Source: Chloroflexota bacterium (GTDB lineage: Bacteria; Chloroflexota; Chloroflexia; Thermomicrobiales; UBA6265). Taken from it: 64,000 bases of DNA. Position 1 is the stretch's first letter, and each line of letters opens with the position of its first letter. This document shows, one piece after another, positions 1-64,000 of this stretch. Location: positions 13,230 through 77,229 of the forward strand of contig JAEWEG010000045.1 in the NCBI GenBank assembly GCA_023389575.1, given 5' to 3'. A model generated the notes under the pieces. It searched no databases. It saw only the letters and a program-made list of their open reading frames with translations, and was not told the DNA's origin. Position numbers and translations under genes: made by a program.

Positions 1-2
1 TT

Positions 3-917
3 GGCGGCCGGCTCCCATATCGGGCCTGGATCGAACCTGGTGATGGCTGGTTCACCCACGTTCCAACCTGGACAGCCGCCTGGGCCTCGGGTGTTCGTCC
101 CGGCGACCGCATCCCTGATGTCGATGGCCGCCACTGGTGGGAGCGCACGGCGGCGACGCCTCGCACCAGGGCCCTGGTCACGGGCTATCGCTGGCTGTCC
201 GGCCAACCAGGAACGGACCGTTCCATGAAGGCGATCTCACCCACCGGAACGGTGATCGAATGGCGGGAATCCATCGAATCTGGCTTCCCACACGACCCGA
301 TCTCGTGGCGCGTTCTTCCCTCCGGCACCGGGTACCTTCGTATCCGGGCGTGGTTCCACGCCCGCGACTGGCGGTCATCCCTCGACACCGCGTTCGGCGA
401 GCTTGCCGATTGCCCTCGCCTGCTGGTCGACCTTCGTGGAAACGCCGGTGGCAACCTGATCGCGGCGCAGGGCTTCCGGCACCGGTTCCTGGAGGAAGAA
501 ACGCTGCTCGGCCAGGTGCAATTCAGCATCGGGAACGGGAGACTGGGCAATCCCGCGCCGATGGTCGGCGTGCCAGCCTCCGATAGTCCTCGTTGGCTCA
601 AACCGGTGCGCTTCCTGATCGACCGCCAGACCTACTCCGCCTCCGAGGACGCAATCCTCGGCCTGGGTGGACTGCCCCACGTCCAGATCGTGGGGGAGCG
701 GAGCGGCGGCGGCAGTGGACGACCGCGCACCATTACCCTGCGCGACGGCATGTTCGCCACCATTTCCACGGCCCTCACCTACGATCGGTACGGCCATTGC
801 GTTGAAGGCAACGGCGTCCCGGTCGACATCGACCTCCCGCTCGAGGAGCACCATCGCGATCCCCGGCAGGTGACAGCCAGCGCCATCCTCGACCTGGCGG
901 ACCGGCACTGGGACTGA
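3..917 (+). CDS. S41 family C-terminal processing peptidase, 5' end cut by window edge
   Basis: Frame 3 is open from nt 3, with no stop before the first Met at 225. The upstream part has a PDZ-like GVRPGDRIPDVDG. S41 motifs DLRGNAGG and TYSASED (catalytic Ser context) are present. Stop at 915-917. Confidence 0.75.
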   Translation, partial: GGRLPYRAWIEPGDGWFTHVPTWTAAWASGVRPGDRIPDVDGRHWWERTAATPRTRALVTGYRWLSGQPGTDRSMKAISPTGTVIEWRESIESGFPHDPISWRVLPSGTGYLRIRAWFHARDWRSSLDTAFGELADCPRLLVDLRGNAGGNLIAAQGFRHRFLEEETLLGQVQFSIGNGRLGNPAPMVGVPASDSPRWLKPVRFLIDRQTYSASEDAILGLGGLPHVQIVGERSGGGSGRPRTITLRDGMFATISTALTYDRYGHCVEGNGVPVDIDLPLEEHHRDPRQVTASAILDLADRHWD

Positions 918-1003
918 CCACCGCCAAACGGTCAGTGGTCAGCCGCCGCCTCACCACCCGACAATTGCTCCCATATCGAGCGGTTTCATTCGAAAGGGAC
1001 ACC

Positions 1004-1804
1004 ATGTCAGGGACCACCACGCGACCGGTCAAGGTAAGCATTCAGATTCAACCCCAGCACGGCACTTACGAGCAGATGCGCGCCGCCTGGATTGCCGCCG
1101 ACGAACTCGGCGTCGATACCATCTTCAACTGGGATCACTTCTACCCACTGGCCGGGGATGCCAACGGGCTTCATTTCGAGGCCTACACCCTGCTCGCCGC
1201 CATGGCCGAGGTGACCGAACGCGCGGCCATCGGATCGCTGGTGACGTGCAACTCCTATCGCAACCCGAACCTGCTCGCGGACATGTCCCGCACGATCGAC
1301 CACATCTCGGGCGGGCGATTCGTCCTCGGCATCGGCTCCGGCTGGGCCGAGCGCGACTACTTCAATTACGACTACGAGTTCGGAACCGCCGCGTCCCGCC
1401 TCCAGGACCTCAAGCGCGACCTCCCGATCATCCGCAAGCGGTTCGACAAGCTGAATCCCGGACCAGTCAACGGCTCCATCCCAATCCTGATCGGTGGCGG
1501 TGGGGAGAAGGTAACCCTCCGGCTCGTCGCCGAGCATGCCGATACCTGGCACGCCTGGGGCGACGTGGAAACGATGGCCCACAAGAGCCAGGTGCTGGAA
1601 GACTGGTGCGGCAAGGTCGGCCGCGATCCGTCCGAGATCGAGCGGTCAACTGGCGTGAATCCGATGGCGCTCGACATGGCCGAGCAGCACGTGGCCAACG
1701 GCGTGACCCACTTCACCACCAGCGCCTCTGGTCCGGACTACGATCTCGGCCCGGTGAAGGAACTGCTCCAGTGGCGCGACAAGGTCAACGCCACCCGCGG
1801 CTAG
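1004..1804 (+). CDS. LLM-class (luciferase-like) F420-dependent oxidoreductase
   Basis: ATG 1004 follows a GAAAGGGA RBS; the ORF-track Met at 935 has none. Luciferase-like pattern: SLVTCNSYRNPNLLA, GRFVLGIGSGW, ILIGGGGEK. Confidence 0.8.
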   Translation: MSGTTTRPVKVSIQIQPQHGTYEQMRAAWIAADELGVDTIFNWDHFYPLAGDANGLHFEAYTLLAAMAEVTERAAIGSLVTCNSYRNPNLLADMSRTIDHISGGRFVLGIGSGWAERDYFNYDYEFGTAASRLQDLKRDLPIIRKRFDKLNPGPVNGSIPILIGGGGEKVTLRLVAEHADTWHAWGDVETMAHKSQVLEDWCGKVGRDPSEIERSTGVNPMALDMAEQHVANGVTHFTTSASGPDYDLGPVKELLQWRDKVNATRG

Positions 1805-1878
1805 TCCACCATTCCACCAATCCACATTCTGGACCGGCACTCACAGCCTATTGTGTGATGAACTACGTATGTTCGCAG

Positions 1879-1899
1879 GGGTCGATCTGGTATCGACCC
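1879..1899. terminator. Weak hairpin between convergent genes
   Basis: GGGTCGAT-ctggt-ATCGACCC (8-bp stem) in the 150-nt gap between the LLM and ydeP-like stops. No T-tract. Confidence 0.3.
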
Positions 1900-1954
1900 T
1901 GGAAGGTCACCGCCGACTATCCGGGCCCGCAGAACTCCTTCGGGATGGCCAGTC

Positions 1955-4348
1955 TCAGCGGGCCGGTGAAGGCGTGACCTCAACCCGCAGGTTCTTCATC
2001 ACTGGCTGTCGGCTCTTGGCGCCGAAATCCACCACCGGGCACAACACGTTGAGTTCCGGCATATATCCGGCCGTCGAACCTCGCGGGATGTTGTAGGGCA
2101 CCGCGAGATAGCCATGCACCGACCGGCGACTCCCGTCGCGAGCGATGCTGGTGATATCGATCCGGTCGAACTCGGCCAGCCCGCGTTCCTTCATGTCAGC
2201 CTCGTTCATGAACAGCAGCGTCCGCAGGTTCTTGACGCCACGATAGCGGTCGTCGTTGGAATAGATGCTGGTGTTGAACTGGTCGTGCGAACGCATGGTG
2301 CTCAGGCTCAGGTGCCCAGCCTCCGGAACCACGTCCACCAGCGGCGCGGTCGAAAACTCCGCCCGGCCAGACTCTGTCGTGAACACCCGTTCCCGCGCCA
2401 GTTGCCGGATTCGGAACCCACCCGGTTTGCGAGCGCGGCGATTGAAATCCTCGAACCCGTCCAGCGCCTTCGCGATTCGGTCGCGGATCAGGTCGTAGTT
2501 GGCGACCAGGCCCGCCCACGGGGTGCGGGTCTCCGGCAACGTCGCCTGGGCGAGCCCGCCGAGGATCGCCACCTCGGACCGGAGGTGCGGCGAGGCCGGC
2601 TCCCTCTTCCCATTCGACAAATGCACCATGCTCATCGAGTCCTCGACCGAGACCATCTGGGCGCCTCCGCGCTGGATGTCTTGCTCGCTGCGCGCAAGGC
2701 ATGGCAGGATCAGTGCCCGGCGACCATGAACCAGGTGACTGCGATTGAGCTTGGTCGATACCTGGATCGTCAGGTCGCACCGCCGCAATGCCTCGAACGC
2801 ATACGGAGTGTCGGGTGTAGCCACCGCGAAATTGCCACCCATACCCAGGAACACCTTCACCTGTCCGGCGTGCATCGCCTCGATCGTCCCCACCACGTCG
2901 AGTCCCGGTTCCCGGGGCGGCGTAATGTCGCAGGCGGACGCAATCCGGTCGAGGAGTTCATCCGTGGGGTGGTGATTGATGCCCTGGGTGCGATTGCCCT
3001 GCACGTTGCTGTGCCCGCGAATCGGGCAGGGACCGGCTCCCGGTCGGCCGATATTGCCCCGCAGCAGCAACAGGTTGGCGATTTCGCGAACCGTATCGAC
3101 GCCATGCTCCTGCTGCGAGATACCCAGGCACCAGGCGATGATGCAGGCCTCGGCCTCGCGATAGATGCGCGTCATTTCCCTGATCGTTGCTTCGTCCACG
3201 CCAGACTGCGGCACGATCTCGTCCCACGGGGTCGCCTCGCAACTCGCTCGGTAGTCGTCCGCGCCGTTGGTGAATCGCTCGACGAAGGCCCAGTCAATCG
3301 CGCCCGGGTCATCTTCCGCCATCTCGAACAGCGCCTTCGCCATTCCGCGCACGAGCGCGGCGTCACCGCCAATGCGCGGCTGGACATTGAGGGTGCTGGT
3401 GTCGGTGGCCTTGAAGCGGGCCATGTCCTTGAACTCGTGCGGCACGATCGTCCGCGTCGCCGCCGCTTCAATTAGGGGGTTGATGTGAACGACGGCCGCG
3501 CCGCGCCTGGTCGCCTCCGCCAGGTACGTGAGCATCCGCGGAGCGTTTGTGGCGGCGTTCACCCCGAGCAGGAAGATGGCGTCGGCCTGCTCCCAGTCGT
3601 GAATGTCCACCGTTCCCTTGTTGGTGCCGATCGAGGCCCTCAAGGCCACCCCGCTTGCCTCGTGGCACATGTTGGAGCAGTCCGGCAGGTTGTTGGTGCC
3701 ATACTCGCGCACGAACCACTGATACAGGAAGCTGGCTTCGTTGCTCAGTCGCCCCGACGTGTAGAACGATGCCTGGTTCGGTGAATCCAGGCCGCGCAGC
3801 GTCTCGCCCGCAACCGAGAAGGCGTCATTCCACGAAATGGGCAGGTAGCGATCGCTCTCGGGGTCGTAGCTCATCGGCTCCGTCAGGCGGCCAGCGTCCT
3901 CCAAAGCGAAGTCGCTCCACTCCATCAATTCGGACACCGTGAACGTCGCGAAGAAGTCCCGCCCGACCTCCCCGGAACTCCGCTCCCAGGTCGCGTGCTT
4001 GACCCCGTTCTCACAGATGTCCAGCGTGACCTTGGGATCGTCCGGCCAGGCACATCCGGGGCAATCGAATCCACGCCGGTCCTTGTTCATGCGGAGGAAG
4101 ATGCCCGGCGCCTCGCGCATCGACCGTTGGTGAAGCAAGGTCTTGGCGACGTTGATCGCGGCTCCCCAGCCAGCCGCCGGGTGGTGATAGTCGCTCCGGC
4201 TTGGCGCGGCCTCCGAATCAGGCCCGCACCCGGCCGCCGCGGCGCGGGTCGTTCCCTGGCCGCGCAGAACCTCGTCGGTTGGCGTGTTCGTGACGTTGCG
4301 GGGTTCCGCGGGTTCTGGTTGTGATCGTTCGACCGCGGCCATGTGCAT
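1955..4348 (-). CDS. FdhF/YdeP-family molybdopterin (bis-MGD) oxidoreductase
   Basis: 797-codon ORF. Start moved to ATG 4348 (MHMAAVE...) because the 90 upstream codons of the ORF-track call run into the divergent leader. YdeP-type N-terminal Cys region GFDCPGCAWPDDP. Long molybdopterin-oxidoreductase body and a C-terminal dinucleotide-binding-type region. Confidence 0.85.
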   Translation of the reverse strand: MHMAAVERSQPEPAEPRNVTNTPTDEVLRGQGTTRAAAAGCGPDSEAAPSRSDYHHPAAGWGAAINVAKTLLHQRSMREAPGIFLRMNKDRRGFDCPGCAWPDDPKVTLDICENGVKHATWERSSGEVGRDFFATFTVSELMEWSDFALEDAGRLTEPMSYDPESDRYLPISWNDAFSVAGETLRGLDSPNQASFYTSGRLSNEASFLYQWFVREYGTNNLPDCSNMCHEASGVALRASIGTNKGTVDIHDWEQADAIFLLGVNAATNAPRMLTYLAEATRRGAAVVHINPLIEAAATRTIVPHEFKDMARFKATDTSTLNVQPRIGGDAALVRGMAKALFEMAEDDPGAIDWAFVERFTNGADDYRASCEATPWDEIVPQSGVDEATIREMTRIYREAEACIIAWCLGISQQEHGVDTVREIANLLLLRGNIGRPGAGPCPIRGHSNVQGNRTQGINHHPTDELLDRIASACDITPPREPGLDVVGTIEAMHAGQVKVFLGMGGNFAVATPDTPYAFEALRRCDLTIQVSTKLNRSHLVHGRRALILPCLARSEQDIQRGGAQMVSVEDSMSMVHLSNGKREPASPHLRSEVAILGGLAQATLPETRTPWAGLVANYDLIRDRIAKALDGFEDFNRRARKPGGFRIRQLARERVFTTESGRAEFSTAPLVDVVPEAGHLSLSTMRSHDQFNTSIYSNDDRYRGVKNLRTLLFMNEADMKERGLAEFDRIDITSIARDGSRRSVHGYLAVPYNIPRGSTAGYMPELNVLCPVVDFGAKSRQPVMKNLRVEVTPSPAR

Positions 4349-4565
4349 CCCTCGTGATTGGTCCGCGCCCGCCTCGCGATGGAGGCCAGCGTGGAGCGAT
4401 GATCTGCGGTGTGACCACCATTCTAGGATGAAACGCGTCCTACAAGCCCGAGATGCCGCATCGGGTAACAGGATTTGGCCGAGCGGGGAGGTGGTACACT
4501 CGACGGGTCGAACGCTTGCAATCAGTGCTCCCGATCGCCGGTATGAGCACGAAAGAAAGGGTGTC

Positions 4566-5426
4566 GTGAGCTTTCGTCCGGGAAGCAAGACCACGGCCAG
4601 GGTCTGGAAAATCACCAACGACGAGGGGCGGTTCCGCCGCGATCACCTGGCGACCGAAGAGCCGCTGGAAATCCGCCTGATCACGCGGGATGAAACCCAT
4701 ACCGTGGCGATCACCATGCGCACTCCAGGCAACGACTTCGAGCTTGCCGCCGGGTTCCTCCACGGTGAGGGCATCATCCACGACCGGGACGAGATCGCCA
4801 GGATCAGCTACTGCGTCGATCCCGGCATTGACGCCGCCCAGCAGTACAACATCGTGAATGTCGCGTTGCGCGGCGACGCCTCACCAGATCTGGCGCCGCT
4901 CGAACGGCATTTCTTCACCTCCAGCGCGTGCGGGGTATGCGGCAAGGCATCCCTGGAGGCGCTGCACCTGCGGGCGAATCCCGCCATCCCGCCGGGCCCC
5001 GAGGTCCCGATCGAGGTGATCTACGGGTTGCCGGATAAGTTGCGCCAGGCGCAGGGCATCTTCGAGGACACCGGTGGGCTTCATGCCGCCGCGCTGTTCG
5101 ACACCTGTGGAAACCTGCTTGCGCTCCGCGAGGACGTTGGCCGGCACAACGCGCTGGACAAGCTCGTTGGCTGGGCGCTCATGGAGGACCGCCTGCCACT
5201 CAACCAGCACATCCTGCTGGTCAGCGGGCGCTCCAGCTTTGAAATCCTCCAGAAAAGCCAGGCGGCGGGAATACCGATCGTCTGCGCCATTTCCGCGCCC
5301 AGCAGCCTGGCCGTGGACCTGGCTCGCGAGTTCGGGATGACGCTGGTCGGCTTTCTGCGAGACCAGCGTTGCAACGCGTATACCGCGCCTGAACGACTGC
5401 TGCTCGCCTCATCCCCGAGTCCCTAA
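4566..5426 (+). CDS. fdhD: Formate dehydrogenase accessory sulfurtransferase FdhD
   Basis: GTG 4566 follows GAAAGAAAGG. FdhD hallmarks: EEPLEIRL, SSACGVCGK, EDVGRHNALDKL, LVSGRSSFE. The length (286 aa) matches the family, whereas the ORF-track start at 4284 would add about 94 atypical residues. Confidence 0.85.
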   Translation: MSFRPGSKTTARVWKITNDEGRFRRDHLATEEPLEIRLITRDETHTVAITMRTPGNDFELAAGFLHGEGIIHDRDEIARISYCVDPGIDAAQQYNIVNVALRGDASPDLAPLERHFFTSSACGVCGKASLEALHLRANPAIPPGPEVPIEVIYGLPDKLRQAQGIFEDTGGLHAAALFDTCGNLLALREDVGRHNALDKLVGWALMEDRLPLNQHILLVSGRSSFEILQKSQAAGIPIVCAISAPSSLAVDLAREFGMTLVGFLRDQRCNAYTAPERLLLASSPSP

Positions 5427-5428
5427 CG

Positions 5429-6040
5429 ATGGAGTCCCAACGCCTCCGGACCCTTCTGGACCAGAGCGCCGCGCTGCACGATCATCTCTGCCCGCGACAG
5501 GTACTCGGCGTCCGGATGGGCATGCTCGCCGCTGAACTGTTCCATTTGGAGCTTCCCCGTAAAGACAAGCGCCTGCTCACCATCGTCGAAACCGACGGCT
5601 GCTTCGCCGATGGAGTGGCCGTGGCGACCGGCTGCTGGCTCGGGCATCGGACGCTGCGGCTCGTGGACCACGGCAAGATCGCGGCCACGTTCGTCGACAC
5701 CGCCACCAATCACGCCCTGCGCGTTCACCCGTCCCAGGAATCTCGACCCCTGGCCGCGCGATACGCGCCCAACGCCCCGGACCGTTGGCATGCCTACCTG
5801 GAGGGCTACCAGCACATGCCAGTCAGCGAACTGCTCGTCGTCGATCGTGTCTTGCTCGATCGCCCGGTCGAATCGCTGATCAGTCACCACGACCGCCGCG
5901 CAACCTGCGAAAACTGCGGCGAGGAGATCTTCAACGAGCGCGAGGTCGCGGTGAATGGGCGAACCCTGTGCCTGGGTTGCGCCGGTCAACCGTATCTGAC
6001 AGTGCTGACGGACGCCGTGGAATGCTCGCATGGCGGATAG
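5429..6040 (+). CDS. FmdE-domain protein with C-terminal zinc ribbon
   Basis: CPRQVLGVRMG and ETDGCFADG (FmdE-type Cys motifs), plus CENCGEEI...CLGCAG. The start lies 2 nt after the fdhD stop. Confidence 0.7.
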   Translation: MESQRLRTLLDQSAALHDHLCPRQVLGVRMGMLAAELFHLELPRKDKRLLTIVETDGCFADGVAVATGCWLGHRTLRLVDHGKIAATFVDTATNHALRVHPSQESRPLAARYAPNAPDRWHAYLEGYQHMPVSELLVVDRVLLDRPVESLISHHDRRATCENCGEEIFNEREVAVNGRTLCLGCAGQPYLTVLTDAVECSHGG

Positions 6041-6653
6041 CGATCTGTCGGCGGCCGTACTTGTCGGCGGACAGTCACGGCGGATGGGCGAGAACAAGGC
6101 GCTGTTGCGTCTGGAACCTGGAGGCCCCACCGTCATCGAAACGGTCGTCCAGAAGCTGCGAGCCGTCGCCGGCGACATCATGCTGGCAGGTTGCGATCCG
6201 GAGCCGTACGCCTTTCTCGGCCTCCCGCATATTCCCGACGTGGAACCGGGCATTGGCGCCCTCGGCGGGGTCCACAGCGCGCTCACGACCATGACGACCC
6301 CTCACGTGCTGATCGTGGCCTGCGACATGCCCTTCCTGAACGCGGACCTGCTCCGCTACATGGCCGCTCAGCCGCGCGACTATGACGCGCTGGTTCCAGT
6401 ATTCGACAGGCCGCAGCCGCTTCACGCGATCTACGCCAAAATGTCCCTGCCACTCATCGAGCGGAGCATCCAGGCGGGCGACCTGCGTGGCACCGGCTGG
6501 CTGGCCCAGGCCAACGTCCGCGCGATCGACCGCGAAACCATGCGACGATACGATCCGGACCTCCTGTCGTGCTTCAACATGAACACCCCCGCCGATGTCG
6601 CCCACGCAAGGCGCATCGCCACGGCAAGCAAGGGCTCGATCCCCGGCGCATAA
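6030..6653 (+). CDS. mobA: Molybdenum cofactor guanylyltransferase MobA
   Basis: N-terminal LVGGQSRRMGENKALL and VACDMPFL. The start overlaps the fmdE-like gene by 11 nt. Confidence 0.8.
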   Translation: MADSDLSAAVLVGGQSRRMGENKALLRLEPGGPTVIETVVQKLRAVAGDIMLAGCDPEPYAFLGLPHIPDVEPGIGALGGVHSALTTMTTPHVLIVACDMPFLNADLLRYMAAQPRDYDALVPVFDRPQPLHAIYAKMSLPLIERSIQAGDLRGTGWLAQANVRAIDRETMRRYDPDLLSCFNMNTPADVAHARRIATASKGSIPGA

Positions 6654-6695
6654 ACGCCGGTGACACCCGTTTTGATCGCATGCGACTCGCAACAT

Positions 6696-6727
6696 GAGCG
6701 CCGCCTCCCGGAAGGGACGCGGCGCTC
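6696..6727. terminator. Bidirectional hairpin between convergent mobA and isomerase genes
   Basis: GAGCGCCGC-(14 nt)-GCGGCGCTC, a 9-bp GC-rich stem, followed by TTG. Confidence 0.5.
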
Positions 6728-6756
6728 TTGATCAGTGACGGCGAATTGGCCGGAAC

Positions 6757-7620
6757 TTAGATTCCGGCCGCCGCGAACAGCTTCTTGACCGACGCCGAGG
6801 TCTCGCTCGCCGCCGCCGCGGGATCGGTCGCGGCCAGTTCGTTGATCCGGGCGCTGAACGGCTCGGCGATCACCGGTCCGTCGTAGCCGATCGCCGCCAG
6901 CCGGCTGATCATCTCCGGCGCGGGAATCACGCCGGTCTCCATCGGCAACGTGCGCGAAAGGTCCTGCTGCTCGTCGATTTCCAGCCCAGCCGGGGCATCG
7001 TTGACGTGCACCACGAACACGTTGTCCTTCGTCAGGAGATCCATCTCCTCAAGGGTGCCGTGCGCGGTGTAGTGGTGCCAGACATCGAAGAGGACACCGA
7101 CATTGCCGGTGCCGACCTTGTTCCCCAGTTCGAGCATCTGCGGCATGCTGTAGATGAACTCGTACCTGAACTTGTCGCGCAGCGTTTTCGGCGCGATGAA
7201 CTCGATGCCGAGGCTAACCCCAGCTTCCTTCAGCGTCTCCGCGTATGGGCGGAGCCGCTCCAGGATGAACTCGTACTGCTCATCGAACTGCCGGTCGTTG
7301 TTGGCCGGCATGATGCCAGAGGTCGTGAACGGGTTACCCAGCGCCACGCCCAGCGCGGCCAGCGGCTTCAACGCTTCCAGGTCGGCGTCGCGGTGCTCGT
7401 CGTCCTGCCAGCGAACCGTGGCTCCCCATCCACCCGGCTTCACGCCCTTGCGGGCGAACAGGTCCTTGACGTAGTCGACGCCCTTGTCGTCGGCGATCGC
7501 CCGTGCCTCGGCGATGTCGAACCACACCCCGTCGAACCCGGTCGCGGCCGCGAGGTCGATGGACTCCTCGAGGCTGAGGCCCTTCAGTCCAATCGCGCCA
7601 GTCATCAGTGAGCTGTACAT
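6757..7620 (-). CDS. Sugar phosphate isomerase/epimerase (xylose isomerase-like TIM barrel)
   Basis: ATG 7620 follows a GAGAGG RBS. TIM-barrel family pattern: GFDGVWFD, GIEFIAPK, VVHVNDAP, IAEPF. Confidence 0.75.
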   Translation of the reverse strand: MYSSLMTGAIGLKGLSLEESIDLAAATGFDGVWFDIAEARAIADDKGVDYVKDLFARKGVKPGGWGATVRWQDDEHRDADLEALKPLAALGVALGNPFTTSGIMPANNDRQFDEQYEFILERLRPYAETLKEAGVSLGIEFIAPKTLRDKFRYEFIYSMPQMLELGNKVGTGNVGVLFDVWHHYTAHGTLEEMDLLTKDNVFVVHVNDAPAGLEIDEQQDLSRTLPMETGVIPAPEMISRLAAIGYDGPVIAEPFSARINELAATDPAAAASETSASVKKLFAAAGI

Positions 7621-7711
7621 GGATACCTCTCTTCGTGTTTGCGAAATGGCGATGGCCGGCGATCTCACCGGCCATCGTCATGCATGAAGCGTGGAAGGCA
7701 TGCGCCAGGGA

Positions 7712-8836
7712 TTAGGCGAGCACCTCGTCCGGCACGTCCACGCTGAACGGGGTCTTGAACGCCTCGGTGCGGGCCACCGGCTTGCCGGTCGGGTCCTCGG
7801 GCAGCGACACGGTCTGGCCGATCTGGGCCGAGAGGTACGCCGCCTTGATCACCTGGAGCGTGCGGATGGTGTCGTCGATCGGCGCGGCATTGGTCGCGCC
7901 CTTCGTCACAACGTCGATGAAGTGGCCGATCTCCAGCGTGAACGTCTCCGGCTTCGGGAACGTCATCACGGACGGCTCGGGCCAGCGGTAAAGCTGGTGC
8001 TTCAGGTAGGTCTGGCTCCCGGCCAGCGCGCCGAACTCGGCCTCCACCTCGAACTGGCGGCTCTCGACCACGTCAAACGCCCAGCTCGTGATGATCTGAC
8101 CGACCGCGCCGGACTCAAACCGCACGATCACCTGGCCCGTGTCCTCCGTCGGCAGGTGCGACAGCAGGAAGCGGCTCAGGAAGCCGGTGACCTCAACGGG
8201 GCGGTCACCGGCGGCCATGGAGAGCAGCCGGTAGGTGCCATGGTAGCCGGTGTCGAGCAACTCGCCGCCGCCAGCCTGCTGGAGGTTGGCGCGCCAGCCG
8301 CCCTGGCCACCGCCAGCGCCGGCGCTCTTCGGCGTCCACGGATCGAACTGCCGGGACTGGAAGGTCTCGATCGATCGGTACATGTAGGGCGTACCGATGA
8401 ACCCGCTCTCGATCAGGCGGCGGGCCTCCAGCAGGGCCGGTGTGAACAGGTTATTGTGCGCGCCCATGAAGATCGCGCCAGACTCGTTGACCGTGTTCCG
8501 GATCTCGATGCCGTCCTCGAGCGTGGTGCAGAGCGGCTTCTCACAGAGAATCGCCTTGCCCGCCCGCGCGGCCTTGATTACCGCGTCGGCGTGGAGGTGA
8601 TGCGGAAGGCAGACATCGATCACGTCGATATCCGGATCGGCGACCACGGCGTCGATCGAGTCGTAAATCTTCGCCGAACCACCCGTGTACAAATCGCTCA
8701 TCGCCTGGGCGCGATCGGTCGCCACGTCGGAGAACGCGTAGATTTCGGCCTTCCCGGGATAGGCCGACCATCCGCGCGCGTGCACGTTGGCGATGCCGCC
8801 CGCTCCAAGAATTCCTACACGCAATGCTGATGTCAC
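7712..8836 (-). CDS. Gfo/Idh/MocA family oxidoreductase
   Basis: LRVGILGAGGIA Rossmann motif and CEKPL. GTG 8836 has a GAGGAA RBS; ATG 8857 is the alternative start. Confidence 0.8.
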   Translation of the reverse strand: MTSALRVGILGAGGIANVHARGWSAYPGKAEIYAFSDVATDRAQAMSDLYTGGSAKIYDSIDAVVADPDIDVIDVCLPHHLHADAVIKAARAGKAILCEKPLCTTLEDGIEIRNTVNESGAIFMGAHNNLFTPALLEARRLIESGFIGTPYMYRSIETFQSRQFDPWTPKSAGAGGGQGGWRANLQQAGGGELLDTGYHGTYRLLSMAAGDRPVEVTGFLSRFLLSHLPTEDTGQVIVRFESGAVGQIITSWAFDVVESRQFEVEAEFGALAGSQTYLKHQLYRWPEPSVMTFPKPETFTLEIGHFIDVVTKGATNAAPIDDTIRTLQVIKAAYLSAQIGQTVSLPEDPTGKPVARTEAFKTPFSVDVPDEVLA

Positions 8837-9124
8837 GCTGTTCCTCACTTCCGGCATACCGCCGCCAGGTCTTGATCAGTCCGTCACCCGGACTGCTTTT
8901 CTCCACCGGGTCGCGATCGCGCGCCCAGGAACGTTCCGGGGCAGATTGTATCCTGATTACTGGCGAGCGCAAGAGGGGTACTCACGCCCTGGCCACCCAC
9001 CCCTTCCTCTATTGCGCGGGCCTTGACCCAACCGTTCGCCCCCGCCCGCCAGGTCGAACGTTGCGCGATCCAATCGCCACGATGCACACTTGGAAGGCGC
9101 GCACCTACTTCGCGACTGCCCAGG

Positions 9125-10495
9125 ATGTCGTCTTCCTGGTTTCCCAATCGAAAGGTCCCAATCCAATTGGCTGGCTTAGAGCTTGTCATCGTCCTGCTGT
9201 TGATCATCCTCAATGGCGTATTCGCGATGTCCGAGCTGGCAATCGTATCCTCCCGCACCTCTCGGCTCCAGTCCCGGGCCGATGAAGGTAGCAGCGGCGC
9301 CAGGGCCGCGCTCAAGCTCGCTCAGGACCCATCCCGATTCCTCTCCACGGTCCAGATCGGCATCACGCTGATCGGCATCGTCACCGGCGCCTTCGGTGGC
9401 GCCCGGCTGGCCGGGCCGTTCTCCGACTTCCTCGAAAAGATTCCAGGCGTCGGCTCCTACATCGCCCAACTCAGCCTTCCCCTCATGATCGCCTTCATCA
9501 CCTACCTCTCCCTCATCGTCGGAGAGCTGGTGCCGAAGCGACTGGCGCTCCAGAACCCGGAGGCCATCGCGACGCTGGTGGCCCCTGGCATGGCGCTGCT
9601 GTCCAAAATCACCGCCCCGTTGGTCGCGTTCCTGGCTATTTCCGGCGACTTCCTGATTCGCGTGCTTGGGGTGAAGGCCTCGACCGAACCGGAAGTGACG
9701 GAAGAAGAGATCCAGCTCATGCTCCGCGAAGGCGCGGACGCCGGCGTGTTCGAGGAGTACGAGCACCGCATGGTGACCGGCATCTTCGATATCGGAGATC
9801 GAACCGCCAGCGAGCTGATGACCCCCCGCCATCGCATCGAGTTCCTCGACCTCGCGGCCGGGGCGGAGCACAACCTGAACGTCATGCGGGAGTCGCCGCA
9901 CAATTTCTACCCGGTCTGCGAAGGCTCCACCGATAACGTCGTTGGCGTCATTTCCACTCGGGAACTCTGGCGGCGTTCGATCAGCGGCGAGCCCACGGAC
10001 ATCCGCGAGGCGATGGTTCCCGCGCTCTTCGTCCCGGAGATCGCGCCGATCGTGAAGGTCATCGACATGATGCGCCACCAATCGGCGTCGATGGCCGTGG
10101 TTGTCGACGAGTACGGCGGTATCGAGGGGCTGCTCACCTTCAACGACGTGCTTTCCGACCTCGTCGGGGAAATTGACGATCCTGATCGCACGAACATCCG
10201 CGGCGGTGTCCGCCGGGACGACGGCTCCTGGTTGTTCGACGGCATCTTCCCGGTTCACGAATTGCGGGAAATCCTCGACATCGAGTCGCTCCCTGGCGAG
10301 GAAGAGGGCCGCTACGAGACCCTTGGCGGATTCGTCATGGACCAACTCGGGAACATCCCCGATGCCGCCGATTCGTTCGTCTTCGAGTCATTCCGGTTCG
10401 AGGTCGTCGACATGGACGGCATCCGGATCGACAAGGTACTGGTCTCGCCGGTCACCTCGGGAGCGGCCGACGCTCCGCAAACCGGCGACGACTGA
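9125..10495 (+). CDS. Hemolysin-family / CNNM-CorC type membrane protein (DUF21-CBS pair-CorC_HlyC)
   Basis: N-terminal DUF21 helices (LNGVFAMSELAIVSSR), a CBS region, and a C-terminal CorC/HlyC-type domain (FRFEVVDMDGIRIDKVLV). Start uncertain: ATG 9125 or TTG 9167 after GAAAGG. Confidence 0.8.
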   Translation: MSSSWFPNRKVPIQLAGLELVIVLLLIILNGVFAMSELAIVSSRTSRLQSRADEGSSGARAALKLAQDPSRFLSTVQIGITLIGIVTGAFGGARLAGPFSDFLEKIPGVGSYIAQLSLPLMIAFITYLSLIVGELVPKRLALQNPEAIATLVAPGMALLSKITAPLVAFLAISGDFLIRVLGVKASTEPEVTEEEIQLMLREGADAGVFEEYEHRMVTGIFDIGDRTASELMTPRHRIEFLDLAAGAEHNLNVMRESPHNFYPVCEGSTDNVVGVISTRELWRRSISGEPTDIREAMVPALFVPEIAPIVKVIDMMRHQSASMAVVVDEYGGIEGLLTFNDVLSDLVGEIDDPDRTNIRGGVRRDDGSWLFDGIFPVHELREILDIESLPGEEEGRYETLGGFVMDQLGNIPDAADSFVFESFRFEVVDMDGIRIDKVLVSPVTSGAADAPQTGDD

Positions 10496-10510
10496 CCTCT
10501 GCGGCCGGGA

Positions 10511-12046
10511 TCAGCGCGCTTCCGGCGGAGGCGTGGTCTTCCGCCTGGACCAGATCGAGGCCCACGTTCGCCGCGCGAACTCCGCGTCGCCAGGATCCGT
10601 CGTTTCGCCGTAGCGAGCGCGGTCGTACTGCTCCGGCAACTCAACGAGCGGCGCTCCCAGCCCCGTCCAGTGCGCCCGCAGGCGCGCGGCGAACTCGGTC
10701 GCCGTCTCGTCGGAACGCCGCTCCTCTCCCTGCCGCCGCGCCAGGACCTCCAGGTACATCATCGTCTCCCGGACATCCGCTGGAGGCTGGTCGAGGTCCA
10801 GGCGTTGCGGCTTGCCCTCGCGGTGCCGTCTCCGGAACAGGTCGCGGAGTTGCTGGCGCGCGAGGTCGGTCGAGAACACCGAGTCGCGATGCTCGTCCAC
10901 GTCTCCATCGTCATCGTCCCCACTCGGACGGCGGGTCAGCCGGAACAGGATGATCGCCACCGCCGTCACCACCGCGACCAGGCCAGCCCAGCGCAGGAGG
11001 ATGGCGTATTGCCACGTACCAGTCTCCTCGTCGCGCACCTGCATCTCATCCATGTCGAAGCCCTGCTGCACGGGCATCTCCGGCGCCTCCACCGGGCCGA
11101 ACATGTCGCCGAAGATGGCGGACAGCAAACGTCCAATCACGGAAGCGATCTGGAAGACGGCCCAAATCACGGCGTAGAGGATGTACGCGAGAATCAGTCC
11201 GATGAAGCGGGCCACCGTGGCCATCCCGTCGACGATTGCCTCCAGCGCACCCGGGCTGAGCAGTGCCAGCACGATGGTCGAGATCAGGAGGATCCCGACC
11301 GTGAACCCGCCCACCAGCCGCAGCCACCGGCCCCATCCTGGAGCGGTGCCGCCACGCCTGATGGCGATCCTCCGCGTCACCTCCGTCTCAGCTCCGGCGA
11401 TCAGCGCCAGGCTCACGATCAACTGGAGCGGCACCGCGATCCTCGCCGCGCCGAGCGCGTCCGACCCCGCCTCGCCGCCGATCAGCGCCGCCAAGAGCAC
11501 GGACCCGAACAGCACGATCCAGTCGCGCTGCACGACCGTCCGCATTTCCTCGGCCGAAATGTTCACGATATCGACCGCGTAGGTCATGCCGGTCCACCAC
11601 ACCGCCATCGAAATCAGCAGCGGCGGAATCAGCCAGGCTTCGGACTGCACGAGTTGTCCCGGGTTGGACCAGAAGGTCGTGCTGTCATAGGCGGGATCGA
11701 TCCAGATCCACCCCAGCCAGGTGATGCCCCACGCGATGAACGTCACGATCTGCGCCAGGGTGGCCGAAATCTTCCATCGCCCAATGAAGCGGTTGGTCCA
11801 GAACGAAATCAGGAAGATCACCGCGATCGCGCCCGGCCACGGAGCCGGATGCCCGTTCGACAGCCCAAACGTCTCGCCAAGAAACAGCTTGATCAGCAGC
11901 GAGAACGCCGCCGCGTGAAGCGTTCCGACCAGGACCGGGATCATGATCAGCATCGGCCAGGAGTGTTTCAGCGACTGCCGCCGAAGGGCCTGGTCGCGCC
12001 CCTTCGTGTTCTTGCTCGCGTCGCTGTTATAGGCGGGGTCGAACAT
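10511..12046 (-). CDS. Polytopic membrane protein with C-terminal DUF4129-like domain
   Basis: Many hydrophobic helices. The C-terminal cytoplasmic tail has a DUF4129-type pattern (TATEFAARL...YDRARYGE). The start lies 4 nt after the DUF58 gene stop. Confidence 0.6.
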   Translation of the reverse strand: MFDPAYNSDASKNTKGRDQALRRQSLKHSWPMLIMIPVLVGTLHAAAFSLLIKLFLGETFGLSNGHPAPWPGAIAVIFLISFWTNRFIGRWKISATLAQIVTFIAWGITWLGWIWIDPAYDSTTFWSNPGQLVQSEAWLIPPLLISMAVWWTGMTYAVDIVNISAEEMRTVVQRDWIVLFGSVLLAALIGGEAGSDALGAARIAVPLQLIVSLALIAGAETEVTRRIAIRRGGTAPGWGRWLRLVGGFTVGILLISTIVLALLSPGALEAIVDGMATVARFIGLILAYILYAVIWAVFQIASVIGRLLSAIFGDMFGPVEAPEMPVQQGFDMDEMQVRDEETGTWQYAILLRWAGLVAVVTAVAIILFRLTRRPSGDDDDGDVDEHRDSVFSTDLARQQLRDLFRRRHREGKPQRLDLDQPPADVRETMMYLEVLARRQGEERRSDETATEFAARLRAHWTGLGAPLVELPEQYDRARYGETTDPGDAEFARRTWASIWSRRKTTPPPEAR

Positions 12047-12050
12047 GATG

Positions 12051-13385
12051 CTATCCCACCCTCGTCATCACGATGCTCTCGATCGAATCCCACGCTTCCT
12101 CGTCGGAGAGGTGATAGACCGGTATCCGCCGCCGGATTTCTGGCAGCAGTTGCGGCTGCGCGCCAATCCCGATGATCACGAATCGTTGGGAACCACTGTT
12201 GCGCGCCAGCCGGATCAGGGAGCGTTGCAACCCCTCGGTCACCCGGCACGTCAGGATCACCACGGTCGCGCCCCACGGCAACCGGGGCATCTCCTCCACC
12301 ACCATCCGCTCGATCCTGTCCCCGAAGGCTGGAACCAGCGTCGCCAGGTCTTCGAGGATGCGGGTGAGCTGGCCAGGACGTCGCCCGGGCGGAACCCGCA
12401 CCGTCCGCGACTTGTTGGGAATCGGCGCGTTCGCGAACAGCCCCACCTGGTGCTTGCCTTGCAGCAACTGGTTGGAGAGCGAGGCCGCCGCCGTAACCGC
12501 GAGTTCCAGCAACGCCGAGTTCTGTCCCTCCCACAGGTAGGAGAAGGTGATCGTGTCCAGGAACACGGCCGCCACCGGCGAGGCGCTTGGCTCGTACACC
12601 CGCGTCTGCATCACCCCCGTTCGCGCCGTCGCTCGCCAGTGAATCCGCTTCGGGCTGTCGCCCGGCACATATTCGCGCACGCCCGCCATGCGCATTGGGT
12701 CCTCGATCACGGATTGCTCCGGCTTGAAATCGCCGTAGGGCTGGCGGGGCGGAACCACCAGGTCCGTTATCGGAACCACCCGCGGATACACCAGGAATCG
12801 CGCTTCGCCACCGATCTCCTCGCGCCGGGCGACCAGTCCCAGCGGATCGCTGGCCACGGCCGTCGCCGGGCCGAACCGGTGCCAGCCACGAAGGTGGCAG
12901 GGAACGCGATACGTGTACTGCACGCGCTCGTACATGCCCAGGCTGTACACCGTCCGCAGGATGCGGCTGTTGCCGTGGTCGCTGCGTTCAAGTTCACGGC
13001 CCACCACGTTCACGTTGCCCGTCACCAGATCGGCGATATCCAGCCGGGAAAGTGGCAAGGGCTTGGCGTTGGTCGCCGAAAGCTCCACTTCCACCACGTC
13101 ACCGAAGAACGCCCGCTCCCGCGACACTCGGCGTTCGTAGGTCAACCCGCGCAGGCTGTTGTCCCACCACACTCGGGTCAACAGGCCAACCAGCGCGATC
13201 CCGAGCGCGATCAGCCCAAGCACCGGCTGCCGCAGGATGGCCGCCAGGAACCCGACCACCAGGGCCACGCCAAGCCAGCGTCCGGTGTCGATCCCCACAT
13301 CGGGGTTGCTGAGCCATTCCGCCACCGACTGGATGCGTTGCTTCAACGCCGCCCCGGTTCCGCGCGTATTCCCGGACATCTGCAT
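12051..13385 (-). CDS. DUF58 domain protein (vWA-like, MoxR partner)
   Basis: Two N-terminal TM helices, then VREYVPGDSPKRIHWRATAR (DUF58 signature). The start lies 5 nt after the MoxR stop. Confidence 0.8.
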   Translation of the reverse strand: MQMSGNTRGTGAALKQRIQSVAEWLSNPDVGIDTGRWLGVALVVGFLAAILRQPVLGLIALGIALVGLLTRVWWDNSLRGLTYERRVSRERAFFGDVVEVELSATNAKPLPLSRLDIADLVTGNVNVVGRELERSDHGNSRILRTVYSLGMYERVQYTYRVPCHLRGWHRFGPATAVASDPLGLVARREEIGGEARFLVYPRVVPITDLVVPPRQPYGDFKPEQSVIEDPMRMAGVREYVPGDSPKRIHWRATARTGVMQTRVYEPSASPVAAVFLDTITFSYLWEGQNSALLELAVTAAASLSNQLLQGKHQVGLFANAPIPNKSRTVRVPPGRRPGQLTRILEDLATLVPAFGDRIERMVVEEMPRLPWGATVVILTCRVTEGLQRSLIRLARNSGSQRFVIIGIGAQPQLLPEIRRRIPVYHLSDEEAWDSIESIVMTRVG

Positions 13386-13390
13386 CGAAA

Positions 13391-14365
13391 CTACACCGCC
13401 CGAACTTCCTCGACCGGCACCGGGGTTTCGCCAATCACGGTCTCAATCAGGCCTTCGTTCGAGTTCCCGAGCAGGTCGGATTGCGAGGTTGGCATGATGC
13501 GGTGGGCCAGCACCGACGGCGCCATCTCGCGCACGTCGTCGGGAGTGGCGAACGCCCGTCCGTGCAGGGCGGCCCGTGCCTGCGTCGCTCGCGATAGCGC
13601 CAGCGAGGCACGCGGGCTCGCGCCGACCTCGATCCCCTCGTGGGCGCGGGTCCGGCGCACCAGGTCGAGCAGGTAGTCCTCCACCGCCACGCCGATATGG
13701 ACCTGCTTCACGAGGCCAATCAGTTCGAGGATTTCCTCCGGCGTCGTCACGGCCTTCACCGACGAGAGCGGCGTGTCGTTCCGGAACCGCCGGAGCATGT
13801 TGCGCTCATGCTCGAGCTCCGGGTACCCAATCGTTGTCCGCAGCAGGAAGCGGTCGAGTTGCGCCTCGGGCAGCGGGAACGTTCCTTCCAGTTCCACCGG
13901 GTTTTGCGTGGCCAGCACGAAGAACGGACGTGGAAGCACCACCCGCTCGCGTTCCACCGAGATCTGGCGCTCCTCCATCGCCTCCAGCAACGCCGACTGC
14001 GTGCGAGGTCCGGCCCGGTTGATTTCGTCCGCCAGCAGGATATTGGTGACGATCGGCCCCTGGCGATAGGAGAATTCGGCGCTGCGTGGATCGAACACCA
14101 GCGAACCGGTGATATCCGATGGCAGCAAGTCAGGCGTGAACTGCACGCGTCCGAAATCCCCGCCCAGCGAGGACGCCACCGACCGCGCGAGCATGGTCTT
14201 GCCGATGCCTGGCACATCCTCCAGCAGTACGTGGCCCTCGCACAGGATGGCGATCACCACCTGCTCGATCACCGACCGCTTGCCGACGATGACCTTCTCC
14301 ACCTGGTCGATGATCCGCGATGCCACATCCTGGATACGCGACGGCGCTGCCGTGTCCATGGTCAT
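13391..14365 (-). CDS. MoxR-family AAA+ ATPase
   Basis: Walker A in LLEDVPGIGKTMLA, Walker B in ILLADEINRA, and LATQNPVELEGTFPLPEAQLDRF. Confidence 0.9.
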   Translation of the reverse strand: MTMDTAAPSRIQDVASRIIDQVEKVIVGKRSVIEQVVIAILCEGHVLLEDVPGIGKTMLARSVASSLGGDFGRVQFTPDLLPSDITGSLVFDPRSAEFSYRQGPIVTNILLADEINRAGPRTQSALLEAMEERQISVERERVVLPRPFFVLATQNPVELEGTFPLPEAQLDRFLLRTTIGYPELEHERNMLRRFRNDTPLSSVKAVTTPEEILELIGLVKQVHIGVAVEDYLLDLVRRTRAHEGIEVGASPRASLALSRATQARAALHGRAFATPDDVREMAPSVLAHRIMPTSQSDLLGNSNEGLIETVIGETPVPVEEVRAV

Positions 14366-14626
14366 GTTCCTGGGCCCCTTTCACCCTTGTGTTTCATGCG
14401 GGCAGTGTACCGCACGGCTCCGGGCGTACCCGCGTCGCCAGTGTTGACGTCGCGCCAGTATTACAGGCATCGCCGTCACGCACCAGCGTTCCGGTCACCA
14501 ACTGGTTGCCCGCGTGTACCTTTTCGTCCGGCGCGATCCAAGTATCCCCATCATCACCGCGAACCCCACTCCCATGTATCATCCGTTCATCGTCGAACTC
14601 GGTCGCGCTATCGGAAACAAGGATCC

Positions 14627-15217
14627 ATGTCCCAAACCCCATCCACAACCGCGCCGAATGCGGCGCTCCCCACGCTCGTCATCGTCTGCGGGCTGCCCGC
14701 CACTGGCAAGACGACCATCGCGACCGAACTGCGGGACCTGCTTGGCTGGCCCCTGTTCGCCAAGGACGCCATCAAGGAACTGCTCTTCGACAGCAGCGGT
14801 CTGGCGCCGGAAGAGGCCACCCGGCAGGTATCGACACGGTTCGGCAGGCAGGCCATCGCCCTCCTCCTGGATATCTCCCGCGAGGTTATCAAGTCCGGCG
14901 GATCCTGCATCGTCGAGGCGAACTTCCTCCCGAACCTCGCCCACCAGGACCTGCAACCCCTGGCCGCCTTCGCGCAACTCCGCCAGGTGCACTGCACCAT
15001 TCCCGACGACCTCGTGATCGAACGTTACAAGGAGCGGTCGAAAGCGGGAGAGCGTCATCCCATCCACGCCGACGACGACGCGGTGGAGGATCTTGTCGAA
15101 CGCATCAAGGAAGGCGGCGGGCGGCCACTGCCCCTCGATGCCCCGCTCCTCCAGGTGGACGCCACCGACGGCTACGATCCAGGAATCTCCGAGGTCGTGG
15201 AGTTCTGCCGCGCCTGA
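14627..15217 (+). CDS. P-loop kinase-like ATP-binding protein (AAA_33-like)
   Basis: Only the last 196 codons of the 525-codon ORF-track frame look real. They start at ATG 14627 (MSQTP...) with a P-loop CGLPATGKTT. The upstream part is antisense to moxR. Confidence 0.65.
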   Translation: MSQTPSTTAPNAALPTLVIVCGLPATGKTTIATELRDLLGWPLFAKDAIKELLFDSSGLAPEEATRQVSTRFGRQAIALLLDISREVIKSGGSCIVEANFLPNLAHQDLQPLAAFAQLRQVHCTIPDDLVIERYKERSKAGERHPIHADDDAVEDLVERIKEGGGRPLPLDAPLLQVDATDGYDPGISEVVEFCRA

Positions 15218-15246
15218 CGCCGGACAGTGCCCGGTGCGACGAACGC

Positions 15247-15273
15247 GGAAAAGCGCCCTGATGGGCGCCTTCC
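15247..15273. terminator. Imperfect hairpin after the kinase-like gene
   Basis: GGAAAAGCGCCC-tgat-GGGCGCCTTCC (one bulge), followed by TGCTGTTTCC on the + strand. Confidence 0.45.
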
Positions 15274-15315
15274 TGCTGTTTCCGTATCGGTTGTAAATGC
15301 CTGTCAAGACTTCGA

Positions 15316-15459
15316 CTACGCGCGGGCTCCGGCGACGTCTCCCTCGGGCATCCGGACCGGCTCGTCGGAGGTGACCGGCGTGGAGGTCGAGGCATCCGGC
15401 ATGGCGAGCCAGGCGAGCATGAGAATGGCGAAGCAGGCGAATGCGATGAAGAGCAACAT
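15316..15459 (-). CDS. Candidate 47-aa hydrophobic small protein
   Basis: ATG 15459 follows GGGAGATTCACCC. The product is MLLFIAFACFAILMLAWLAMPD..., one predicted TM helix plus an acidic/Pro-rich tail. No family recognised, and it could be non-coding. Confidence 0.3.
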   Translation of the reverse strand: MLLFIAFACFAILMLAWLAMPDASTSTPVTSDEPVRMPEGDVAGARA

Positions 15460-15497
15460 GGGTGAATCTCCCTGGGGCCTTCGCCCCTGTTCCTGGT

Positions 15498-15527
15498 GGA
15501 TGGAAGGTTGTCGCCAACCTTCCATCC
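15498..15527 (-). terminator. Strong stem-loop 22 nt downstream of the amt stop
   Basis: GGATGGAAGGTTG-tcgc-CAACCTTCCATCC: perfect 13-bp stem, 4-nt loop, no U-tract. Confidence 0.55.
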
Positions 15528-15549
15528 CGTACGACAAACCAATCGAGGA

Positions 15550-16770
15550 CTAGAGTTGGTAAGCGACTTCTCCGTGCTGCGAGGAGTCGAGGCCGAGAAC
15601 TTCCGCTTCTTCTTCCACCCGAACCGGGATCACCAGGTCGATGGCCTTGAGGATGATGAAGGTCATGGCGCCAGCGAACACGATGGCCGCCGCCGTCGCG
15701 ACGATCTGGTACCAGAGCTGCGCCGGGTTGCCGAAGAACAGACCGTCCACGCCGCCGAACGCCTCATCCGCGAACAGTCCCGTGGCGATCGCGCCCCAGA
15801 TACCACCGACGCCATGAACCGCGAACACATCCAGCGCGTCGTCGATCTTGAGCCGCTGCTTGAGCAGGTCCACCGTGAAGAAGCAGAGGACGCCCGCCCC
15901 GAAACCGATCACGATCGCCGAGGCCGGTCCCACGAAGCCCGCCGCCGGAGTGATGCCGACGAGGCCCGCGATCGCGCCAGCCGCGGCACCGAGCACGCTT
16001 GGGTGTCCATGGCGCATCCAGGAAACGGTCATCCAGGTCAGGGCGCCCATCGCGGCGGCAACGTTCGTCACCACGAACGCCGTCGCCGCCTGGGTGCCGG
16101 CCGAAAGCGCGCTTCCAGCGTTGAATCCGAACCAGCCAAACCACAGGAGGCCAGCGCCAAGCACCGTCAGTGTCAGGTTGTGCGGGTCGGTTTCCTTCGT
16201 GCCGAAGGTCTTGCGGCGTCCGAGGTACATTGCCGCGACCAGCGCCGCCACGCCGGACGAAATGTGGATGACCGTGCCGCCGGCGAAGTCGATCGCGCCG
16301 AGTTCGGCCAGCCAGCCACCGCCCCACACCCAGTGGGCCAGCGGAGCATAGACGAGGGTCGACCACAGGATGCTGAAGACAACGAACGCCTTGAACCGCT
16401 TGCGTTCGGCGAACGCGCCAGTGATCAGCGCCGGGGTGATCGCCGCGAACATCATCTGGAAGGCGATGAAGGCGTACACCGGAATGCCGTAGCCTTCCAT
16501 CACATCGCCGGGATTGATGCCCCTCAGGCCGATGTGATCGAGCCCGCCGATGAAGCCGCCCTTATCGGGACCCAGCGCCAGGGTGTAGCCCCACAGCACC
16601 CACACCACGCTAATCAATGCGAGAATGAAAAAGCTGTGCATCAGGGTGGAGAGAACGTTCTTGCGGTTGACCAGGCCGCCGTAGAAAAAACCAAGCGCCG
16701 GGGTCATCAGCATCACCAGTGCCGCCGACATTAGTACCCAGGCTGTGTTACCCGCATCGATCATGAACAT
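15550..16770 (-). CDS. amt: Ammonium transporter (Amt family)
   Basis: About 11 TM helices. Amt signatures IDFAGGTVIHISSG and VFAVHGVGGIWGAI. Confidence 0.9.
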   Translation of the reverse strand: MFMIDAGNTAWVLMSAALVMLMTPALGFFYGGLVNRKNVLSTLMHSFFILALISVVWVLWGYTLALGPDKGGFIGGLDHIGLRGINPGDVMEGYGIPVYAFIAFQMMFAAITPALITGAFAERKRFKAFVVFSILWSTLVYAPLAHWVWGGGWLAELGAIDFAGGTVIHISSGVAALVAAMYLGRRKTFGTKETDPHNLTLTVLGAGLLWFGWFGFNAGSALSAGTQAATAFVVTNVAAAMGALTWMTVSWMRHGHPSVLGAAAGAIAGLVGITPAAGFVGPASAIVIGFGAGVLCFFTVDLLKQRLKIDDALDVFAVHGVGGIWGAIATGLFADEAFGGVDGLFFGNPAQLWYQIVATAAAIVFAGAMTFIILKAIDLVIPVRVEEEAEVLGLDSSQHGEVAYQL

Positions 16771-17126
16771 CCCCCTCCGGAATGTGAACCGCCGCCACCG
16801 AAGTGCTCAGCCCTTACCCGCTAGTGCCCGCTTTGCACAATTCACACCTCAGCGTGTGGTCTGTTCGCAGTGTAAAAAGGGGCCAATATCGGCAACTAGG
16901 TGCAGGTTCCACCAATCGAAACGAGAAAACTGTGCGACTTGCACATGAACGAACCACAAATTCGCACAACCAGCGGAAACCTGGCCGATAACGGCCCGAA
17001 TCCACGTGGAACACGGGCCCTGGCACGGAACACAGTCCGTCGATCTGTATCCCGAGCACAAACGGTCCGGGGCGGGAGATTCGAGTCCGGATCGCGCGGG
17101 TAGTGAGTGAAAGGAACTTTCGAACG

Positions 17127-18062
17127 ATGACGTCAACCACCGCCCTGTCGGGCGTCATGCCGATCGCGCCAACCACCTTCGCCGATGACGAATCACTCGA
17201 CCTTGCCAGCCAGCGCCGGGCGCTGGAGTTCCTGGTCGATGCCGGGGTCGACGCGATCTGCATCCTCGCCAACTACTCCGAACAGTTCGCGCTCACCGAT
17301 CGCGAGCGTGACGAGTTGCAGGATCTCGCGTTCGACCAGGTCGCCGGCCGGGTCCCCATCATCGTCACCACCAGCCACTACAGTGCCCGGATCGCGGCGG
17401 AGCGCAGCAAGCGCGCCGAGGATGCCGGAGCCGCCATGGTCATGGTGATGCCGCCCTATCACGGCGCAACGCTCCGCGCCGAACCCGCCGGGGTCACCAG
17501 CTACTTCGAAACCATCGCGTCGGCCATTTCGATCCCGATCATGATCCAGGACGCGCCCATGAGCGGAACACCGCTCTCGGCGGACTACCTGGCCCAGCTC
17601 GCCCTCGATATCCCGAACGTGCAATACGCCAAGGTCGAATCGGCCGCCGCGGCGGCGAAGATCCGCGCCATGATCCAGCTCGCCGGGGACGCCCTGCCGG
17701 GGCCGTTCGACGGCGAGGAGAGCATCACGCTCATCCCCGACCTGGAAGCGGGGGCGACCGGCACCATGCCAAGCTCGATGATTCCGGAAGTCCTAGGTGA
17801 GGTCGTCCGTCTCTGGCTCGCGGGTGACCGTGAGCGGGCCACGTCCATCTGGGAGTCCTGGCTTCCGATGATCCACTACGAGAATCGTCAGTGCGGGCTT
17901 CGCGCCACCAAGATCCTGATGAAGGAGGGCGGCATCATTGATAGCGAGGCCACCCGCGCGCCATTCGGCCCGGTGCCGCCCGCAATCCGTGAAGGGCTGA
18001 TCGCCCACGCCCGCCGCCGCGATCCGATGATCCTTTCGTGGCGCGAGCAATTCGCCGGATAG
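17127..18062 (+). CDS. Dihydrodipicolinate synthase-family (class I) aldolase, likely 2-keto-3-deoxy sugar-acid aldolase
   Basis: ATG 17127 follows AAAGGA. DHDPS-family pattern: GVMPIAPTTF, VDAICILANYSE, and YAKVE (Schiff-base Lys context). Confidence 0.8.
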   Translation: MTSTTALSGVMPIAPTTFADDESLDLASQRRALEFLVDAGVDAICILANYSEQFALTDRERDELQDLAFDQVAGRVPIIVTTSHYSARIAAERSKRAEDAGAAMVMVMPPYHGATLRAEPAGVTSYFETIASAISIPIMIQDAPMSGTPLSADYLAQLALDIPNVQYAKVESAAAAAKIRAMIQLAGDALPGPFDGEESITLIPDLEAGATGTMPSSMIPEVLGEVVRLWLAGDRERATSIWESWLPMIHYENRQCGLRATKILMKEGGIIDSEATRAPFGPVPPAIREGLIAHARRRDPMILSWREQFAG

Positions 18063-18089
18063 TTCACAGTAAGTACGCCAGGAGTCTCC

Positions 18090-18992
18090 ATGCTGAACGA
18101 CAATACCCCGATCCTCGAAACCTCTACCCCGGAAGTCGTGGCCGACATCCCGTCTGTCACTGGCGAGGGGCCCCTGTGGAACGTGGCCGAACAGGCGATC
18201 TACTGGGTGGATATTCCCGCCGGGCGGCTCTACCGTCACGATCCGGCTGCGGACGTGGATCACGAAGTCCTCTACCAGCACGACGACGCCATCGGTGGCT
18301 TCACCTTTCAGGCCGACGGCTCGATCCTGCTCTTCTGCGCCCGAGGACAAATCCTGAAGTGGAACGGCGGCGAAATCACCACCATCGTCGAGGAAATCCC
18401 CGCCGAGGTCGACGGCCGCTTCAACGACGTGATCGCTGGCCCGGGTGGCCAGGTGTTCTGTGGCACCATGCCCACCGGTCCCGATCGGATTTCGCGCCTG
18501 TACCGGCTCGAACTCGACGGATCGCTCACCCTGCTGTTCGACGACCTTGGGCTGTCGAACGGCTTCGGCTTCAGCCTGGACGAGCGCACCATGTACCACA
18601 CCGACACCGGCAAGCGATTGATCCATCGCATGGATCTCGATCCCGCCACGGGGGAGGTCGGCAACCGCGAAGTCCTCGTGGAGACTCCGGAGGGACACGG
18701 TGGGCCAGACGGCATGGCCGTGGACGCGACCGGCAACATCTGGTCCGCTCGCTGGGACGGTCACGCGCTGTTCCATTACAGCGCCACTGGCGAACTCCTC
18801 GGCAAGGTCCCGTTCCCGGTCCGCAAGGTCTCCAGCATCGGTTTCGGTGGCCCGGACCTGGAGACGGCCTACGTAACGACCGCTGGCGGCCAGGATCGCG
18901 GCCCGGTCGAGGGCGAACTGGCGGGATCACTCTTCCGCGTGGACCTGGGGGTGCGTGGCCGACCCGGCTTCCATTCGAAGGTCCTCATCTAG
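18090..18992 (+). CDS. SMP-30/gluconolactonase/LRE family lactonase
   Basis: GEGPLWN, LSNGFGFS, PDGMAVD, ARWDG beta-propeller motifs. Lies 27 nt after the aldolase gene. Confidence 0.8.
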   Translation: MLNDNTPILETSTPEVVADIPSVTGEGPLWNVAEQAIYWVDIPAGRLYRHDPAADVDHEVLYQHDDAIGGFTFQADGSILLFCARGQILKWNGGEITTIVEEIPAEVDGRFNDVIAGPGGQVFCGTMPTGPDRISRLYRLELDGSLTLLFDDLGLSNGFGFSLDERTMYHTDTGKRLIHRMDLDPATGEVGNREVLVETPEGHGGPDGMAVDATGNIWSARWDGHALFHYSATGELLGKVPFPVRKVSSIGFGGPDLETAYVTTAGGQDRGPVEGELAGSLFRVDLGVRGRPGFHSKVLI

Positions 18993-19080
18993 CGAGCACC
19001 CGCCCAAAACGGGCGAAGACAAGCTTCGCCACTACCGTGGGCACCAGAGGTTCAACCTGGCTCGGCATCATTGACGCAAC

Positions 19081-19110
19081 GAGGCCCGGCGACTCACGCC
19101 GCCGGGCCTC
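19081..19110. terminator. Bidirectional hairpin between convergent genes
   Basis: GAGGCCCGGCG-(8 nt)-CGCCGGGCCTC, an 11-bp perfect stem. Confidence 0.55.
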
Positions 19111-19134
19111 TCCAAACTCTTTGCCGATGGTCCG

Positions 19135-19998
19135 TTACGAGTCCCTGAACGCCGTTCGCACGATCAGGAGCCCATCCGGAATCCCCTCGTTCGGATGCGC
19201 CTTGCCCTCGAACTCGATCGAGATGTACCCGTTGTAGTTGATCTCTCCGAGCAACGTCGCCACCTGCGCATAGTCGATGTCCGGGCTGACGACCATGCCA
19301 CCGCCCAGGTACACCTTCGCGTGCAGGATCGCCAGGTCATCGAAGAACATCTGCATCGCCGCGTATGGGTCCGGCAACTGGAAGAAATTGCCGGTGTCCA
19401 GCACGTACTTCAGCCACGGCGAATTGACGCCGTCGTGAATCCGCTTGCACCCCTCCGGTGTCCCGGTCAGGCCCCAGTGGTTCTCCAGCACCAGCGTCAC
19501 GCCTCGAGACCCGGCGTACTCCGCGCCCTGCTTCAGCGCATCGATCGCCCACTCGTAGCTCTCGTCGATCGTGTACCCCTCGGCGGGCGGCTCCTCGCCC
19601 TGGTTGTCCCACATCTCCTTGAACGAGCCGAGCGTGTGCCACCGGCCGCCGAGCGCCCGCACGAACGGCGCGCCAAGCGCGTCGGCCGCGTCGATCGCCG
19701 TCTTCAGCTTCTCCAGTTCAGCCGCCCTGCCCTCCGGCGTGGTCTGTACCGGATTGTGGGAAGCCGCCAGCGTGACCGGCGTGATGCCGCGCATGGCGGC
19801 GTACTGGTGCAACCTGGCCAGCGACTCCGGCGAGGTCTTGTCGTTCAGCACGAGGTGCTCCCACAGCAGCTCGATGCCATCAACGCCGTAGTCCACGCAG
19901 CGGTCGATCATCTGCTCGATGGTCGGGGCGTCCTTGCCTTCCGGGCCGCCACCGAACCGGTGAAACGAGTAGGATGAAATCGCTATTTTCACTGCCAC
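19135..19998 (-). CDS. Sugar phosphate isomerase/epimerase (xylose isomerase-like TIM barrel)
   Basis: VDGIEL, LVLENHWG, ISIEFEG motifs. Confidence 0.75.
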   Translation of the reverse strand: MAVKIAISSYSFHRFGGGPEGKDAPTIEQMIDRCVDYGVDGIELLWEHLVLNDKTSPESLARLHQYAAMRGITPVTLAASHNPVQTTPEGRAAELEKLKTAIDAADALGAPFVRALGGRWHTLGSFKEMWDNQGEEPPAEGYTIDESYEWAIDALKQGAEYAGSRGVTLVLENHWGLTGTPEGCKRIHDGVNSPWLKYVLDTGNFFQLPDPYAAMQMFFDDLAILHAKVYLGGGMVVSPDIDYAQVATLLGEINYNGYISIEFEGKAHPNEGIPDGLLIVRTAFRDS

Positions 19999-20124
19999 TG
20001 ATTAAACTCCCGCCATTACCAATCTTCCGGCTCACGGCAACCGCCGCGAGCCGTGTCGCCTTGAGCATCCCATTGATCGCCATGGGTGTCACGCGCCATC
20101 CGGGCGGTTCGAGACAATCCCGCG

Positions 20125-20694
20125 TCAGCCTCGATCTTCCAGCCAGTACTCTGGGAAACGCTCCCTGAACTCCTCGACGGTTAGTCCGAACCACAGCAGA
20201 TCGCTGAACTCACCGCGCCTGTACACGCTGCGACGCTGCCGTCCCTCGAGTTGAAACCCCAGCGACTCGTGCAGCGCCGTGGATGCCGGGTTGATCGCGT
20301 ACACTCCCACATTCGCCTTCTGGTACCGCAACTCCTGGAAGTAATACCGGAGTACAAGGCAGATCGCTTCCTTCGCGTATCCCTTCTGGCGATGCTCCTC
20401 GAACACGTGGAGGCCGTAGCTCACCAAGCCCACCCGGCCGTCGCAATGGTGCGTCGCGATGCCGCCCACCAGTTCCCCGGCCAGCGATTCCATCTGGAAC
20501 GAGAACTCCTGGTTCTCGAACCCCTGCTGGGCCTTCCGTCCTGTCCACTCCTCTTCTCGCGCCAGCGATCCCGGGGGATATCGCATGTCGAGCAGGTCCG
20601 ATTCCATTGCCTGGTTGAAGGCATGGTGGGCGGCGGCATCGCCTGGCTCAACCGACCGCAACCGAATGAGACGCCCTTCCCAATAATTCTTCAC
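20125..20694 (-). CDS. GNAT family N-acetyltransferase (RimJ/RimL-like)
   Basis: GTG start. GNAT core: VFEEHRQKGYAKEAI, then NPASTALHESLGF. Confidence 0.75.
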   Translation of the reverse strand: MKNYWEGRLIRLRSVEPGDAAAHHAFNQAMESDLLDMRYPPGSLAREEEWTGRKAQQGFENQEFSFQMESLAGELVGGIATHHCDGRVGLVSYGLHVFEEHRQKGYAKEAICLVLRYYFQELRYQKANVGVYAINPASTALHESLGFQLEGRQRRSVYRRGEFSDLLWFGLTVEEFRERFPEYWLEDRG

Positions 20695-20823
20695 AAAATC
20701 GCTATCCTCTTTGAACGGGGCTCCCGCCTATCCAACTGAAAGTGCCACATGATGCGAGAGCGCGGTACCATTACCCTTGCACAATCTCTGGCCCATGCGC
20801 GACATCATACCGGACGCAGGTGA

Positions 20824-21273
20824 ATGGACGATCAGGTTATCAGCCAAACAGATATCGTTCAGCGTGAGGCAGTGCCCTCCGCGAACCCACCCGCGGACCG
20901 CCAGGCAACCGTGCCCGGCTTTTCGCGACTGCTCGAGCGTCTGCGCGACGAGCGAGGCTGGTCCAAGGCCGACCTCGCCAAGCGGGCCGGGCTCGATCCC
21001 AGCTCCATTACCCGATTCGAACAAGGGAATCGCCACCCCGACCGGGACACGGTCCTTCACCTGGCGAACACCATGTCACTGCCGTTGGTCGACCGCGACC
21101 TTCTCCTCGCCTCGGCCGGGTATCGCTCCGACCTGTGGGACGATCCGCTGCTGGTCGATCTCTCCCACCTGTTGACCGATCGTGATATCGCCGATCACGT
21201 GCGCGAAGAGGTGCGGACCATCCTTCGAGCCGCGCTGGCCTATGGGCGGCTCAGCCGTCTCGACTCCCCGTAG
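20824..21273 (+). CDS. XRE-family helix-turn-helix regulator
   Basis: HTH segment RDERGWSKADLAKRAGLDPSSITRFEQG. The C-terminal 70 aa are unassigned. Confidence 0.7.
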   Translation: MDDQVISQTDIVQREAVPSANPPADRQATVPGFSRLLERLRDERGWSKADLAKRAGLDPSSITRFEQGNRHPDRDTVLHLANTMSLPLVDRDLLLASAGYRSDLWDDPLLVDLSHLLTDRDIADHVREEVRTILRAALAYGRLSRLDSP

Positions 21274-21304
21274 TCCGGCGCCCACGCCGGCAGGCTTCGA
21301 ACGC

Positions 21305-22642
21305 ATGCGTATCGCACCCGCTCCTCGACCACCCAGCATCGCATACCTGTCGAAGCTCCTGGCTTCCCTGGTCGCCTCCCTGGCGCTCGCCCTGTGTGGA
21401 CTTCCCTGGCTCGCGACACCTCCCGCCGTCGAAGCCACCGCGCCAGCCGCCTTCGCCCAGGACCAGCCAGAGCTGCCTCCAGTCGAACTCGACGCACTCG
21501 ACGGCAACCGCTGGTCGCTCACCAGCATCCAGGTCGCGCCGGGCCAGGTGATCCGCATCACCAACCGGGGGGCGATGGCCCACGACTTCACCATCGACGA
21601 ATGGGCCGTCAGCGTTCCCATTCCCACGCTGGAGACGGTCGAAGTGGTCGTGCCGGAGAATCTCACTCCAGGTCAGCAGTTCACGTACTACTGCACCGAG
21701 CCCGGCCACGCGGTGCTTGGCCAAACCGGAACCATCACCATTGTCACCCCCGAGCAGGTCCTCGCCTCCCAGCCCAACCGGGAAGGCACTTCCGCGCCCC
21801 AGCGCGTGGTGATCCAGACTGGCGACGATTTCTCGTTCTCCCCGGCGGCCATCGAGGTGACTCCGGGCCAGGTCATCGAGGTCCAGAACAACGGCGTGCT
21901 GGAACACCATTTCGTCGTCGACGAATGGGCGTTGAACGAAACGATTTCCGCCGGCGAGGTCAAGCTGGTGCAAATTCCGGCCGACGTCCGCCCCGGCGAT
22001 ACCTTCGTCTTCTATTGCTCGGTGCCCGGCCATCGGCCTGGCGGCATGGAAGGCACCATCACGATCCTGGAACCGACGGATTCCGGTGACGGTGGCGGAC
22101 CGTCCCTCCGCTCAGACGCCGACCTCAGCCAGTTCCTGCCCTCCGCCGACGCGCTAGGCAGCGGTTGGTCGCTGGTGCGAACGGGCAACGCCCGCGCCGT
22201 TCTGCCCGAATACGATAACGTGAGTGCCCGCGTGTTCCCTGGGGAAGGTCGTGGCGCGACCTATGTCGGACCGGCGGGCAGTCGCACGACGGTCATCGTC
22301 CTGCCGTTCGCGCCGCTCGACGCGCCCGCCAACCAGATCGAGGACGCCGTGCTCGCGGTACAGCTCATGCTGATGGTTGAGTGGGAAGCGGACCTCCGGC
22401 TCGGCGCCTCGCTCAACCAGATCGCGCCACCAGCCGGCTGCGACGCCGCCAACCGCGCCTCGGGAATCACCCGCGTCTACACGCTCCCGGCCGGGTCGAC
22501 GGTCTGCCAGCTGCGAAGCGTCGGGGTGGCGATCTTCGTCGCCGTGGAGGGCCAGTACGCTGAGTGGAGCGGGGTTGAAGCGGCCGACCAGGTTATCGCC
22601 CGGTTGCTCCAGCGAGCATCGACCTGGCGCCCTGCGGATTGA
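21305..22642 (+). CDS. Secreted protein with two cupredoxin domains plus an unassigned C-terminal domain
   Basis: ATG 21305 gives a signal-peptide-like N-terminus (LASLVASLALALCGLPWLA). Domain 1 has MAHDF...YYCTEPGHAVLGQ. Domain 2 has LEHHF...FYCSVPGHRPGGM. The last ~190 aa carry no recognisable motif. Confidence 0.75.
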   Translation: MRIAPAPRPPSIAYLSKLLASLVASLALALCGLPWLATPPAVEATAPAAFAQDQPELPPVELDALDGNRWSLTSIQVAPGQVIRITNRGAMAHDFTIDEWAVSVPIPTLETVEVVVPENLTPGQQFTYYCTEPGHAVLGQTGTITIVTPEQVLASQPNREGTSAPQRVVIQTGDDFSFSPAAIEVTPGQVIEVQNNGVLEHHFVVDEWALNETISAGEVKLVQIPADVRPGDTFVFYCSVPGHRPGGMEGTITILEPTDSGDGGGPSLRSDADLSQFLPSADALGSGWSLVRTGNARAVLPEYDNVSARVFPGEGRGATYVGPAGSRTTVIVLPFAPLDAPANQIEDAVLAVQLMLMVEWEADLRLGASLNQIAPPAGCDAANRASGITRVYTLPAGSTVCQLRSVGVAIFVAVEGQYAEWSGVEAADQVIARLLQRASTWRPAD

Positions 22643-22720
22643 GGGGCACATCGATTCCGGAAGCCAGAAGCCTACCGATCTGGTGGCGAATCGTTCGCCC
22701 CGTATCAGACGGCGCCGGTA

Positions 22721-23674
22721 TCAGACGCCTACCGGCCGGTAGAACTCGACGACCCCAAGGCCTTCGATGCCTAACGCCGGTGGGTCGAGATGCACGCTGG
22801 TCACGTTCAGCCCGGCGAACGGCGTGATCCCGAACCACCGGTTGAGATTCTCCTGCGGACGGTTGTACCCCTTGATCAGTGGCGTCACCCAGGCCACCAC
22901 CCGCACATCCGTCTCTATCGGGCGATCATCTCCGGTTCGCGCCCGGTACCGGGCGATGAAGCGCTCCACGGCCGCCGCGCCCACGATGATCGCGCTCTCG
23001 CTCACCGCCTGGCTCATCGTCGCCTTGTCGATGATGTCGTCCGCCCCGGCCACCCGGACCGACAGCGTCACGGAATCAGCCCCGGCCTGCGCCTCCAACT
23101 GGGGCCCCACGATCGAATCCACGATGTCCTGTGTGGCCGAGAGATCCGCGCTCATCACCACATCGCCGTCGCCGGTGTACGACGGAATGACGAACGATCC
23201 GGCGGGGTAACGGGCCGAATCAGCCTCCGGAACGTGCTTTTGCTTCTTCAACAGCAACGCCGGAATCCCGGACATCACCGAATACATCGACCCGACCGGA
23301 TACCCCGACATGCCCGGCACCACCAGCAGGTTTACCTGCTTCTCATGGAGGTAATCAGCCGCTTCCTGGACGTGATCCCGGATGTAATCGGGCCGGGCCG
23401 CGGTTTTGAGCAGGCTCCCGTACTCGATGCCGGCCCCGCCGCCCGGAAACATCGCCGTCTGGCCCAGGCGCAGCAACCCGGCCAGCATCGACTTCGCGCC
23501 CGGCGTCAGGTCGCATGCCTCCAACGCGTCCTTCAGCGTGGCGAACGGAATCACGGACGTCATCTCCGCGACCTGTTGCGGATCGATCGATTCGTGCGGG
23601 CGCTCGTACCGCTTGAGGATGGTGCCATCCTCCGCGATGGGGTGTAAGCCGTGATTCGGGTCCTGGTCTGCCAT
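22721..23674 (-). CDS. Hypothetical protein with weak type-I phosphoribosyltransferase-like motifs
   Basis: ATG 23674 follows AAGGAAA. NLLVVPGMSGYPVGS and VRVAGADDIIDKATMS loosely resemble the PRTase fold and PRPP loop. It is co-directional with the ABC permease and 45 nt downstream of it. The coding call is confident; the functional label is not. Confidence 0.5.
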   Translation of the reverse strand: MADQDPNHGLHPIAEDGTILKRYERPHESIDPQQVAEMTSVIPFATLKDALEACDLTPGAKSMLAGLLRLGQTAMFPGGGAGIEYGSLLKTAARPDYIRDHVQEAADYLHEKQVNLLVVPGMSGYPVGSMYSVMSGIPALLLKKQKHVPEADSARYPAGSFVIPSYTGDGDVVMSADLSATQDIVDSIVGPQLEAQAGADSVTLSVRVAGADDIIDKATMSQAVSESAIIVGAAAVERFIARYRARTGDDRPIETDVRVVAWVTPLIKGYNRPQENLNRWFGITPFAGLNVTSVHLDPPALGIEGLGVVEFYRPVGV

Positions 23675-23719
23675 GCTCGGGTGAATTTCCTTGCTTGCGC
23701 GAGTAGTCAAAGGTTCGGG

Positions 23720-24664
23720 TTAGCGTTCTTCGCGGATGTACGCCTTGCCCAGCGCGGCGGGCTGCCCTATGCGAAGGCGACGGGTGCGCAGGGTGGAGAA
23801 CACCAGCACCGCGATGGTGAACAGGTAGGGCAGCATGTTGAGGAAGAAGGCCGATACCGGCACGTTGATGCCCTGGAGACGGAACTGGCCGGCCTCCACC
23901 GCGCCAAACAGGAACGCGCCCGCCGCCACCCGCATCGGGTTCCAGGTGCCGAAGATCACCAGCGCCACGGCGATCCAGCCACGCCCTGCGGTCATGTTCT
24001 CTGCCCAGCCAGGGTTCGTCGCCAGCGATATCGCCGCGCCGCCGATCCCGGCGAACGCTCCACCGAGGATAACGTAGACGTAGCGCAGGCGAGCGATGTT
24101 GAGTCCCATGGCGTCGGCGGTCGCGGGATTCTCACCCACGGCCCGGAGGTTCAATCCCGGCCTGGTCCGGTATACGTACCACCACAGCGCCGGCGCGATG
24201 AAATAGGACGCGTACACCAGCACATTCTGGTTGAAGAGGATGTTCCCTATCCCCGGAATGTCGCCCAGGATCGGAATGTCGAGCCGCGAGAACCTGGCCG
24301 GCGCCGGTTTCCCCACCAGCGATGCGCCCAGGAACGAGGACAGGCCGCCACCGAATATGGTGAGGGCCAGGCCGCACACCACCTGGTTCGCCCGGAACGA
24401 CACCGTCAGCACCGCGTGAATCGAGGCCATGAGCGCCCCAACCAGGATCGCGCCGATCAGTCCCAGCCAGGCCGAGTCGGTCCAGTAACACACGGCGAAC
24501 CCGCCGAGCGCGCCCATCAGCATCATGCCCTCGACGCCAAGGTTGATCACGCCCGATCGTTCGGCGAGCACCTCTCCCAGCGACGCGTACAGGATCGCGA
24601 CCCCGCTGGTCATCGCGGCGGCCAGCACCGAGGTCAGGAACGATATGGTGAATGCGTCGCTCAC
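23720..24664 (-). CDS. ABC transporter permease (BMP/nucleoside-type)
   Basis: Polytopic membrane protein with a 4-nt start/stop overlap with the upstream permease. Confidence 0.85.
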   Translation of the reverse strand: MSDAFTISFLTSVLAAAMTSGVAILYASLGEVLAERSGVINLGVEGMMLMGALGGFAVCYWTDSAWLGLIGAILVGALMASIHAVLTVSFRANQVVCGLALTIFGGGLSSFLGASLVGKPAPARFSRLDIPILGDIPGIGNILFNQNVLVYASYFIAPALWWYVYRTRPGLNLRAVGENPATADAMGLNIARLRYVYVILGGAFAGIGGAAISLATNPGWAENMTAGRGWIAVALVIFGTWNPMRVAAGAFLFGAVEAGQFRLQGINVPVSAFFLNMLPYLFTIAVLVFSTLRTRRLRIGQPAALGKAYIREER

Positions 24665-25776
24665 GCCCGGCTCCCTTCGCCCGCGATTCGCACGATCCGG
24701 TACCGGGTCAGCAGGTCACCGCCCAGGAGGAAGAACAGGATGATGCCCTGGAGCATCGGCGCGATGGCCGATGACAATCCGAGCGAGAGTTGTATCTGCT
24801 CGCCGCCGACCATGAGGGCCGCCAGCAGGTATGCCACAAGGATGATGCCGAACGGATTCAGCCGTCCCAGCCACGCCACGATGATCGCCGTGTACCCGTA
24901 CCCCGGTGAAAGGTCCCGCTGCAACGAGTGACCGATTCCGCCCACCTCGGCCATCCCCGCCAGGCCCGCGAGGGCACCACTCACGATCATCACGACAACG
25001 ATGTTCCGCGCCGTCGCCATTCCGGCATACTTCGCCACCCGTTCGCTGTTTCCGGCGATCGAGATTTCATACCCCCACCGCGTGCGCTGGAACACGAGGT
25101 ACAGGATCACGGCGACCACCAACCCGAACGCCAGGCCAAGATGCACCCTGGTCGTTCCCCAGGTCGGCAGGTACGTCGCCGCCGGAAACGTCTCCGTGCC
25201 CGGGAAGCCGAATCCCACCGGATTCTTCCAGGGCCCATGCACCAGCCACGAGGAAAACAGGATCGCCACGTAGTTCAGCATCAACGACGTGATCGTCTCG
25301 TTGACCCCGAAATACCCGCGCAGCACGCCCGGTATCGCGCCCCAGAGCGCCCCGCCGATCAATCCGGCGACCATCATCGCCGGGATGACCACCCACGAAC
25401 CGGCGTCCGGCAGCGCGAACAGCGCCACCCAGGTCGCGAAGATCGCCCCGAAATAGAACTGCCCCTCGGCCCCGATATTCCAGAGCTGCATTCGGAACGC
25501 GACGGACACGCCCAACCCGGTCAGCAGCAGCGGGATCATCTTGACGAGCGTTTCCGAGCGCTTGTAGCCCGAACCGAACGCGCCATCAAACATCGTCCTG
25601 TACACGGTGAACGGGTTCTCGCCAACCATCAGGATGATGGCGCACCCCACCACCAGCGCCGCCAGGATACTGATGATCGGCACCAGCACCTGGGCCGCCA
25701 GCGACGGCTTGGCCACGCGCTCCAGCTTCCAGCCTCGCGCGGGAGTTCCTGGAACCGTTCTCACTGGCGTGCTCAT
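24661..25776 (-). CDS. ABC transporter permease (BMP/nucleoside-type)
   Basis: Polytopic membrane protein with a 4-nt overlap with the ATPase gene. Confidence 0.85.
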   Translation of the reverse strand: MSTPVRTVPGTPARGWKLERVAKPSLAAQVLVPIISILAALVVGCAIILMVGENPFTVYRTMFDGAFGSGYKRSETLVKMIPLLLTGLGVSVAFRMQLWNIGAEGQFYFGAIFATWVALFALPDAGSWVVIPAMMVAGLIGGALWGAIPGVLRGYFGVNETITSLMLNYVAILFSSWLVHGPWKNPVGFGFPGTETFPAATYLPTWGTTRVHLGLAFGLVVAVILYLVFQRTRWGYEISIAGNSERVAKYAGMATARNIVVVMIVSGALAGLAGMAEVGGIGHSLQRDLSPGYGYTAIIVAWLGRLNPFGIILVAYLLAALMVGGEQIQLSLGLSSAIAPMLQGIILFFLLGGDLLTRYRIVRIAGEGSRA

Positions 25777-27365
25777 GCCGGCGTTGCCTGGGCGATGTCG
25801 TCGAGTCGCGTTCCGGCCATCATCATGCCAATCGTCTCGGCGTCGGCTTCATGGGGGCGAACGGTGCCCATCAGTTCCCCTTCATACATCACGGCGATCC
25901 GGTCGCAGAGATGGATCAACTCCTCCAGGTCCTCCGATATCAGGAGCGTCGCCGCCCCCCGCGCCCGCTGCTCGCGCAACACCCGATGAATCGCCTCCGA
26001 GGCGCCGACATCGACACCCCGTGTGGGATGCACCGCCACGATCGCGGCCGGTTCCCCAGCGAGTTCCCGCGCGATGAGCAGCTTCTGCTGGTTCCCGCCC
26101 GAAAGTTCCCGCAGGCGGGCGTTGCGGTCGGCCGGATTCACGTCGTAATCCTGGATAAGCGTATCGGTGAACCGGTTGATCGCCGACTGCATCAGCATTG
26201 GCCCGCGCGCGATCGGCTGGCGGCGAAACGCCCGCATGATCGCGTTGCTCCGCAGGTCGAGCGCGCCGACCAGGCCCGTTCCCAACCGGTCCTCCGGCAC
26301 GTGAGCCACCCCCGCCCGGGCGATCTGGCGCGGAGGCGCGTTGGTGATGTCCCGCCCCCGCAAGGTCACCGAGCCAGTCGTGGCCGGGCGCAACCCGGTG
26401 ATCACCTCGGCGAGTTCCCGCTGGCCATTCCCCGCCACCCCGGCGATGCCGAGCGTTTCACCGGCCCGGATCTCCAGCGACACGCCCCGCAGCGCCGCCG
26501 GTCCCTTGTCGCCCGCCGCGCCCAGGTTCGACAGCGCCAGGGTAGTCTCGCCAGCCTCGCGCGCCTCGACATCGCCCTCGTCCAGCAACACGCCGGCCAA
26601 TTCCCGGCCCACCATCATCCTGGCCAGCTCCCGCCGGTTCGCCTGGCCGGCGTCGACCGTGCCGACGATCGCGCCATGCCGCAGCACCGTGATCCTGTCG
26701 GCCACGGCCTCGACTTCGTCCAGCTTGTGGGAGATGAAGATCACGCAGTAGCCTTCGGCCGCCAGCGAACGAAGTGTCCTGATCAGGTCGGCGCTCTCCT
26801 GTGGGGTCAGCACCGCCGTCGGCTCGTCGAACACGAGCGTGGTGGCCCCGCGAATCAGGAGCCGGATGATTTCGACGCGCTGCTGTTCGCCCACCGAAAG
26901 TTGCCAGACCAGCGCCTTCGGATCGATGGCCATCCCGTATTTCTTGCTGTACTCGACGAGTTGCCGCTCCGCCCGCTCGAGGTTGAGCGCCAACCCCTCC
27001 GACGGCAGCCCCAGCACGATGTTTTCGGCCACCGTGAACGAGTCGACCAGCATGAAATGCTGATAGACCATCCCGATTCCGGCCGCGATGGCATCGGCTG
27101 GAGCACGGAACTGTACCGGCTGTCCCCCGATCCGCAGTTCGCCGGCATCGGGGCGATACAACCCGGCCAGGATGCTCATCAGGGTGGACTTGCCCGCGCC
27201 ATTCTCGCCAATCAGGGCGTGAACCTCGCCCTTGCGGGCCACGAAGGAGATGTCGTTATTCGCGACCACCGAACCGAATCGCTTGGTGATCCCCAGCATC
27301 GCCACGGCCTCCTCGTGCGCGGGGTGCGCCGAGGCGGCCGGGTCATTGTGAGTGGCCGGGTTCAT
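25773..27365 (-). CDS. ABC transporter ATP-binding protein, duplicated ATPase
   Basis: Walker A GENGAGKST and GVAGNGQRE. ABC signatures LSVGEQQRV and LSGGNQQK. Start uncertain: ATG 27365, TTG 27386 after GGAG, or TTG 27479. Confidence 0.9.
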   Translation of the reverse strand: MNPATHNDPAASAHPAHEEAVAMLGITKRFGSVVANNDISFVARKGEVHALIGENGAGKSTLMSILAGLYRPDAGELRIGGQPVQFRAPADAIAAGIGMVYQHFMLVDSFTVAENIVLGLPSEGLALNLERAERQLVEYSKKYGMAIDPKALVWQLSVGEQQRVEIIRLLIRGATTLVFDEPTAVLTPQESADLIRTLRSLAAEGYCVIFISHKLDEVEAVADRITVLRHGAIVGTVDAGQANRRELARMMVGRELAGVLLDEGDVEAREAGETTLALSNLGAAGDKGPAALRGVSLEIRAGETLGIAGVAGNGQRELAEVITGLRPATTGSVTLRGRDITNAPPRQIARAGVAHVPEDRLGTGLVGALDLRSNAIMRAFRRQPIARGPMLMQSAINRFTDTLIQDYDVNPADRNARLRELSGGNQQKLLIARELAGEPAAIVAVHPTRGVDVGASEAIHRVLREQRARGAATLLISEDLEELIHLCDRIAVMYEGELMGTVRPHEADAETIGMMMAGTRLDDIAQATPA

Positions 27366-27486
27366 CGAAGGGGGATGATCGGACAACGTCGCGAACTCCA
27401 AATTGTGCGGGGCGTGACGGGCGGCTCCGGAGGCGACCGGATTCAACAGGTGGAGTGTACCCGAATCACGCCGCGCCAATCCGGCC

Positions 27487-28629
27487 CTATCCGGAGGCGC
27501 TCCCCGAAACGCCCTCCACGAACCAGTCCATGGTCAGGATTTCCTCGTCGCTCATCGAGACCCCCTCGGCGACGCCCTCCGATCCATCCTGCCGCGCGAT
27601 CGGCCCGGTGAAGATGTCCGTCACGCCGCGCGCGCCGCTCCGGAACTCCTCCGCCAGCGCCTCCGCTTCGGCGATGACGTCCTCTGGCACGAATCCCGCG
27701 ACCGGGGCCAGGTCCACGACGCCATCCGCCCAGCTTCCCCAGTACTGGTTGCTGGTCCACGTTCCCGCCTGGATCTGCTCGACCGCCCAGGTGTAGTACA
27801 CACCCCAGTCCCAGACCGCGCTCGTCAGCACCGCCTGGGGTGCGAGTTTGGACACATCGACGTTGTAACCAACGCTGTGGATGCCCGCCGCCTCCGCCGC
27901 CTGTTGCACCGCCGCGCTGTCCTGGTTGGTGGCGATCACCTCCACGCCCAGATCGATCAGGGACTGGGCCGCCGCTGTCTCAACAGTTGGATCGAACCAG
28001 GTATTCGTCCACACCACCTGCACATCCACGTCCGTATTCACCGACCGCGCTCCCAGCGCGAAGGCATTGATGCCCCGGATCACCTCCGGAATTGGAAACG
28101 CACCGACATAGCCCAGCGTGCCCGTCTCCGACATCCGCGCCGCGACCACGCCGGTGACGAACTGCGGCTCCTCTATCTTGCCGAACCCGGTGCTGACGTT
28201 CTCAGCGGTTTGATAGCCGGAGATGTGGATGAACTCGATGTCCGGAAACTGCTGGGCCACCGAGATGACCGCCGGGCCATAGCCGAACGACGTGGCCACG
28301 ATCAGGTCGTATCCCTGCTCGGCATACCCGCGAATCGCGCGTTCGGAATCCGCCTGGGTGTCCAGCACGTTCTCCAGGTACGCCGTCTCGACGTTGGGGA
28401 TGTTCTCCTCCAGCGCGATGCGCCCCTGGTCGTGAGCGTAGGTGTAGCCGAGGTCGCTCACCGGCCCGATGTAGATGAACGCCACCCGGAACGGTTCGCC
28501 TTCGGGCGAGGCGTCCTGAGCTCCCGCGCCACGCAACAGGGCCAGCGAACCGACTCCCGCGCCCAGGGAAACGGAACGACGAGACGCGCGCGAGTTGAGG
28601 AAATCGTCCATGGAGAGGTAGAGGGCCAT
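27487..28629 (-). CDS. BMP-family ABC substrate-binding protein (paralog 1)
   Basis: ATG 28629 follows GAGGAGGAA. Tat-like SRRSVSLGAG signal. BMP/PnrA-type body: FIYIGP, GYVGAFPIPEVIRGINAF. Confidence 0.85.
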   Translation of the reverse strand: MALYLSMDDFLNSRASRRSVSLGAGVGSLALLRGAGAQDASPEGEPFRVAFIYIGPVSDLGYTYAHDQGRIALEENIPNVETAYLENVLDTQADSERAIRGYAEQGYDLIVATSFGYGPAVISVAQQFPDIEFIHISGYQTAENVSTGFGKIEEPQFVTGVVAARMSETGTLGYVGAFPIPEVIRGINAFALGARSVNTDVDVQVVWTNTWFDPTVETAAAQSLIDLGVEVIATNQDSAAVQQAAEAAGIHSVGYNVDVSKLAPQAVLTSAVWDWGVYYTWAVEQIQAGTWTSNQYWGSWADGVVDLAPVAGFVPEDVIAEAEALAEEFRSGARGVTDIFTGPIARQDGSEGVAEGVSMSDEEILTMDWFVEGVSGSASG

Positions 28630-28798
28630 TGGGTGTTCCTCCTCGTTTCCGACACGAACAGATGCCACACCCATCCATCCTACCCGCCCGCACAACCCGC
28701 CAACCCCCGTAAGGGTTATCCGCCGACGCTCACCCTCGCTCGCAGCGTCCTTTCACGACACGACGAGGCAATTCGATTCCAGGCCCATCGGACACGAA

Positions 28799-28825
28799 AA
28801 CGGGTGGGCCCAATGCCCACCCGTT
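28799..28825 (-). terminator. Intrinsic terminator after paralog 2 of the binding protein
   Basis: On the minus strand, AACGGGTGGGC-(5 nt)-GCCCACCCGTT (11-bp stem) is followed directly by TTTTCG. It lies 27 nt after the stop at 28853. Confidence 0.65.
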
Positions 28826-28852
28826 CTCTCGAGTCTTGGTACCGCGCGAGGA

Positions 28853-29989
28853 CTATCCCTCGGCGCTGCCCTCGACCCCCTCGACGAACCACATCATGTT
28901 CAGGATTTCCTCGTCGGAGAGCGAGGCGCCCTCGGCGACACCCTCGGTGCCGTCCTGCTTGAGGATTGGCCCGGTGAAGATGTCGGTCACGCCGCGCTCG
29001 CCAGCCTCGAACTCGGCGGCCAGCGCCTCGATCTCGGTCGCGATCTCCTCCGGTACCCACTCGGCGACCGGCGCGATGCCGACCACGCCATCGGCCCACG
29101 AACCCCAGTACTGGTTGGATTCCCACTCCCCGGCCTGGATCTGCTCCACGGCCCAGGTGTAGTACGCGCCCCAGTTCCAGATAACGCTGGTCAGCACCGC
29201 CTCCGGCGCCTGTGGCGACTGGTCGGTGTTGTAGCCCACGCTGTACTTGCCGGCCGCTTCAGCCACCTGCTGCGGGCCGGGGGTGTCCTGGTGCTGGGCG
29301 ATCACATCCACGCCAAGGTCGACCAGCGACTGCGCGGCCGCGCTCTCGACCGTCGGGTCGTACCAGGTGTTTGTCCAAACCACCTGGACCGTCGCCTCGG
29401 GATTAACCGACCGCACGCCCATCGTGAAGGCGTTGATGCCGCGGATCACCTCGGGAATCGGGAAGGCTCCGACGTAGCCAAGCTTGCCGCTCTCGGACAT
29501 CTTGCCCGCCAGCACGCCGCTCACATACCGCGGCTCCTCGATCTTGCCGAAACCGGTGCTCACGTTTTCGGCCGTCTGGTAGCCCGAAATGTGGATGAAC
29601 TGGGTGTCGGGGAACTGGGGCGCGACGGCCAGCACGGCCGGACCGTGCCCGAACGAGGTCGCGACGATGAGGTCGAACCCTTCCTCGGCGTACCCGCGAA
29701 CCGCGCGCTCGGCTTCCGCCTGGACTTCGGGAATGTTTTCCAGGTAGGCCGTCTCCACGCCCGGCACGTTTTCTTCCAGCGCCAGCCGTCCCTGATCGTG
29801 GGCGTAGGTGTAGCCACCATCGCCAATCGGGCCGATATAGATGAACGCCGCCCGGAACGCTTCCCCGTCCTGCGCCGTCGCCGCCTTGCCAAGCCCGGCG
29901 GCCGCCACCGCGGCGCCAGCCCCAACGGCCAGCGAGCGACGGCTGATGCGCGCCTGGAACAGTTCCTCCGCCGATCGATACAGTGACAT
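28853..29989 (-). CDS. BMP-family ABC substrate-binding protein (paralog 2)
   Basis: ATG 29989 follows GAGGAGGAC. Tat-like SRRSLAVGAG signal. Shares long identical runs with paralog 1. Confidence 0.85.
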   Translation of the reverse strand: MSLYRSAEELFQARISRRSLAVGAGAAVAAAGLGKAATAQDGEAFRAAFIYIGPIGDGGYTYAHDQGRLALEENVPGVETAYLENIPEVQAEAERAVRGYAEEGFDLIVATSFGHGPAVLAVAPQFPDTQFIHISGYQTAENVSTGFGKIEEPRYVSGVLAGKMSESGKLGYVGAFPIPEVIRGINAFTMGVRSVNPEATVQVVWTNTWYDPTVESAAAQSLVDLGVDVIAQHQDTPGPQQVAEAAGKYSVGYNTDQSPQAPEAVLTSVIWNWGAYYTWAVEQIQAGEWESNQYWGSWADGVVGIAPVAEWVPEEIATEIEALAAEFEAGERGVTDIFTGPILKQDGTEGVAEGASLSDEEILNMMWFVEGVEGSAEG

Positions 29990-30136
29990 TGCCCGTGTCC
30001 TCCTCGTTCGAGACGGCCTCACGACCGGTCCCGCCCATTGCCTCTCGATAGTCATGCCGTCACCGGCTGGTCCCCAGGATAGTGATGGTTCGCGACGCCG
30101 ACCCCGGGCTGGAAACCCTCCGGCTCGCCGCGAGAA

Positions 30137-30547
30137 TCATTCCGCCAATTCGAAGGTGATGTCCTGCGCGCCCTCCCACACGATGCGGCGCCCCGCCTCT
30201 CGAAGTTGCTCGTTGCCTTCAACGATCGTCAGGAAATGGTTTCCCGCGAGCTGGCCCATGGTGCTGGCGAAGCAGCTCCGGCCATAGGGAAAGAGGATTT
30301 CGGTTTCGCTGAACCCGCCTGGGTAGAACAGGATCTCGCCGGCGGCGGGATAGCTGGTCGCGTTCTCGAAACCCACCCCGAGATCGAAATCCCCCAACGG
30401 AATCCAGCCCGACTCGCCGCTCCATCGCGCCTGGATCAGCTTTTGCCGATACGGCAGCAGCTTCCTGAACGCCGCCACCGTCTCCGGCGCGGCGTCATCC
30501 TCGAATCTCGCGCGAAACACGAGGTCCCCAACCCGGATGATCACCAT
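30137..30547 (-). CDS. DUF3830-like (cyclophilin-like fold) protein
   Basis: MVIIRVGDLVFRARFEDDAAPETVAAFRKLLP... matches the N-terminal pattern I associate with DUF3830. The start was taken at ATG 30547. Confidence 0.6.
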   Translation of the reverse strand: MVIIRVGDLVFRARFEDDAAPETVAAFRKLLPYRQKLIQARWSGESGWIPLGDFDLGVGFENATSYPAAGEILFYPGGFSETEILFPYGRSCFASTMGQLAGNHFLTIVEGNEQLREAGRRIVWEGAQDITFELAE

Positions 30548-30804
30548 GACGATCGACAACTCCTGTCGCCAGCGGGTACCCACACCCGCCCTCGGACGCG
30601 CCCACCACGCGATTGCGTGGATTGTACGGTCATTGTCTCACAGCGAGGACTCCGACGCCCCGCGCGCGATCGCGCCGGTTTTCGTCCTCCTTGGTCTTCC
30701 CGCACAACCCGACCCACGTCGCTTACTGCTCACGCCGGCAACACCCGAACCACCCCGCAGGGTATGGTCAAGTGGGCCCTCAACTGTTAGGATTCGGTTG
30801 CAGG

Positions 30805-30819
30805 TGAGAATAATTCTCA
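30805..30819. promoter_or_regulatory. Candidate Fur-family (7-1-7) operator
   Basis: TGAGAAT-A-ATTCTCA is a perfect inverted repeat in an AT-rich patch, 41 nt upstream of the ATPase ATG. Confidence 0.45.
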
Positions 30820-30860
30820 TCTGAAATGAACTGACTACACGCCGAACCGAAGGGACCTCC

Positions 30861-32861
30861 ATGTCCATCGCCATGAACTCACCGGCGACTCCAACGGCCC
30901 AGCCAACGCCAGGGCCCGCTCACACGGCTCTCGCCTGGCTCATCCGCAACGGACTGCTCCTCGGCGCGGCCTGCGCCTGGCTCGCGCTCGCATCCGCGTT
31001 CGTCCTCGAACAATGGACCGATGCTCCCCGCGCGCTGGTCCTGGGCTTCTACATCGCCGCGTACATCGCCGGCGGCGCCATCGCCACGCGAGCCGCCGTC
31101 AGCGACCTCCTGTCCGGCATCGTCAACATCGACCTGCTCATGGTCCTTGCCGCCATCGGCGCGGCCATTCTCAACGCCTGGGCCGAAGGCGCCATGCTTC
31201 TCGCCCTCTTCTCCACGTCCAACGCGCTGGAACACTACGCGCTGGGTCGTACCCGGTCGGCGGTCCGCTCCCTGATGGACCTGCGCCCGGCGACGGCTCG
31301 GCGCCTGGTCGATGGCGCCGAGGAGGTGGTGGCCGTCGAGGTCCTGGAACCGGGCGACCAGGTCGTCGTCCGGCCCGGCGAGAACATCCCGGCCGACGCG
31401 GTCATCGTCAGCGGCCAAACCGAGGTCAACCAGGCCGCCATCACGGGCGAATCCATGCCCGTCGCGCGCGCCGTCGAGGACCCGGTCTTCGCCGGCACCA
31501 CGAACGGTTCCGGGGCGTTCACCGCCCGCGTCACCCATCCATCCTCGGAAACCACCATCGCCCGTATAGCCCACCTGGTCGAGGAAGCCCAGTCCCGCAA
31601 GAGTCGCGCCGAGCGATTCACCGATGCCTTCGAGGGCCCGTACGCCATCGGCGTGATCACCATCGCGGTGCTCGTCGGCGTCATCCCCATGCTGCTGGGA
31701 GCCGACCGTGGCGATGCCTTCTACCGGGCAATCACCCTGCTTGTGGTCGCCTCGCCCTGTGCCCTCGTCATCTCCACGCCGGCCGCCACCCTCTCGGCCA
31801 TCGCCCGCGCCGCTCGCGGGGGCGTCCTGGTCAAGGGTGGTTCGCATCTCGACGAACTGGGCGTCATCGACATCATCGCCTTCGACAAGACCGGCACCCT
31901 TACCTTAGGCAAACCCGCTGTCACCGATGTGGTTGTCTTCGGTTCGACGCCTGAAATCGACGCGCTTCGCCTCGTCGCCTCGGCCGAACATCTTTCGGAG
32001 CACCCCATCGCCCAGGCGATCATGCGGCACGCCTCCGACCAGGGCATTACCCTCGATGACCCAGTTGATTTCACCGCCGATCCCGGGCGCGGCGTCACCG
32101 CGTCCATCGAGGGCCGCCGGATCGCCGTTGGCAACGAAACCCTCTTCAATGAACTGGGTATCCGCCTGCCCCAGCACGTGGTCGATCGCGCCAACACCAT
32201 CCGTACTCAGGGGCGCACCGCCATCATCGCGGGCGACGGTGGGGACCTCCTGGCGGTGATCGGCGTCGCCGATCAGGTCCGCCCCGGCGCGGCCGAGGCG
32301 CTGGCCGAACTTCGGGACCAGGGCATCAAGCGCATCGTGATGCTCACCGGCGACAACGATCTTGTTGGCCAGGCCATCGGCCGCCAACTCGGGCTCGACG
32401 AGGTCTTCGCTGATCTCCAACCCGAGGAAAAGCTCGTCAAGATCGAGGAACTCCGGAAACAGGGCCGGGTCGCGATGGTCGGCGACGGCGTGAACGACGC
32501 TCCCGCGCTCGCCTCGGCCGACCTGGGCATCGCCATGGGCGCTGGCGGCACCGATGTCGCCCTTGAAACCGCCGACGTCGTCCTCATCACCGGCGATCTG
32601 CGGCGAATGCCATTCGCCATGGGTCTCAGCCGGCGGATGCGGCGCATCATCCGACTCTCCATCGGCTTCGCCCTGACGGTCATCGCCACTCTGGCGACAC
32701 TCACGCTCACCACCGGTATCCCCCTGACGCTCGGCGTGATCGGCCACGAAGGCAGCACCGTCATCGTCGTCCTCGCCGGTCTCACCCTGCTCGCGTACGG
32801 CCAGGGCCGAGGTTCCAGGAAACCGAAGCCCGCGACGAGTCCCGCGCCATCGGGCGCTTAA
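30861..32861 (+). CDS. Heavy-metal P-type ATPase, P1B-4 subclass (Co/Zn/Fe-type)
   Basis: DKTGTLT, GDGVNDAPAL, TGES. The transmembrane SPC motif (VASPCALVIS) and HEGST motif define P1B-4. There is no N-terminal CxxC metal-binding domain. Confidence 0.9.
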   Translation: MSIAMNSPATPTAQPTPGPAHTALAWLIRNGLLLGAACAWLALASAFVLEQWTDAPRALVLGFYIAAYIAGGAIATRAAVSDLLSGIVNIDLLMVLAAIGAAILNAWAEGAMLLALFSTSNALEHYALGRTRSAVRSLMDLRPATARRLVDGAEEVVAVEVLEPGDQVVVRPGENIPADAVIVSGQTEVNQAAITGESMPVARAVEDPVFAGTTNGSGAFTARVTHPSSETTIARIAHLVEEAQSRKSRAERFTDAFEGPYAIGVITIAVLVGVIPMLLGADRGDAFYRAITLLVVASPCALVISTPAATLSAIARAARGGVLVKGGSHLDELGVIDIIAFDKTGTLTLGKPAVTDVVVFGSTPEIDALRLVASAEHLSEHPIAQAIMRHASDQGITLDDPVDFTADPGRGVTASIEGRRIAVGNETLFNELGIRLPQHVVDRANTIRTQGRTAIIAGDGGDLLAVIGVADQVRPGAAEALAELRDQGIKRIVMLTGDNDLVGQAIGRQLGLDEVFADLQPEEKLVKIEELRKQGRVAMVGDGVNDAPALASADLGIAMGAGGTDVALETADVVLITGDLRRMPFAMGLSRRMRRIIRLSIGFALTVIATLATLTLTTGIPLTLGVIGHEGSTVIVVLAGLTLLAYGQGRGSRKPKPATSPAPSGA

Positions 32862-32867
32862 CGCGGC

Positions 32868-32899
32868 GGACCGGGATGGCGACGTCGCCATCCCGGTCC
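32868..32899. terminator. 32-nt perfect palindrome between convergent genes
   Basis: GGACCGGGATGGCGAC/GTCGCCATCCCGGTCC starts 7 nt after the ATPase stop. Confidence 0.55.
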
Positions 32900-32932
32900 G
32901 TTGGTTGATTTCGAACCTCGTCGTTCGAAAGG

Positions 32933-35239
32933 CTATTCTCCAGCCGCCGAGCCCTGCACCTGGGTGCCGCTCACCGGCGCCCACTGCTCCGGCTTCCGCT
33001 GGAGCTGGATCGGGGCCACGTTGCCCTCCACCTGCACCTTCGGCAGCCAGTTAAGTGCTCGTGGGAAGTACCAGTTGGCCTTGCCGCAAAGCTTCAGCGT
33101 GGCGGGAACCAGGATTGTCCGGATCACCGTCGCGTCCAGCAGCACCGCGAACGCGAGGCCGAACCCCATCTGCTGCATTTCCACCAGCCGTCCGCCGGCG
33201 AATGACCCGAAGACCGCCACCATGATCAGCGCCGCGCCAGTGATCAGGCGACCGGTCTGCTGCAGGCCAACCCGCACCGCCTCGTCGTTGTCGCCGGTGT
33301 GGTCGTAGTGCTCGCGCACCCGGCTCAGCAGGAAGACGTGGTAGTCCATGCTCAGGCCGAACAGGATGCAGAACAGCATCACCGGCAGCCAGTTGGTGAT
33401 CGTGTCCACCTGGGTGAACCCGAACAGGTCGGCCATGAATCCGAACTGGAACACCGCCACCACCGCGCCGTAGGCCGCCGCGACCGAGAGCAGGTTCATC
33501 AGGATCGAGGTCAGCGGCACCAGAATCGAGCGGAAGGCGACCATCAGGAGCAGGAAGCTCAATCCGAGGACGAATCCGAACACCACCGGCAGGTAATCGA
33601 TCAGCGCGTTGTCGAAGTCGATCGTGTCGGCCGTATCGCCCGTCACGAAGACGCTTGCCGCCTGGTCGCCGAACGCCGCCGGCACCACCTCGGAGCGAAG
33701 GTCCTTCACCACATCCTCGGCCTCGTGGGAGTACGGGTCCGCCCGGGTGATCGCGTCGATCACCGTCAGCTGGCCGTCCTCGCTGACACGAGTGCCTACC
33801 GAACCGAAGTTTTCGTCCTGTTCCAGCGTCGCGACGAAGTTGGCGACGTTGGCCTGGGTCGTCGCGTCGTTCGCGTCCGCGTCGACCACGATCATGACCG
33901 GGGAATCAACACCCGCCGAGAAGTCCTCGGCCAGGATCTCGAACCCGCGTGTGAAGTCAGTATCCGGCAGCGAGCTGCTTTCCTGGGCGCCGATGTTGAT
34001 CGCCACCACCGGGGCCGCGATCGCCAGCAGCAGGGCCAGCGAGCCGACCAGCCAGGCGACGGGACGTCGCATCACCGCCGTCGCGAGGTGACCCCACAGG
34101 CCAGAACCAATCTTCGTCTCGAATTCCGCGTAGCCAGTCGTGTCCTGTCGCTTGAGCTTGCGCATCACACCGAACTGGGGAGCGTTCGCCCAGTCGCCGA
34201 TCAGCCGAACCATCGCCGGCAGCAAGGTCATCGCCGCCGCGACCGCGACCACCACCACCAGCGCCGCCGACAGACCCATTGCCTGGAAGAAGTTCACCGG
34301 CAGGAACAGCAGACCCAGCAGCGCCAGGATCACCGTCGCGCCTGAGAACATCACGGCCTTGCCGGCGCTTCCGCCCGAACGCTCGATCGCATCCATCTTG
34401 AGCGCGCCGTTGCGTCGCTCTTCACGGTAGCGGGCAAAGAAGAAGAGGGCGTAGTCGATACCGACCGCCAGGCCGATCATGCTCACCACGCTCATCGTGG
34501 TGCTGTCGAGCACCAGCACGTTGGCCAGCAGCAGCACGAACCCGGTCGTGATCGCGATCGACACCAGGCCAATCGCCAGCGGCAGGATTGGGGCGATGAG
34601 GGCTCCGAACACGATCACCAGCACGATACCGGCGACCGGCAGGCCAATGCTGACTTCCTTGCTCAGATCCTCCTCGGCGATCGTGCCAAAGGTCGCGCTG
34701 CCGCTGATCGAGCCAACGCTGTACACCTGCACGTCATCGGTCGCGGCCGCCTGGTAGTCCTCCAGGTACTGTTCGCCACGATCGTCGTACGAGTCGCCCT
34801 CGTCATGGAAGCTGATGGGGATGATCAGCGAGTGCCGGTCGGCCGAAACGAGTTGTTCCGCTTCGGGCACGCCCGCCGCCTGCGCCTCGTAGTAGTTGGT
34901 CAGCGATGCGATGTCCGCTTCCCACTCCGAGAGCCCGGCGACGGTGTTCGACACCACGTCCTGGAACTCGGCGTCGTCAACGGTGTACCCCTCGGAGTGT
35001 ACGACGATGGTTTCGGTGGCGCCGGAGTCGTCGGCGAAATGCTCGTCAATCAGTTCAGACCCGATCTGCGAATCGGGGTTGTTGGTGTATCCGGCCCCTT
35101 CGCCGGACGTGGGGCCGCCAAACGCGCCAGATAGCAACGTGACGGCGACCAGCAGCAAGACCCAGGCACCGAGCGTTCGCCACGGATGCCGGGCACTGGC
35201 GCCGGCCAGTCGTTGGGGAGAAAGGGATAGACGCGACAC
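32933..35239 (-). CDS. MMPL family (RND superfamily) transporter
   Basis: GTG 35239 follows GAAGGAG. Two 6-TM bundles with large loops. MMPL patterns: GVDSPVMIVV, GIDYALFFFARYREE, LSMDYHVFLLSRVRE. Confidence 0.85.
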   Translation of the reverse strand: MSRLSLSPQRLAGASARHPWRTLGAWVLLLVAVTLLSGAFGGPTSGEGAGYTNNPDSQIGSELIDEHFADDSGATETIVVHSEGYTVDDAEFQDVVSNTVAGLSEWEADIASLTNYYEAQAAGVPEAEQLVSADRHSLIIPISFHDEGDSYDDRGEQYLEDYQAAATDDVQVYSVGSISGSATFGTIAEEDLSKEVSIGLPVAGIVLVIVFGALIAPILPLAIGLVSIAITTGFVLLLANVLVLDSTTMSVVSMIGLAVGIDYALFFFARYREERRNGALKMDAIERSGGSAGKAVMFSGATVILALLGLLFLPVNFFQAMGLSAALVVVVAVAAAMTLLPAMVRLIGDWANAPQFGVMRKLKRQDTTGYAEFETKIGSGLWGHLATAVMRRPVAWLVGSLALLLAIAAPVVAINIGAQESSSLPDTDFTRGFEILAEDFSAGVDSPVMIVVDADANDATTQANVANFVATLEQDENFGSVGTRVSEDGQLTVIDAITRADPYSHEAEDVVKDLRSEVVPAAFGDQAASVFVTGDTADTIDFDNALIDYLPVVFGFVLGLSFLLLMVAFRSILVPLTSILMNLLSVAAAYGAVVAVFQFGFMADLFGFTQVDTITNWLPVMLFCILFGLSMDYHVFLLSRVREHYDHTGDNDEAVRVGLQQTGRLITGAALIMVAVFGSFAGGRLVEMQQMGFGLAFAVLLDATVIRTILVPATLKLCGKANWYFPRALNWLPKVQVEGNVAPIQLQRKPEQWAPVSGTQVQGSAAGE

Positions 35240-35535
35240 AGGATGTCTCCTTCGATCGGTACTTGGGATCAGGCAAATTCCGCCCGTCCACCACGACTTC
35301 GATTCTGGAGGAGACACGTCTCTATTCAGAGCAGGCGACCGGGAGAGTTGGGGGTCAGGATATCCCCCATCACGGGGGAGGGATTTCCGAAACACTCCGG
35401 GGGCCACCCCACGTTGACTTCCCCACGCATGGAGCACGGCTGGCAGCGGACAAGCGCCAACGCCCAACGGAAGAGGGCGGCCGCGCATGCGTACCGCCCC
35501 CAAGTCCTTGGATTTCGATTCGACAGAGAAACTGA

Positions 35536-35988
35536 TTACACCGATCGTCGCTTCCACAGGAGGACGATGGCGGCGCCGCCAACCACGCTAGGCAGCATCT
35601 GCAGCCACGCGATCATGGGCGCCAGGCCCACGTCCCCCGAGGTGTCACGCACGGTCAGCCCCGTCAGGGCATAGGCGATCGCCCCCAGGAGCAGTACGGG
35701 AGCAACCCAGCGAATCCAGTCCTTACCGGATCGCACGGCCCAGATCGTGGCCAGCCAGCTGACGATTCCAACGGCCCCGGCGGAGGCCAGGATAATCAGG
35801 TAGAGGTTGACCGCGTGATTGATTTCGCCGTTGGTGTAGGAGGGATACCCCGACCGGATGTGGTCGGCCATCACTCCCCGGTTCAGGAAGGGAAAGACAG
35901 TGGCGATGCCGGTCAGGATGAGACCGGACCACAACACAACGAGGGTCAATGGTGACGAGGTTCCCCGCCGGGAATCTGAAGCGAACAT
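35536..35988 (-). CDS. Small integral membrane protein (about 4 TM), unassigned
   Basis: ATG 35988 follows GAAAGGA. The 150-aa product has four hydrophobic segments. The longer ORF-track N-terminus looks non-coding. Confidence 0.5.
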   Translation of the reverse strand: MFASDSRRGTSSPLTLVVLWSGLILTGIATVFPFLNRGVMADHIRSGYPSYTNGEINHAVNLYLIILASAGAVGIVSWLATIWAVRSGKDWIRWVAPVLLLGAIAYALTGLTVRDTSGDVGLAPMIAWLQMLPSVVGGAAIVLLWKRRSV

Positions 35989-36341
35989 GGGCAGGAAAGT
36001 CCTTTCACGTTTCAGCGGTCGCGGAACAACCGGCGCTCGCTCGGCGTCTCCCCGCGACGACAAGGGAGACATTTTAACGAACGATTGCCGCATTTCAACC
36101 GCCCCTGGTCGGGGAGAGGTGGACGAGGGGCATGATGAGTCGCCGGACGAAGTCCTTCCGCCGTCAGGCGGTGTTCCTGTGGCGGAGGTGGCCATCTGGG
36201 GTGGAGAAGACCAGCGCGGCGACGCTTCCCCCGGCCCGTCCACGGTGAGGTGCGAGCGGAACAGAGACCTGACGCCAAGAGCGGCCGGAGCACGTGCACC
36301 CGACCGCCCTCTTCACTTCAAGAATCAGAGCTTGTGAACAG

Positions 36342-37001
36342 CTACCGCTCGTCCTCGCCCAGCCGGAGGAAGGTCAGCACGGCCAGCACCCGCCGGTGTA
36401 CCGACTCCGCGTCCTCCAGGCCCAGCTTGGTAAAGATTCCCCGGATGTGCTTCTCCACGGTGCCCTCGCTCACGAACAACGCGTCGGCGATGGCATTGTT
36501 CGTCCGGCCCTCGGCCATCAGGGCTAGCACCTCCTGCTCACGCTGCGTCAGCGAGGACAATCGCTCGTCGCGTCGCCGCCGGGTCACGAGTTGGGTGACC
36601 ACTTCCGGGTCGAGCACGGTCCCGCCAGAAGCCACCCTCCGCACGGCCACCACGAACTCACGCACGTCGGCCACGCGGTCCTTCAGCAGGTAGCCAACGC
36701 CGGTTGTGCCGCCCTCCAGCAGTTCGGCGGCGTATCGCTCTTCCACATACTGGGAGAAGACCAGGATCGGCGTGTGCGGGACCTTGCGGCGCGCCTCGAT
36801 CGCCGCGCGCAGGCCCTCGTCACGAAACGTCGGCGGCATCCGGATGTCCACGATCGACACGTCGGGCCGCTCGCGCGTCACCACCTCGACGAGATCGTCG
36901 CCGTTGTCGACGGCCGCTATCACCTCGAAGTCGTTCTCGGTCAGGAGCCGCACCAGCCCCTCCCGGAGCAACACCGCGTCTTCCGCTATCGCAACCCGCA
37001 T
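36342..37001 (-). CDS. NarL/LuxR-family two-component response regulator
   Basis: REC domain (MRVAIAEDAVLLREGL...VDIRMPP) plus LuxR HTH (LTQREQEVLALMAEGRTNNAIADALFVSEGTVEKH). Confidence 0.9.
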   Translation of the reverse strand: MRVAIAEDAVLLREGLVRLLTENDFEVIAAVDNGDDLVEVVTRERPDVSIVDIRMPPTFRDEGLRAAIEARRKVPHTPILVFSQYVEERYAAELLEGGTTGVGYLLKDRVADVREFVVAVRRVASGGTVLDPEVVTQLVTRRRRDERLSSLTQREQEVLALMAEGRTNNAIADALFVSEGTVEKHIRGIFTKLGLEDAESVHRRVLAVLTFLRLGEDER

Positions 37002-37125
37002 CGCCTGCTCACCGCCTGGAAATGAGTATCCCTGTCAGGAAGCGATGTGCTCCCCCAGCCCAGAGCATACGGGAGTGGGTGCTCATTCACCAAGCGCGAG
37101 GGCTGACGGCTCGCCCCGAACGCGA

Positions 37126-37155
37126 ACACCCCGCGCCAGAAATAGCGCGGGGTGT
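37126..37155 (-). other. Intercistronic stem-loop between the histidine kinase and response regulator genes
   Basis: ACACCCCGCGC-(8 nt)-GCGCGGGGTGT, an 11-bp stem, inside the 183-nt HK-RR spacer. Confidence 0.5.
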
Positions 37156-37184
37156 GGTCGGATTCTTCGGGTTATGGGCGCGGC

Positions 37185-38552
37185 TCAGCCGCAGGGAATC
37201 TCCACGTAAATCGTCGTACCCTTGCCCGGCGGGCTGGAGAGTGAGAACCGCCCATCCAGGGCCAGGATCCGGTCCTGCAGGCCTCGGAGCCCCGAGCCGT
37301 GGCCCAGATTGGCCCCGCCGCGGCCGTTGTCGGAAATCTCCAGGATCAGCCAGTTGCCCCTGCGGTGGATATGCACCCTCGCGCGGCTCGCCTGGCTGTG
37401 CTTGGCGATATTCGTCAGCGACTCCACCACCACGAAGTAGGCCGTTCCCTCGACCTCTTCCGGCAGCCGGCTCTTGAGGTCAACATCGACTTCCACCGGC
37501 ACCGGCGACCGCCCGGCGATCGCCGAGATCGCGGCGTCCAGCCCACGGTCGGTCAACACCGCCGGGTGAATGCCTCGCACCAGGTCCCGCAGGTCGGCCA
37601 GGATCCGCTTCGACTCTTCATGCGAGCTATCGATCAGCAGCTTCGCCCCCTCGGGGTCCTTCTCCATCTTGTCCTGAAGCCGCCCCAGGTCCATCGCCAG
37701 GGCCACCAGTCGTTGCTGCGCACCATCGTGCAGGTCGCGCTCGATCCGCCGGCGCTCCAGGTGCATCGCTCGCATCACCGCCGAGCGAGCCTCGGTCAGT
37801 TCCTCCACCCGCTCGATGAGGACCTCTTCCTGCGAAGGCGCCAGGAATCGCAGTCCGACCTTGCCGTTCACGATCGCCATCAGGTTGACCAGCACGCTGA
37901 ACGGCACCACCAGGATCAGGCCGACCGCTCCAGCGACCACCGCCTCCGGGAATGACGAGATGTTCCATCCGTTGATGTTGTGGTGCCCGCCCAGGATGAA
38001 GATCAGCGGTGCGATGGCGTAGGAAACCGGCTGGAAGACGAACACCAGGCCCAAAATGCCCATTGGCAGCAGCAGGAGCAAATAGGCCAGGTCCCGCCAG
38101 AGTTGCGGATTCCGCAAAAGTCCCCAGGCCTTCTTCCAAGGCGCGCCGTCCTCCGGAAAGTACCGGTACGGGCTCGCGATCGAGACGCCCAGGAACACCC
38201 GGAGGCGGTCCCGTTCCATTTGCGCGGTCCAGATCGTGATCGCAACCAGCGCGGCCAGCAGCGGGACTCCAACCCAGATGATGATCGTCGCCAGGCCAAC
38301 CGCCGCGACCGTCACGAAGAACACCAGCCAGATAAGGCCGAGGATGAACGTCGTGATCAGGAACAGCGAATCGCTGACGACCTTCCAGGAATTGACGATG
38401 GGCAGGCCATGCAGCGTGCGCCATATGGTCTCGGTGGAGAACCGGCGCGCGACCGGCGTCAACCGGTGGGAGACGGCATCCGACATGAACGGCACCGAGG
38501 TGAACTGGTCTATGCGTTGTTGACTTTCGTCGTTGTGGGTACTGAGCCTCAT
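37185..38552 (-). CDS. Sensor histidine kinase (HisKA_3 / NarX-LiaS type) with multi-TM N-terminal sensor
   Basis: H-box LHDGAQQRL and ATPase boxes ESLTNIAKHS, ISDNGRGGA, GSGLRGLQDR. ATG 38552 follows AGGAAA. Confidence 0.85.
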   Translation of the reverse strand: MRLSTHNDESQQRIDQFTSVPFMSDAVSHRLTPVARRFSTETIWRTLHGLPIVNSWKVVSDSLFLITTFILGLIWLVFFVTVAAVGLATIIIWVGVPLLAALVAITIWTAQMERDRLRVFLGVSIASPYRYFPEDGAPWKKAWGLLRNPQLWRDLAYLLLLLPMGILGLVFVFQPVSYAIAPLIFILGGHHNINGWNISSFPEAVVAGAVGLILVVPFSVLVNLMAIVNGKVGLRFLAPSQEEVLIERVEELTEARSAVMRAMHLERRRIERDLHDGAQQRLVALAMDLGRLQDKMEKDPEGAKLLIDSSHEESKRILADLRDLVRGIHPAVLTDRGLDAAISAIAGRSPVPVEVDVDLKSRLPEEVEGTAYFVVVESLTNIAKHSQASRARVHIHRRGNWLILEISDNGRGGANLGHGSGLRGLQDRILALDGRFSLSSPPGKGTTIYVEIPCG

Positions 38553-38728
38553 GGCGGTTTTCCTGTGGTACGAACGAGGAGGCTTGATTCACTATAGTTG
38601 GAGTATCGCGTTCGGGCATCCCGCCGTGCAGTGGGAAATCAGGTGATTGCCGGGTAAGGCTATCCCCCATATCGCCCACCCCACGTATGATGCCGCGAAA
38701 GATTCGTTCTCAACTGGAGGCAATCAGG

Positions 38729-38998
38729 ATGGCCCGTTTCCTCGTCACGACCACGTTCGCCAGCGCCGAGAAGCGCATGGAGCACCGCGCCGAGCATCGC
38801 GTGTATCTCAACCAGCTCGTCTCCGAAGGTAAGCTGCTCATGGCCGGTCCCTACACCGACGAAACGGGCGGGGTCATCGTCTTCGAGGCGGTAGACCGGG
38901 CCGAGGTCGAATCCATGATGGCCAACGACCCGTTCACCACCAACGGCGTGTTCGCCACCACGGACATTCGGGAGTGGATACTCGTCGCGGGCAGTTGA
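38729..38998 (+). CDS. YciI family protein
   Basis: ATG 38729 follows GGAGG. 89 aa with a YciI-like pattern (HRVYLNQLVSEGKLLMAGPY...NDPF). Confidence 0.75.
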   Translation: MARFLVTTTFASAEKRMEHRAEHRVYLNQLVSEGKLLMAGPYTDETGGVIVFEAVDRAEVESMMANDPFTTNGVFATTDIREWILVAGS

Positions 38999-39007
38999 CC
39001 CAGACGA

Positions 39008-41227
39008 TCAGCCGCTGGCTGATCGCTCGATCTCGCGGATCGCCGCGAGCACTCGCTCCGGCGTGAACGGCAGGTCGCTCAGCCACACCCCGGTCGCGTC
39101 GTGGATGGCGGCCGCCACCGCCGGGGCAAATGGCACGAGGGGCATTTCCGCCATGCCCCGTGCTCCGAACGGCCCGTTCGGATCGGCCAGCTCCAGGATC
39201 ACCGGCACGATCTCGACGGGCATGTCCATCGTCGTCGGCAGCAGGTACGTGCTGAAATGGGGCGTCATCAACCGCCCATCCCGCACGATCAGGTTTTCCA
39301 GCAGTGTGTACCCTACCGCCTGGGCCAGGCACCCCTCGATCTGGCCTTCCACCTGCTGCCGGTTGATCGCCGTACCGACGTCGTGCGCGCTGACAATCGA
39401 CCGCACGCTGACGCCGCCCGTCCGGGTGTCCACGTCCACCGCCACCGCCTGGCTCACGTAGCCGTAGCAGAAGTTCGGCGTGCCGGCACCGGTAACCGGG
39501 TCGAGCGGCGTGGTGGCGGGTGGCCGAAAGTTCGCGGTCGCCACCACATGCCGGTCCTCGCTGTTGCGGTAGGCCTCCAACGCGTCCCTCGCCGCCGCGT
39601 GAACCGCCCCGCCCGCCAGCAGCGTCAACCGCGAAGCCGAGGCCGATCCCGCGTTCGGGGCCAGCGCGCTGTCGTCCGTCACCATCTCGATCAGGCTGGT
39701 GTCCACGCCCAGCACCCCGGCCGCGATCTGCCGCATCGCAAGATGAGTGCCCTGCCCCACCTCCGCCGCGCCGACCCGCACGATCGCCCGCTCGATTTCG
39801 CCTCGCCCGAACACCTCAACCGTTGCGGTCGCGTTGTCCGGATACCCGAACGAGTAGCCAACGTTCTTGATGCCCGAGGCGATGCCAAAGCCACGCCGGA
39901 TGTGTGGCGGCAGCGGCTCGTCCCGCAGCGCCGCGAACCGCGACTCCCCCTCGGCCATCGCCGCCTCGAACACCGGCAACGCCGAAACACTCTCGGGAAG
40001 TCGGTACTGGGTCGGCTCCAGGCTGCCTTCGCGGTACAGGTTGATCCGGCGAATCTCCGCCGGGTCCATGCCCAGTGCCTCCGCCAACCGGTTCACCATC
40101 GACTCGGCGGCGAAATGCGCCTGCGGTGCACCGAATCCGCGGAAGGCGCCGCTCGGCACATGGTTCGTGTAGGCCACGTATCCATCGGTCGCGATGTGCT
40201 CGATCTCATACGGTCCAGTGGCGAACACCGCCGCGCACTTCATGACCTCGGCCGAGGTCGAGGCGTACGCCCCGCCATCCGCCACCACCCTCGACCGCGC
40301 CCCGACGATCCTGCCGTCCCGGTTCGCCGCCCAAGTGCACTGGATCCGCATCGGATGCCGCTTGTGGTGCCCCAGCATCGATTCCTCACGGGTCCATTGC
40401 AGGGCCACCTTCCGGTCCGGGTGGCTCTCCCGCAGCGACCACGCCGCCAGCGCCAGCACATGCTGCATCGAGAGGTCTTCTCGACCCCCGAACGCCCCGC
40501 CAATGGCGTTGTAACGGACTGTGACCCGCTCCTCGGGCAGCTTCAGCATGGCCGCGATCTGTCGCCGGTCCTCATGGAGCCATTGGCCCGCCGTCTCGAC
40601 CACCAACTGGCCGTCGTCCTCGATCCAGGCGGTTCCCGCCTCCGGCTGGAGGAAGGCATGTTCCTGCCAGGTCGTCGAGAACTCCCCCTCCAGCACAATG
40701 TCCGCCGCCGCGATCGCCGCGTCCGCGTCGCCCTTGCGAATCGGCACATGAATCAGCACGTTGGAGCCATGCGAGGCGTTCACCAGCGGGGCGTCCTCCC
40801 GCATCGCCTCCTCCGGGTCGAGCACCGGCGGCAGGTCCTCGAACCGGACATCGACCGCCTCCACGCCCGCCCGGGCCGCGTCGACCGAATCGGCCACGAC
40901 AAGCGCGACCTTGTCGCCGCTGAACCGGACTTCGTCGCCAACCGCCACCAGCACTGGCTGGTCGTTCTCGATCAGGCCGAAGGCGTTGAACGGAATGTCG
41001 TTCGCCGTCAGCACCCGCACGACTCCGGGAACGGCCAGTGCCCTCTCGATGTCGATACGAAGAACCCGCGCCCGGGGTCGGTGCGCGAACACCACCGCCG
41101 CGTGCAGCATCCCGGCCCTGATCCTGTCCGCTGGATACGTCGTGGCGCCGTTCACCTTGCCGGGCGCGTCCGGCCGGCGATGCGATTCCCCAATGACGGC
41201 GGGCGGCCGAGTGATCTTTAGGCTCAT
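39008..41227 (-). CDS. Xanthine dehydrogenase/aldehyde oxidase-family molybdopterin-binding subunit
   Basis: GGAFGGRED, AFRGFGAPQ (XDH/AOX-type rather than the CODH-type AYRGAGR), and GARGMAEMP with the catalytic Glu context. Confidence 0.85.
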   Translation of the reverse strand: MSLKITRPPAVIGESHRRPDAPGKVNGATTYPADRIRAGMLHAAVVFAHRPRARVLRIDIERALAVPGVVRVLTANDIPFNAFGLIENDQPVLVAVGDEVRFSGDKVALVVADSVDAARAGVEAVDVRFEDLPPVLDPEEAMREDAPLVNASHGSNVLIHVPIRKGDADAAIAAADIVLEGEFSTTWQEHAFLQPEAGTAWIEDDGQLVVETAGQWLHEDRRQIAAMLKLPEERVTVRYNAIGGAFGGREDLSMQHVLALAAWSLRESHPDRKVALQWTREESMLGHHKRHPMRIQCTWAANRDGRIVGARSRVVADGGAYASTSAEVMKCAAVFATGPYEIEHIATDGYVAYTNHVPSGAFRGFGAPQAHFAAESMVNRLAEALGMDPAEIRRINLYREGSLEPTQYRLPESVSALPVFEAAMAEGESRFAALRDEPLPPHIRRGFGIASGIKNVGYSFGYPDNATATVEVFGRGEIERAIVRVGAAEVGQGTHLAMRQIAAGVLGVDTSLIEMVTDDSALAPNAGSASASRLTLLAGGAVHAAARDALEAYRNSEDRHVVATANFRPPATTPLDPVTGAGTPNFCYGYVSQAVAVDVDTRTGGVSVRSIVSAHDVGTAINRQQVEGQIEGCLAQAVGYTLLENLIVRDGRLMTPHFSTYLLPTTMDMPVEIVPVILELADPNGPFGARGMAEMPLVPFAPAVAAAIHDATGVWLSDLPFTPERVLAAIREIERSASG

Positions 41228-42651
41228 ACCACACCGCCCTTCGCGGCCTGGTCAACGGCGGCCAGGATCTTGCTGTACCCGGTACAACGGCAGATATTCC
41301 CGCTCAGGGCCACGCGCGTGTCGAGGACGTCAGGCACTGGCCGTTCGTCCAGCAACTTCGCGCCGGCCATCACCATCCCTGGTATGCAGAACCCACATTG
41401 CACCGCCGCCTGGTCGATGAATGCCTCCTGGAGTGGATGCAACCCACCCTCGCTCCGATCGCTCGTCGCGGCCAGCCCCTCGATGGTGGTCACGGACGCT
41501 CCCTTCGCCTGACCGGCCGGAACCAGGCAGGACATCACCGCCCGGCCGTCCAGCCACACCGTGCAGGCGCCGCATTCGCCCTCGGCGCAGCCTTCCTTGG
41601 CCCCGGTCAGGCCCGCGTGGTCGCGAATCGCGTCCAGCAGCGTCAGTTGCGTCGCCGCCGCGTCCCAGGTGACTCGGGCTCCGTTCACCTCCACCACCAT
41701 GGATTCGAGCGGCCCTCCTGCGCATGGGCTTTGGGGATATGTCGTGCGAGATTCGAGCAAAATCGGCCGCTCGGGGAATCCCTCTCGCTCCCGGCCCTCT
41801 CCCAGGCGAAGCAACGCGTCCTCCACCAATCGCTGGAGCACCGAGTTCCGGTAATCCGCGCTTCCCCGGATGTCCCCAATCGGAGAAACATCCTTCAGCG
41901 CAACGCGTCCAGCCTCCGCGCGAACCTCCGGCGTCAGTGCCTTGCCCGCCAGGAAGGCCTCGGTCGCCGATCCGCGTACAACCGTCGGCGCGAGGCAGCC
42001 AAACGCCACTCTCGCCGACCTCACCACGTCCCCATCGAACGCCGCCACGATCGCGAAGTGAATCACCGAGATCGCCTGCGCCCGGCGAAGCCCTACCTTC
42101 ACGAACAGCCCACGCTCGCCAGAGGCGGGTTTCGGGATCAGGATCGAGGTCACAAGTTCGTCCGGCTCCACCACCGTCTGTCGAAACCCCGGGTAGAACT
42201 CCGCGATCCGAACCTGGCGCTGGCCGCGCACGGACGCCAGCGTCACAACCGCGTCCAGCGCCATCAGCGCCGATATCGTGTCGTTCGCCGGCGAACCGGT
42301 CACGATGTTCCCTGCGACCGTGGCCCTCGACCGCAATTGCGGCGCGCCGATTTCAAGGCATGACTGGGCCAGTGGCAGGGCATCGCGCACGCATGCCTCG
42401 CTCGAGATCACGTCGTTATGCGTCGCCAGCGCGCCAAGCTCGATACCATCCGCGGTCTCGGCGATGCCTCGCAGCGCTTCGATCCGGGTGACGTCGATCA
42501 GCGTCGTGGTTGGCTTCACCCCTCGCGAGAGTTCCACCACCACGTCCGAGCCACCGGCCACGACTCGAGCCGATTCGCCGAGTCGTGCCCGTAGCGCCAG
42601 CGCCTCATCCAGCGTTGTGGGTTGGTAATACGTTTGCCAGGTGCGACGCAT
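41224..42651 (-). CDS. Fused FAD-binding and [2Fe-2S] subunit of the XDH-family enzyme
   Basis: N-terminal FAD-binding-5 type region (VVAGGSDVVVEL). C-terminal ferredoxin motifs CAEGECGACTV, CGFCIPG, NICRCTGY. 4-nt overlap with the large subunit gene. Confidence 0.85.
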   Translation of the reverse strand: MRRTWQTYYQPTTLDEALALRARLGESARVVAGGSDVVVELSRGVKPTTTLIDVTRIEALRGIAETADGIELGALATHNDVISSEACVRDALPLAQSCLEIGAPQLRSRATVAGNIVTGSPANDTISALMALDAVVTLASVRGQRQVRIAEFYPGFRQTVVEPDELVTSILIPKPASGERGLFVKVGLRRAQAISVIHFAIVAAFDGDVVRSARVAFGCLAPTVVRGSATEAFLAGKALTPEVRAEAGRVALKDVSPIGDIRGSADYRNSVLQRLVEDALLRLGEGREREGFPERPILLESRTTYPQSPCAGGPLESMVVEVNGARVTWDAAATQLTLLDAIRDHAGLTGAKEGCAEGECGACTVWLDGRAVMSCLVPAGQAKGASVTTIEGLAATSDRSEGGLHPLQEAFIDQAAVQCGFCIPGMVMAGAKLLDERPVPDVLDTRVALSGNICRCTGYSKILAAVDQAAKGGVV

Positions 42652-42745
42652 ACACTTCTCCAGGGAATCAGGCGGTTCACGCTAAGGTGTGTTGGGTTGG
42701 CCCATTGTACGCATGTCGGCCATCGCGCTGCATGGAGTGCCGGCG

Positions 42746-44095
42746 TCACCCTTCGACGCATGGACCTGGAATGAAACGCCCATGTGGCCGCTCGTCCGCG
42801 CCCTCGCCGAACACCACCATGCCCCGCAGAACCGTCGCCACCGGTTCCGCCGCCATCGGCACCCCGTCCCAGGCCGAGGCCGGATGCCGGTACCGTACAT
42901 GCTCGACGGGCGCTGGGTCCCGCCAGCGCCAGATCGCCAGGTCCGCGTCGAAGCCCGGCGCGACCTCGCCTTTCCGCGGTAACTGGAACCGATGCGCGGC
43001 GTCCCGCGCCAGCAACGAACCGAGCGCCTCGAGGCCCATCCCCCGCTCGCGACCCATGGTGAGTGATGCCGCCACCAGGTGCTGGCAGCCACTGATGCCA
43101 CCCCAGTTCAGGAACGCGTTGTCCGATTGCTTCATGTCTGGTGGCGCTGGCGAATGATCGGAGGACAGCATGTCGATATCGCCCGCCAGCAACGATTCCC
43201 ACAGCGCCTCCCTCGTGTCGGCATCGCGAATCGGCGGCGCGCATTTGGCCAGGGGGCCGATCCGCACCGCGTCGTCATCGACGAACGCCAGGTAATGTGG
43301 GCATGTCTCGCACGTCACATCCACCCCGCGCACCCGCGCCTCCGCCACCAGTTCCACCCCAGCGCCGGTGCTCACATGCACCACATGGAGCGCGCAGCCG
43401 GTCGCTTCCGCCAGCGCGATGGCCCGGCCAATCGCCTCGACCTCGGCCACCACCGGACGACTGGCAAGGTAGTCCCGCATCCCGATGCGTCCCGCGGCCT
43501 GTGCCCGCCGGGCCAGGTCCTGGGTGATCGCGTCGTTCTCGGCATGGACCGCCACCGGCAGGCCAAGCGCGGCCGCGACTCGCATGCCCTGATACAGCGT
43601 GTCATCGCCGACGTGGTGGAAGTCATCCATGCCCGAGTTGGACATGAACGCCTTGAACCCCACCACACCGGCCGCCGCCAGGTCCTCCAGGTGGTCCAGG
43701 TTGTCCGGCGTCAACCCGCCCCACAGCGCGAAATCGGCGCGACTCTTCGCCGCCGCGACGGAGACCTTCGCGTCGAACGACGCCCGGTCCAGGGTCGGCG
43801 GGTGAGCGTTCAGCGGCATCTCGACGCAGGTGGTCACACCCCCAGCCACCAGCGCCGCGCTGCCGGTTTCCCAACCTTCCCAGTCGCCCCGGCCTGGCTC
43901 GTTGAAGTGCACATGTGGGTCGATCGCCCCGGCCATCACGAAACACCCGGTCGCGTCGATCACCCGGCCCGCGTCACCTCCGAGGTCCGGCCCCACCTCC
44001 ACGATCTGGCCGTCACGCACCGCGACATCCGCCCGGTGCGAGCCCGCTCCGGTCCCCACTTCACCACCGCGTACAACCAGGTCGTATCGAGTCAT
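42746..44095 (-). CDS. allB: Allantoinase
   Basis: Matches allantoinase along its length: DPHVHFNEPGRGDWEGWETGS, EMPLNAHPPTLDRASFDAK, ASRPVVAEVEAI, CETCPHYL, LAKCAPPIRD, SSDHSPAPPDMK. Confidence 0.85.
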   Translation of the reverse strand: MTRYDLVVRGGEVGTGAGSHRADVAVRDGQIVEVGPDLGGDAGRVIDATGCFVMAGAIDPHVHFNEPGRGDWEGWETGSAALVAGGVTTCVEMPLNAHPPTLDRASFDAKVSVAAAKSRADFALWGGLTPDNLDHLEDLAAAGVVGFKAFMSNSGMDDFHHVGDDTLYQGMRVAAALGLPVAVHAENDAITQDLARRAQAAGRIGMRDYLASRPVVAEVEAIGRAIALAEATGCALHVVHVSTGAGVELVAEARVRGVDVTCETCPHYLAFVDDDAVRIGPLAKCAPPIRDADTREALWESLLAGDIDMLSSDHSPAPPDMKQSDNAFLNWGGISGCQHLVAASLTMGRERGMGLEALGSLLARDAAHRFQLPRKGEVAPGFDADLAIWRWRDPAPVEHVRYRHPASAWDGVPMAAEPVATVLRGMVVFGEGADERPHGRFIPGPCVEG

Positions 44096-44249
44096 GCGCG
44101 GGATATCCTCGCTCGTGTCCGGAAATGCCTATCACCACATGGTACGACACCGAAGCCCCGCACCTGACCGCGAAACGCCTTCCCCAAATGAAAGGCTGGT
44201 GTCACTATTGCGCGAGCGACCAGCGACCTTTCACCCAGGAGCGACTTCG

Positions 44250-45155
44250 TTGACCACCTCCACCGGCCAGGCCCAGTTCGAACAGGCGATGGGCGAACTC
44301 TTCAATCCGTTGTCCGGTCCCGTAGGCATGATGGTGAAGGATCTCGATTCCGAGCTTGAACTGACCTGGAACCCGCACCAGATGTTTCCCACGGCCTCCA
44401 CGCTCAAGGTGCCCCTGCTGTACGAGTTGTACCGCCAGGCCGACGCCGGTGAGGTCGACCTCACCGAGCGCGTCACGCTGATGCACAAGGATCGCGTTCC
44501 CGGGTCCGGCGTCTACCAAACCCTTGACGAAGGGCTGCAACCGACATTCCGTGACCTCGCCGAACTCATGATCACGGTGTCGGACAACTGGGCCACCGAC
44601 ATCATCTTCACCCGCCTCGGTAAGGATCGCGTCGCCGCGATGCTGGAAGAGCGCGGCATGGAGAACACGTCACTCCCCATGACCATCTGGGAACTGTTCT
44701 GCGCCACCTGTGAGCTGGACCCCACCGATCCGTCAGTCACCTACGACTCCCTGAAGCAGGCGCTCAAGGACATGGTTGCGCCAATCACCAACCGCGCCCG
44801 GCTGGCGGACCGCACGAACGATGTCAGTTCCGCCGCCGACATGATCTCGCTGCTGGTGGCGATCCACGAAGGCGTCGGCCTGACCGAAACCAGTCGCGAA
44901 GCCATCCTGGAGATCATGAAGCACCAGAACTTCACCAGCATCATCCCGTTCCGCCTCCCACCCGACGAGGGTATCGAGACCGCGCACAAGACGGGCAGTC
45001 TCAAGGGCGTCAAGAACGATGTCGGCCTCGTGTACTCCCCGAAGGCAAACTACGCCATCGCCTTTTACAGCATGTACCAGGAGGATGTCCCCGCCGTCGT
45101 CGACGCCATGTCCCACGCGTCCCGCTGGGTGTGGGAGCATCTCACCTCTTCCTGA
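44250..45155 (+). CDS. Class A beta-lactamase-fold serine hydrolase, no signal peptide
   Basis: TTG 44250 follows AGGAG. Motifs ASTLK (SxxK), VSDN (SDN), HKTGS (KTG). Confidence 0.7.
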   Translation: MTTSTGQAQFEQAMGELFNPLSGPVGMMVKDLDSELELTWNPHQMFPTASTLKVPLLYELYRQADAGEVDLTERVTLMHKDRVPGSGVYQTLDEGLQPTFRDLAELMITVSDNWATDIIFTRLGKDRVAAMLEERGMENTSLPMTIWELFCATCELDPTDPSVTYDSLKQALKDMVAPITNRARLADRTNDVSSAADMISLLVAIHEGVGLTETSREAILEIMKHQNFTSIIPFRLPPDEGIETAHKTGSLKGVKNDVGLVYSPKANYAIAFYSMYQEDVPAVVDAMSHASRWVWEHLTSS

Positions 45156-45299
45156 ACCATCGAGCGCCATGTCGCGACCGGGCGACGGTTGACGCCGCAT
45201 CCGTTCTGCGGCTGAATGGATGCCGTACGGGCTCCCCGCCGGTATCGCTCACCGGCCAGCCCCAGGCGCGTACACTCACGCAACCACTGGAGGTCACAC

Positions 45300-46202
45300 G
45301 TGGCAAGCAGCGATTTCGTATTCCTCGACGATCGATTCAAACCCTGCGTCAAGGCTTCGGCCAGCGTGGAGAAGCTCTACGAAGGGTGCCGCTGGGCCGA
45401 GGGCCCGGCCTGGTTCCCCATGATGCGCTCCCTCATCTGGAGCGACATCCCCAACGACCGCATGATGCGCTGGGATGAAACCACCGGCGTCACCGGCGTC
45501 TTCCGCCAGCCCGCCGGCAACAGCAACGGCAACACGGTCGACCGCCAGGGCCGCCTCGTCTCCTGCGAACACGGCAATCGACGCGTCACCCGCACCGAGC
45601 ACGACGGCTCGATCACCGTCCTCGCCGACAGCTACAACGGCAAGCCGCTCAACAGCCCCAACGATGTCGTCGTCAAGTCCGATGGTTCGATCTGGTTCAC
45701 CGATCCCCCCTATGGCATCGAGTCGGTCTACGAAGGAAACCTCGGCGACCAGGAGATCGGCGGAAATTACGTCTACCGCATCGATCCCGATTCCGGCGAT
45801 GTCGAGGTCGTGGCCGACGATTTCGACCGGCCGAACGGGCTCGCCTTTTCCCCCGACGAATCGCGCCTGGTGATTTCCGATACGGGCAGCGCCGAGACCC
45901 GTCACTTCCGGAGCTTCACGGTCAACGACAACGGCACCCTCACTGGCGGCGAGGTGCTCGCCAAATGCACCGTGGGCGGCTTCGACGGCTTCCGGTTCGA
46001 TACCGAAGGCCGCATCTGGACCAGCGCCGGCGATGGCGTCCACTGCATCCACCCGGACGGCACGCTGCTTGGCAAGGTGCTCGTGCCGGAAGGCGTCGCC
46101 AACGTGGAGTTCGGCGGGGCCAAGCGCAACCGCCTGTTCATCTGCGGCACGTCGTCGCTCTATTCGATCATGCTGCCGGTGCAGGGTGACAAGCGCTTCT
46201 AG
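45300..46202 (+). CDS. SMP-30/gluconolactonase/LRE family protein
   Basis: GTG 45300 follows GGAGG. AEGPAW, NSPNDVVV, RPNGLAFSPDE, GFDGFRFD. Confidence 0.8.
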   Translation: MASSDFVFLDDRFKPCVKASASVEKLYEGCRWAEGPAWFPMMRSLIWSDIPNDRMMRWDETTGVTGVFRQPAGNSNGNTVDRQGRLVSCEHGNRRVTRTEHDGSITVLADSYNGKPLNSPNDVVVKSDGSIWFTDPPYGIESVYEGNLGDQEIGGNYVYRIDPDSGDVEVVADDFDRPNGLAFSPDESRLVISDTGSAETRHFRSFTVNDNGTLTGGEVLAKCTVGGFDGFRFDTEGRIWTSAGDGVHCIHPDGTLLGKVLVPEGVANVEFGGAKRNRLFICGTSSLYSIMLPVQGDKRF

Positions 46203-46251
46203 CGCCTCGCCATATCTGACACAACACTAGAAACATTCACGGGAGAACGCG

Positions 46252-46788
46252 ATGCCTGGTCCACTGCTGGTGGTCGATGTCCAACTGGGTTTCATCAACG
46301 AGTTCACCGAACACCTGCCGGCCCGCATCGCGACCCTGATCGATCGGCGGGATCACGATCCCGTCTACTTCACCCGCTTCGTTAACGTCGAGGGCAGCCC
46401 ATTCCGCCGCATCCTCGAATGGGACGAGTGCGCCGAACCTCCCGACACCGAACTCGCGCCGGAAATTCGCGACCACGCGCCGGAAGAGCGAATCTATTCC
46501 AAGCCGGGCTACGCGGGGCTACCCCCCAAGCTGGCCCAGCACCTCCGGGACAACCAGATCGACGAGATCGCGGTGGTCGGTATTGACACGGACATGTGCG
46601 TCCTCAAGGTCGCCATGGACCTGTTCGACATGAACATCCGCCCCGTCATTTACACCGACTGCTGCGCGAGCACGGCCGGTCTCCAGTCACACCTGGCCGG
46701 ACTCGCCGTGCTCGCCCGCAACGTCGGCGCCCAGCACCTGCGGGACGCCGGCCTGGGCGGCGGTCATCTCGCCGCCCCATCGACGTAG
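46252..46788 (+). CDS. Isochorismatase-family cysteine hydrolase
   Basis: LLVVDVQLGF and VVGIDTDMCV (catalytic Cys context). A GGGAG RBS precedes the start. Confidence 0.75.
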   Translation: MPGPLLVVDVQLGFINEFTEHLPARIATLIDRRDHDPVYFTRFVNVEGSPFRRILEWDECAEPPDTELAPEIRDHAPEERIYSKPGYAGLPPKLAQHLRDNQIDEIAVVGIDTDMCVLKVAMDLFDMNIRPVIYTDCCASTAGLQSHLAGLAVLARNVGAQHLRDAGLGGGHLAAPST

Positions 46789-46818
46789 CGGGAACGCCCT
46801 TATCGCCGTGCGCGCTGC

Positions 46819-47196
46819 TTACTCGTCGCCGCGCTCCTCGTCGCCCTGGTCGCCTCGGCGCACCAACCGGTCGCTCTCGTCGTCTGGATCCTTGTCGCCC
46901 AGTCCCCACTCATGGTCAGCCCGTGGCGTGTAGGCGCCAAGTTCCATCAGGGCCGCCTCGCGTTCGGCCATCGGCTTGTCGCCCAGGATGACCTCGGCCA
47001 AATGCTGCGCCTCGCGCGAGTCCACGATCCCATCGGGTCCCTTGCCGAACTCGCCTTCCAGCGCGGCGTGCACGCGCGACACATCCACGCCGAACCCGGC
47101 CGCAACCTGATCGGCCGAGAACGTCCCGCCCTGGTCCTCGCCCGCTGGCCGGTATTCGCCGTGCTCGCTGCCGGTGGAAGCTCCACTATCGCTCAT
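46819..47196 (-). CDS. Acidic hypothetical protein
   Basis: ATG 47196 follows GAAGGGA. 125 aa, Asp/Glu/Gly-rich at both ends. No recognisable motif. Confidence 0.4.
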   Translation of the reverse strand: MSDSGASTGSEHGEYRPAGEDQGGTFSADQVAAGFGVDVSRVHAALEGEFGKGPDGIVDSREAQHLAEVILGDKPMAEREAALMELGAYTPRADHEWGLGDKDPDDESDRLVRRGDQGDEERGDE

Positions 47197-47352
47197 GTAC
47201 CTGTCCCTTCGTTCGGTCCCGTGTCGTATCGGTTGGAGCGCAAAGCATGACCGACGGCCAACCGCCGCGCAACCGCTCTTCCCGACCGGGCTCGCGTCCC
47301 GCCGCGCCAGTACGTCCCGACGATGCGTTTCTCCAGCGGCGGATCGGCACGC

Positions 47353-47389
47353 GAAAGCGGCGGGAAGGTCGCGCCTCCCCGCCGCTTTC
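47353..47389 (-). terminator. Hairpin about 50 nt after the class C-type hydrolase gene
   Basis: GAAAGCGGCGGG-(13 nt)-CCCGCCGCTTTC, a 12-bp stem. Confidence 0.5.
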
Positions 47390-47439
47390 ACCCTTGCCAG
47401 TATGGCCTTCAGCCCAGGGGCGGACGGAAAGCCGGAGAC

Positions 47440-49038
47440 CTACTCGCCGTCGACCGAGCGCCAGAACGTTCCCGCGCCATACACGTCGAGGTTCTCCACC
47501 ACCACGTGCGAGGCCACGCCATCTCCATCCAGCGTGAAGGTGACGGCGCTGGTCGTTCCACCGTTTTCGCCAGGAGGCATGTAGGTGAACACGTCACGCG
47601 AGTAGTGGGCAAGCGAGAAGGTCATCCCCGCCGGTCCAACCCGCATCACCAACCCCTCGCTCTCCTCCAGCACCTCCAGCGGCCCGAAGAAGTCATTCGC
47701 ATACTCACCGGTGTACGCGCCAGCGTCCGCGGGCTCGATCACCACGGTTGGCGGTTCGGCCACGGACGCGCCATATTTCGGCGCCCCTGACTCCTTAATA
47801 ATCGCGCCGACCAGCGGGAGGTAGTCCATCCGAACGGCGCCAACGTGGAACAGGTCAAGGAAGCCCAGCGCGATCGCTTCGGCCGCCCCCTCCGGCGCGG
47901 CATTGGTCAGCACCGTGATTCCGAGTCCCTCCGCGGGCAGCAGGAACACGCAGGTCGCCGCGCCCAGCGCGAATGCCCCGGAGTGGGAGACCGACACACT
48001 GTCGCCGCCGTATCCCACGTTGAAGCCCAGGCCGTAGAACCCCGCCTGCTCGGTGGACGGATGATCGGGATGGTTGCTGATCGCGTGCGGGAGATGCGTT
48101 TCCTCCAGGCCCGCCGCGGCCACCACCTGCTCGCCATCGAACATGCCGTTCGCCAGCTGCAACCGCATCCACTGGCTCATGTCATTGACCGAGGAGCTGG
48201 CTCCACCGGCTGGCGACTGGGGGTCCGGCTGGCGGTCCTCGGCGTGGGTCCACTCGCCGTTCACCAGCATGTGACCGGCGGCGCGGTTGTCCATCGCCAT
48301 GAATTCCGCGTTCAGCGAGGTTGTCCGCGTCATGCCCAGAGGTTCGTAGAGCCGGGTTCGCGACGTGTCCTCCCAGGTCGAACCGGTGAACCGCGCCGCC
48401 GCGTCGGCCGCCGCCGTCAGCCCGAAGTTGGTGTAGGCGTATGAATCGCGGAACGACCCTTCTGGTTCCAGGTAGCGCAGGTTGTGCAGCACCAGTTCGC
48501 GGTCGCCGCCGAGGTCCTCCAGCAGGTCTCCCGCGTGATCGGCGAGCCCGCTCCGGTGGCTGAACAGGTCGGCCAGCGTGACGTTCGCCGTCACCCACGG
48601 GTCGCTCAGCGCAAACCCCGGATCGATGTCCGCCATCTTCGTGTTCCAGGCAATGGAACCGTCACCCACCAACGCCGCGACCACCGTGGAGGCCAGGCTC
48701 TTGGAGACGGACGCCAGCTGGAACACCGTATCGGCGTCCACCGCGCCTTCCACGCCCGCTTCGCGAACGCCGAAACCGGCGGCGTACTTCTGTGTGTCCT
48801 CGTGTACCACCGAGACGGCGATTCCCGGAATGCCCGTCCGGCTCATGACGTCGTCAACGAGGCCAGGCAACCCCTCCAGCGCTACGTCGATTCCTCCAGC
48901 CTCCGCGACGGGCGAAGCCTCCTGCGCGTGTCCCGCGACTGGCGCGGCAACCACGGCCGCCATCGAGGCGGCCGTCCCCGCGGCGATCGCCTGCCGCCGT
49001 GAAAGGCGTGGCTGGCGCACCTGGTCATGTATGGCCAT
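47440..49038 (-). CDS. Tat-exported serine hydrolase (class C beta-lactamase/PBP fold) with C-terminal beta-sandwich extension
   Basis: ATG 49038 follows AAAGGAA. Twin-arginine signal LSRRQAIAAG, SxxK motif ASVSKS, YAYTNFG (Tyr motif). Confidence 0.8.
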   Translation of the reverse strand: MAIHDQVRQPRLSRRQAIAAGTAASMAAVVAAPVAGHAQEASPVAEAGGIDVALEGLPGLVDDVMSRTGIPGIAVSVVHEDTQKYAAGFGVREAGVEGAVDADTVFQLASVSKSLASTVVAALVGDGSIAWNTKMADIDPGFALSDPWVTANVTLADLFSHRSGLADHAGDLLEDLGGDRELVLHNLRYLEPEGSFRDSYAYTNFGLTAAADAAARFTGSTWEDTSRTRLYEPLGMTRTTSLNAEFMAMDNRAAGHMLVNGEWTHAEDRQPDPQSPAGGASSSVNDMSQWMRLQLANGMFDGEQVVAAAGLEETHLPHAISNHPDHPSTEQAGFYGLGFNVGYGGDSVSVSHSGAFALGAATCVFLLPAEGLGITVLTNAAPEGAAEAIALGFLDLFHVGAVRMDYLPLVGAIIKESGAPKYGASVAEPPTVVIEPADAGAYTGEYANDFFGPLEVLEESEGLVMRVGPAGMTFSLAHYSRDVFTYMPPGENGGTTSAVTFTLDGDGVASHVVVENLDVYGAGTFWRSVDGE

Positions 49039-49198
49039 GCTGTGTGTTCCTTTGTCGAAACCAAATGATGTGCAAGACGTCACTGTTCGGTCGTCGAACG
49101 CAGGAGCATGCCGTTCTACTCGGAGCGCAGGATTCCCACCTCCATTCTGTCAGAAAATCCCCAAAATGGATCATTCGCTCCCGACGAATTCCCCATCC

Positions 49199-49966
49199 CT
49201 ATCCCAGCTCATCGGCCGCGAACCGGATGAACGCCGTCACCTCGTCCGCGGTCGCCAGGTCCTGACCGTGGGACCATCGCTCGGCACGATCCACCAGCGA
49301 CGCCCATGGCTCGCCGTATGCTCGTTTCACCCAGGCCGACGCCACGCGTTTGGATGCGACCTCGTCATGCTTTGCCCTATGCAGGATGCGACAGATCGTC
49401 AGCACCGTGTACGCCTGCTGGTGGGGGTCCTCGTAGAACTCCGTGTCACCGACCGTTGGCAACCGCTCGTCGAACAGATCCCGCGCCGACGCCGCCCGCA
49501 CATCGGCGATGTCGACCTCGGGCAGGATGCTGACCGGTTCCGGCCCGATCAGCGCCACGCCACGCTCCCGCAGCACGAACAGGTTCAGCAGCCACTCGTT
49601 CCCATAGGGAGGATCCGGGTCCCAGAACGCCCCCTGGTTCACGTACGGCCGCCCCTGCTCGGGCGGGTCGATCCGCTTCAGCATCTCCACCGTCACGTAG
49701 GTGCCCTCGATTCGCTCCCTCCACACCGGGAAGCGACTCCCCACCTCATCGTGAAGCCGTTCCAGGGCCGTCCGCTGGTCCGAATTGATCTCCCGTCGCG
49801 TCGCGACCAGGTAGTCGATATCGCTGCTGCCGCGGTCGAAATCGCCGTAGGTCAGCGAACCGGTGAGATAGAACCCGACCAGGTTCTCGCCGAGCGCGTT
49901 CGCGATTCCCTCGCCCAGCATGTCCAGCACTTCGTCGACATCGGCGTGACCAGTTGATGCCCGCAT
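49199..49966 (-). CDS. Nucleotidyltransferase, aminoglycoside adenylyltransferase-like (NTase + DUF4111-type C-terminus)
   Basis: GSLTYGDFDRGSSDIDYLV (the G-S...D-x-D NTase motif), with a helical C-terminal domain. Confidence 0.65.
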   Translation of the reverse strand: MRASTGHADVDEVLDMLGEGIANALGENLVGFYLTGSLTYGDFDRGSSDIDYLVATRREINSDQRTALERLHDEVGSRFPVWRERIEGTYVTVEMLKRIDPPEQGRPYVNQGAFWDPDPPYGNEWLLNLFVLRERGVALIGPEPVSILPEVDIADVRAASARDLFDERLPTVGDTEFYEDPHQQAYTVLTICRILHRAKHDEVASKRVASAWVKRAYGEPWASLVDRAERWSHGQDLATADEVTAFIRFAADELG

Positions 49967-50010
49967 CTGAACAGAGGTCCTCCGCGTTGATGCTATCGTA
50001 GGGTCCGATC

Positions 50011-50715
50011 ATGCCACAGGTTGTCCCAATCCTCGCGAAGGAGCAGGTCGTGGAGAAACAACCGTTCGATATCGACCAGGCCATGACCCGGATCGCCGAG
50101 GCGGTCGAGCCATTTCCGAAAGCGGCCATGTTCGAGCTGTTCGAGGATGGCTACGACACGGTGTTCGAGCAACTCGTCGCCTGCCTGCTGTCCGTCCGCA
50201 CCCGCGACGAAGTCTCCGTGAAGACCGCGCCGCGCCTCTTCGCCGTCGCGCGTTCTCCCCAGGACGTCGCCAACCTCCCGGTCCCGGAGATCGCGACCCT
50301 CATCGCGGATAGCACCTTCGCCCCGCGCAAGGCCGAACAGATCGCCGCAATCGCCAAACGCACCGTCGAGGAGTTCGGTGGCGTACTGCCCTGCGACGCC
50401 GAGGTGCTCCAATCGTTCAATGGCATCGGCCCCAAGTGCGCCAACCTGGCGCTCGGCGTTGCCTGTGGCGCGCCGGTCATCAGCGTCGACATCCACGTCT
50501 ATCGCGTCACGAATCGGTGGGGATACGTCCGGGCCACTACACCGGAAAAGACGATGCTCGCCCTCGAACAGGTGCTGCCGGAGAAGTACTGGATCGAAAT
50601 CAATCGCCTGCTGGTGCCGTTCGGCAAGCACATCTGCACTGGCGAGCGCCCCAAATGCTCCACCTGCCCCGTGCTCGACATATGCCGGCAGGTCGGCGTC
50701 ACCAGTCACCGCTGA
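50011..50715 (+). CDS. nth: Endonuclease III
   Basis: HhH-GPD region (FNGIGPKCANL...VDIHVYRV) and a 4Fe-4S loop CTGERPKCSTCPVLDIC. Confidence 0.9.
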   Translation: MPQVVPILAKEQVVEKQPFDIDQAMTRIAEAVEPFPKAAMFELFEDGYDTVFEQLVACLLSVRTRDEVSVKTAPRLFAVARSPQDVANLPVPEIATLIADSTFAPRKAEQIAAIAKRTVEEFGGVLPCDAEVLQSFNGIGPKCANLALGVACGAPVISVDIHVYRVTNRWGYVRATTPEKTMLALEQVLPEKYWIEINRLLVPFGKHICTGERPKCSTCPVLDICRQVGVTSHR

Positions 50716-50813
50716 ATGGCCGTTGCGGGTCCTAACCCCGTGGATGACAATGCCCCAGCCGCGGCACGATCGCGGGCAGTCGACCAAGTCAACCACGGAG
50801 CGAAACCAGTCTC

Positions 50814-51800
50814 ATGACCACCCCGGAATCCACACCACGAATCGGCGTCATTGGCGTCGGCACCATCGGCCAGACTCACATCAAGACCTGGACCGCCATC
50901 GGCTGCCCGCCGGTCGCCTTCGCCGACGCCGTTCCCGCCGCGCTGGAGGCAACGGTCGCGAAGTCTGGCGGCCATGGATTCGCCAGCGCCCTGGACCTGA
51001 TCGCCAGTGGCGAGGTCGACATCGTCAGCGTCTGCACCCCGCCAGCCTTCCATCGCGAAATCGTGGTCGCGGCCCTCGAGGCCAACGTCGCCGTCCTCTG
51101 CGAGAAGCCCCTCGCCCACAACCTGGCCGACGCCGAGGCGATCGCCGAAGCAGCAGAGCGGACCGGAACGCTGGTGTCCGTCGGCTTCTGTCACCGCTTC
51201 CAGCCGCACCTCCAGCGCCTCAAGGCGCTCATCGACGATGGCGAACTCGGAACCGTCATGAGCTACCGCAACCGCTTCGCCGGGCACAACAAGAACGTCG
51301 AAAAGACCTGGTTCGCCAACCCCGCCATCGCCGGCGGCGGCGTCCTCTCCGACACCAGCATCCACTCCATCGACACCTTCCGCTACCTGATTGGCGACCC
51401 GGTCCGCGTCCACGCCTTCACCGGCACCCGGGACACCGAACTCGGCCCCCGGCTGGACGTCGAGGACACGGCGGCGATGATCCTGCAAACCGCGGACGGC
51501 ACCATCGGCGTGATCGAGTCGAGCTGGCGAACCCCCGCCGGGGAATGGTCCTTCACCGTCCACGGCACCGCCGGAACCGCCCTGTTCGACTACGGCACGA
51601 TGAAGCTCGAGGTGATCGACGCCAGCAAGCAGTCCCGCGATATCGAGGTCGAGGACGGCGATCGCTTCCAGCGCGAGTTCGCCCATTTCCTCGACTGCTG
51701 GCGAACGGGCACCACCCCGCGCGTCACCGTCGCCGACGGCCTGGCCGCCAACCGCATCCTGGACGCCGCCTATCGTGCCGACTGGGAGTCCGCCACGTAA
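50814..51800 (+). CDS. Gfo/Idh/MocA family oxidoreductase
   Basis: RIGVIGVGTIG and CEKPLA. Confidence 0.8.
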   Translation: MTTPESTPRIGVIGVGTIGQTHIKTWTAIGCPPVAFADAVPAALEATVAKSGGHGFASALDLIASGEVDIVSVCTPPAFHREIVVAALEANVAVLCEKPLAHNLADAEAIAEAAERTGTLVSVGFCHRFQPHLQRLKALIDDGELGTVMSYRNRFAGHNKNVEKTWFANPAIAGGGVLSDTSIHSIDTFRYLIGDPVRVHAFTGTRDTELGPRLDVEDTAAMILQTADGTIGVIESSWRTPAGEWSFTVHGTAGTALFDYGTMKLEVIDASKQSRDIEVEDGDRFQREFAHFLDCWRTGTTPRVTVADGLAANRILDAAYRADWESAT

Positions 51801-51826
51801 CTCCGGCCGCCGCGGGTGTCCCCTGA

Positions 51827-52261
51827 CTACCCTTCGTCGCCGGTCACCGTGACGGTCACCGACTCGCTTGAATCGACCGTGCATTCGAACTCGTACACGC
51901 CCGGGTTGTCGAACCTGGCCGTGTAGGTCTGCCCGGGGCCGATCACCCACGGGCCAGCCCTGTTCGCCACCGAGTCGTCGTTGCGCACCGTGATCCGGGC
52001 CACGTCGCCGGGCCCGAACCGGATGTCGGTCGGTATCTCGATCGCCGAATCGATCGTCGGCACCGCCACCATGTCGGATGCTCCCGCCGGGATCACGAAG
52101 AGCAATCCCGGATCCTCGTCGTTGCCCGCGCGGTTCGTCGCGATCGCGATTGCTCCCACGAACAGCACCGCCACGGCCAGGGACAGCAGCAGCGAGCTGC
52201 GTCTCTGGAGGAACCGGCGCCTCCGGGGAGGGCTTGAGACCTGTTGATCTTCGTCGGTCAT
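51827..52261 (-). CDS. Membrane-anchored cupredoxin-like protein with altered copper ligands
   Basis: ATG 52261 follows GGAGG. One TM helix (LLLSLAVAVLFVGAIAIA). RNDDSVANRA and GVYEFECTVDSSESVTVTV align with TNDDQVSHTA and GTFEYVCAFHAGMRATVVV of the 63106 cupredoxin. Confidence 0.55.
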   Translation of the reverse strand: MTDEDQQVSSPPRRRRFLQRRSSLLLSLAVAVLFVGAIAIATNRAGNDEDPGLLFVIPAGASDMVAVPTIDSAIEIPTDIRFGPGDVARITVRNDDSVANRAGPWVIGPGQTYTARFDNPGVYEFECTVDSSESVTVTVTGDEG

Positions 52262-52278
52262 GTCCGTGCCTCCATCTT

Positions 52279-53580
52279 TCACATCAATGCGCCAGCCGAA
52301 CTGGTCCACGCGGTCAACCGGGTCAGCGCGCCCGAAATCATCAGGATCCCGATCGCGATGATCAGCACCGCGCTGATTCGCTCCAGGCGTGGCAACCACG
52401 GCCCGAATCCCTTGCGATGGCGCATAAACCGGTCGATCAGCACCGTTCCCAGCAGGAACGGCACGGCCAGGCCCAGCGAGTAGATCGTCAGCAACAGCAC
52501 CCCCTGCCCCATCGAGGCGGTGGCAGCCGCCAGGGTCAGGATGCTGGCCAGGGCGGGGCCGATGCAGGGCGTCCACCCGGCTCCGAACGCCATCCCGATC
52601 GCGAAGGTCCCAATCGGCCGGGCCGGTTTCCCGGACTGGCCGAACGATGGCCGCACGATGCGGTCCAGCGCCGCGATCCGGAACACGCCGAGCATGTGCA
52701 GGCCCATCACCAGCAGGAGCACGCCACCGATCCTGGCGATCCAGTCGCGATACTCATGCAGCAGGCCGCCAATCGCCGAGGCGGACGCCCCCATCGCGAT
52801 GAACACCACGCTGAACCCGCCGACGAACAGCAGGCCGTTTCGCAGGGCGATTCGCCGCGTCTTCTGGCGCTGATCGGCCTGCTGGCGGCTCATCTCCTCG
52901 GCGCTCACGCCGGTGATGTAGGCCGCGTAGGTTGGAATCAGCGGAAACACGCAGGGCGACAGCACGCTCAGCAATCCCGCCGCGAACGCCGCCAGCAGCC
53001 CCACGGTGGCAACCGTCGGAATCGCGTCGCTGTCGACCGCGCCACTGCTGGAGAGCGCCGATTCGATCAGGCTCCGGTTTTCAGGGCTTCCCGCTTCCAG
53101 TTCGCCCTTCCACTGGTAGGCGATGTTGCCGGCCCGGTCGATCAGGATCGTCTCCGGCACGCCAGACGTGCGGAACGCCTGCTGGAAATCCCCGGGCTCG
53201 TCCCGCACGAGGGTGAAATTCACCCCCAGGTCGCTGGCGAAGTCGGCGATCCGCTGGTTGGAGCCACCGATATCGAGGCTCACCCCGATCACGTGCAGGC
53301 CGTCCTCGCCGTACTCGTCGGCGAGCGCCTGGAGTTCCGGCATCTCGCGCTTGCATGGCTCACACCAGGTCGCCCAGATGTTGACCAGCACCACCTCTCC
53401 CCGCAAATCACGCAGGGAGAGGTCGCCGGAACCATCGAGGAGTGGCGCGGTCAGGTCGGGCGCCTCCTCGGCGCCGGCGGGGGTTCCGGCGATCCCACCG
53501 CCGAGCAACGCGACCAGGAATGCGAGGACGATCCCGCCGCGAAACGAGCGTTTTGAAAGGTCACATCTCGGGCGTTGCAT
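52279..53580 (-). CDS. TlpA/ResA-like thioredoxin fused to CcdA (DsbD-family) thiol-disulfide transporter
   Basis: WATWCEPC thioredoxin motif, then CcdA helices with LSPCVFPLIP and GWTPCIGP. ATG 53580 overlaps the pcuAC-like gene by 20 nt. Confidence 0.85.
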   Translation of the reverse strand: MQRPRCDLSKRSFRGGIVLAFLVALLGGGIAGTPAGAEEAPDLTAPLLDGSGDLSLRDLRGEVVLVNIWATWCEPCKREMPELQALADEYGEDGLHVIGVSLDIGGSNQRIADFASDLGVNFTLVRDEPGDFQQAFRTSGVPETILIDRAGNIAYQWKGELEAGSPENRSLIESALSSSGAVDSDAIPTVATVGLLAAFAAGLLSVLSPCVFPLIPTYAAYITGVSAEEMSRQQADQRQKTRRIALRNGLLFVGGFSVVFIAMGASASAIGGLLHEYRDWIARIGGVLLLVMGLHMLGVFRIAALDRIVRPSFGQSGKPARPIGTFAIGMAFGAGWTPCIGPALASILTLAAATASMGQGVLLLTIYSLGLAVPFLLGTVLIDRFMRHRKGFGPWLPRLERISAVLIIAIGILMISGALTRLTAWTSSAGALM

Positions 53581-54145
53581 GGGGAGTGCCTTCCGCCGTC
53601 GCGCTGGTCAGCTTGGGCGCGGGCCGCGACCACACGCCCTCGATCACGAGATCGCCTGCCGTCCACTGCTCGCCTTCTTCGGGCAGTTCGGTGGCGATCT
53701 GGGCCGTTACCGTCATGTCGCCAGCCTGCTCGAAAGTCAGCGTGATCTCGAACGTCTCCCCCGGCAACAGGGAGTAATTGAGCCCAATCAGCATCACGTG
53801 CAGGCTCATCGGCTCCAGAAGCACCGATTCGCCCGCCGGAATCTCCAGTCCCTCTTCGAGGTGCACCATCGACATCACTTCGTCCACGACTTCCATGTCA
53901 TGGATTTCGACGACCATCGCCGCGTCGGACGACGCGCCGATCAGCCGGTCGGCTTCGTCGCCGTTGTTGGTGATCGTCAGGTAGGCCGCGCCGGTGCCGG
54001 TATCGGCGGCGCCATGCCCGGCCATCGGGCTCGCGTCCGGGGTCGCTCCACCGGTATCGTGCGCCGTCGCGATGCGCCCGGCAGCGGCCAGGCTGGCCAC
54101 GAACAGGACAACCGCGACGATTGAAAGGATTCGCTTGCGTGCCAT
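53561..54145 (-). CDS. Copper chaperone PCu(A)C
   Basis: Signal/anchor MARKRILSIVAVVLFVASLAA. Cu(I) motif EIHDMEVVDEVMSM...SLHVML (the H-x10-M...H-x-M pattern). Confidence 0.8.
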   Translation of the reverse strand: MARKRILSIVAVVLFVASLAAAGRIATAHDTGGATPDASPMAGHGAADTGTGAAYLTITNNGDEADRLIGASSDAAMVVEIHDMEVVDEVMSMVHLEEGLEIPAGESVLLEPMSLHVMLIGLNYSLLPGETFEITLTFEQAGDMTVTAQIATELPEEGEQWTAGDLVIEGVWSRPAPKLTSATAEGTPHATPEM

Positions 54146-54185
54146 GGGAATGCTCCTCCAACCCAGCGTCTCATGTGGCCGGGAG

Positions 54186-54827
54186 TTAGTCGTCCAACAG
54201 GTGTTGTATGTCCTCGGTGATGTTCTCCACGTCGGTGCCGTATGCCCAGGTCAGGGCCAGGTTGCCTTCCTGGTCGATGGCGAAAAGCGAGGTGGTGTGG
54301 TCCACCAGGTAGCCGCTCACGCTGTCCGACTCCTGCCGCGCGTACATGATGTTGTAATCACGCGCCACCTTTCGGGTTTGCTCCTCGGTGCCACGCAGTG
54401 CGTGGTAATCGGGCCCGAAAAACTCCATGTATTCGAGGAGCCGGGCCTCGGTGTCCCGCTCTGGGTCCACCGATACGAAGACCACCTCGACGTTTTCCGC
54501 GTCATCGCCAAGCTGCTGCTCCACCCGCTGGATATCAAGCAGGGTCGTCGGGCAGAAATCCGGGCACCACGTGTACCCGAAGTACAGCAACACGACCTTC
54601 CCCTCCAGGCTTTCGAGGGAGAACGCGTTTCCGTGCTGGTCGGTGAGGTCGATTGGCGCGGCCTGGTTCGGTGGATCGAAGGTGCCGCCAAAGTACTCGT
54701 AGTCATCCTCGCCGAAGACACTGGTGCAACCTGAAAGCACCACCATCGACAGGATGAGCATCGTGAACGCCGCGAACCGCGACGTCCGTGGACGAAGAAC
54801 GCTCAAGGGAATATCTCCAGTTGTCAC
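54186..54827 (-). CDS. SCO (Sco1/SenC) family copper chaperone / thiol-disulfide oxidoreductase
   Basis: FGYTWCPDFCP (CxxxC) and LVDHTTSLF (conserved His). N-terminal anchor present. Confidence 0.85.
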   Translation of the reverse strand: MTTGDIPLSVLRPRTSRFAAFTMLILSMVVLSGCTSVFGEDDYEYFGGTFDPPNQAAPIDLTDQHGNAFSLESLEGKVVLLYFGYTWCPDFCPTTLLDIQRVEQQLGDDAENVEVVFVSVDPERDTEARLLEYMEFFGPDYHALRGTEEQTRKVARDYNIMYARQESDSVSGYLVDHTTSLFAIDQEGNLALTWAYGTDVENITEDIQHLLDD

Positions 54828-54866
54828 TGGGAAGGGTCGTCTGGGCGGCCATCATGATGGGCCGGA

Positions 54867-55337
54867 TCAGGCCGCCTTTGGGGGAGGGGCGGGCACGCTG
54901 GAAACGTGCCCGGCGTGGATGGTGGACAAAGCCAGATCTGGACGACCGTCGGTCTCATCCGTCAGGAACTGAGGAGCATCGTCGGATCTCGGCAGCACGT
55001 CGACGGTGATCACGGTGTGGGACGTGGTTCCCGGTTGAATCCGGTCGACATGCTCTTCGCACGACTCGCAGGGTTCGGCGAGCATGTCCGATTGGTGCAG
55101 CAGGTAGTGACCAGGCCGGGTGAACGTCTGGCTGACCGGTCGCTGCTCGGTGACCGTGCGCGTGTCCTCGCTGGTTACGTCCATCGCCGCCACACGAGGA
55201 CATCCCGGCAGGGCCACGACCGCCAGCAGGACGACGAGCAGCGTCATGGAGGAGCCGAAGCCCCTGTCCACCCAGTGTCTGAGTGTCGCCCCTAAAACCT
55301 GCATGCCGCGTTGCCTTGACGCTGCGTGGGGCACCAC
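54867..55337 (-). CDS. Membrane-anchored hypothetical protein with CxxC and His-rich segment
   Basis: GTG 55337 follows a GGAGGT RBS. One TM helix (MTLLVVLLAVVALPG). Extracytoplasmic part: RPGHYLLHQSDMLAEPCESCEEH. No family recognised. Confidence 0.5.
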   Translation of the reverse strand: MVPHAASRQRGMQVLGATLRHWVDRGFGSSMTLLVVLLAVVALPGCPRVAAMDVTSEDTRTVTEQRPVSQTFTRPGHYLLHQSDMLAEPCESCEEHVDRIQPGTTSHTVITVDVLPRSDDAPQFLTDETDGRPDLALSTIHAGHVSSVPAPPPKAA

Positions 55338-55523
55338 GCCGTACCTCCACCTTCTGGCCCAATTCTACCAAGCACCAGCGCGGCACGGATCAGGTGATGC
55401 ACTGGCGCTCGACCAGCCAATTTCACGTCCAGATCGCCAAATAGTCGCGTGAATCGCCGAGGAAGGGTACTATCGCCCTTCAAACTTTGAACCGCGCGGC
55501 GGGAACGGATCGAGGGGGTAACG

Positions 55524-56564
55524 GTGAGCGTGAAGTTGGTGCATGTGGGCCTTGGCGGATGGGGTGGCGACTGGGAGATGAACGCGATCCCACCAGTCTC
55601 CGAGATAGAGCGTGTTGCCTGGGTCGATGCCCATGAGCCAACCCTGGAAACGGCGAAGAAGAAGCTGAACCTTCCCGAGGACCGGTGCTTCACCTCCATC
55701 GAGGATGCCTTCGCGGCCGTGGAGGCCGACGCCCTCCTGATCACCGCGCCCCAGCAGGCACACATTCCGCTCGCCATCCAGGCCATGGAGGCCGGCAAGC
55801 ACGTCCTCGTGGAGAAGCCGCTCGCGGTCTCGGTCGAGGAAGCGCGCCAGGGGATCGAGGTGTCGGACAGGACCGGCAAGATCCTGATGGTGAGCCAGCA
55901 GTACAGGCACTATCCGGCGGTGCGCAAGGCGGCCCAGCTTGTCTCGGACAAGCACTATGGTCCGGTCGGAACGATCAATGTCGACTTTCGCAAATGGGCG
56001 AACAACGCCCCTCGCGAGGGCCACAAGCACTATTTCATCCAGCACCCGCTGATCTACGACATGTCGATCCACCATTTCGACCTGATGCGACTGATCATCG
56101 GCGAGGACGCCGTTCGCGTCTACGCGAAGCCGACCGACCCGCCCTGGAGCAAGTTCGAACAGGAAGGCGCGGCCGCCATCACCATCGAGTTCGAGGGCGG
56201 GGCCATCGTCTCCTATCGAGGGAGCTGGGTGAGCCCGGGCCGCCCCACCAACTGGGCCGGCGAATGGAACCTGGAGTGCGAGAAGGGCAACATCTTCTTC
56301 ACCAGCCGAGCCGGTGGCGAAATCGGCGTCGGTGGCGACGAGGTACGGGTGACGCCCACCGGCGAGGAGGAAGAGAAGGTCCGCCTGGTCCAGCCGCGCT
56401 TCTGGGGACGCTCGGCCGGTCTGGTCCGCTTCGCCGAGGCCATCGCCAGCGGCACCGAGCCTGAAACATCGGCCCGCAACAACCTCGGCAGCCTCGCGCT
56501 GATGGAAGCGGCTGGCCGGGCATCGATTTCCGGCAAGGTTGAAGACGTCGAGAAGACCTCCTGA
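55524..56564 (+). CDS. Gfo/Idh/MocA family oxidoreductase
   Basis: GTG 55524 follows GAGGGGG. VHVGLGGWGG and VEKPLA. Confidence 0.8.
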   Translation: MSVKLVHVGLGGWGGDWEMNAIPPVSEIERVAWVDAHEPTLETAKKKLNLPEDRCFTSIEDAFAAVEADALLITAPQQAHIPLAIQAMEAGKHVLVEKPLAVSVEEARQGIEVSDRTGKILMVSQQYRHYPAVRKAAQLVSDKHYGPVGTINVDFRKWANNAPREGHKHYFIQHPLIYDMSIHHFDLMRLIIGEDAVRVYAKPTDPPWSKFEQEGAAAITIEFEGGAIVSYRGSWVSPGRPTNWAGEWNLECEKGNIFFTSRAGGEIGVGGDEVRVTPTGEEEEKVRLVQPRFWGRSAGLVRFAEAIASGTEPETSARNNLGSLALMEAAGRASISGKVEDVEKTS

Positions 56565-56582
56565 TCTCGAGGATGACCGCCG

Positions 56583-57059
56583 ATGTTCAATCACGCCCCC
56601 GATGGCTACGATTGCCCGTTCTGCCGCCTGGCTCGCGGGGAAAACACCTCCCTCTCGAGCCAGGCTGACCTGGTCTACCGGGACGCGGACGTGATCGCGC
56701 TGGTCTCGATCGACTGGTGGCCGAACAACCAGGGCCACGTGCTGGTGATACCGGTCCAGCATTTCGAGAACGTCTACGACCTGCCACCGGAACTGGGAAC
56801 GCCGCTCCACTCGGTCATCCGAAACGTCGCCCTGGCGATGAAGGATGCCTACGGTTGCACCGGCGTCACCATCCGGCAGAACAACGAGCCAGACGGGTCG
56901 CAGGATGTGTGGCATCACCACACGCATGTCATCCCGCGATACAAGGGCGACAACCTGCACCGGTCTCGTTTCGTGCCCAACTCGCCGGAGGAGCGAAAAC
57001 CCTACGTCGAGCAGTTGCGCGAACGGCTCGGCTGGCGGGAACCTGGGGACACGCGGTAG
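56583..57059 (+). CDS. HIT (histidine triad) family protein
   Basis: N-terminal CPFC and the histidine triad HHHTHVIP. Confidence 0.85.
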   Translation: MFNHAPDGYDCPFCRLARGENTSLSSQADLVYRDADVIALVSIDWWPNNQGHVLVIPVQHFENVYDLPPELGTPLHSVIRNVALAMKDAYGCTGVTIRQNNEPDGSQDVWHHHTHVIPRYKGDNLHRSRFVPNSPEERKPYVEQLRERLGWREPGDTR

Positions 57060-57155
57060 CGGTTGCCATTGAAGAGAACCCGAACTCGGGTTGAGCGCGA
57101 TCCTCCAGCGCGGCCACGTGCGTCGCCACTGGAGTCCGCGTCGGAGGATCGCCGA

Positions 57156-58670
57156 ATGGCGGAAGACCAGCCCAATATCCTGCTCATCACCAGCGACCAG
57201 CAACACTGGTACACGCTCGGCCGGGACAACCCACGCATCCAGACGCCCAACCTCGATCGCCTCGCCGGCGAAGGCGTCCAGTTCGACCGCGCCTACTGCC
57301 CGAATCCCGTTTGCTCCCCCTCCCGTTCATCGATCATCACCGGGCAGTACCCCTCCAGCCATGGCTGCTGGACCATTGGCGTGAAACTCGCCGAGGACAT
57401 TCCCACCGTCGGCGACGCGCTCCAGCGGGCCGGATACGCCACCTCGTTGATCGGCAAGGCCCATTTCCAGCCGCTCGGTTCCACTCCCGAACAGGAATCG
57501 CTCGAAACCCCGGAGAAGATTCGCGACCTCGACTTCTGGCGGGAGTTCACCGGCCCCTGGTACGGCTTCCAGAATGTCGAGATCGGCCGCATGCATGGCG
57601 ACGAGTATCTCGTGGGCCAGCATTACGCGCTGTGGATGGAAGAACAGGGATTCACGGACTGGCGCGACCATTTCATGCCGCTGCCGGGGGAACTGGCCCG
57701 ACCCACCCGGCGCGGTTCGTGGGAGTTGCCAGCCGAATACCACTACACCACCTGGACGGCGGAACGCACGATCGCGGCCATCGACCGCGACGTCGCCGGA
57801 ACGCCGTTTTTCACCTGGGCCTCGTTCCACGATCCGCACCCGCCGTACGTCGTTCCCGAACCGTGGGCGTCGATGTACGACCCGGACGACATGGAACCAG
57901 GCACGCTCAAGGTCGATGAGCTGCAACTGATGTCGATGGCCCACCAACTCACCCAGGAAACCGAGCCCGACTTTTCCGCCTGGGCCGAGTCCGGCTTCGG
58001 CAATCACGGCTTCCATAGTCACCTGGTGGACGAAGCGCAACTTCGCAAGGACATGGCGATCTATTACGGCATGATCAGCTTCATGGACGCCGAGATCGGA
58101 CGCATCCTCGACCGGCTGGACGCCCTCGGGATCGCCGAGTCCACCGTCGTTGTCTTCACCACCGATCACGGCCATTTCCTGGGTCATCACGGGCTAACCG
58201 CCAAGGGCGCCTTCCACTACGAAGACCTCATCCGCCTCCCGTTCGTGGTCCGCGCGCCGGGCATGACGCAACGCGGCACGCGCAGCGGCGCCTTGCAGAG
58301 CCTGGTCGACCTCGCGCCGACCTTCCTGGACTACGCCGGCCTGCCAATTCCCGGACTGATGCAGGGCGTCTCCCAGCGGGAGGTCTGGTCAGGCGAGCGG
58401 GCATCGGCCCGCGACTGGGCGATTGTCGAGAATCGCCACCAGCCAACCCGCCTTCACCTGCGAACCTACGTCGAGGACCGCTACAAGCTCACGGTCTATC
58501 GAGGCGAGGAGTACGGGGAGCTGTTCGACCTGGTCGAAGACCCGCAGGAACGCCACAACCGCTGGGCCGACCCTGACTTCGCCACCATCAAGGCCGACCT
58601 CATGTACCGCTTCATCCAGGCTGAGATCAGCCGCGAACAAACCCACTTCCCACGCATCGCCAACGCCTGA
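57156..58670 (+). CDS. Cys-type sulfatase, no signal peptide
   Basis: ATG 57156 follows GGAGGA. NILLITSDQQ and the formylglycine target motif CSPSRSSIITG. Confidence 0.85.
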   Translation: MAEDQPNILLITSDQQHWYTLGRDNPRIQTPNLDRLAGEGVQFDRAYCPNPVCSPSRSSIITGQYPSSHGCWTIGVKLAEDIPTVGDALQRAGYATSLIGKAHFQPLGSTPEQESLETPEKIRDLDFWREFTGPWYGFQNVEIGRMHGDEYLVGQHYALWMEEQGFTDWRDHFMPLPGELARPTRRGSWELPAEYHYTTWTAERTIAAIDRDVAGTPFFTWASFHDPHPPYVVPEPWASMYDPDDMEPGTLKVDELQLMSMAHQLTQETEPDFSAWAESGFGNHGFHSHLVDEAQLRKDMAIYYGMISFMDAEIGRILDRLDALGIAESTVVVFTTDHGHFLGHHGLTAKGAFHYEDLIRLPFVVRAPGMTQRGTRSGALQSLVDLAPTFLDYAGLPIPGLMQGVSQREVWSGERASARDWAIVENRHQPTRLHLRTYVEDRYKLTVYRGEEYGELFDLVEDPQERHNRWADPDFATIKADLMYRFIQAEISREQTHFPRIANA

Positions 58671-58733
58671 CACCGCGACGTCGCCAGGTCGAGCGCTTCT
58701 TGTTCGACCTGAGAACAAAGGATGTGACCCGAC

Positions 58734-59933
58734 ATGACCGACCCCGTCGCCACGCCCGAGCATGCCGCGCTCAGCCCATCGGAACTCGCGAGCCTGAGCA
58801 TCGTCGATATCCAGACCATGACCTTCCGTCATACGTCCCACGTCGGACGCGACACCAAGGGGCACGGCCATCCCGCCGAAGCCCATGACGCGATGAAAAC
58901 CATCACCAGGATTCGCACAAGCGCCGGCGTCGATGGGTACTGCGTCGGTGGATCGCCGGAAACCGCCGCCGTGGCCATGCGAATGGTCGGCGACATGAAC
59001 CCGCTTTCCCGCGAAGCGATCTGGATCGAATTACTGCAGGCCCAACGCCTCGAGCGTCGCGCCATGGACGACCGGAATCTCGCCGCCATCGACTGCGCGC
59101 TCTGGGATTTCGCCGGTCGTCTGACTGGCATGCCAATCCATCGGCTCCTGGGCAGCTTCCGCGATTCGGTGCCGGCCTATGCCAGCTCGATGTGTGGGAA
59201 CGACATTCCAGGCGGGCTGGACTCTCCCGAGGCCTACGCCGATTTCGCGGCCGCCTGCCAGACCCAGGGATACCCCGCCTTCAAGCTCCACACCTGGATG
59301 GCGCCCTACGGCCCAGATCTGGACCGGGACATCGCCGCCTGCCAGGCGGTACGCGAGCGGGTCGGCCCGGACATGAAGCTCATGCTCGACCCGCATCATG
59401 ACTACACCCGCGAGGAAGCACTCAAGCTCGGCCGCGCCCTCGAGGAATTGGGCTACTACTGGATGGAGGAGCCGATGAACGAACACAGCATCTCGTCCTA
59501 CATCTGGCTCACCGACCAGCTCGACCTGACGATCGTTGGTCCGGAGACCGCCGAAGGACAGATGTACACCCGCGCCGAATGGATCGTGCGCGGCGCCTCC
59601 GATGTGTCCCGCGTCGGCGTGTGGGATGTCGGTGGTATCACTCCGGCGATGAAGGTCGTTCACCTCTGCGAATCGTTCCGCGTGCGATGCGAGGTCCATG
59701 GCGGCGGCGCCGCCAACCTCCAGGTCCTCGGGGCAATGGGTATCCCGGGCGAGTTCTACGAGAAGGGCCTCCTGCATCCACATGTCGACCACGACGCGGA
59801 GTCGCCGTGGCTGAAAACGCCGATCGATTCGATCGACGAGCAGGGCAATGTGGCCATTCCCCAGGGCCCTGGCCTCGGCGAGGACCTGGACTGGGATTTC
59901 ATTCGGGACAACATGATCAGTGATTGGGCGTAA
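58734..59933 (+). CDS. Enolase-superfamily enzyme (mandelate racemase/muconate lactonizing family, sugar-acid dehydratase-like)
   Basis: FKLHTW, KLMLDPHHDY, YWMEEP metal-ligand segments. Confidence 0.8.
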   Translation: MTDPVATPEHAALSPSELASLSIVDIQTMTFRHTSHVGRDTKGHGHPAEAHDAMKTITRIRTSAGVDGYCVGGSPETAAVAMRMVGDMNPLSREAIWIELLQAQRLERRAMDDRNLAAIDCALWDFAGRLTGMPIHRLLGSFRDSVPAYASSMCGNDIPGGLDSPEAYADFAAACQTQGYPAFKLHTWMAPYGPDLDRDIAACQAVRERVGPDMKLMLDPHHDYTREEALKLGRALEELGYYWMEEPMNEHSISSYIWLTDQLDLTIVGPETAEGQMYTRAEWIVRGASDVSRVGVWDVGGITPAMKVVHLCESFRVRCEVHGGGAANLQVLGAMGIPGEFYEKGLLHPHVDHDAESPWLKTPIDSIDEQGNVAIPQGPGLGEDLDWDFIRDNMISDWA

Positions 59934-59963
59934 CGCGGCCTGCCGCAAGGGTGGACAACGACG

Positions 59964-60683
59964 ATGAACCTCAACGACTTCGACGCGCTCAGCTTTGATT
60001 GTTACGGCACTCTGATCGACTGGGAAACCGGCCTGAGGGCAGGGCTCGAGAAGGTGGCCCACCTCGGATCGCCCTCTCCCGATCTCGACTCGCTGCTGGA
60101 AACCTACGGCGCCTGCGAAGCCGAGGTCGAGCGCTCACAGCCGGGACTCCGCTATCCGGACGTCATCGCCCGGTCGGCGATCGCCGCCGGAGCGATCCAC
60201 GGCATTTCCGTACCCGAGGCACTCGCGAGCGAGATCGGCGATTCCGTACCCGCCTGGCCGGCCTTCCCCGACTCCGCGGAAGCCCTCGCCCGCCTGAAGG
60301 CCCGCTACAAGCTGATCATCCTCTCGAATGTCGACCGGCGATCATTCGCCGGAAGCAACGAGCGTCTTGAGGTGACCTTCGACGCCATCCTCACCGCCGA
60401 GGACATCGGTTCGTACAAGCCCAACCCGGCCAACTTCGAAGCCCTGCTCGCGAAAATCGACGAGTTGGGCATCGCCCGCGACCGCCTGTTGCACGTCGCC
60501 CAGAGCCTGTTCCACGATCACGTCCCGGCGAAAGCGGCCGGTCTGTCCACGGTCTGGATCGATCGCCGGGCCGGCAAGCAGGGCACCGGCGCCACCCCCA
60601 ACCCCTCGTCCGCCGTCCAGCCAGATTGGACCTTCACCTCCATGGCCGAATTCGCCGACGCCGTGGAAAGCGAGACACGCTAA
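59964..60683 (+). CDS. HAD-superfamily hydrolase, haloacid dehalogenase type II-like
   Basis: ALSFDCYGTLIDWE (DxYGT nucleophile motif), ILSNVD, SYKPNP, HDHVPAKAAG. Confidence 0.8.
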   Translation: MNLNDFDALSFDCYGTLIDWETGLRAGLEKVAHLGSPSPDLDSLLETYGACEAEVERSQPGLRYPDVIARSAIAAGAIHGISVPEALASEIGDSVPAWPAFPDSAEALARLKARYKLIILSNVDRRSFAGSNERLEVTFDAILTAEDIGSYKPNPANFEALLAKIDELGIARDRLLHVAQSLFHDHVPAKAAGLSTVWIDRRAGKQGTGATPNPSSAVQPDWTFTSMAEFADAVESETR

Positions 60684-60835
60684 TACGCCTTGCCATGCAC
60701 CGGTAGGGAGGTCCTGGACAACCATCAGCGGTTATGTCCCTTACGCGCCCTGGTTGTCGTATGGGCTTCCGCGGGCCACGCCAACGGATCGCCTTCTGGT
60801 TCACGGCTGCGTTCCAGAACGACACGAGCGAAACA

Positions 60836-62452
60836 TCACCCCGCCCGGAGCACCAGCACCCAATCGCCCGGCCGATCGCCCATTTGAGGCTCAGGCGGGC
60901 TGAACGTGCCGCCGTTCACCGGGGATTGCTCGCCCAGGTCACCGGTTCGCGGGTTGAACCAGGCCGCCGTGGCGAATGCATCGCCGCCTCGGACCGTGAC
61001 CTCGCCACCAACCGGCAGGTACACCACCGCCAGGTCGCCCTCCGCCGAAGCAAGCGCCAGCGGCGCATACCCTCGACGCTCGTCCGCGCTGGTCGCCAGT
61101 TCCGGCGCGGGCGTCATTTCCTCGAACGGAGCGATCTCGGTGAAGAAGCGCCGGACATGCAGCAGGTGGGCCAGGCCTTCCTGATCCTCGTCCAGTTCCA
61201 TGACCGGCCCCCACGAGTTCTCGAATCCGTGGATGATGCCGACCCCGCTCATCACGCCGCGCCACGCCCCTCGCCGGGTGTGATCGGCGTCGCACCAGCG
61301 ATGCCCCAGCATCATCGGCGGTAACTCGGGGTTGAACTCGTAGCCCCACTCCGAGAGTACCGCCGAGCCGGGCCAGTCGTGCAGGCTCTCGCGAATCCGG
61401 TCCTCGATTCCGGCGGCCAGCCAGCCGTGCTGCTCGCTCGTGGTGCCCCACGTCTGGAACATCACCGTGTCGATCACCGTCGGGTCACTCGCGAACCGCT
61501 TGCCGAACGACGGCAGTTCCGGACCGTTATGGATCGCCACCACGTGCCCATGTGGCGCGTGCCGTCGGACAAGGTGCGCCATCCGGATCGCCCACCGGTC
61601 CGCCACGCCGCTCCGCGCGTAGTGCCAGTCGCCATTCGGGTAATACTCGTACTCGTTGTGCAGCTGCCAGAACCACACCGCGTTGTACGCGTCGTACCGC
61701 GCCAGCAGATACCGCACCCAGAGTTCTTCCCACTCGGCCACGAAGATGTTGCGGCTGTTGAACGGGAACTCGTCGCCCCACGCCTGCATGATCATCTCGA
61801 TCCCGATCCCGAGCGATTCCGCTTCCTGAACCACCCAGTCGACGGTGCGGAAATACTCCAGGTTGAACTGGTCGAAGCGCGGGTTCTGCGGGCTGCCGCG
61901 CCAGGGCCACAGGCTGCGCGTCTGCCAGGTGCTGTATCCATCCACCTGATGAAACTCGCTGACGGGCAACCGGATTCGCAGCAAGTTGAACCCCTGCTCG
62001 GCCCGGCGCCTCAGGAACCGGCCCACCGCAGCCTTCCCCTCGGCGTCGTTATGCGCCATGCCGAACAGGTGGTACACGGTGTCGCCGAAAATCATCACCG
62101 GCTCGCCGTTCTCGAACGTGAATCCCCAGGCCTCTCCCGGTGTCGAGCGCAGGAATCCACGCGGGTCACCTTCGGCCACCTCGAACGTCCCTGCTCGCTC
62201 GAAGTCCGGGTTCGGTGGCGTCGACTCCAGCCGCCAGCGCCACTGGCCCGGCTCGCCCGGGTTGAACCGCACCTTCCACTCGTTTCCGCCATCGTGGAAG
62301 CCCTCGATCGTCGATTCCTTGCCGGAGGGGGCGACGAAGACGGCCCGCGCGGTGACACCGGTGAACGGTTCGGGGTAGTCGTGGCTCGTGGAAAAGCTCC
62401 ACTCGCGGACCTCGCGGAGCGGAAGCCTGGTCTCGTTGGTGTCGAGTGTCAT
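60836..62452 (-). CDS. DUF5060 + DUF4038 (GH140-like) glycoside hydrolase-type protein
   Basis: ATG 62452 follows GGGAG. N-terminal beta-sandwich (FHDGGNEWKVRFNP) and a TIM-barrel-like body (FNLLRIRL, WQLHNEYEYY). No signal peptide. Confidence 0.7.
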   Translation of the reverse strand: MTLDTNETRLPLREVREWSFSTSHDYPEPFTGVTARAVFVAPSGKESTIEGFHDGGNEWKVRFNPGEPGQWRWRLESTPPNPDFERAGTFEVAEGDPRGFLRSTPGEAWGFTFENGEPVMIFGDTVYHLFGMAHNDAEGKAAVGRFLRRRAEQGFNLLRIRLPVSEFHQVDGYSTWQTRSLWPWRGSPQNPRFDQFNLEYFRTVDWVVQEAESLGIGIEMIMQAWGDEFPFNSRNIFVAEWEELWVRYLLARYDAYNAVWFWQLHNEYEYYPNGDWHYARSGVADRWAIRMAHLVRRHAPHGHVVAIHNGPELPSFGKRFASDPTVIDTVMFQTWGTTSEQHGWLAAGIEDRIRESLHDWPGSAVLSEWGYEFNPELPPMMLGHRWCDADHTRRGAWRGVMSGVGIIHGFENSWGPVMELDEDQEGLAHLLHVRRFFTEIAPFEEMTPAPELATSADERRGYAPLALASAEGDLAVVYLPVGGEVTVRGGDAFATAAWFNPRTGDLGEQSPVNGGTFSPPEPQMGDRPGDWVLVLRAG

Positions 62453-62460
62453 TGGTCTCC

Positions 62461-62943
62461 CTAGTGGCCCTGGGAGCGACGCCAGCGCGGCACGACCCAC
62501 CAGAGCGCGATGATGATGGCGGCGAATCCGCCAGCTATTGTCCACGACGCCCACCGCCCGGCAATCACCTCGGACATCACAAGCTGGGTGGCCAGCACGA
62601 GCGCGATGGACAGTGGCACCAGCCCGGCGATGATGTATCGGGTAGCGATGTTCTTGAATGCCTCTCGGTCACGCAGCGGGCGCTGCAACCGGTGCTGCGC
62701 GGCGGGCGCGGAGAACAGGATGAGGCTCAGCAACGTACAGATGAAGGTGACGACATAGACGGCCTTCTCCTCGTCGCGAATTTCAGCGAACCCGCCGTTG
62801 AACGGCAGGATGATGAGAAACGCGGTCAACGTCTGCGCTCCCGGCAAGAGCACGCGCATCTCGTTCAGCATGTCGCTGAGGTCACCGTCCCCCTGTTCCT
62901 CGGCGAATTGCTCGGCTCGTGTCTTGGCATCGGTTGGTGGCAA
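62461..62943 (-). CDS. DUF6328-like membrane protein
   Basis: LNEMRVLLPGAQTLTAFLIILPF followed by three further TM segments. Confidence 0.6.
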   Translation of the reverse strand: MPPTDAKTRAEQFAEEQGDGDLSDMLNEMRVLLPGAQTLTAFLIILPFNGGFAEIRDEEKAVYVVTFICTLLSLILFSAPAAQHRLQRPLRDREAFKNIATRYIIAGLVPLSIALVLATQLVMSEVIAGRWASWTIAGGFAAIIIALWWVVPRWRRSQGH

Positions 62944-63105
62944 TTAGCGGTCCCTTCTGGCGACTCTGGATAAAGTGTCACGAATGATACGCTGGAAGTG
63001 GATGGCGACACGCGAGCCCAAGATGTTGCCCGCGCATCCATCCTCGGCCGCGCCGGATACGCGCTCGTCACGCCTACCGGGCACGGCGTCAGGAGCACCA
63101 ACGCG

Positions 63106-63915
63106 ATGACCAGGCACGACATCGACCCACGGAATCCCGGCGAGACCGACGCGGAAGAACCGGACGAGCGATGGACCATCACCCGGCGAGCCATCGTTGC
63201 CGGCCTCGCCGGTGTCCCGGCGCTCTCGACGGCCGCCGTCCTTGGAGCGGGCCTTCGTCACGATGACGACGACGACCACGACGACGAGGACACGCATGAT
63301 GACGACCATTCGGATGACGACCATGATGATGACCACGACGATTCTGACGACGACGATGGTCCGGCGCGCACGCTGGAAGACGGGTCGATCGAGGTTCGCA
63401 TCACCGACGACGACTCCGACGGGTTCACGCCCCAGTCCCTCACCATCCAGCCGGGCCAGTCAATCACCTTCGTGAACCGCGACGACGATGCCCATACCGC
63501 CACCGGGGCTGACTGGGATACGGGCATCCTGCAACCTGGCGACAGCGCGACCATCGCCTTCGACACGCCTGGCGAGTTCGCCTATGCCTGCCAGATCCAC
63601 CCCGTCATGACCGGAACCATCATGGTGGAAGGGGCGGTCGCCACCCCGCAAGCGTCTCCGGCGGCGTCTGGAGACACCATCAGCATCGTCAATCTCGCCT
63701 ACGACCCACCCCAACTCGATGTCGCCGTGGGGACGACCGTCACCTGGACGAATGACGACCAGGTTTCACACACCGCGACAAGCGCCGACGGCCTGTTCGA
63801 TACAGGAACCATCGGCGCTGGGGAGTCAGCCGGCATCACATTCGACGAGGCGGGCACGTTCGAGTATGTCTGCGCGTTCCACGCTGGCATGCGCGCGACG
63901 GTGGTTGTGAGCTAA
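63106..63915 (+). CDS. Tat-signal protein with His/Asp-rich tract and two cupredoxin domains
   Basis: ATG 63106 follows AGGAG. Twin-arginine motif TRRAIVAGLAG. Domain 1: DDAHTA...YACQIHPVM. Domain 2: VSHTA...YVCAFHAGM. Confidence 0.8.
   Translation: MTRHDIDPRNPGETDAEEPDERWTITRRAIVAGLAGVPALSTAAVLGAGLRHDDDDDHDDEDTHDDDHSDDDHDDDHDDSDDDDGPARTLEDGSIEVRITDDDSDGFTPQSLTIQPGQSITFVNRDDDAHTATGADWDTGILQPGDSATIAFDTPGEFAYACQIHPVMTGTIMVEGAVATPQASPAASGDTISIVNLAYDPPQLDVAVGTTVTWTNDDQVSHTATSADGLFDTGTIGAGESAGITFDEAGTFEYVCAFHAGMRATVVVS
63259..63357 (+). repeat. Coding low-complexity His/Asp tract
   Basis: 33 codons, HDDDDDHDDEDTHDDDHSDDDHDDDHDDSDDDD, built from GAC/GAT/CAC/CAT repeats. Confidence 0.9.
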
Positions 63916-63928
63916 CCAGCCCTCACAT

Positions 63929-63952
63929 CGGCCGGGGCGTGGTCCCCGGCCG
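63929..63952 (+). terminator. Hairpin after the di-cupredoxin gene
   Basis: CGGCCGGGG-cgtggt-CCCCGGCCG (9-bp stem), 14 nt after the stop. No T-tract. Confidence 0.45.
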
Positions 63953-64000
63953 GCACGGCGTCACGCCGCGATCACCCGGACCTCGACCGTGTCACCCGTA

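Follow-up and report, generated by a model that had tools for sequence, protein, structure and literature searches.

An exported two-cupredoxin protein of Thermomicrobiales with Gln and Met at the axial positions of its predicted copper sites and a C-terminal domain of an unnamed family

A gene on the forward strand (positions 21305–22642) of the 64,000-nucleotide stretch of Chloroflexota DNA analysed here (the window) encodes a protein of 445 amino acids that combines a signal peptide, two cupredoxin domains, and a C-terminal domain of an unnamed family. We read this protein, with a probability of about one half for the reading as a whole, as a blue-copper protein of three domains that is located outside the cytoplasm and serves the envelope of a Thermomicrobiales bacterium as an accessory carrier of electrons. 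Domain 2, which forms the conserved core of the family, would hold copper in a type-1 site of the usual composition (His-Cys-His-Met), and domain 1 would add a second, type-1-like site with an axial Gln; the two copper centres would differ in potential and might work one after the other or side by side. The C-terminal domain would be a non-catalytic binding module of the Mog1/PsbP-like kind, which docks the carrier to a partner or holds it in the envelope.

The gene extends from an ATG at 21305 to a TGA that ends at 22642. It is conserved in about 90 clusters with 42–87% identity and is therefore not a chance open reading frame. A longer, GTG-started frame from 21182 was discarded; it overlaps the XRE gene located upstream, and the homologues begin at the signal peptide. 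The export of the protein had been part of the original prediction and is supported by the hydropathy of its N-terminus, by the AF2 model, and by the N-termini of the homologues. Residues 1–51 (21305–21457) represent a Sec-type signal peptide or an N-terminal anchor, in which a charged n-region precedes a hydrophobic helix (residues 12–31 in the AF2 model) and a Pro/Ala-rich c-region with a putative cleavage site (AFA↓QD); residues 34–52, which follow the helix, have a low pLDDT. Signal peptides are present throughout the family, and the homologues show typical AxA↓Q sites. A lipoprotein was also considered and rejected, because the sequence LALC is a poor lipobox whose Cys is not conserved.

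Cupredoxin domain 1 (residues 56–150; 21470–21754) carries the ligands His93, Cys130, and His135 and the axial Gln140, whereas domain 2 (residues 164–256; 21794–22072) carries His201, Cys238, His243, and the axial Met248. The respective loops read CTEPGHAVLGQ, with the Gln140 codon CAA at 21722–21724, and CSVPGHRPGGM, with the Met248 codon ATG at 22046–22048. Pfam assigns residues 165–254 of domain 2 to Copper-bind/Cupredoxin_1 (PF00127, 42.3 bits vs. a cutoff of 21.2; PF13473, 34.7 vs. 27), and domain 1, if scanned alone, passes the Copper-bind cutoff marginally (21.4 vs. 21.2 bits). In the AF2 model, both are all-beta domains of eight strands with a pLDDT >90, as expected of Greek-key beta-sandwiches, and the full model matches cupredoxin-domain proteins in Foldseek at E 1e-10; the packing of the domains is uncertain (full-length pTM 0.63).

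The assignment of the axial ligands rests on several alignments. Domains 1 and 2 align without gaps, and Gln140 falls exactly on the column of the axial Met; in profile alignments, the same column holds the axial Met of the solved cupredoxins 4hcf, 6tfd, 2dv6, and 6kol, and some orthologues have a Met in place of Gln140. The loop of domain 1 contains no other Met that could serve as the axial ligand, and Met91, which is close to His93, is not conserved. On these grounds, the original prediction of two cupredoxin domains with an axial Met in the second and an equivalent Gln in the first stands. It described the domains as azurin- or auracyanin-like, but both are closer to plastocyanin and to the tethered N-terminal cupredoxin of the Hyphomicrobium Cu nitrite reductase than to azurin. 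The Gln, in turn, occupies the axial position as claimed, but such a ligand is not confined to stellacyanins; it occurs also in auracyanin D (PMC10804444).

Both sites comprise complete sets of type-1 ligands at canonical positions and are predicted to bind copper. The protein contains only five His residues, all of them at the two sites; they are the four predicted ligands and His202, which adjoins His201 and is near-invariant among the homologues. Searches across the protein found neither HxH or HCH motifs nor any His- or Met-rich region. Since there are no HxH/HCH motifs and no His beyond the two type-1 sites, a catalytic trinuclear or type-2 site is impossible. Multicopper oxidases and nitrite reductases, although top-ranking in Foldseek, were rejected as an identity for the protein because the motifs that they require are absent.

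About 90 homologues were found, all of them uncharacterised and encoded by metagenome genomes of Thermomicrobiales/Chloroflexota. Annotations of their architecture go no further than "plastocyanin" or "hypothetical", and a literature search for cupredoxins of Thermomicrobiales, or for two cupredoxins combined with this C-terminal domain, yielded no paper. Among 91 aligned sequences, the equatorial His-Cys-His of domain 2 is invariant in nearly all, and its axial residue is Met (85 sequences) or Glu (6). The axial position of domain 1 is more diverse, with Gln in 64 sequences, Met in 8, His in 3, and Arg in one; the site is lost in the remaining 15, which lack the Cys and the loop His but are still conserved in the rest of the protein, indicating that the family does not depend on a second copper. 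Fixed equatorial and variable axial ligands are the pattern expected for a tuning of the redox potential.

The 15 losses, the His and Arg variants at the axial position, and the fact that Pfam barely detects domain 1 would also agree with a protein in which copper works in domain 2 only, and domain 1, even in its Gln form, is a degenerating duplicate or a spacer with a structural role; such a protein would in effect be a cupredoxin with one site and two accessory domains. We regard this as unlikely, because in the clade of the window protein, 64 sequences retain the set His-Cys-His-Gln in domain 1 down to about 45% identity, with conserved flanks (G-Q-E/T-G), which argues for selection on the domain 1 site. 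In addition, auracyanin D provides a precedent for a Gln-axial site that binds copper.

If both sites are occupied, known copper chemistry suggests that the Gln site differs in potential from the Met site. Judging by stellacyanin and auracyanin D, the potential of domain 1 should be markedly lower and its spectrum perturbed ("green"). A more far-reaching and decidedly tentative interpretation considers the family a natural "redox-tuning series", in which a modular two-copper wire, whose axial ligands were swapped repeatedly, is coupled to an undescribed family of envelope domains that would direct it to one particular partner or to a substrate outside the cell. In that case, the type-1 sites with Glu or His as the axial ligand would be the first natural ones of their kind, and the docking domain would be new and restricted to Thermomicrobiales.

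A flexible linker rich in Gly, Ser, and Asp (residues 257–270; 22073–22114), which has a pLDDT <50 at residues 260–270 and is variable in sequence and length among the homologues, leads from the cupredoxins to a C-terminal alpha/beta domain (residues 271–440; 22115–22624). The original prediction had noted that the C-terminal 190 or so residues match nothing recognizable, and this was corroborated. Residues 265–445 have no match in Pfam at E ≤10 and none among PDB sequences in a profile search (best E 0.19), and NCBIfam also gave no identification at the sequence level. When modelled alone, the domain is predicted with a pLDDT of 90 and a pTM of 0.87. Its top structural neighbours in Foldseek (TiME, Mog1, DcrB, Apa, LpqN, MTC28, and SciW) belong without exception to the Mog1/PsbP-like fold class and are exclusively envelope, binding, or scaffold proteins, and although the individual matches are weak (E 2e-3 to 9e-2, TM 0.30–0.49, 10–13% identity), they point weakly to a Mog1/PsbP/TiME-like alpha/beta fold of the model. 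A library of viral structures contained no meaningful match to the domain.

A search of 1.8 billion representative proteins recovered 124 relatives of the C-terminal domain. The family comprises about 100 clusters at 50% identity, most of which are stand-alone secreted proteins of about 195 amino acids, and is characterized by the family-specific motifs LPxAxxLGxGW, YxGPxGxR, and PPxGC...C. Trp288, Arg292, Phe311-Pro312, Gly322, Pro323, Gly325, Arg327, Glu415-Gly416, and Asp428 are invariant, as is the pair Cys379/Cys401; the Cys pair, Trp288, Arg292, Arg327, and Arg384 are common also to the stand-alone members. Six loci of stand-alone members were inspected, but their contexts are mutually unrelated and gave no functional lead; they include prophage-like regions, the vicinity of a restriction–modification (R-M) system, peptidases, and one unrelated XRE gene.

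Fusions of this family to cupredoxins occur in at least three domain orders (represented by five proteins). They apparently arose independently, which suggests a functional coupling between the C-terminal domain and the cupredoxins. Together with the invariant Cys379/Cys401, Arg292, Arg327, Arg384, and Trp288, which the stand-alone members share, such a coupling might indicate a redox enzyme in which the C-terminal domain either accommodates a substrate or employs the Cys pair as a redox-active disulfide, and the cupredoxins relay electrons. This possibility is very improbable, given that the absence of His outside the type-1 sites precludes a catalytic metal site, that the structural neighbours, weak as the matches are, are all non-enzymatic binding or scaffold proteins, and that the family consists mostly of stand-alone proteins in unrelated and partly prophage-like contexts. 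The simplest explanation for such a cross-strand pair of Cys in a domain that is exported is a structural disulfide; in a binding module of the electron carrier, a Cys379–Cys401 disulfide would probably stabilise the domain.

The cupredoxin gene is preceded on the same strand by a gene for an XRE-family transcription regulator of 149 amino acids (20824–21273), and the ORF coordinates confirm the gap of 31 nt between the two genes (21274–21304) that had been given originally. The helix-turn-helix of the regulator (residues 33–94; 20920–21105) is recognized by Pfam as HTH_31 (50.9 bits vs. a cutoff of 27) and HTH_3 (42.3 vs. 23). The C-terminal half (21106–21270) is conserved but, as already noted in the original prediction, has no domain assignment; the PDB profile matches (phage repressor, C-proteins, and HipB) are confined to the helix-turn-helix. 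Orthologues share 47–89% identity across all 148 amino acids, and no conserved Cys or His was found in their alignment. The spacer between the two genes measures 5–124 nt in orthologous loci, and no terminator-like site was found in the spacer of the window, where the genes are likely co-transcribed.

The region upstream of the XRE gene (20760–20813) is a candidate promoter/operator, based on a DNA alignment of seven loci with two conserved blocks, GCGCGGTACCATTA (20760–20773) and CGACATCATACCGG (20800–20813), which carry the half-sites CGGTA/TACCG in inverted orientation relative to each other. A match to the sigma-70 consensus was not found in the upstream region, nor did a search with an inverted-repeat tool detect an operator. 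The window contains neither tRNAs nor members of Rfam families.

The association of the two genes, which the original prediction had treated as a pair, proved to be one-sided. The XRE gene precedes every member of the cupredoxin family (19/19 and 22/22 loci) but is present also without the cupredoxin gene in 14 of 36 syntenic loci (about 39% of the loci with XRE orthologues), which identifies the cupredoxin gene as accessory. For the same reason, the hypothesis that the XRE serves the cupredoxin gene exclusively was dropped; the regulator probably controls the locus without being specific for the cupredoxin gene. The neighbouring genes encode a GNAT protein, a sugar-phosphate isomerase-like protein, a lactonase-like protein, and a nucleoside ABC transporter, and a search for a redox partner among the neighbours in orthologous loci revealed no respiratory genes. 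The non-respiratory surroundings and the dispensability of the gene, as seen in the 14 syntenic loci that lack it, count against a role as carrier.

An accessory gene with a secreted product would also be compatible with the handling of copper in the envelope (sequestration, buffering, or CopI-like delivery) instead of electron carriage. Cupredoxin folds serve in copper-resistance proteins, NCBIfam reports a weak partial match to CopI (NF051440, E 5e-6), and a gene for a heavy-metal P-type ATPase, found at a distance of 8 kb in the window, adjoins the XRE gene in another locus. Nevertheless, we consider such a function distinctly unlikely. The match to CopI, which covers only a partial stretch, reaches 26.3 bits against a cutoff of 280, so that this identity was rejected, and the protein has no His- or Met-rich region, its five His all being located at the two sites. 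The ATPase was eliminated as a link to copper, since its motif is SPC, its best score is that of a Zn/Cd-type and not of a Cu pump, and its gene is not a consistent neighbour among the loci. The XRE regulator, for its part, lacks a conserved Cys or His with which it could sense metals.

As an electron carrier, the three-domain protein would be a modest new variation on the well-known electron-carrying cupredoxins that overturns nothing. The respiratory chains of Thermomicrobiales are poorly known, and the protein is a new accessory candidate for a carrier in them; it also defines an exported domain family of about 100 clusters that has no Pfam entry and is repeatedly associated with cupredoxins. 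If both sites bind copper, type-1 centres with an axial Gln and an axial Met could be compared directly within a single polypeptide, and the orthologues would contribute variants of the scaffold with Met, His, or Glu, or without a site, for the study of how axial ligands set the potential.

Among the multidomain copper proteins, the two-domain multicopper oxidase SLAC (small laccase) also has two tandem cupredoxins and provides the top Foldseek matches for the full model (E 1e-10), but the overlap is poor (TM only 0.2–0.3, rmsd about 13 Å), its domains are larger (about 140 vs. about 90 amino acids), and the four HxH/HCH motifs of the trinuclear cluster in multicopper oxidases are absent from the window protein. 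The best sequence match for both domains is the N-terminal cupredoxin of the Cu nitrite reductase of the Hyphomicrobium denitrificans type (2dv6, 6tfd/6tfo); for domain 2, the nearest matches are 2dv6/6tfd (E 3e-10) and plastocyanins. This tethered cupredoxin shares the loop YCSxPGHRxxGMxG with its C-x4-H-x4-M spacing and likewise is part of a multidomain protein, in which it acts as a built-in electron relay. However, it feeds a nitrite reductase core with type-1 and type-2 sites, whereas the window protein has no catalytic core, and the overlap of the whole proteins is poor (TM 0.17–0.19).

The C-terminal domain weakly resembles the Mog1/PsbP-like proteins (mycobacterial TiME Rv3705c, LpqN, Apa, and MTC28; DcrB; yeast Mog1) in its predicted alpha-beta-alpha sandwich with an antiparallel sheet, but there is no relationship at the sequence level and the structural matches are weak. 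The envelope proteins of this class are exported, non-catalytic binding or scaffold modules (PMC8378821).

With stellacyanin and other phytocyanins, domain 1 has in common the axial Gln, which in their type-1 copper sites is associated with a lowered potential and would have the same effect in the predicted site of domain 1. Phytocyanins, however, are a plant family that differs in loop spacing, lineage, and architecture from the bacterial window protein, and PF02298 (Cu_bind_like) gave no match at E ≤0.1, nor at E ≤10 for domain 1 alone. Auracyanins consist of a single azurin-like domain and are membrane-tethered in Chloroflexota; no auracyanin chain is among the best 60 PDB profile matches for either domain. 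Yet an axial Gln is already documented for a cupredoxin of this phylum: auracyanin D of Chloroflexus aurantiacus is reported to have a green, low-potential (+90 mV) copper site with this ligand (PMC10804444). Going by its description, auracyanin D shares with the window protein the phylum, the His-Cys-His set with an axial Gln, and the type of an exported electron carrier, but it is a single-domain protein that has neither a second, Met-type site nor a Mog1/PsbP-like domain. Auracyanin homologues have also been proposed as respiratory carriers in the non-phototrophic Thermomicrobium (PMC2615216).

The window, whose G+C content is 64–68% throughout, carries two same-strand open reading frames at the positions assigned to them in the original prediction: the gene of a 149-residue XRE-type regulator (20824–21273, +) and, 31 nt past its stop codon, that of a 445-residue cupredoxin protein, which runs from an ATG at 21305 to a TGA at 22642 (+). 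A longer version of the latter, starting with a GTG at 21182, overlaps the regulator gene and is unsupported by the N-termini of homologues. Pfam recognizes HTH_31/HTH_3 in residues 33–94 of the regulator and Copper-bind/Cupredoxin_1 in residues 165–254 of the cupredoxin protein; domain 1 searched by itself (residues 51–152) barely exceeds the Copper-bind cutoff (21.4 vs 21.2 bits). Both predicted ligand loops are present, CTEPGHAVLGQ (Cys130, His135, Gln140) in domain 1 and CSVPGHRPGGM (Cys238, His243, Met248) in domain 2. The AlphaFold2 model (pLDDT 85) begins with a helix (residues 12–31) and a disordered Pro/Ala stretch up to residue 52. Homologues have ordinary Sec signal peptides that end in AxA/Q a few residues ahead of a conserved LPPV motif; in the window protein, which has AFA/QD at 49–53, the unusually long c-region is compatible with a helix that is either cleaved or kept as a tether.

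Three independent alignments agree in placing Gln140 at the axial position of domain 1, equivalent to the axial Met, as had been proposed. A gapless alignment of the two window-protein domains (84 residues) pairs His93 with His201, Cys130 with Cys238, His135 with His243, and Gln140 with Met248; the Gln column is occupied by Met in 8 of 91 family sequences (e.g. CDEPGHAEAGM in the homologue P0060); and a domain-1 profile aligned with the solved cupredoxins 4hcf, 6tfd, 2dv6, and 6kol puts this column on their axial Met. The loop of domain 1 lacks Met and Met91, close to His93, is unconserved among homologues, so that no other loop Met could take the place of the Gln.

A search of 5.8 billion proteins matched 92 clusters, 90 of which represent the same three-domain family (full-length or fragmentary; 42–87% identity); they stem from Thermomicrobiales/Chloroflexota MAGs and, where named, are called ‘plastocyanin’, ‘hypothetical’, or ‘cupredoxin domain-containing’. 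A set of 185,579 species-representative genomes contains 14 loci with the complete architecture (L010–L023; some clipped by contig ends), all in MAGs of Thermomicrobiales, Sphaerobacteraceae, or Chloroflexia, with the nearest relative (87% identity) in an uncultured Sphaerobacteraceae bacterium. Neither these genomes nor a literature search yielded a cultured organism carrying the family or a paper on it. At other Chloroflexota/Thermomicrobiales loci (L025:4001-6088, L029:4001-5710, L026:4-1347, and L068:4001-5668), cupredoxin domains akin to those of the window protein are repeated in tandem three to six or more times per protein, and both the XRE gene and the C-terminal domain are absent.

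Domain 2 retains His-Cys-His-Met in 85 of 91 sequences and has an axial Glu (GEEG) in the other six. In domain 1, His-Cys-His is combined with an axial Gln (64 sequences), Met (8), His (3), or Arg (1), and the site is lost in the remaining 15 (Cys to Ser, loop His to Asp). In a neighbour-joining tree, the site-less forms group in a single deep clade and those with Met in a single subclade, with axial changes to His, Met, and Glu scattered on the tips. Judged from this census and tree, the family has fixed equatorial and labile axial ligands, a pattern expected if the potential were being tuned, and one that also shows domain 2 to be the indispensable site. An inert domain 1, as in the site-less clade, is unlikely for the window protein, which has the complete ligand set. 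The axial His occurs in the orthologues P0015, P0038, and P0044, and the axial Arg in P0087. The axial Glu of domain 2 (GEEG instead of GMEG; orthologues P0021, P0023, P0029, P0041, P0048, and P0049, e.g. L001:6001-7293) requires two nucleotide substitutions and is distributed over several tree branches; we know of no earlier description of an axial Glu in a natural type-1 site.

An axial Gln lowers the redox potential, as in stellacyanins. Together with the precedent of Chloroflexus auracyanin D, a green cupredoxin with axial Gln and a potential of +90 mV (PMC10804444), this is why domain 1 presumably has the lower potential. Auracyanin homologues of the non-phototrophic Thermomicrobium have been proposed to be respiratory carriers (PMC2615216). 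We infer, with a probability of about one in two, that the window protein is an extracytoplasmic electron carrier, in which domain 2 would contribute a blue site of the classical type, conserved in the family, domain 1 a second, Gln-ligated copper site, and the C-terminal domain a docking or retention module; copper binding, the potentials, intramolecular transfer, and a disulfide are all putative.

The C-terminal region had been said to match nothing recognizable, and indeed residues 265–445 have no match in Pfam even at E ≤ 10 or among PDB sequences (best E 0.19). Modelled by itself (pLDDT 90, pTM 0.87), the domain is predicted to form an alpha/beta sandwich whose antiparallel sheet comprises six strands and whose C-terminal helix is long. 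Foldseek found nothing in the PDB at E ≤ 1e-3, its best matches all falling in a single fold class (mycobacterial TiME, E 2e-3, TM 0.40–0.49; Mog1, DcrB, Apa, LpqN, MTC28, and SciW), and a viral structure library added nothing further. Among 1.8 billion representatives, a profile search identified 124 relatives, none with a Pfam assignment of this domain; those bearing names are ‘hypothetical proteins’ of Thermomicrobiales. The region is thus no known domain, nor is the architecture widely annotated. Besides the di-cupredoxin family, the relatives comprise about 100 stand-alone proteins of 180–220 residues with signal peptides; common to them are the motifs LPxAxxLGxGW, YxGPxGxR, and PPxGC...R..G...C, with both Cys retained. 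Other fusions have the order domain–cupredoxin (P0168, P0217, P0249) or larger forms (P0156, P0174), and this recurrence is the strongest evidence that domain and cupredoxins work together. The genomic contexts of the stand-alone members are heterogeneous and uninformative; two lie in mobile-element-like regions, one with terminase, DUF3987, and integrase genes (L090:6001-6588), the other adjoining an MmeI-type restriction-modification gene and DUF3854/DUF3987 (L094:4457-5062).

The predicted pairing with the regulator holds in one direction only. A full-length XRE orthologue lies directly upstream on the same strand at all 19 loci with a family member (spacer 5–124 nt) and is absent from the 66 other cupredoxin loci retrieved; the pair stays together while flanking genes rearrange between clades. 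However, of 39 metagenome loci with a full-length orthologue detected by an XRE profile, 22 have the cupredoxin gene directly downstream, 14 lack it, and three end too soon to judge. Five of the 14 are syntenic with the window: L097, L112, and L114 otherwise keep its gene order (isomerase-like, GNAT, XRE, 329-residue protein, permease), L115 and L116 do so minus any GNAT match, and in all five the cupredoxin gene alone is missing between the XRE and 329-residue protein genes. The cupredoxin gene is therefore accessory and always behind this XRE, which is not a dedicated partner of that gene. The five loci form a clean presence/absence polymorphism, with about 140 nt remaining at the site in L097. 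The identity of XRE orthologues (47–89%) extends over all 148 residues. Their C-terminal half, although unassigned, is conserved (LLAxAG[YF]RSxxWDDP...R...MAxAY); it has no Cys or His conserved among orthologues, and sequence searches gave no homologue of known structure for it. Two conserved blocks ahead of the XRE gene (20760–20773 and 20800–20813) may be control sites; generic promoter, terminator, and repeat scans gave nothing useful.

Neighbours include a GNAT gene (20125–20694, −), a xylose-isomerase-like TIM barrel, an SMP-30/lactonase-like gene, the 329-residue protein (22721–23710, −; no Pfam family, faint adenine-phosphoribosyltransferase-like signal), and a Bmp-type ABC transporter. 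The 329-residue protein gene (50–93% identity) adjoins the Bmp-type nucleoside transporter operon in many Thermomicrobiales loci and probably belongs to it. Farther away are an AhpC/TSA-redoxin–DsbD/CcdA-type transmembrane fusion (52279–53580, −), likely a supplier of extracytoplasmic thiol-disulfide reductant, a molybdenum hydroxylase of the xanthine/CO dehydrogenase family with fused FAD/2Fe-2S subunit (39008–42651, −), and two high-GC3 ORFs of 289 and 235 residues without Pfam/NCBIfam family (5423–6292 and 35536–36243, both −). A copper-handling role might be read from a P1B heavy-metal ATPase (30861–32861, +) that is orthologous (54% identity) to one beside the XRE in L004, but this ATPase, which has an SPC transmembrane motif and no HMA domain, scores as Zn/Cd-type, not Cu. 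No respiratory or copper-homeostasis gene linked to the locus was found among the neighbours, and identity with CopI is rejected (26 bits vs cutoff 280); we regard this role as improbable. Near the ATPase are genes of a HisKA_3 sensor kinase and a LuxR-type response regulator (36342–38552, −); in L004, the same trio is directly upstream of the XRE gene.

A substrate-binding redox enzyme is the least probable alternative. The fold of the full model does match two-domain laccases and three-domain nitrite reductase, yet TM is only 0.17–0.31 and rmsd 12–16 Å. The protein cannot hold a trinuclear or type-2 catalytic centre, because all its five His lie at the two copper sites and HxH or HCH motifs are absent. 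The cupredoxin domains had been called azurin/auracyanin-like, which is slightly off, because azurin matches in the ligand loop only; the closest sequence relatives with structures are plastocyanins and the N-terminal tethered cupredoxin of Hyphomicrobium-type Cu nitrite reductase (E 3e-10), which shares the loop YCSxPGHRxxGMxG. The finding is not highly surprising and has no tie to an open question, but should hold moderate appeal for bioinorganic chemists and students of Chloroflexota respiration. Cupredoxins, axial Gln (also within this phylum), and XRE regulators were known before. The novelty lies in the three-domain architecture, in the union of a Gln and a Met site within a single chain whose axial residues have been exchanged in evolution (the aligned orthologues include Glu and His as natural variants), and in an exported domain family, so far undescribed, that is recurrently joined to cupredoxins.

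Follow-up and report, generated by a model that had tools for sequence, protein, structure and literature searches.

An Asp/His-rich arm as a candidate cation-binding extension of a predicted exported two-domain cupredoxin in Thermomicrobiales

We identified, near the end of a 64,000-nucleotide stretch of DNA from a Chloroflexota bacterium of the Thermomicrobiales (hereafter, the window), a gene for a protein in which a twin-arginine-type signal region and a 33-residue tract made almost entirely of Asp and His lead into two amicyanin-like type-1 copper domains. An Asp-rich tract occupies the same position in nearly all relatives. We tentatively propose that the protein is exported and carries electrons at two sites, and that its polyanionic N-terminal arm is under selection and would bind divalent cations, a reading drawn from sequence and analogy that we place a little short of probable.

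The coding sequence (63106..63915, + strand, stop included; 269 aa) runs from an ATG start to a TAA stop, with an unbroken reading frame from the signal to the stop codon. A likely ribosome-binding site, AGGAG, can be read from the sequence 10 nt upstream of the ATG (63091..63095, +). A longer GTG start at 62998 is unlikely because the ATG at 63106 is also the start used by gene callers on three independent metagenome contigs and agrees with the N-termini of homologues, which read MT(T/R)HD; together with the ribosome-binding site, these observations ruled the longer form out. The identical protein (P0001) is encoded on eight contigs from public metagenome assemblies.

The gene is monocistronic: the DUF6328 gene on one side is divergently oriented, and the DUF2231-Rieske gene on the other converges on it. 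Scans for promoter and terminator consensus sequences over 62800–64000 gave no matches. Its neighbors encode DUF6328, a DUF5060 glycosidase-like protein, the DUF2231-Rieske protein, UvdE, and a molybdenum hydroxylase. Comparison of ~35 Thermomicrobiales loci revealed no conserved functional partner gene. Synteny with DUF6328 and DUF5060 was limited to close relatives, the DUF2231-Rieske gene adjoined only in the closest relatives, and the neighbors in a three-domain subclade were genes of beta-oxidation (acyl-CoA dehydrogenase, thiolase, and enoyl-CoA hydratase). Across the loci compared, the flanking DNA had no conserved genes for copper homeostasis or respiration, no cop, cus, or cue genes were adjacent to it, and the neighboring genes gave no indication of extracellular electron transfer or wall attachment. 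The preliminary description took Tat export to imply folding, and possibly the loading of copper, before the protein leaves the cytoplasm. The copper-loading step is not supported: the Tat-exported copper enzymes CueO and NosZ cross the membrane as apo-proteins, and two extracytoplasmic copper chaperones, PCuAC and Sco, are encoded 8 kb away.

Cupredoxin domain 1 (residues ~91–174; 63376..63627, +; PF13473) carries the ligands H130 (63493–63495), C162 (63589–63591), H165 (63598–63600), and M168 (63607–63609), the last three within C162-Q-I-H165-P-V-M168. Domain 2 (residues ~191–269; 63676..63912, +; PF00127 match at residues 194–268) carries H222 (63769–63771), C256 (63871–63873), H259 (63880–63882), and M262 (63889–63891), the last three within C256-A-F-H259-A-G-M262. 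At the level of the whole protein, PF13473 (71 bits, E 7e-20) and PF00127 (70 bits, E 3e-19) both scored above cut-off, and each profile matched two stretches. The C-x2-H-x2-M loop is present in both domains, and all eight copper ligands, along with both arginines of the signal, were invariant in a 57-sequence alignment. AlphaFold2 modeled both domains with pLDDT 94–98. Among solved structures, sequence similarity was strongest to the cupredoxin at the C-terminus of 9cck (E 6e-17), followed by amicyanin (E 9e-12), and Foldseek comparison with amicyanin gave a TM-score of 0.73, normalized to the target. By predicted fold and by His/Cys/His/Met ligands, these are type-1 cupredoxins; Pfam, alignment, and structure comparison thus agree with the earlier description of two amicyanin-like short-loop domains with complete ligand sets. 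The folded domains are themselves acidic, with net charges of −14 and −9, and contain near-invariant DDD motifs, one directly before ligand H130; the conserved acidic motifs of domain 1 are I-x-DDD-x-D-x-F and N-x-DDD-x-H. The 11 His of the protein comprise four type-1 ligands, six tract residues, and one in the n-region.

The signal region (residues 1–50; 63106..63255, +) consists of an acidic n-region, T-R-R-A-I-V, and a 22-residue Gly/Ala-rich h-region ending LGAGL, with a mean Kyte-Doolittle hydropathy of ~1.6. The arginine pair, R27–R28 in ITRRAIVAGLAG (63184–63189, +), was invariant across the 57 sequences, and the family pattern has S/T/R before the pair (−1) and L/I/V after it (+2/+3). 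In its motif and its weakly hydrophobic h-region, the protein conforms to an S/T-R-R-x-F-L-K-like Tat signal. However, when the TIGR01409 Tat profile was run on five N-termini, the window protein gave no match and the cut-off of 16.7 bits was not reached; one of the four homologues scored 8.3 bits. The domain-profile searches of the window protein likewise returned no Tat signal. The proposed twin-arginine signal therefore holds as a motif with an invariant pair but not at the level of the profile, and it is the motif by itself that suggests Tat export.

In 104 of 108 members, an AxA-like site is found no more than four residues from the tract, which argues for cleavage and not anchoring. The signal peptide is probably cleaved at this site, and on the sequence, cleavage is more likely than membrane anchoring, though the site in the window protein itself, LGA↓GL or GLR↓H, departs further from the canonical form than the ALA↓HDDD seen in many relatives. 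In 32 of 108 members, among them the window protein with R51, a basic residue stands ahead of the tract. The window protein has no lipobox, and profile searches of it returned no recognized anchoring domain. In 46 of 111 members the tract opens with His, which raised the idea of a histidine brace or ATCUN site at the N-terminus; the spacing between the probable cleavage point and this His is not consistent across the family, and we do not propose one.

Directly after the signal, and exactly as first noted, come the 33 residues of the tract, HDDDDDHDDEDTHDDDHSDDDHDDDHDDSDDDD (residues 52–84; 63259..63357, +), comprising 23 Asp, 6 His, 2 Ser, 1 Glu, and 1 Thr. Given the ORF composition of the window, the probability of at least 29 Asp/His in 33 residues is ~1e-24. 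The tract has a net charge of about −24 and the remaining body about −23, for about −47 in the whole mature protein. AlphaFold2 gave pLDDT 47–59 and no secondary structure for residues 1–88, and the tract is predicted to be disordered. Its DNA forms degenerate 12- and 15-nt repeats (CACGATGACGAC; GACGACCACGATGAT) with 69–70% matches. No EF-hand/DxDxDG 12-residue loop was found in the window tract, where the nearest match begins with Ser. The inter-domain linker, EGAVATPQASPAASGD (residues ~175–190; 63628..63675, +; pLDDT dipping to 61–78), is rich in Pro/Ala/Ser/Thr and non-acidic, so linkers in this protein are not Asp-rich by default. Asp and Glu make up 22% of the di-cupredoxin versus 12–15% across window ORFs, where the median pI is ~5.4. 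These ORF values, and the lack of any further Asp tract in the window, led us to reject a generally acidic, salt-adapted proteome as the cause. Nor did any other real ORF have an Asp tract in 428 kb of Thermomicrobiales DNA of the same base composition, and a beta-lactamase-family protein at 47440–49083 (−), also with an RR-signal, is without one. A protein search with the tract and short flanks returned three candidates, none significant; low-complexity words were uninformative in the index used.

The family is found mostly in uncultured Thermomicrobiales/Sphaerobacteraceae. A first search recovered the tract in 111 of 111 full-length homologues, and an Asp-rich low-complexity tract sits at the same position in ~167 of 172 RR-signal members, down to ~40–45% identity. 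Tract length ranges from 17 to ~125 residues (median ~40), and composition is 35–41% Asp, 15–17% Gly, 7–9% His, and ~4% Glu, with Asp:Glu at ~8–11:1. Tyr accounts for only 0.1–0.2% of tract residues, though it is as reachable from GAC by mutation as His. Even among relatives 75–84% identical, the tracts (29–44 residues) differ by indels, yet all begin LRHDDD and end DDD(x)G(P/M). Sequence and length are thus highly variable, and the Asp-dominated composition alone is conserved. The preliminary description had said that a tract absent or highly variable among close homologues and contributing no metal binding would be a neutral linker; the tract is not absent, and what varies is its sequence and length while Asp composition is kept. 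Being family-specific within the 428 kb and unlike the protein's own inter-domain linker, the tract is, judged by these sequence comparisons, no neutral accident.

The number of His per tract runs from zero to seven, with none in 11 of 170 tracts and only one or two in 64 more; His is dispensable, and therefore His coordination cannot be the family-wide function. The motif D-x-D-[NS]-S-G-x-G-[NS]-x-x-D occurs in 76 of 170 tracts, against 0.2 expected from shuffling, and its positions 1, 3, 5, 6, 9, and 12 would fit an EF-hand/DxDxDG calcium loop. Some members have Ala/Glu or RG repeats in place of a portion of the tract, for which a charge or spacer role fits better than specific coordination. 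A small paralogous clade has a Gly/Met-rich sequence in place of the tract, which by its composition is Cu(I)-type ligand chemistry. In related multi-cupredoxins outside the clade, the signal peptide runs straight into domain 1 or is followed by PT/AP-rich linkers, and PT/AP-rich linkers also stand at the tract position in single-domain relatives of other phyla.

We propose that two amicyanin-like domains, each with a full His-Cys-His-Met site, would make this an exported electron-transfer protein, and that removal of the twin-arginine-type signal peptide at the AxA-like site would leave the Asp/His tract as the mature N-terminal end. The arm would then be an intrinsically disordered polyanion on a body of nearly equal negative charge. 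Selection would keep its composition and not its sequence, and its length would drift by slippage of 12–15-nt GAC/GAT/CAC units. Dense carboxylates, with imidazoles every ~4–6 residues in this clade, may bind many divalent cations weakly, Cu2+ via His/Asp and Ca2+/Mg2+ via Asp. In this way, the arm could concentrate cations beside both copper sites after export, and it could also keep the carrier extended and off the anionic membrane surface. The conservation of the tract is compatible with the high-capacity, low-affinity divalent-cation tail that the preliminary description envisaged. We infer Tat dependence, signal cleavage, and redox partners, as well as metal binding by the arm, the last from composition and analogy.

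Experimental precedents favor the proposal, namely the CopI peptide (PMC13308877) and the CjMCO region, to which two extra Cu per protomer are attributed (PMC13151041), as do the EF-hand-like motif of many relatives and the Gly/Met-rich paralogues. The His-free and His-poor tracts, the Ala/Glu or RG replacements, the EF-hand-like motif missing from the window tract, the lack of conserved copper-homeostasis or respiratory neighbors, the Tat profile result, and the less canonical cleavage site are points against it.

Other explanations for the arm were weighed against this proposal. Given the degenerate 12/15-nt tandem repeat in the tract DNA and the frequent indels among close relatives, slippage during replication of GAC-rich repeats could have left the tract as a neutral by-product without function. 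We consider this highly improbable, the homologue survey having largely refuted it: nearly all members, even deeply diverged ones, keep the tract and keep it in one place, no other gene in the related DNA of the same base composition has one, and residue choice is non-random with conserved motifs embedded. That the tract is simply a charged spacer or tether, without any role specific to metals, is conceivable but doubtful. In that case it would be an entropic, membrane-repelled linker from an uncleaved signal anchor or a free N-terminus to the redox domains, similar to the tethers of auracyanin B, halocyanin, and lipid-modified azurin, and, unlikely though we judge this version too, it would give the carrier reach between membrane complexes. 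Such a role would suit a predicted disordered tract of such variable length and unconserved sequence placed directly after an h-region whose 22 residues could span the membrane, as well as the Ala/Glu- or RG-repeat substitutes, the PT/AP-rich linkers at the same place in single-domain relatives, and the membrane tethering of auracyanin B of Chloroflexus (PMC3150298). However, the same proteins join their domains by a Pro/Ala/Ser linker, and a spacer has no need of so much Asp or so high an Asp:Glu ratio. His greatly exceeds Tyr and Asn, which mutation could reach as easily, the AxA-like motif abutting the tract points to cleavage and not an anchor, and an embedded conserved D-x-D-N-S-G-x-G motif is unexpected in a featureless linker.

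Chloroflexota are generally held to be single-membrane, and a cleaved soluble carrier would need retention. The arm, with EF-hand-like loops in many members, might serve as a cation-bridged, non-covalent anchor for such a carrier, holding it at the envelope by bridging to an S-layer or to polymers of the wall, or on mineral surfaces such as carbonates or metal oxides. We regard this as improbable, and equally so the version in which both copper sites are thereby positioned to transfer electrons at the cell surface or outside it. The EF-hand-like loops in 76 of 170 tracts and the net charge of the mature protein are in keeping with retention, and poly-Asp binds calcium minerals strongly, as in biomineralization proteins; the neighborhood, however, gives no sign of extracellular electron transfer or wall attachment, and profile searches recognized no anchoring domain. 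Were it true, a periplasm-type redox shuttle would be kept without a lipid or transmembrane tether, which has been previously undescribed. The carrier would sit on minerals or at the outer face of a cell with a single membrane, and Ca2+/Cu2+ availability could gate its location. Electrostatic docking, in which the acidic tail captures a basic redox partner, is a further idea that we find hard to credit. The acidic hinge protein serves cytochrome c1–cytochrome c docking in the mitochondrial bc1 complex, plastocyanin presents acidic patches to cytochrome f, and the strongly acidic folded domains with their near-invariant DDD motifs, one just before H130, would accord with such a role. Against it, no partner was found among the neighbors, the DUF2231-Rieske gene being adjacent only in the closest relatives, and a length range of 17 to ~125 residues is hard to square with a defined interface.

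Small blue-copper carriers are textbook proteins, but copper loading and retention in single-membrane bacteria are poorly understood. The ~170 family sequences, with arms of 17 to ~125 residues, zero to seven His, presence or absence of EF-hand-like loops, and a Met-rich paralogue, form a natural series in which metal capture, metal buffering, tethering, and partner docking could be told apart. Should the proposed cation-binding arm prove to load the type-1 sites, simple electron carriers would come under the "built-in metallochaperone" idea, which is established for Cu,Zn-SOD and has been suggested for CjMCO. Practical value is modest: the tract would act as a natural metal-affinity and solubility tag.

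Among known systems, the protein shares a Greek-key fold, His/Cys/His/Met ligands, and the C-x2-H-x2-M loop with the amicyanin/short-loop plastocyanin family (PF00127; PDB 1aac, 1sfd; Nitrosopumilus MCO 9cck), and with 9cck it also shares an N-x-DD-x-x-H-T motif ahead of the first ligand. It differs from amicyanin in its two tandem domains, RR-type signal, and Asp/His arm. Amicyanin proper was rejected, the TIGR02657 equivalog scoring 63.4 bits against a cut-off of 110.2 and no mau/methylamine dehydrogenase genes lying nearby. A two-domain multicopper oxidase of the SLAC type was likewise rejected: the protein has no HxH trinuclear-cluster histidines, its domains span ~85 residues, and the global structural match to the SLAC/Ssl1 two-domain laccases is poor (TM-score ~0.25, rmsd >11 Å).

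Calsequestrin's C-terminus, the histidine-rich Ca-binding protein, and the His/Asp loops or tails of ZnuA and SlyD provide weak multi-cation binding or metal handover. The His/Asp-rich loop or tail of bacterial Cu,Zn-SOD is another metal-binding case (cited in PMC13151041). These tails resemble the window arm in their disordered Asp runs, with or without His, but they are unrelated to the window protein in sequence and context, and none is on a type-1 copper electron carrier. From the same phylum, auracyanin B of Chloroflexus is a membrane-tethered blue-copper carrier (PMC3150298). Like the window protein, the small carriers auracyanin B, the halocyanins, and lipid-modified azurin (Laz, with its AAEAP-repeat linker), which come from single-membrane or archaeal cells, have a flexible low-complexity segment between a membrane-targeting element and a cupredoxin. 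Their linkers are Gly/Ser/Thr/Pro/Ala-rich, not poly-Asp/His, and auracyanin is azurin-like with a single domain, whereas the window protein has two amicyanin-like domains.

A similar architecture is seen in CopI of Rubrivivax gelatinosus, an exported cupredoxin with a His-rich N-terminal domain that acts in copper tolerance (PMC13308877). It shares a disordered, His/Asp-containing N-terminal extension with the window protein, and its N-terminal peptide DAGHDHGSAHAGAHAHDA binds Cu(II) 1:1 and stays disordered (PMC13308877). The CopI extension is short and His/Ala/Gly-rich, whereas the window arm is poly-Asp with 6 His in 33 residues, and the window protein has two domains, no Met-rich segment, and no cop genes nearby. 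CjMCO, a two-domain multicopper oxidase of Cellvibrio japonicus, similarly has a Tat-type signal, a disordered His-rich mature N-terminus, and then cupredoxin-fold domains, and deleting its His-rich N-terminal region costs two of six Cu per protomer (PMC13151041). Unlike the window protein, whose copper ligands are all of type 1 and which lacks HxH motifs, CjMCO is an oxidase that forms trimers and contains a trinuclear cluster; His dominates its tract (13 His in 37 residues), and Asp dominates the window tract. With these two precedents (PMC13308877, PMC13151041), calling the combination with blue-copper domains unusual was an overstatement: His-rich N-terminal extensions of copper proteins are already known, and the poly-Asp/His arm described here is a variant.

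The di-cupredoxin is a very acidic exported protein in which both type-1 copper sites are intact and the N-terminal arm is a poly-Asp/His stretch predicted to be disordered; of the protein's net charge of about -47, the tract contributes -24 and the domains -23. It is encoded by an intact 269-codon ORF at 63106-63915 (+), with AGGAG 10 nt before its ATG. The same start was chosen by gene callers on three independent metagenome contigs, and close homologues begin with MT(T/R)HD; together with the AGGAG spacing, this ruled out a GTG at 62998 as the start. Pfam places the cupredoxin domains at residues 91-174 and 194-268, with ligands H130/C162/H165/M168 and H222/C256/H259/M262, and both sites have the minimal C-x2-H-x2-M loop, as in amicyanin. 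Tract, ligand sets, and domains were all found where the preliminary description had placed them. Across 57 aligned family members, both arginines of the RR signal and all eight copper ligands were invariant. In an AlphaFold2 model built with a 57-sequence alignment, both domains had a pLDDT of 94-98 and the 16-residue inter-domain linker 61-78, while residues 1-88 had a pLDDT of 47-59 and no secondary structure.

By sequence, the nearest solved structures were a multicopper oxidase of Nitrosopumilus (9cck; E 6e-17 for its C-terminal cupredoxin) and amicyanins (E ~1e-11 to 1e-9). Foldseek matched single domains to amicyanin (TM 0.73); the match of the whole protein to two-domain laccases was poor (TM ~0.25, rmsd >11 Å). 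A multicopper oxidase was ruled out, as the 11 histidines leave no trinuclear cluster: four are type-1 ligands, six belong to the tract, and one lies in the n-region. The protein scores below the equivalog cut-offs of amicyanin, plastocyanin, pseudoazurin, and halocyanin, and is a separate family within the plastocyanin/azurin superfamily. Public metagenome assemblies contain an identical protein and 315 matches at E<=1e-5; those with names come from Thermomicrobiales MAGs and have no annotation beyond "plastocyanin/azurin family" or "cupredoxin domain-containing." In the GTDB species set, the top match (75% identity) belonged to an uncultured member of the Sphaerobacteraceae; relatives with two or three domains were almost all encoded in MAGs of Thermomicrobiales or Chloroflexota, and cultured strains contributed none. 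Searching 1.8 billion cluster representatives with a profile showed tandem short-loop cupredoxin arrays of 2-8 sites per chain to be common (1141 at E<=1e-30), so the two-domain arrangement is not in itself unusual. Very long arrays (P0121-P0265), widespread in other lineages, have up to eight C-x2-H-x2-M sites, >1100 aa, PT/AP-rich linkers, and Sec-like signals but no Asp tract, and could act as multi-copper "wires."

The signal comprises T-R-R-A-I-V and a 22-residue Gly/Ala-rich h-region. Across the family, the RR pair is preceded by S/T/R and followed by L/I/V, which fits the twin-arginine consensus. The score against a curated Tat-signal profile fell under the cut-off, so Tat targeting is proposed at the level of the motif. 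In 104 of 108 members, no more than four residues separate the tract from an AxA-like site (as in ALA|HDDD and AFA|QDDD), so that cleavage, with the tract at the mature N-terminus, is favored over a signal anchor. The preliminary description took Tat export to imply copper loading in the cytoplasm. This does not follow: Tat-exported copper enzymes such as CueO and NosZ are translocated as apo-proteins, and the genome encodes extracytoplasmic copper/redox biogenesis factors. These form a cluster (52279-54827, -) about 8 kb upstream of the di-cupredoxin gene, with a thioredoxin-CcdA (DsbD-type) fusion (52279-53580, -), a PCuAC copper chaperone (53561-54145, -), and Sco1/SenC (54186-54827, -).

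The di-cupredoxin gene itself stands alone, without operon partners. A DUF6328 membrane protein (62461-62943, -) is divergent from it, and a 295-aa DUF2231-Rieske [2Fe-2S] fusion (-) is convergent, its 3' end lying at ~63961-64000 and its gene continuing past the window (10856-11743 of locus L001). This arrangement occurs only in the closest relatives, and a functional link to the DUF2231-Rieske protein is therefore unproven. Farther out in the family, homologues have other, unrelated neighbors: beta-lactamase-family genes, for instance, or, in the three-domain subclade, genes of beta-oxidation. The window also encodes a beta-lactamase-family protein (PF00144 + DUF3471; 47440-49083, -) with a clear RR-type signal (LSRRQAIAAG...AGHAQE) followed by ordinary sequence without a tract. 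Genes of this family adjoin the cupredoxin gene at several related loci (L004, L006, L008, and L010), probably as plain synteny.

The tract (residues 52-84; nt 63259-63357) reads HDDDDDHDDEDTHDDDHSDDDHDDDHDDSDDDD, with 23 Asp and 6 His; given the window's ORF composition, the probability of at least 29 Asp/His in 33 residues is ~1e-24. It was present in all 111 full-length homologues of a first search (length 17-127, median 40). With a second search included, members with an RR signal and first domain numbered 172, and all but about five had a tract, the exceptions being P0054 and P0266-P0269, which are Gly/Met-rich instead. The homologue survey suggested in the preliminary description thus found presence and composition kept but not length: even among relatives 75-84% identical, with folded domains largely the same, tracts span 29-44 residues with several indels, always opening with LRHDD and closing with DDD-x-G-P/M. 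Family tracts are 35-41% Asp, 15-17% Gly, 7-9% His, 7% Ser, and 6% Arg, with Glu (~4%), Asn (3-4%), and Tyr (0.1-0.2%) scarcer. Of 170 tracts, 95 had at least three His, 64 had one or two, and 11 had none.

The motif D-x-D-[NS]-S-G-[PHRS]-G-[NS]-x-x-D (for example, DHDNSGPGNAEDR) occurred in 76 of 170 tracts (102 copies in all); shuffling each tract gave an expectation of 0.2 members. Position 12, left free in the search pattern, was Asp in 74 copies, and positions 1, 3, 5, 6, 9, and 12 fit an EF-hand/DxDxDG calcium loop. Carriers include P0016, P0023, P0030, P0032, P0033, and P0046, and loci L010, L011, L015, L017, L019, and L022. Actinomycetota proteins (L038-L044) have a similar insertion, EDDSSGPGSGDDD, within a cupredoxin-like domain of another kind. 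SGRGRG(RG)n separates Asp runs in 32 of 170 tracts, mostly in the three-domain subclade; examples are found among P0063, P0083, P0085, and P0274-P0320, and at loci L012, L015, L017, L019, and L022. The window's own tract has neither element and belongs, as is typical in its subclade, to the "pure" HDDD-repeat type. In the P0266-P0269 paralogue, found directly upstream of homologue P0083 (L005 7006-7821) and at L018 from ~6688, the Asp tract is swapped for Gly/Met-rich GMSGQGQGPEPGMGHGGGG...PTGMAPMG and the inter-domain linker is Met-rich (MPSPMNWSAPAMQSM), segments that recall Met motifs known to bind Cu(I). Asp/His tracts are still present in P0270 and P0271, the paralogue's nearest sisters.

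We tentatively read the arm as cation-binding, giving this slightly less than an even chance. It would bind divalent cations weakly and many at once, and so collect or buffer them beside the copper sites after export, while doubling as an extended, membrane-repelled spacer. The marked preference for Asp over Glu, the enrichment of His far beyond Tyr and Asn, which mutation reaches equally easily, the many members with EF-hand-like loops, and the paralogous clade whose Met/Gly replacement places Cu(I)-type ligands in the N-terminal region and linker all point this way, and CopI (PMC13308877) and CjMCO (PMC13151041) are experimental precedents. Tracts without His, and Ala/Glu or RG substitutions, argue against a role specific to His.

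Set against the same residue preferences, a plain charged spacer or tether is rather unlikely. Anchoring to the envelope or to a mineral is improbable, and docking of a partner equally so; neither a redox partner nor a copper-homeostasis operon could be inferred from the neighborhoods of the di-cupredoxin and its homologues. The tract DNA is a degenerate 12/15-nt repeat and plausibly a slippage substrate, yet a neutral slippage product is very hard to credit beside the tract's composition. Across 428 kb of Thermomicrobiales DNA, in which the window is counted, an Asp tract turned up in no other real ORF; the inter-domain linker of tract-bearing proteins is Pro/Ala/Ser/Thr, and related cupredoxins (Actinomycetota, Acidobacteriota, and others) have no N-terminal linker or a PT/AP-rich one. 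By these sequence comparisons, the Asp richness is selected and family-specific.

Low-complexity tethers are known from halocyanin and Laz. Auracyanin B has one as well (PMC3150298), and disordered His-rich N-terminal metal-binding extensions are already known from CopI, the Rubrivivax gelatinosus copper-tolerance cupredoxin, from CjMCO, the two-domain multicopper oxidase of Cellvibrio japonicus, and from bacterial Cu,Zn-SOD, so the general idea of such an arm is not new. What appears undescribed so far, no description having been found in the literature searched, is an Asp-dominated arm, its near-universal retention in an uncultured Thermomicrobiales clade of RR-signal multi-cupredoxins, and an EF-hand-like motif embedded within it.
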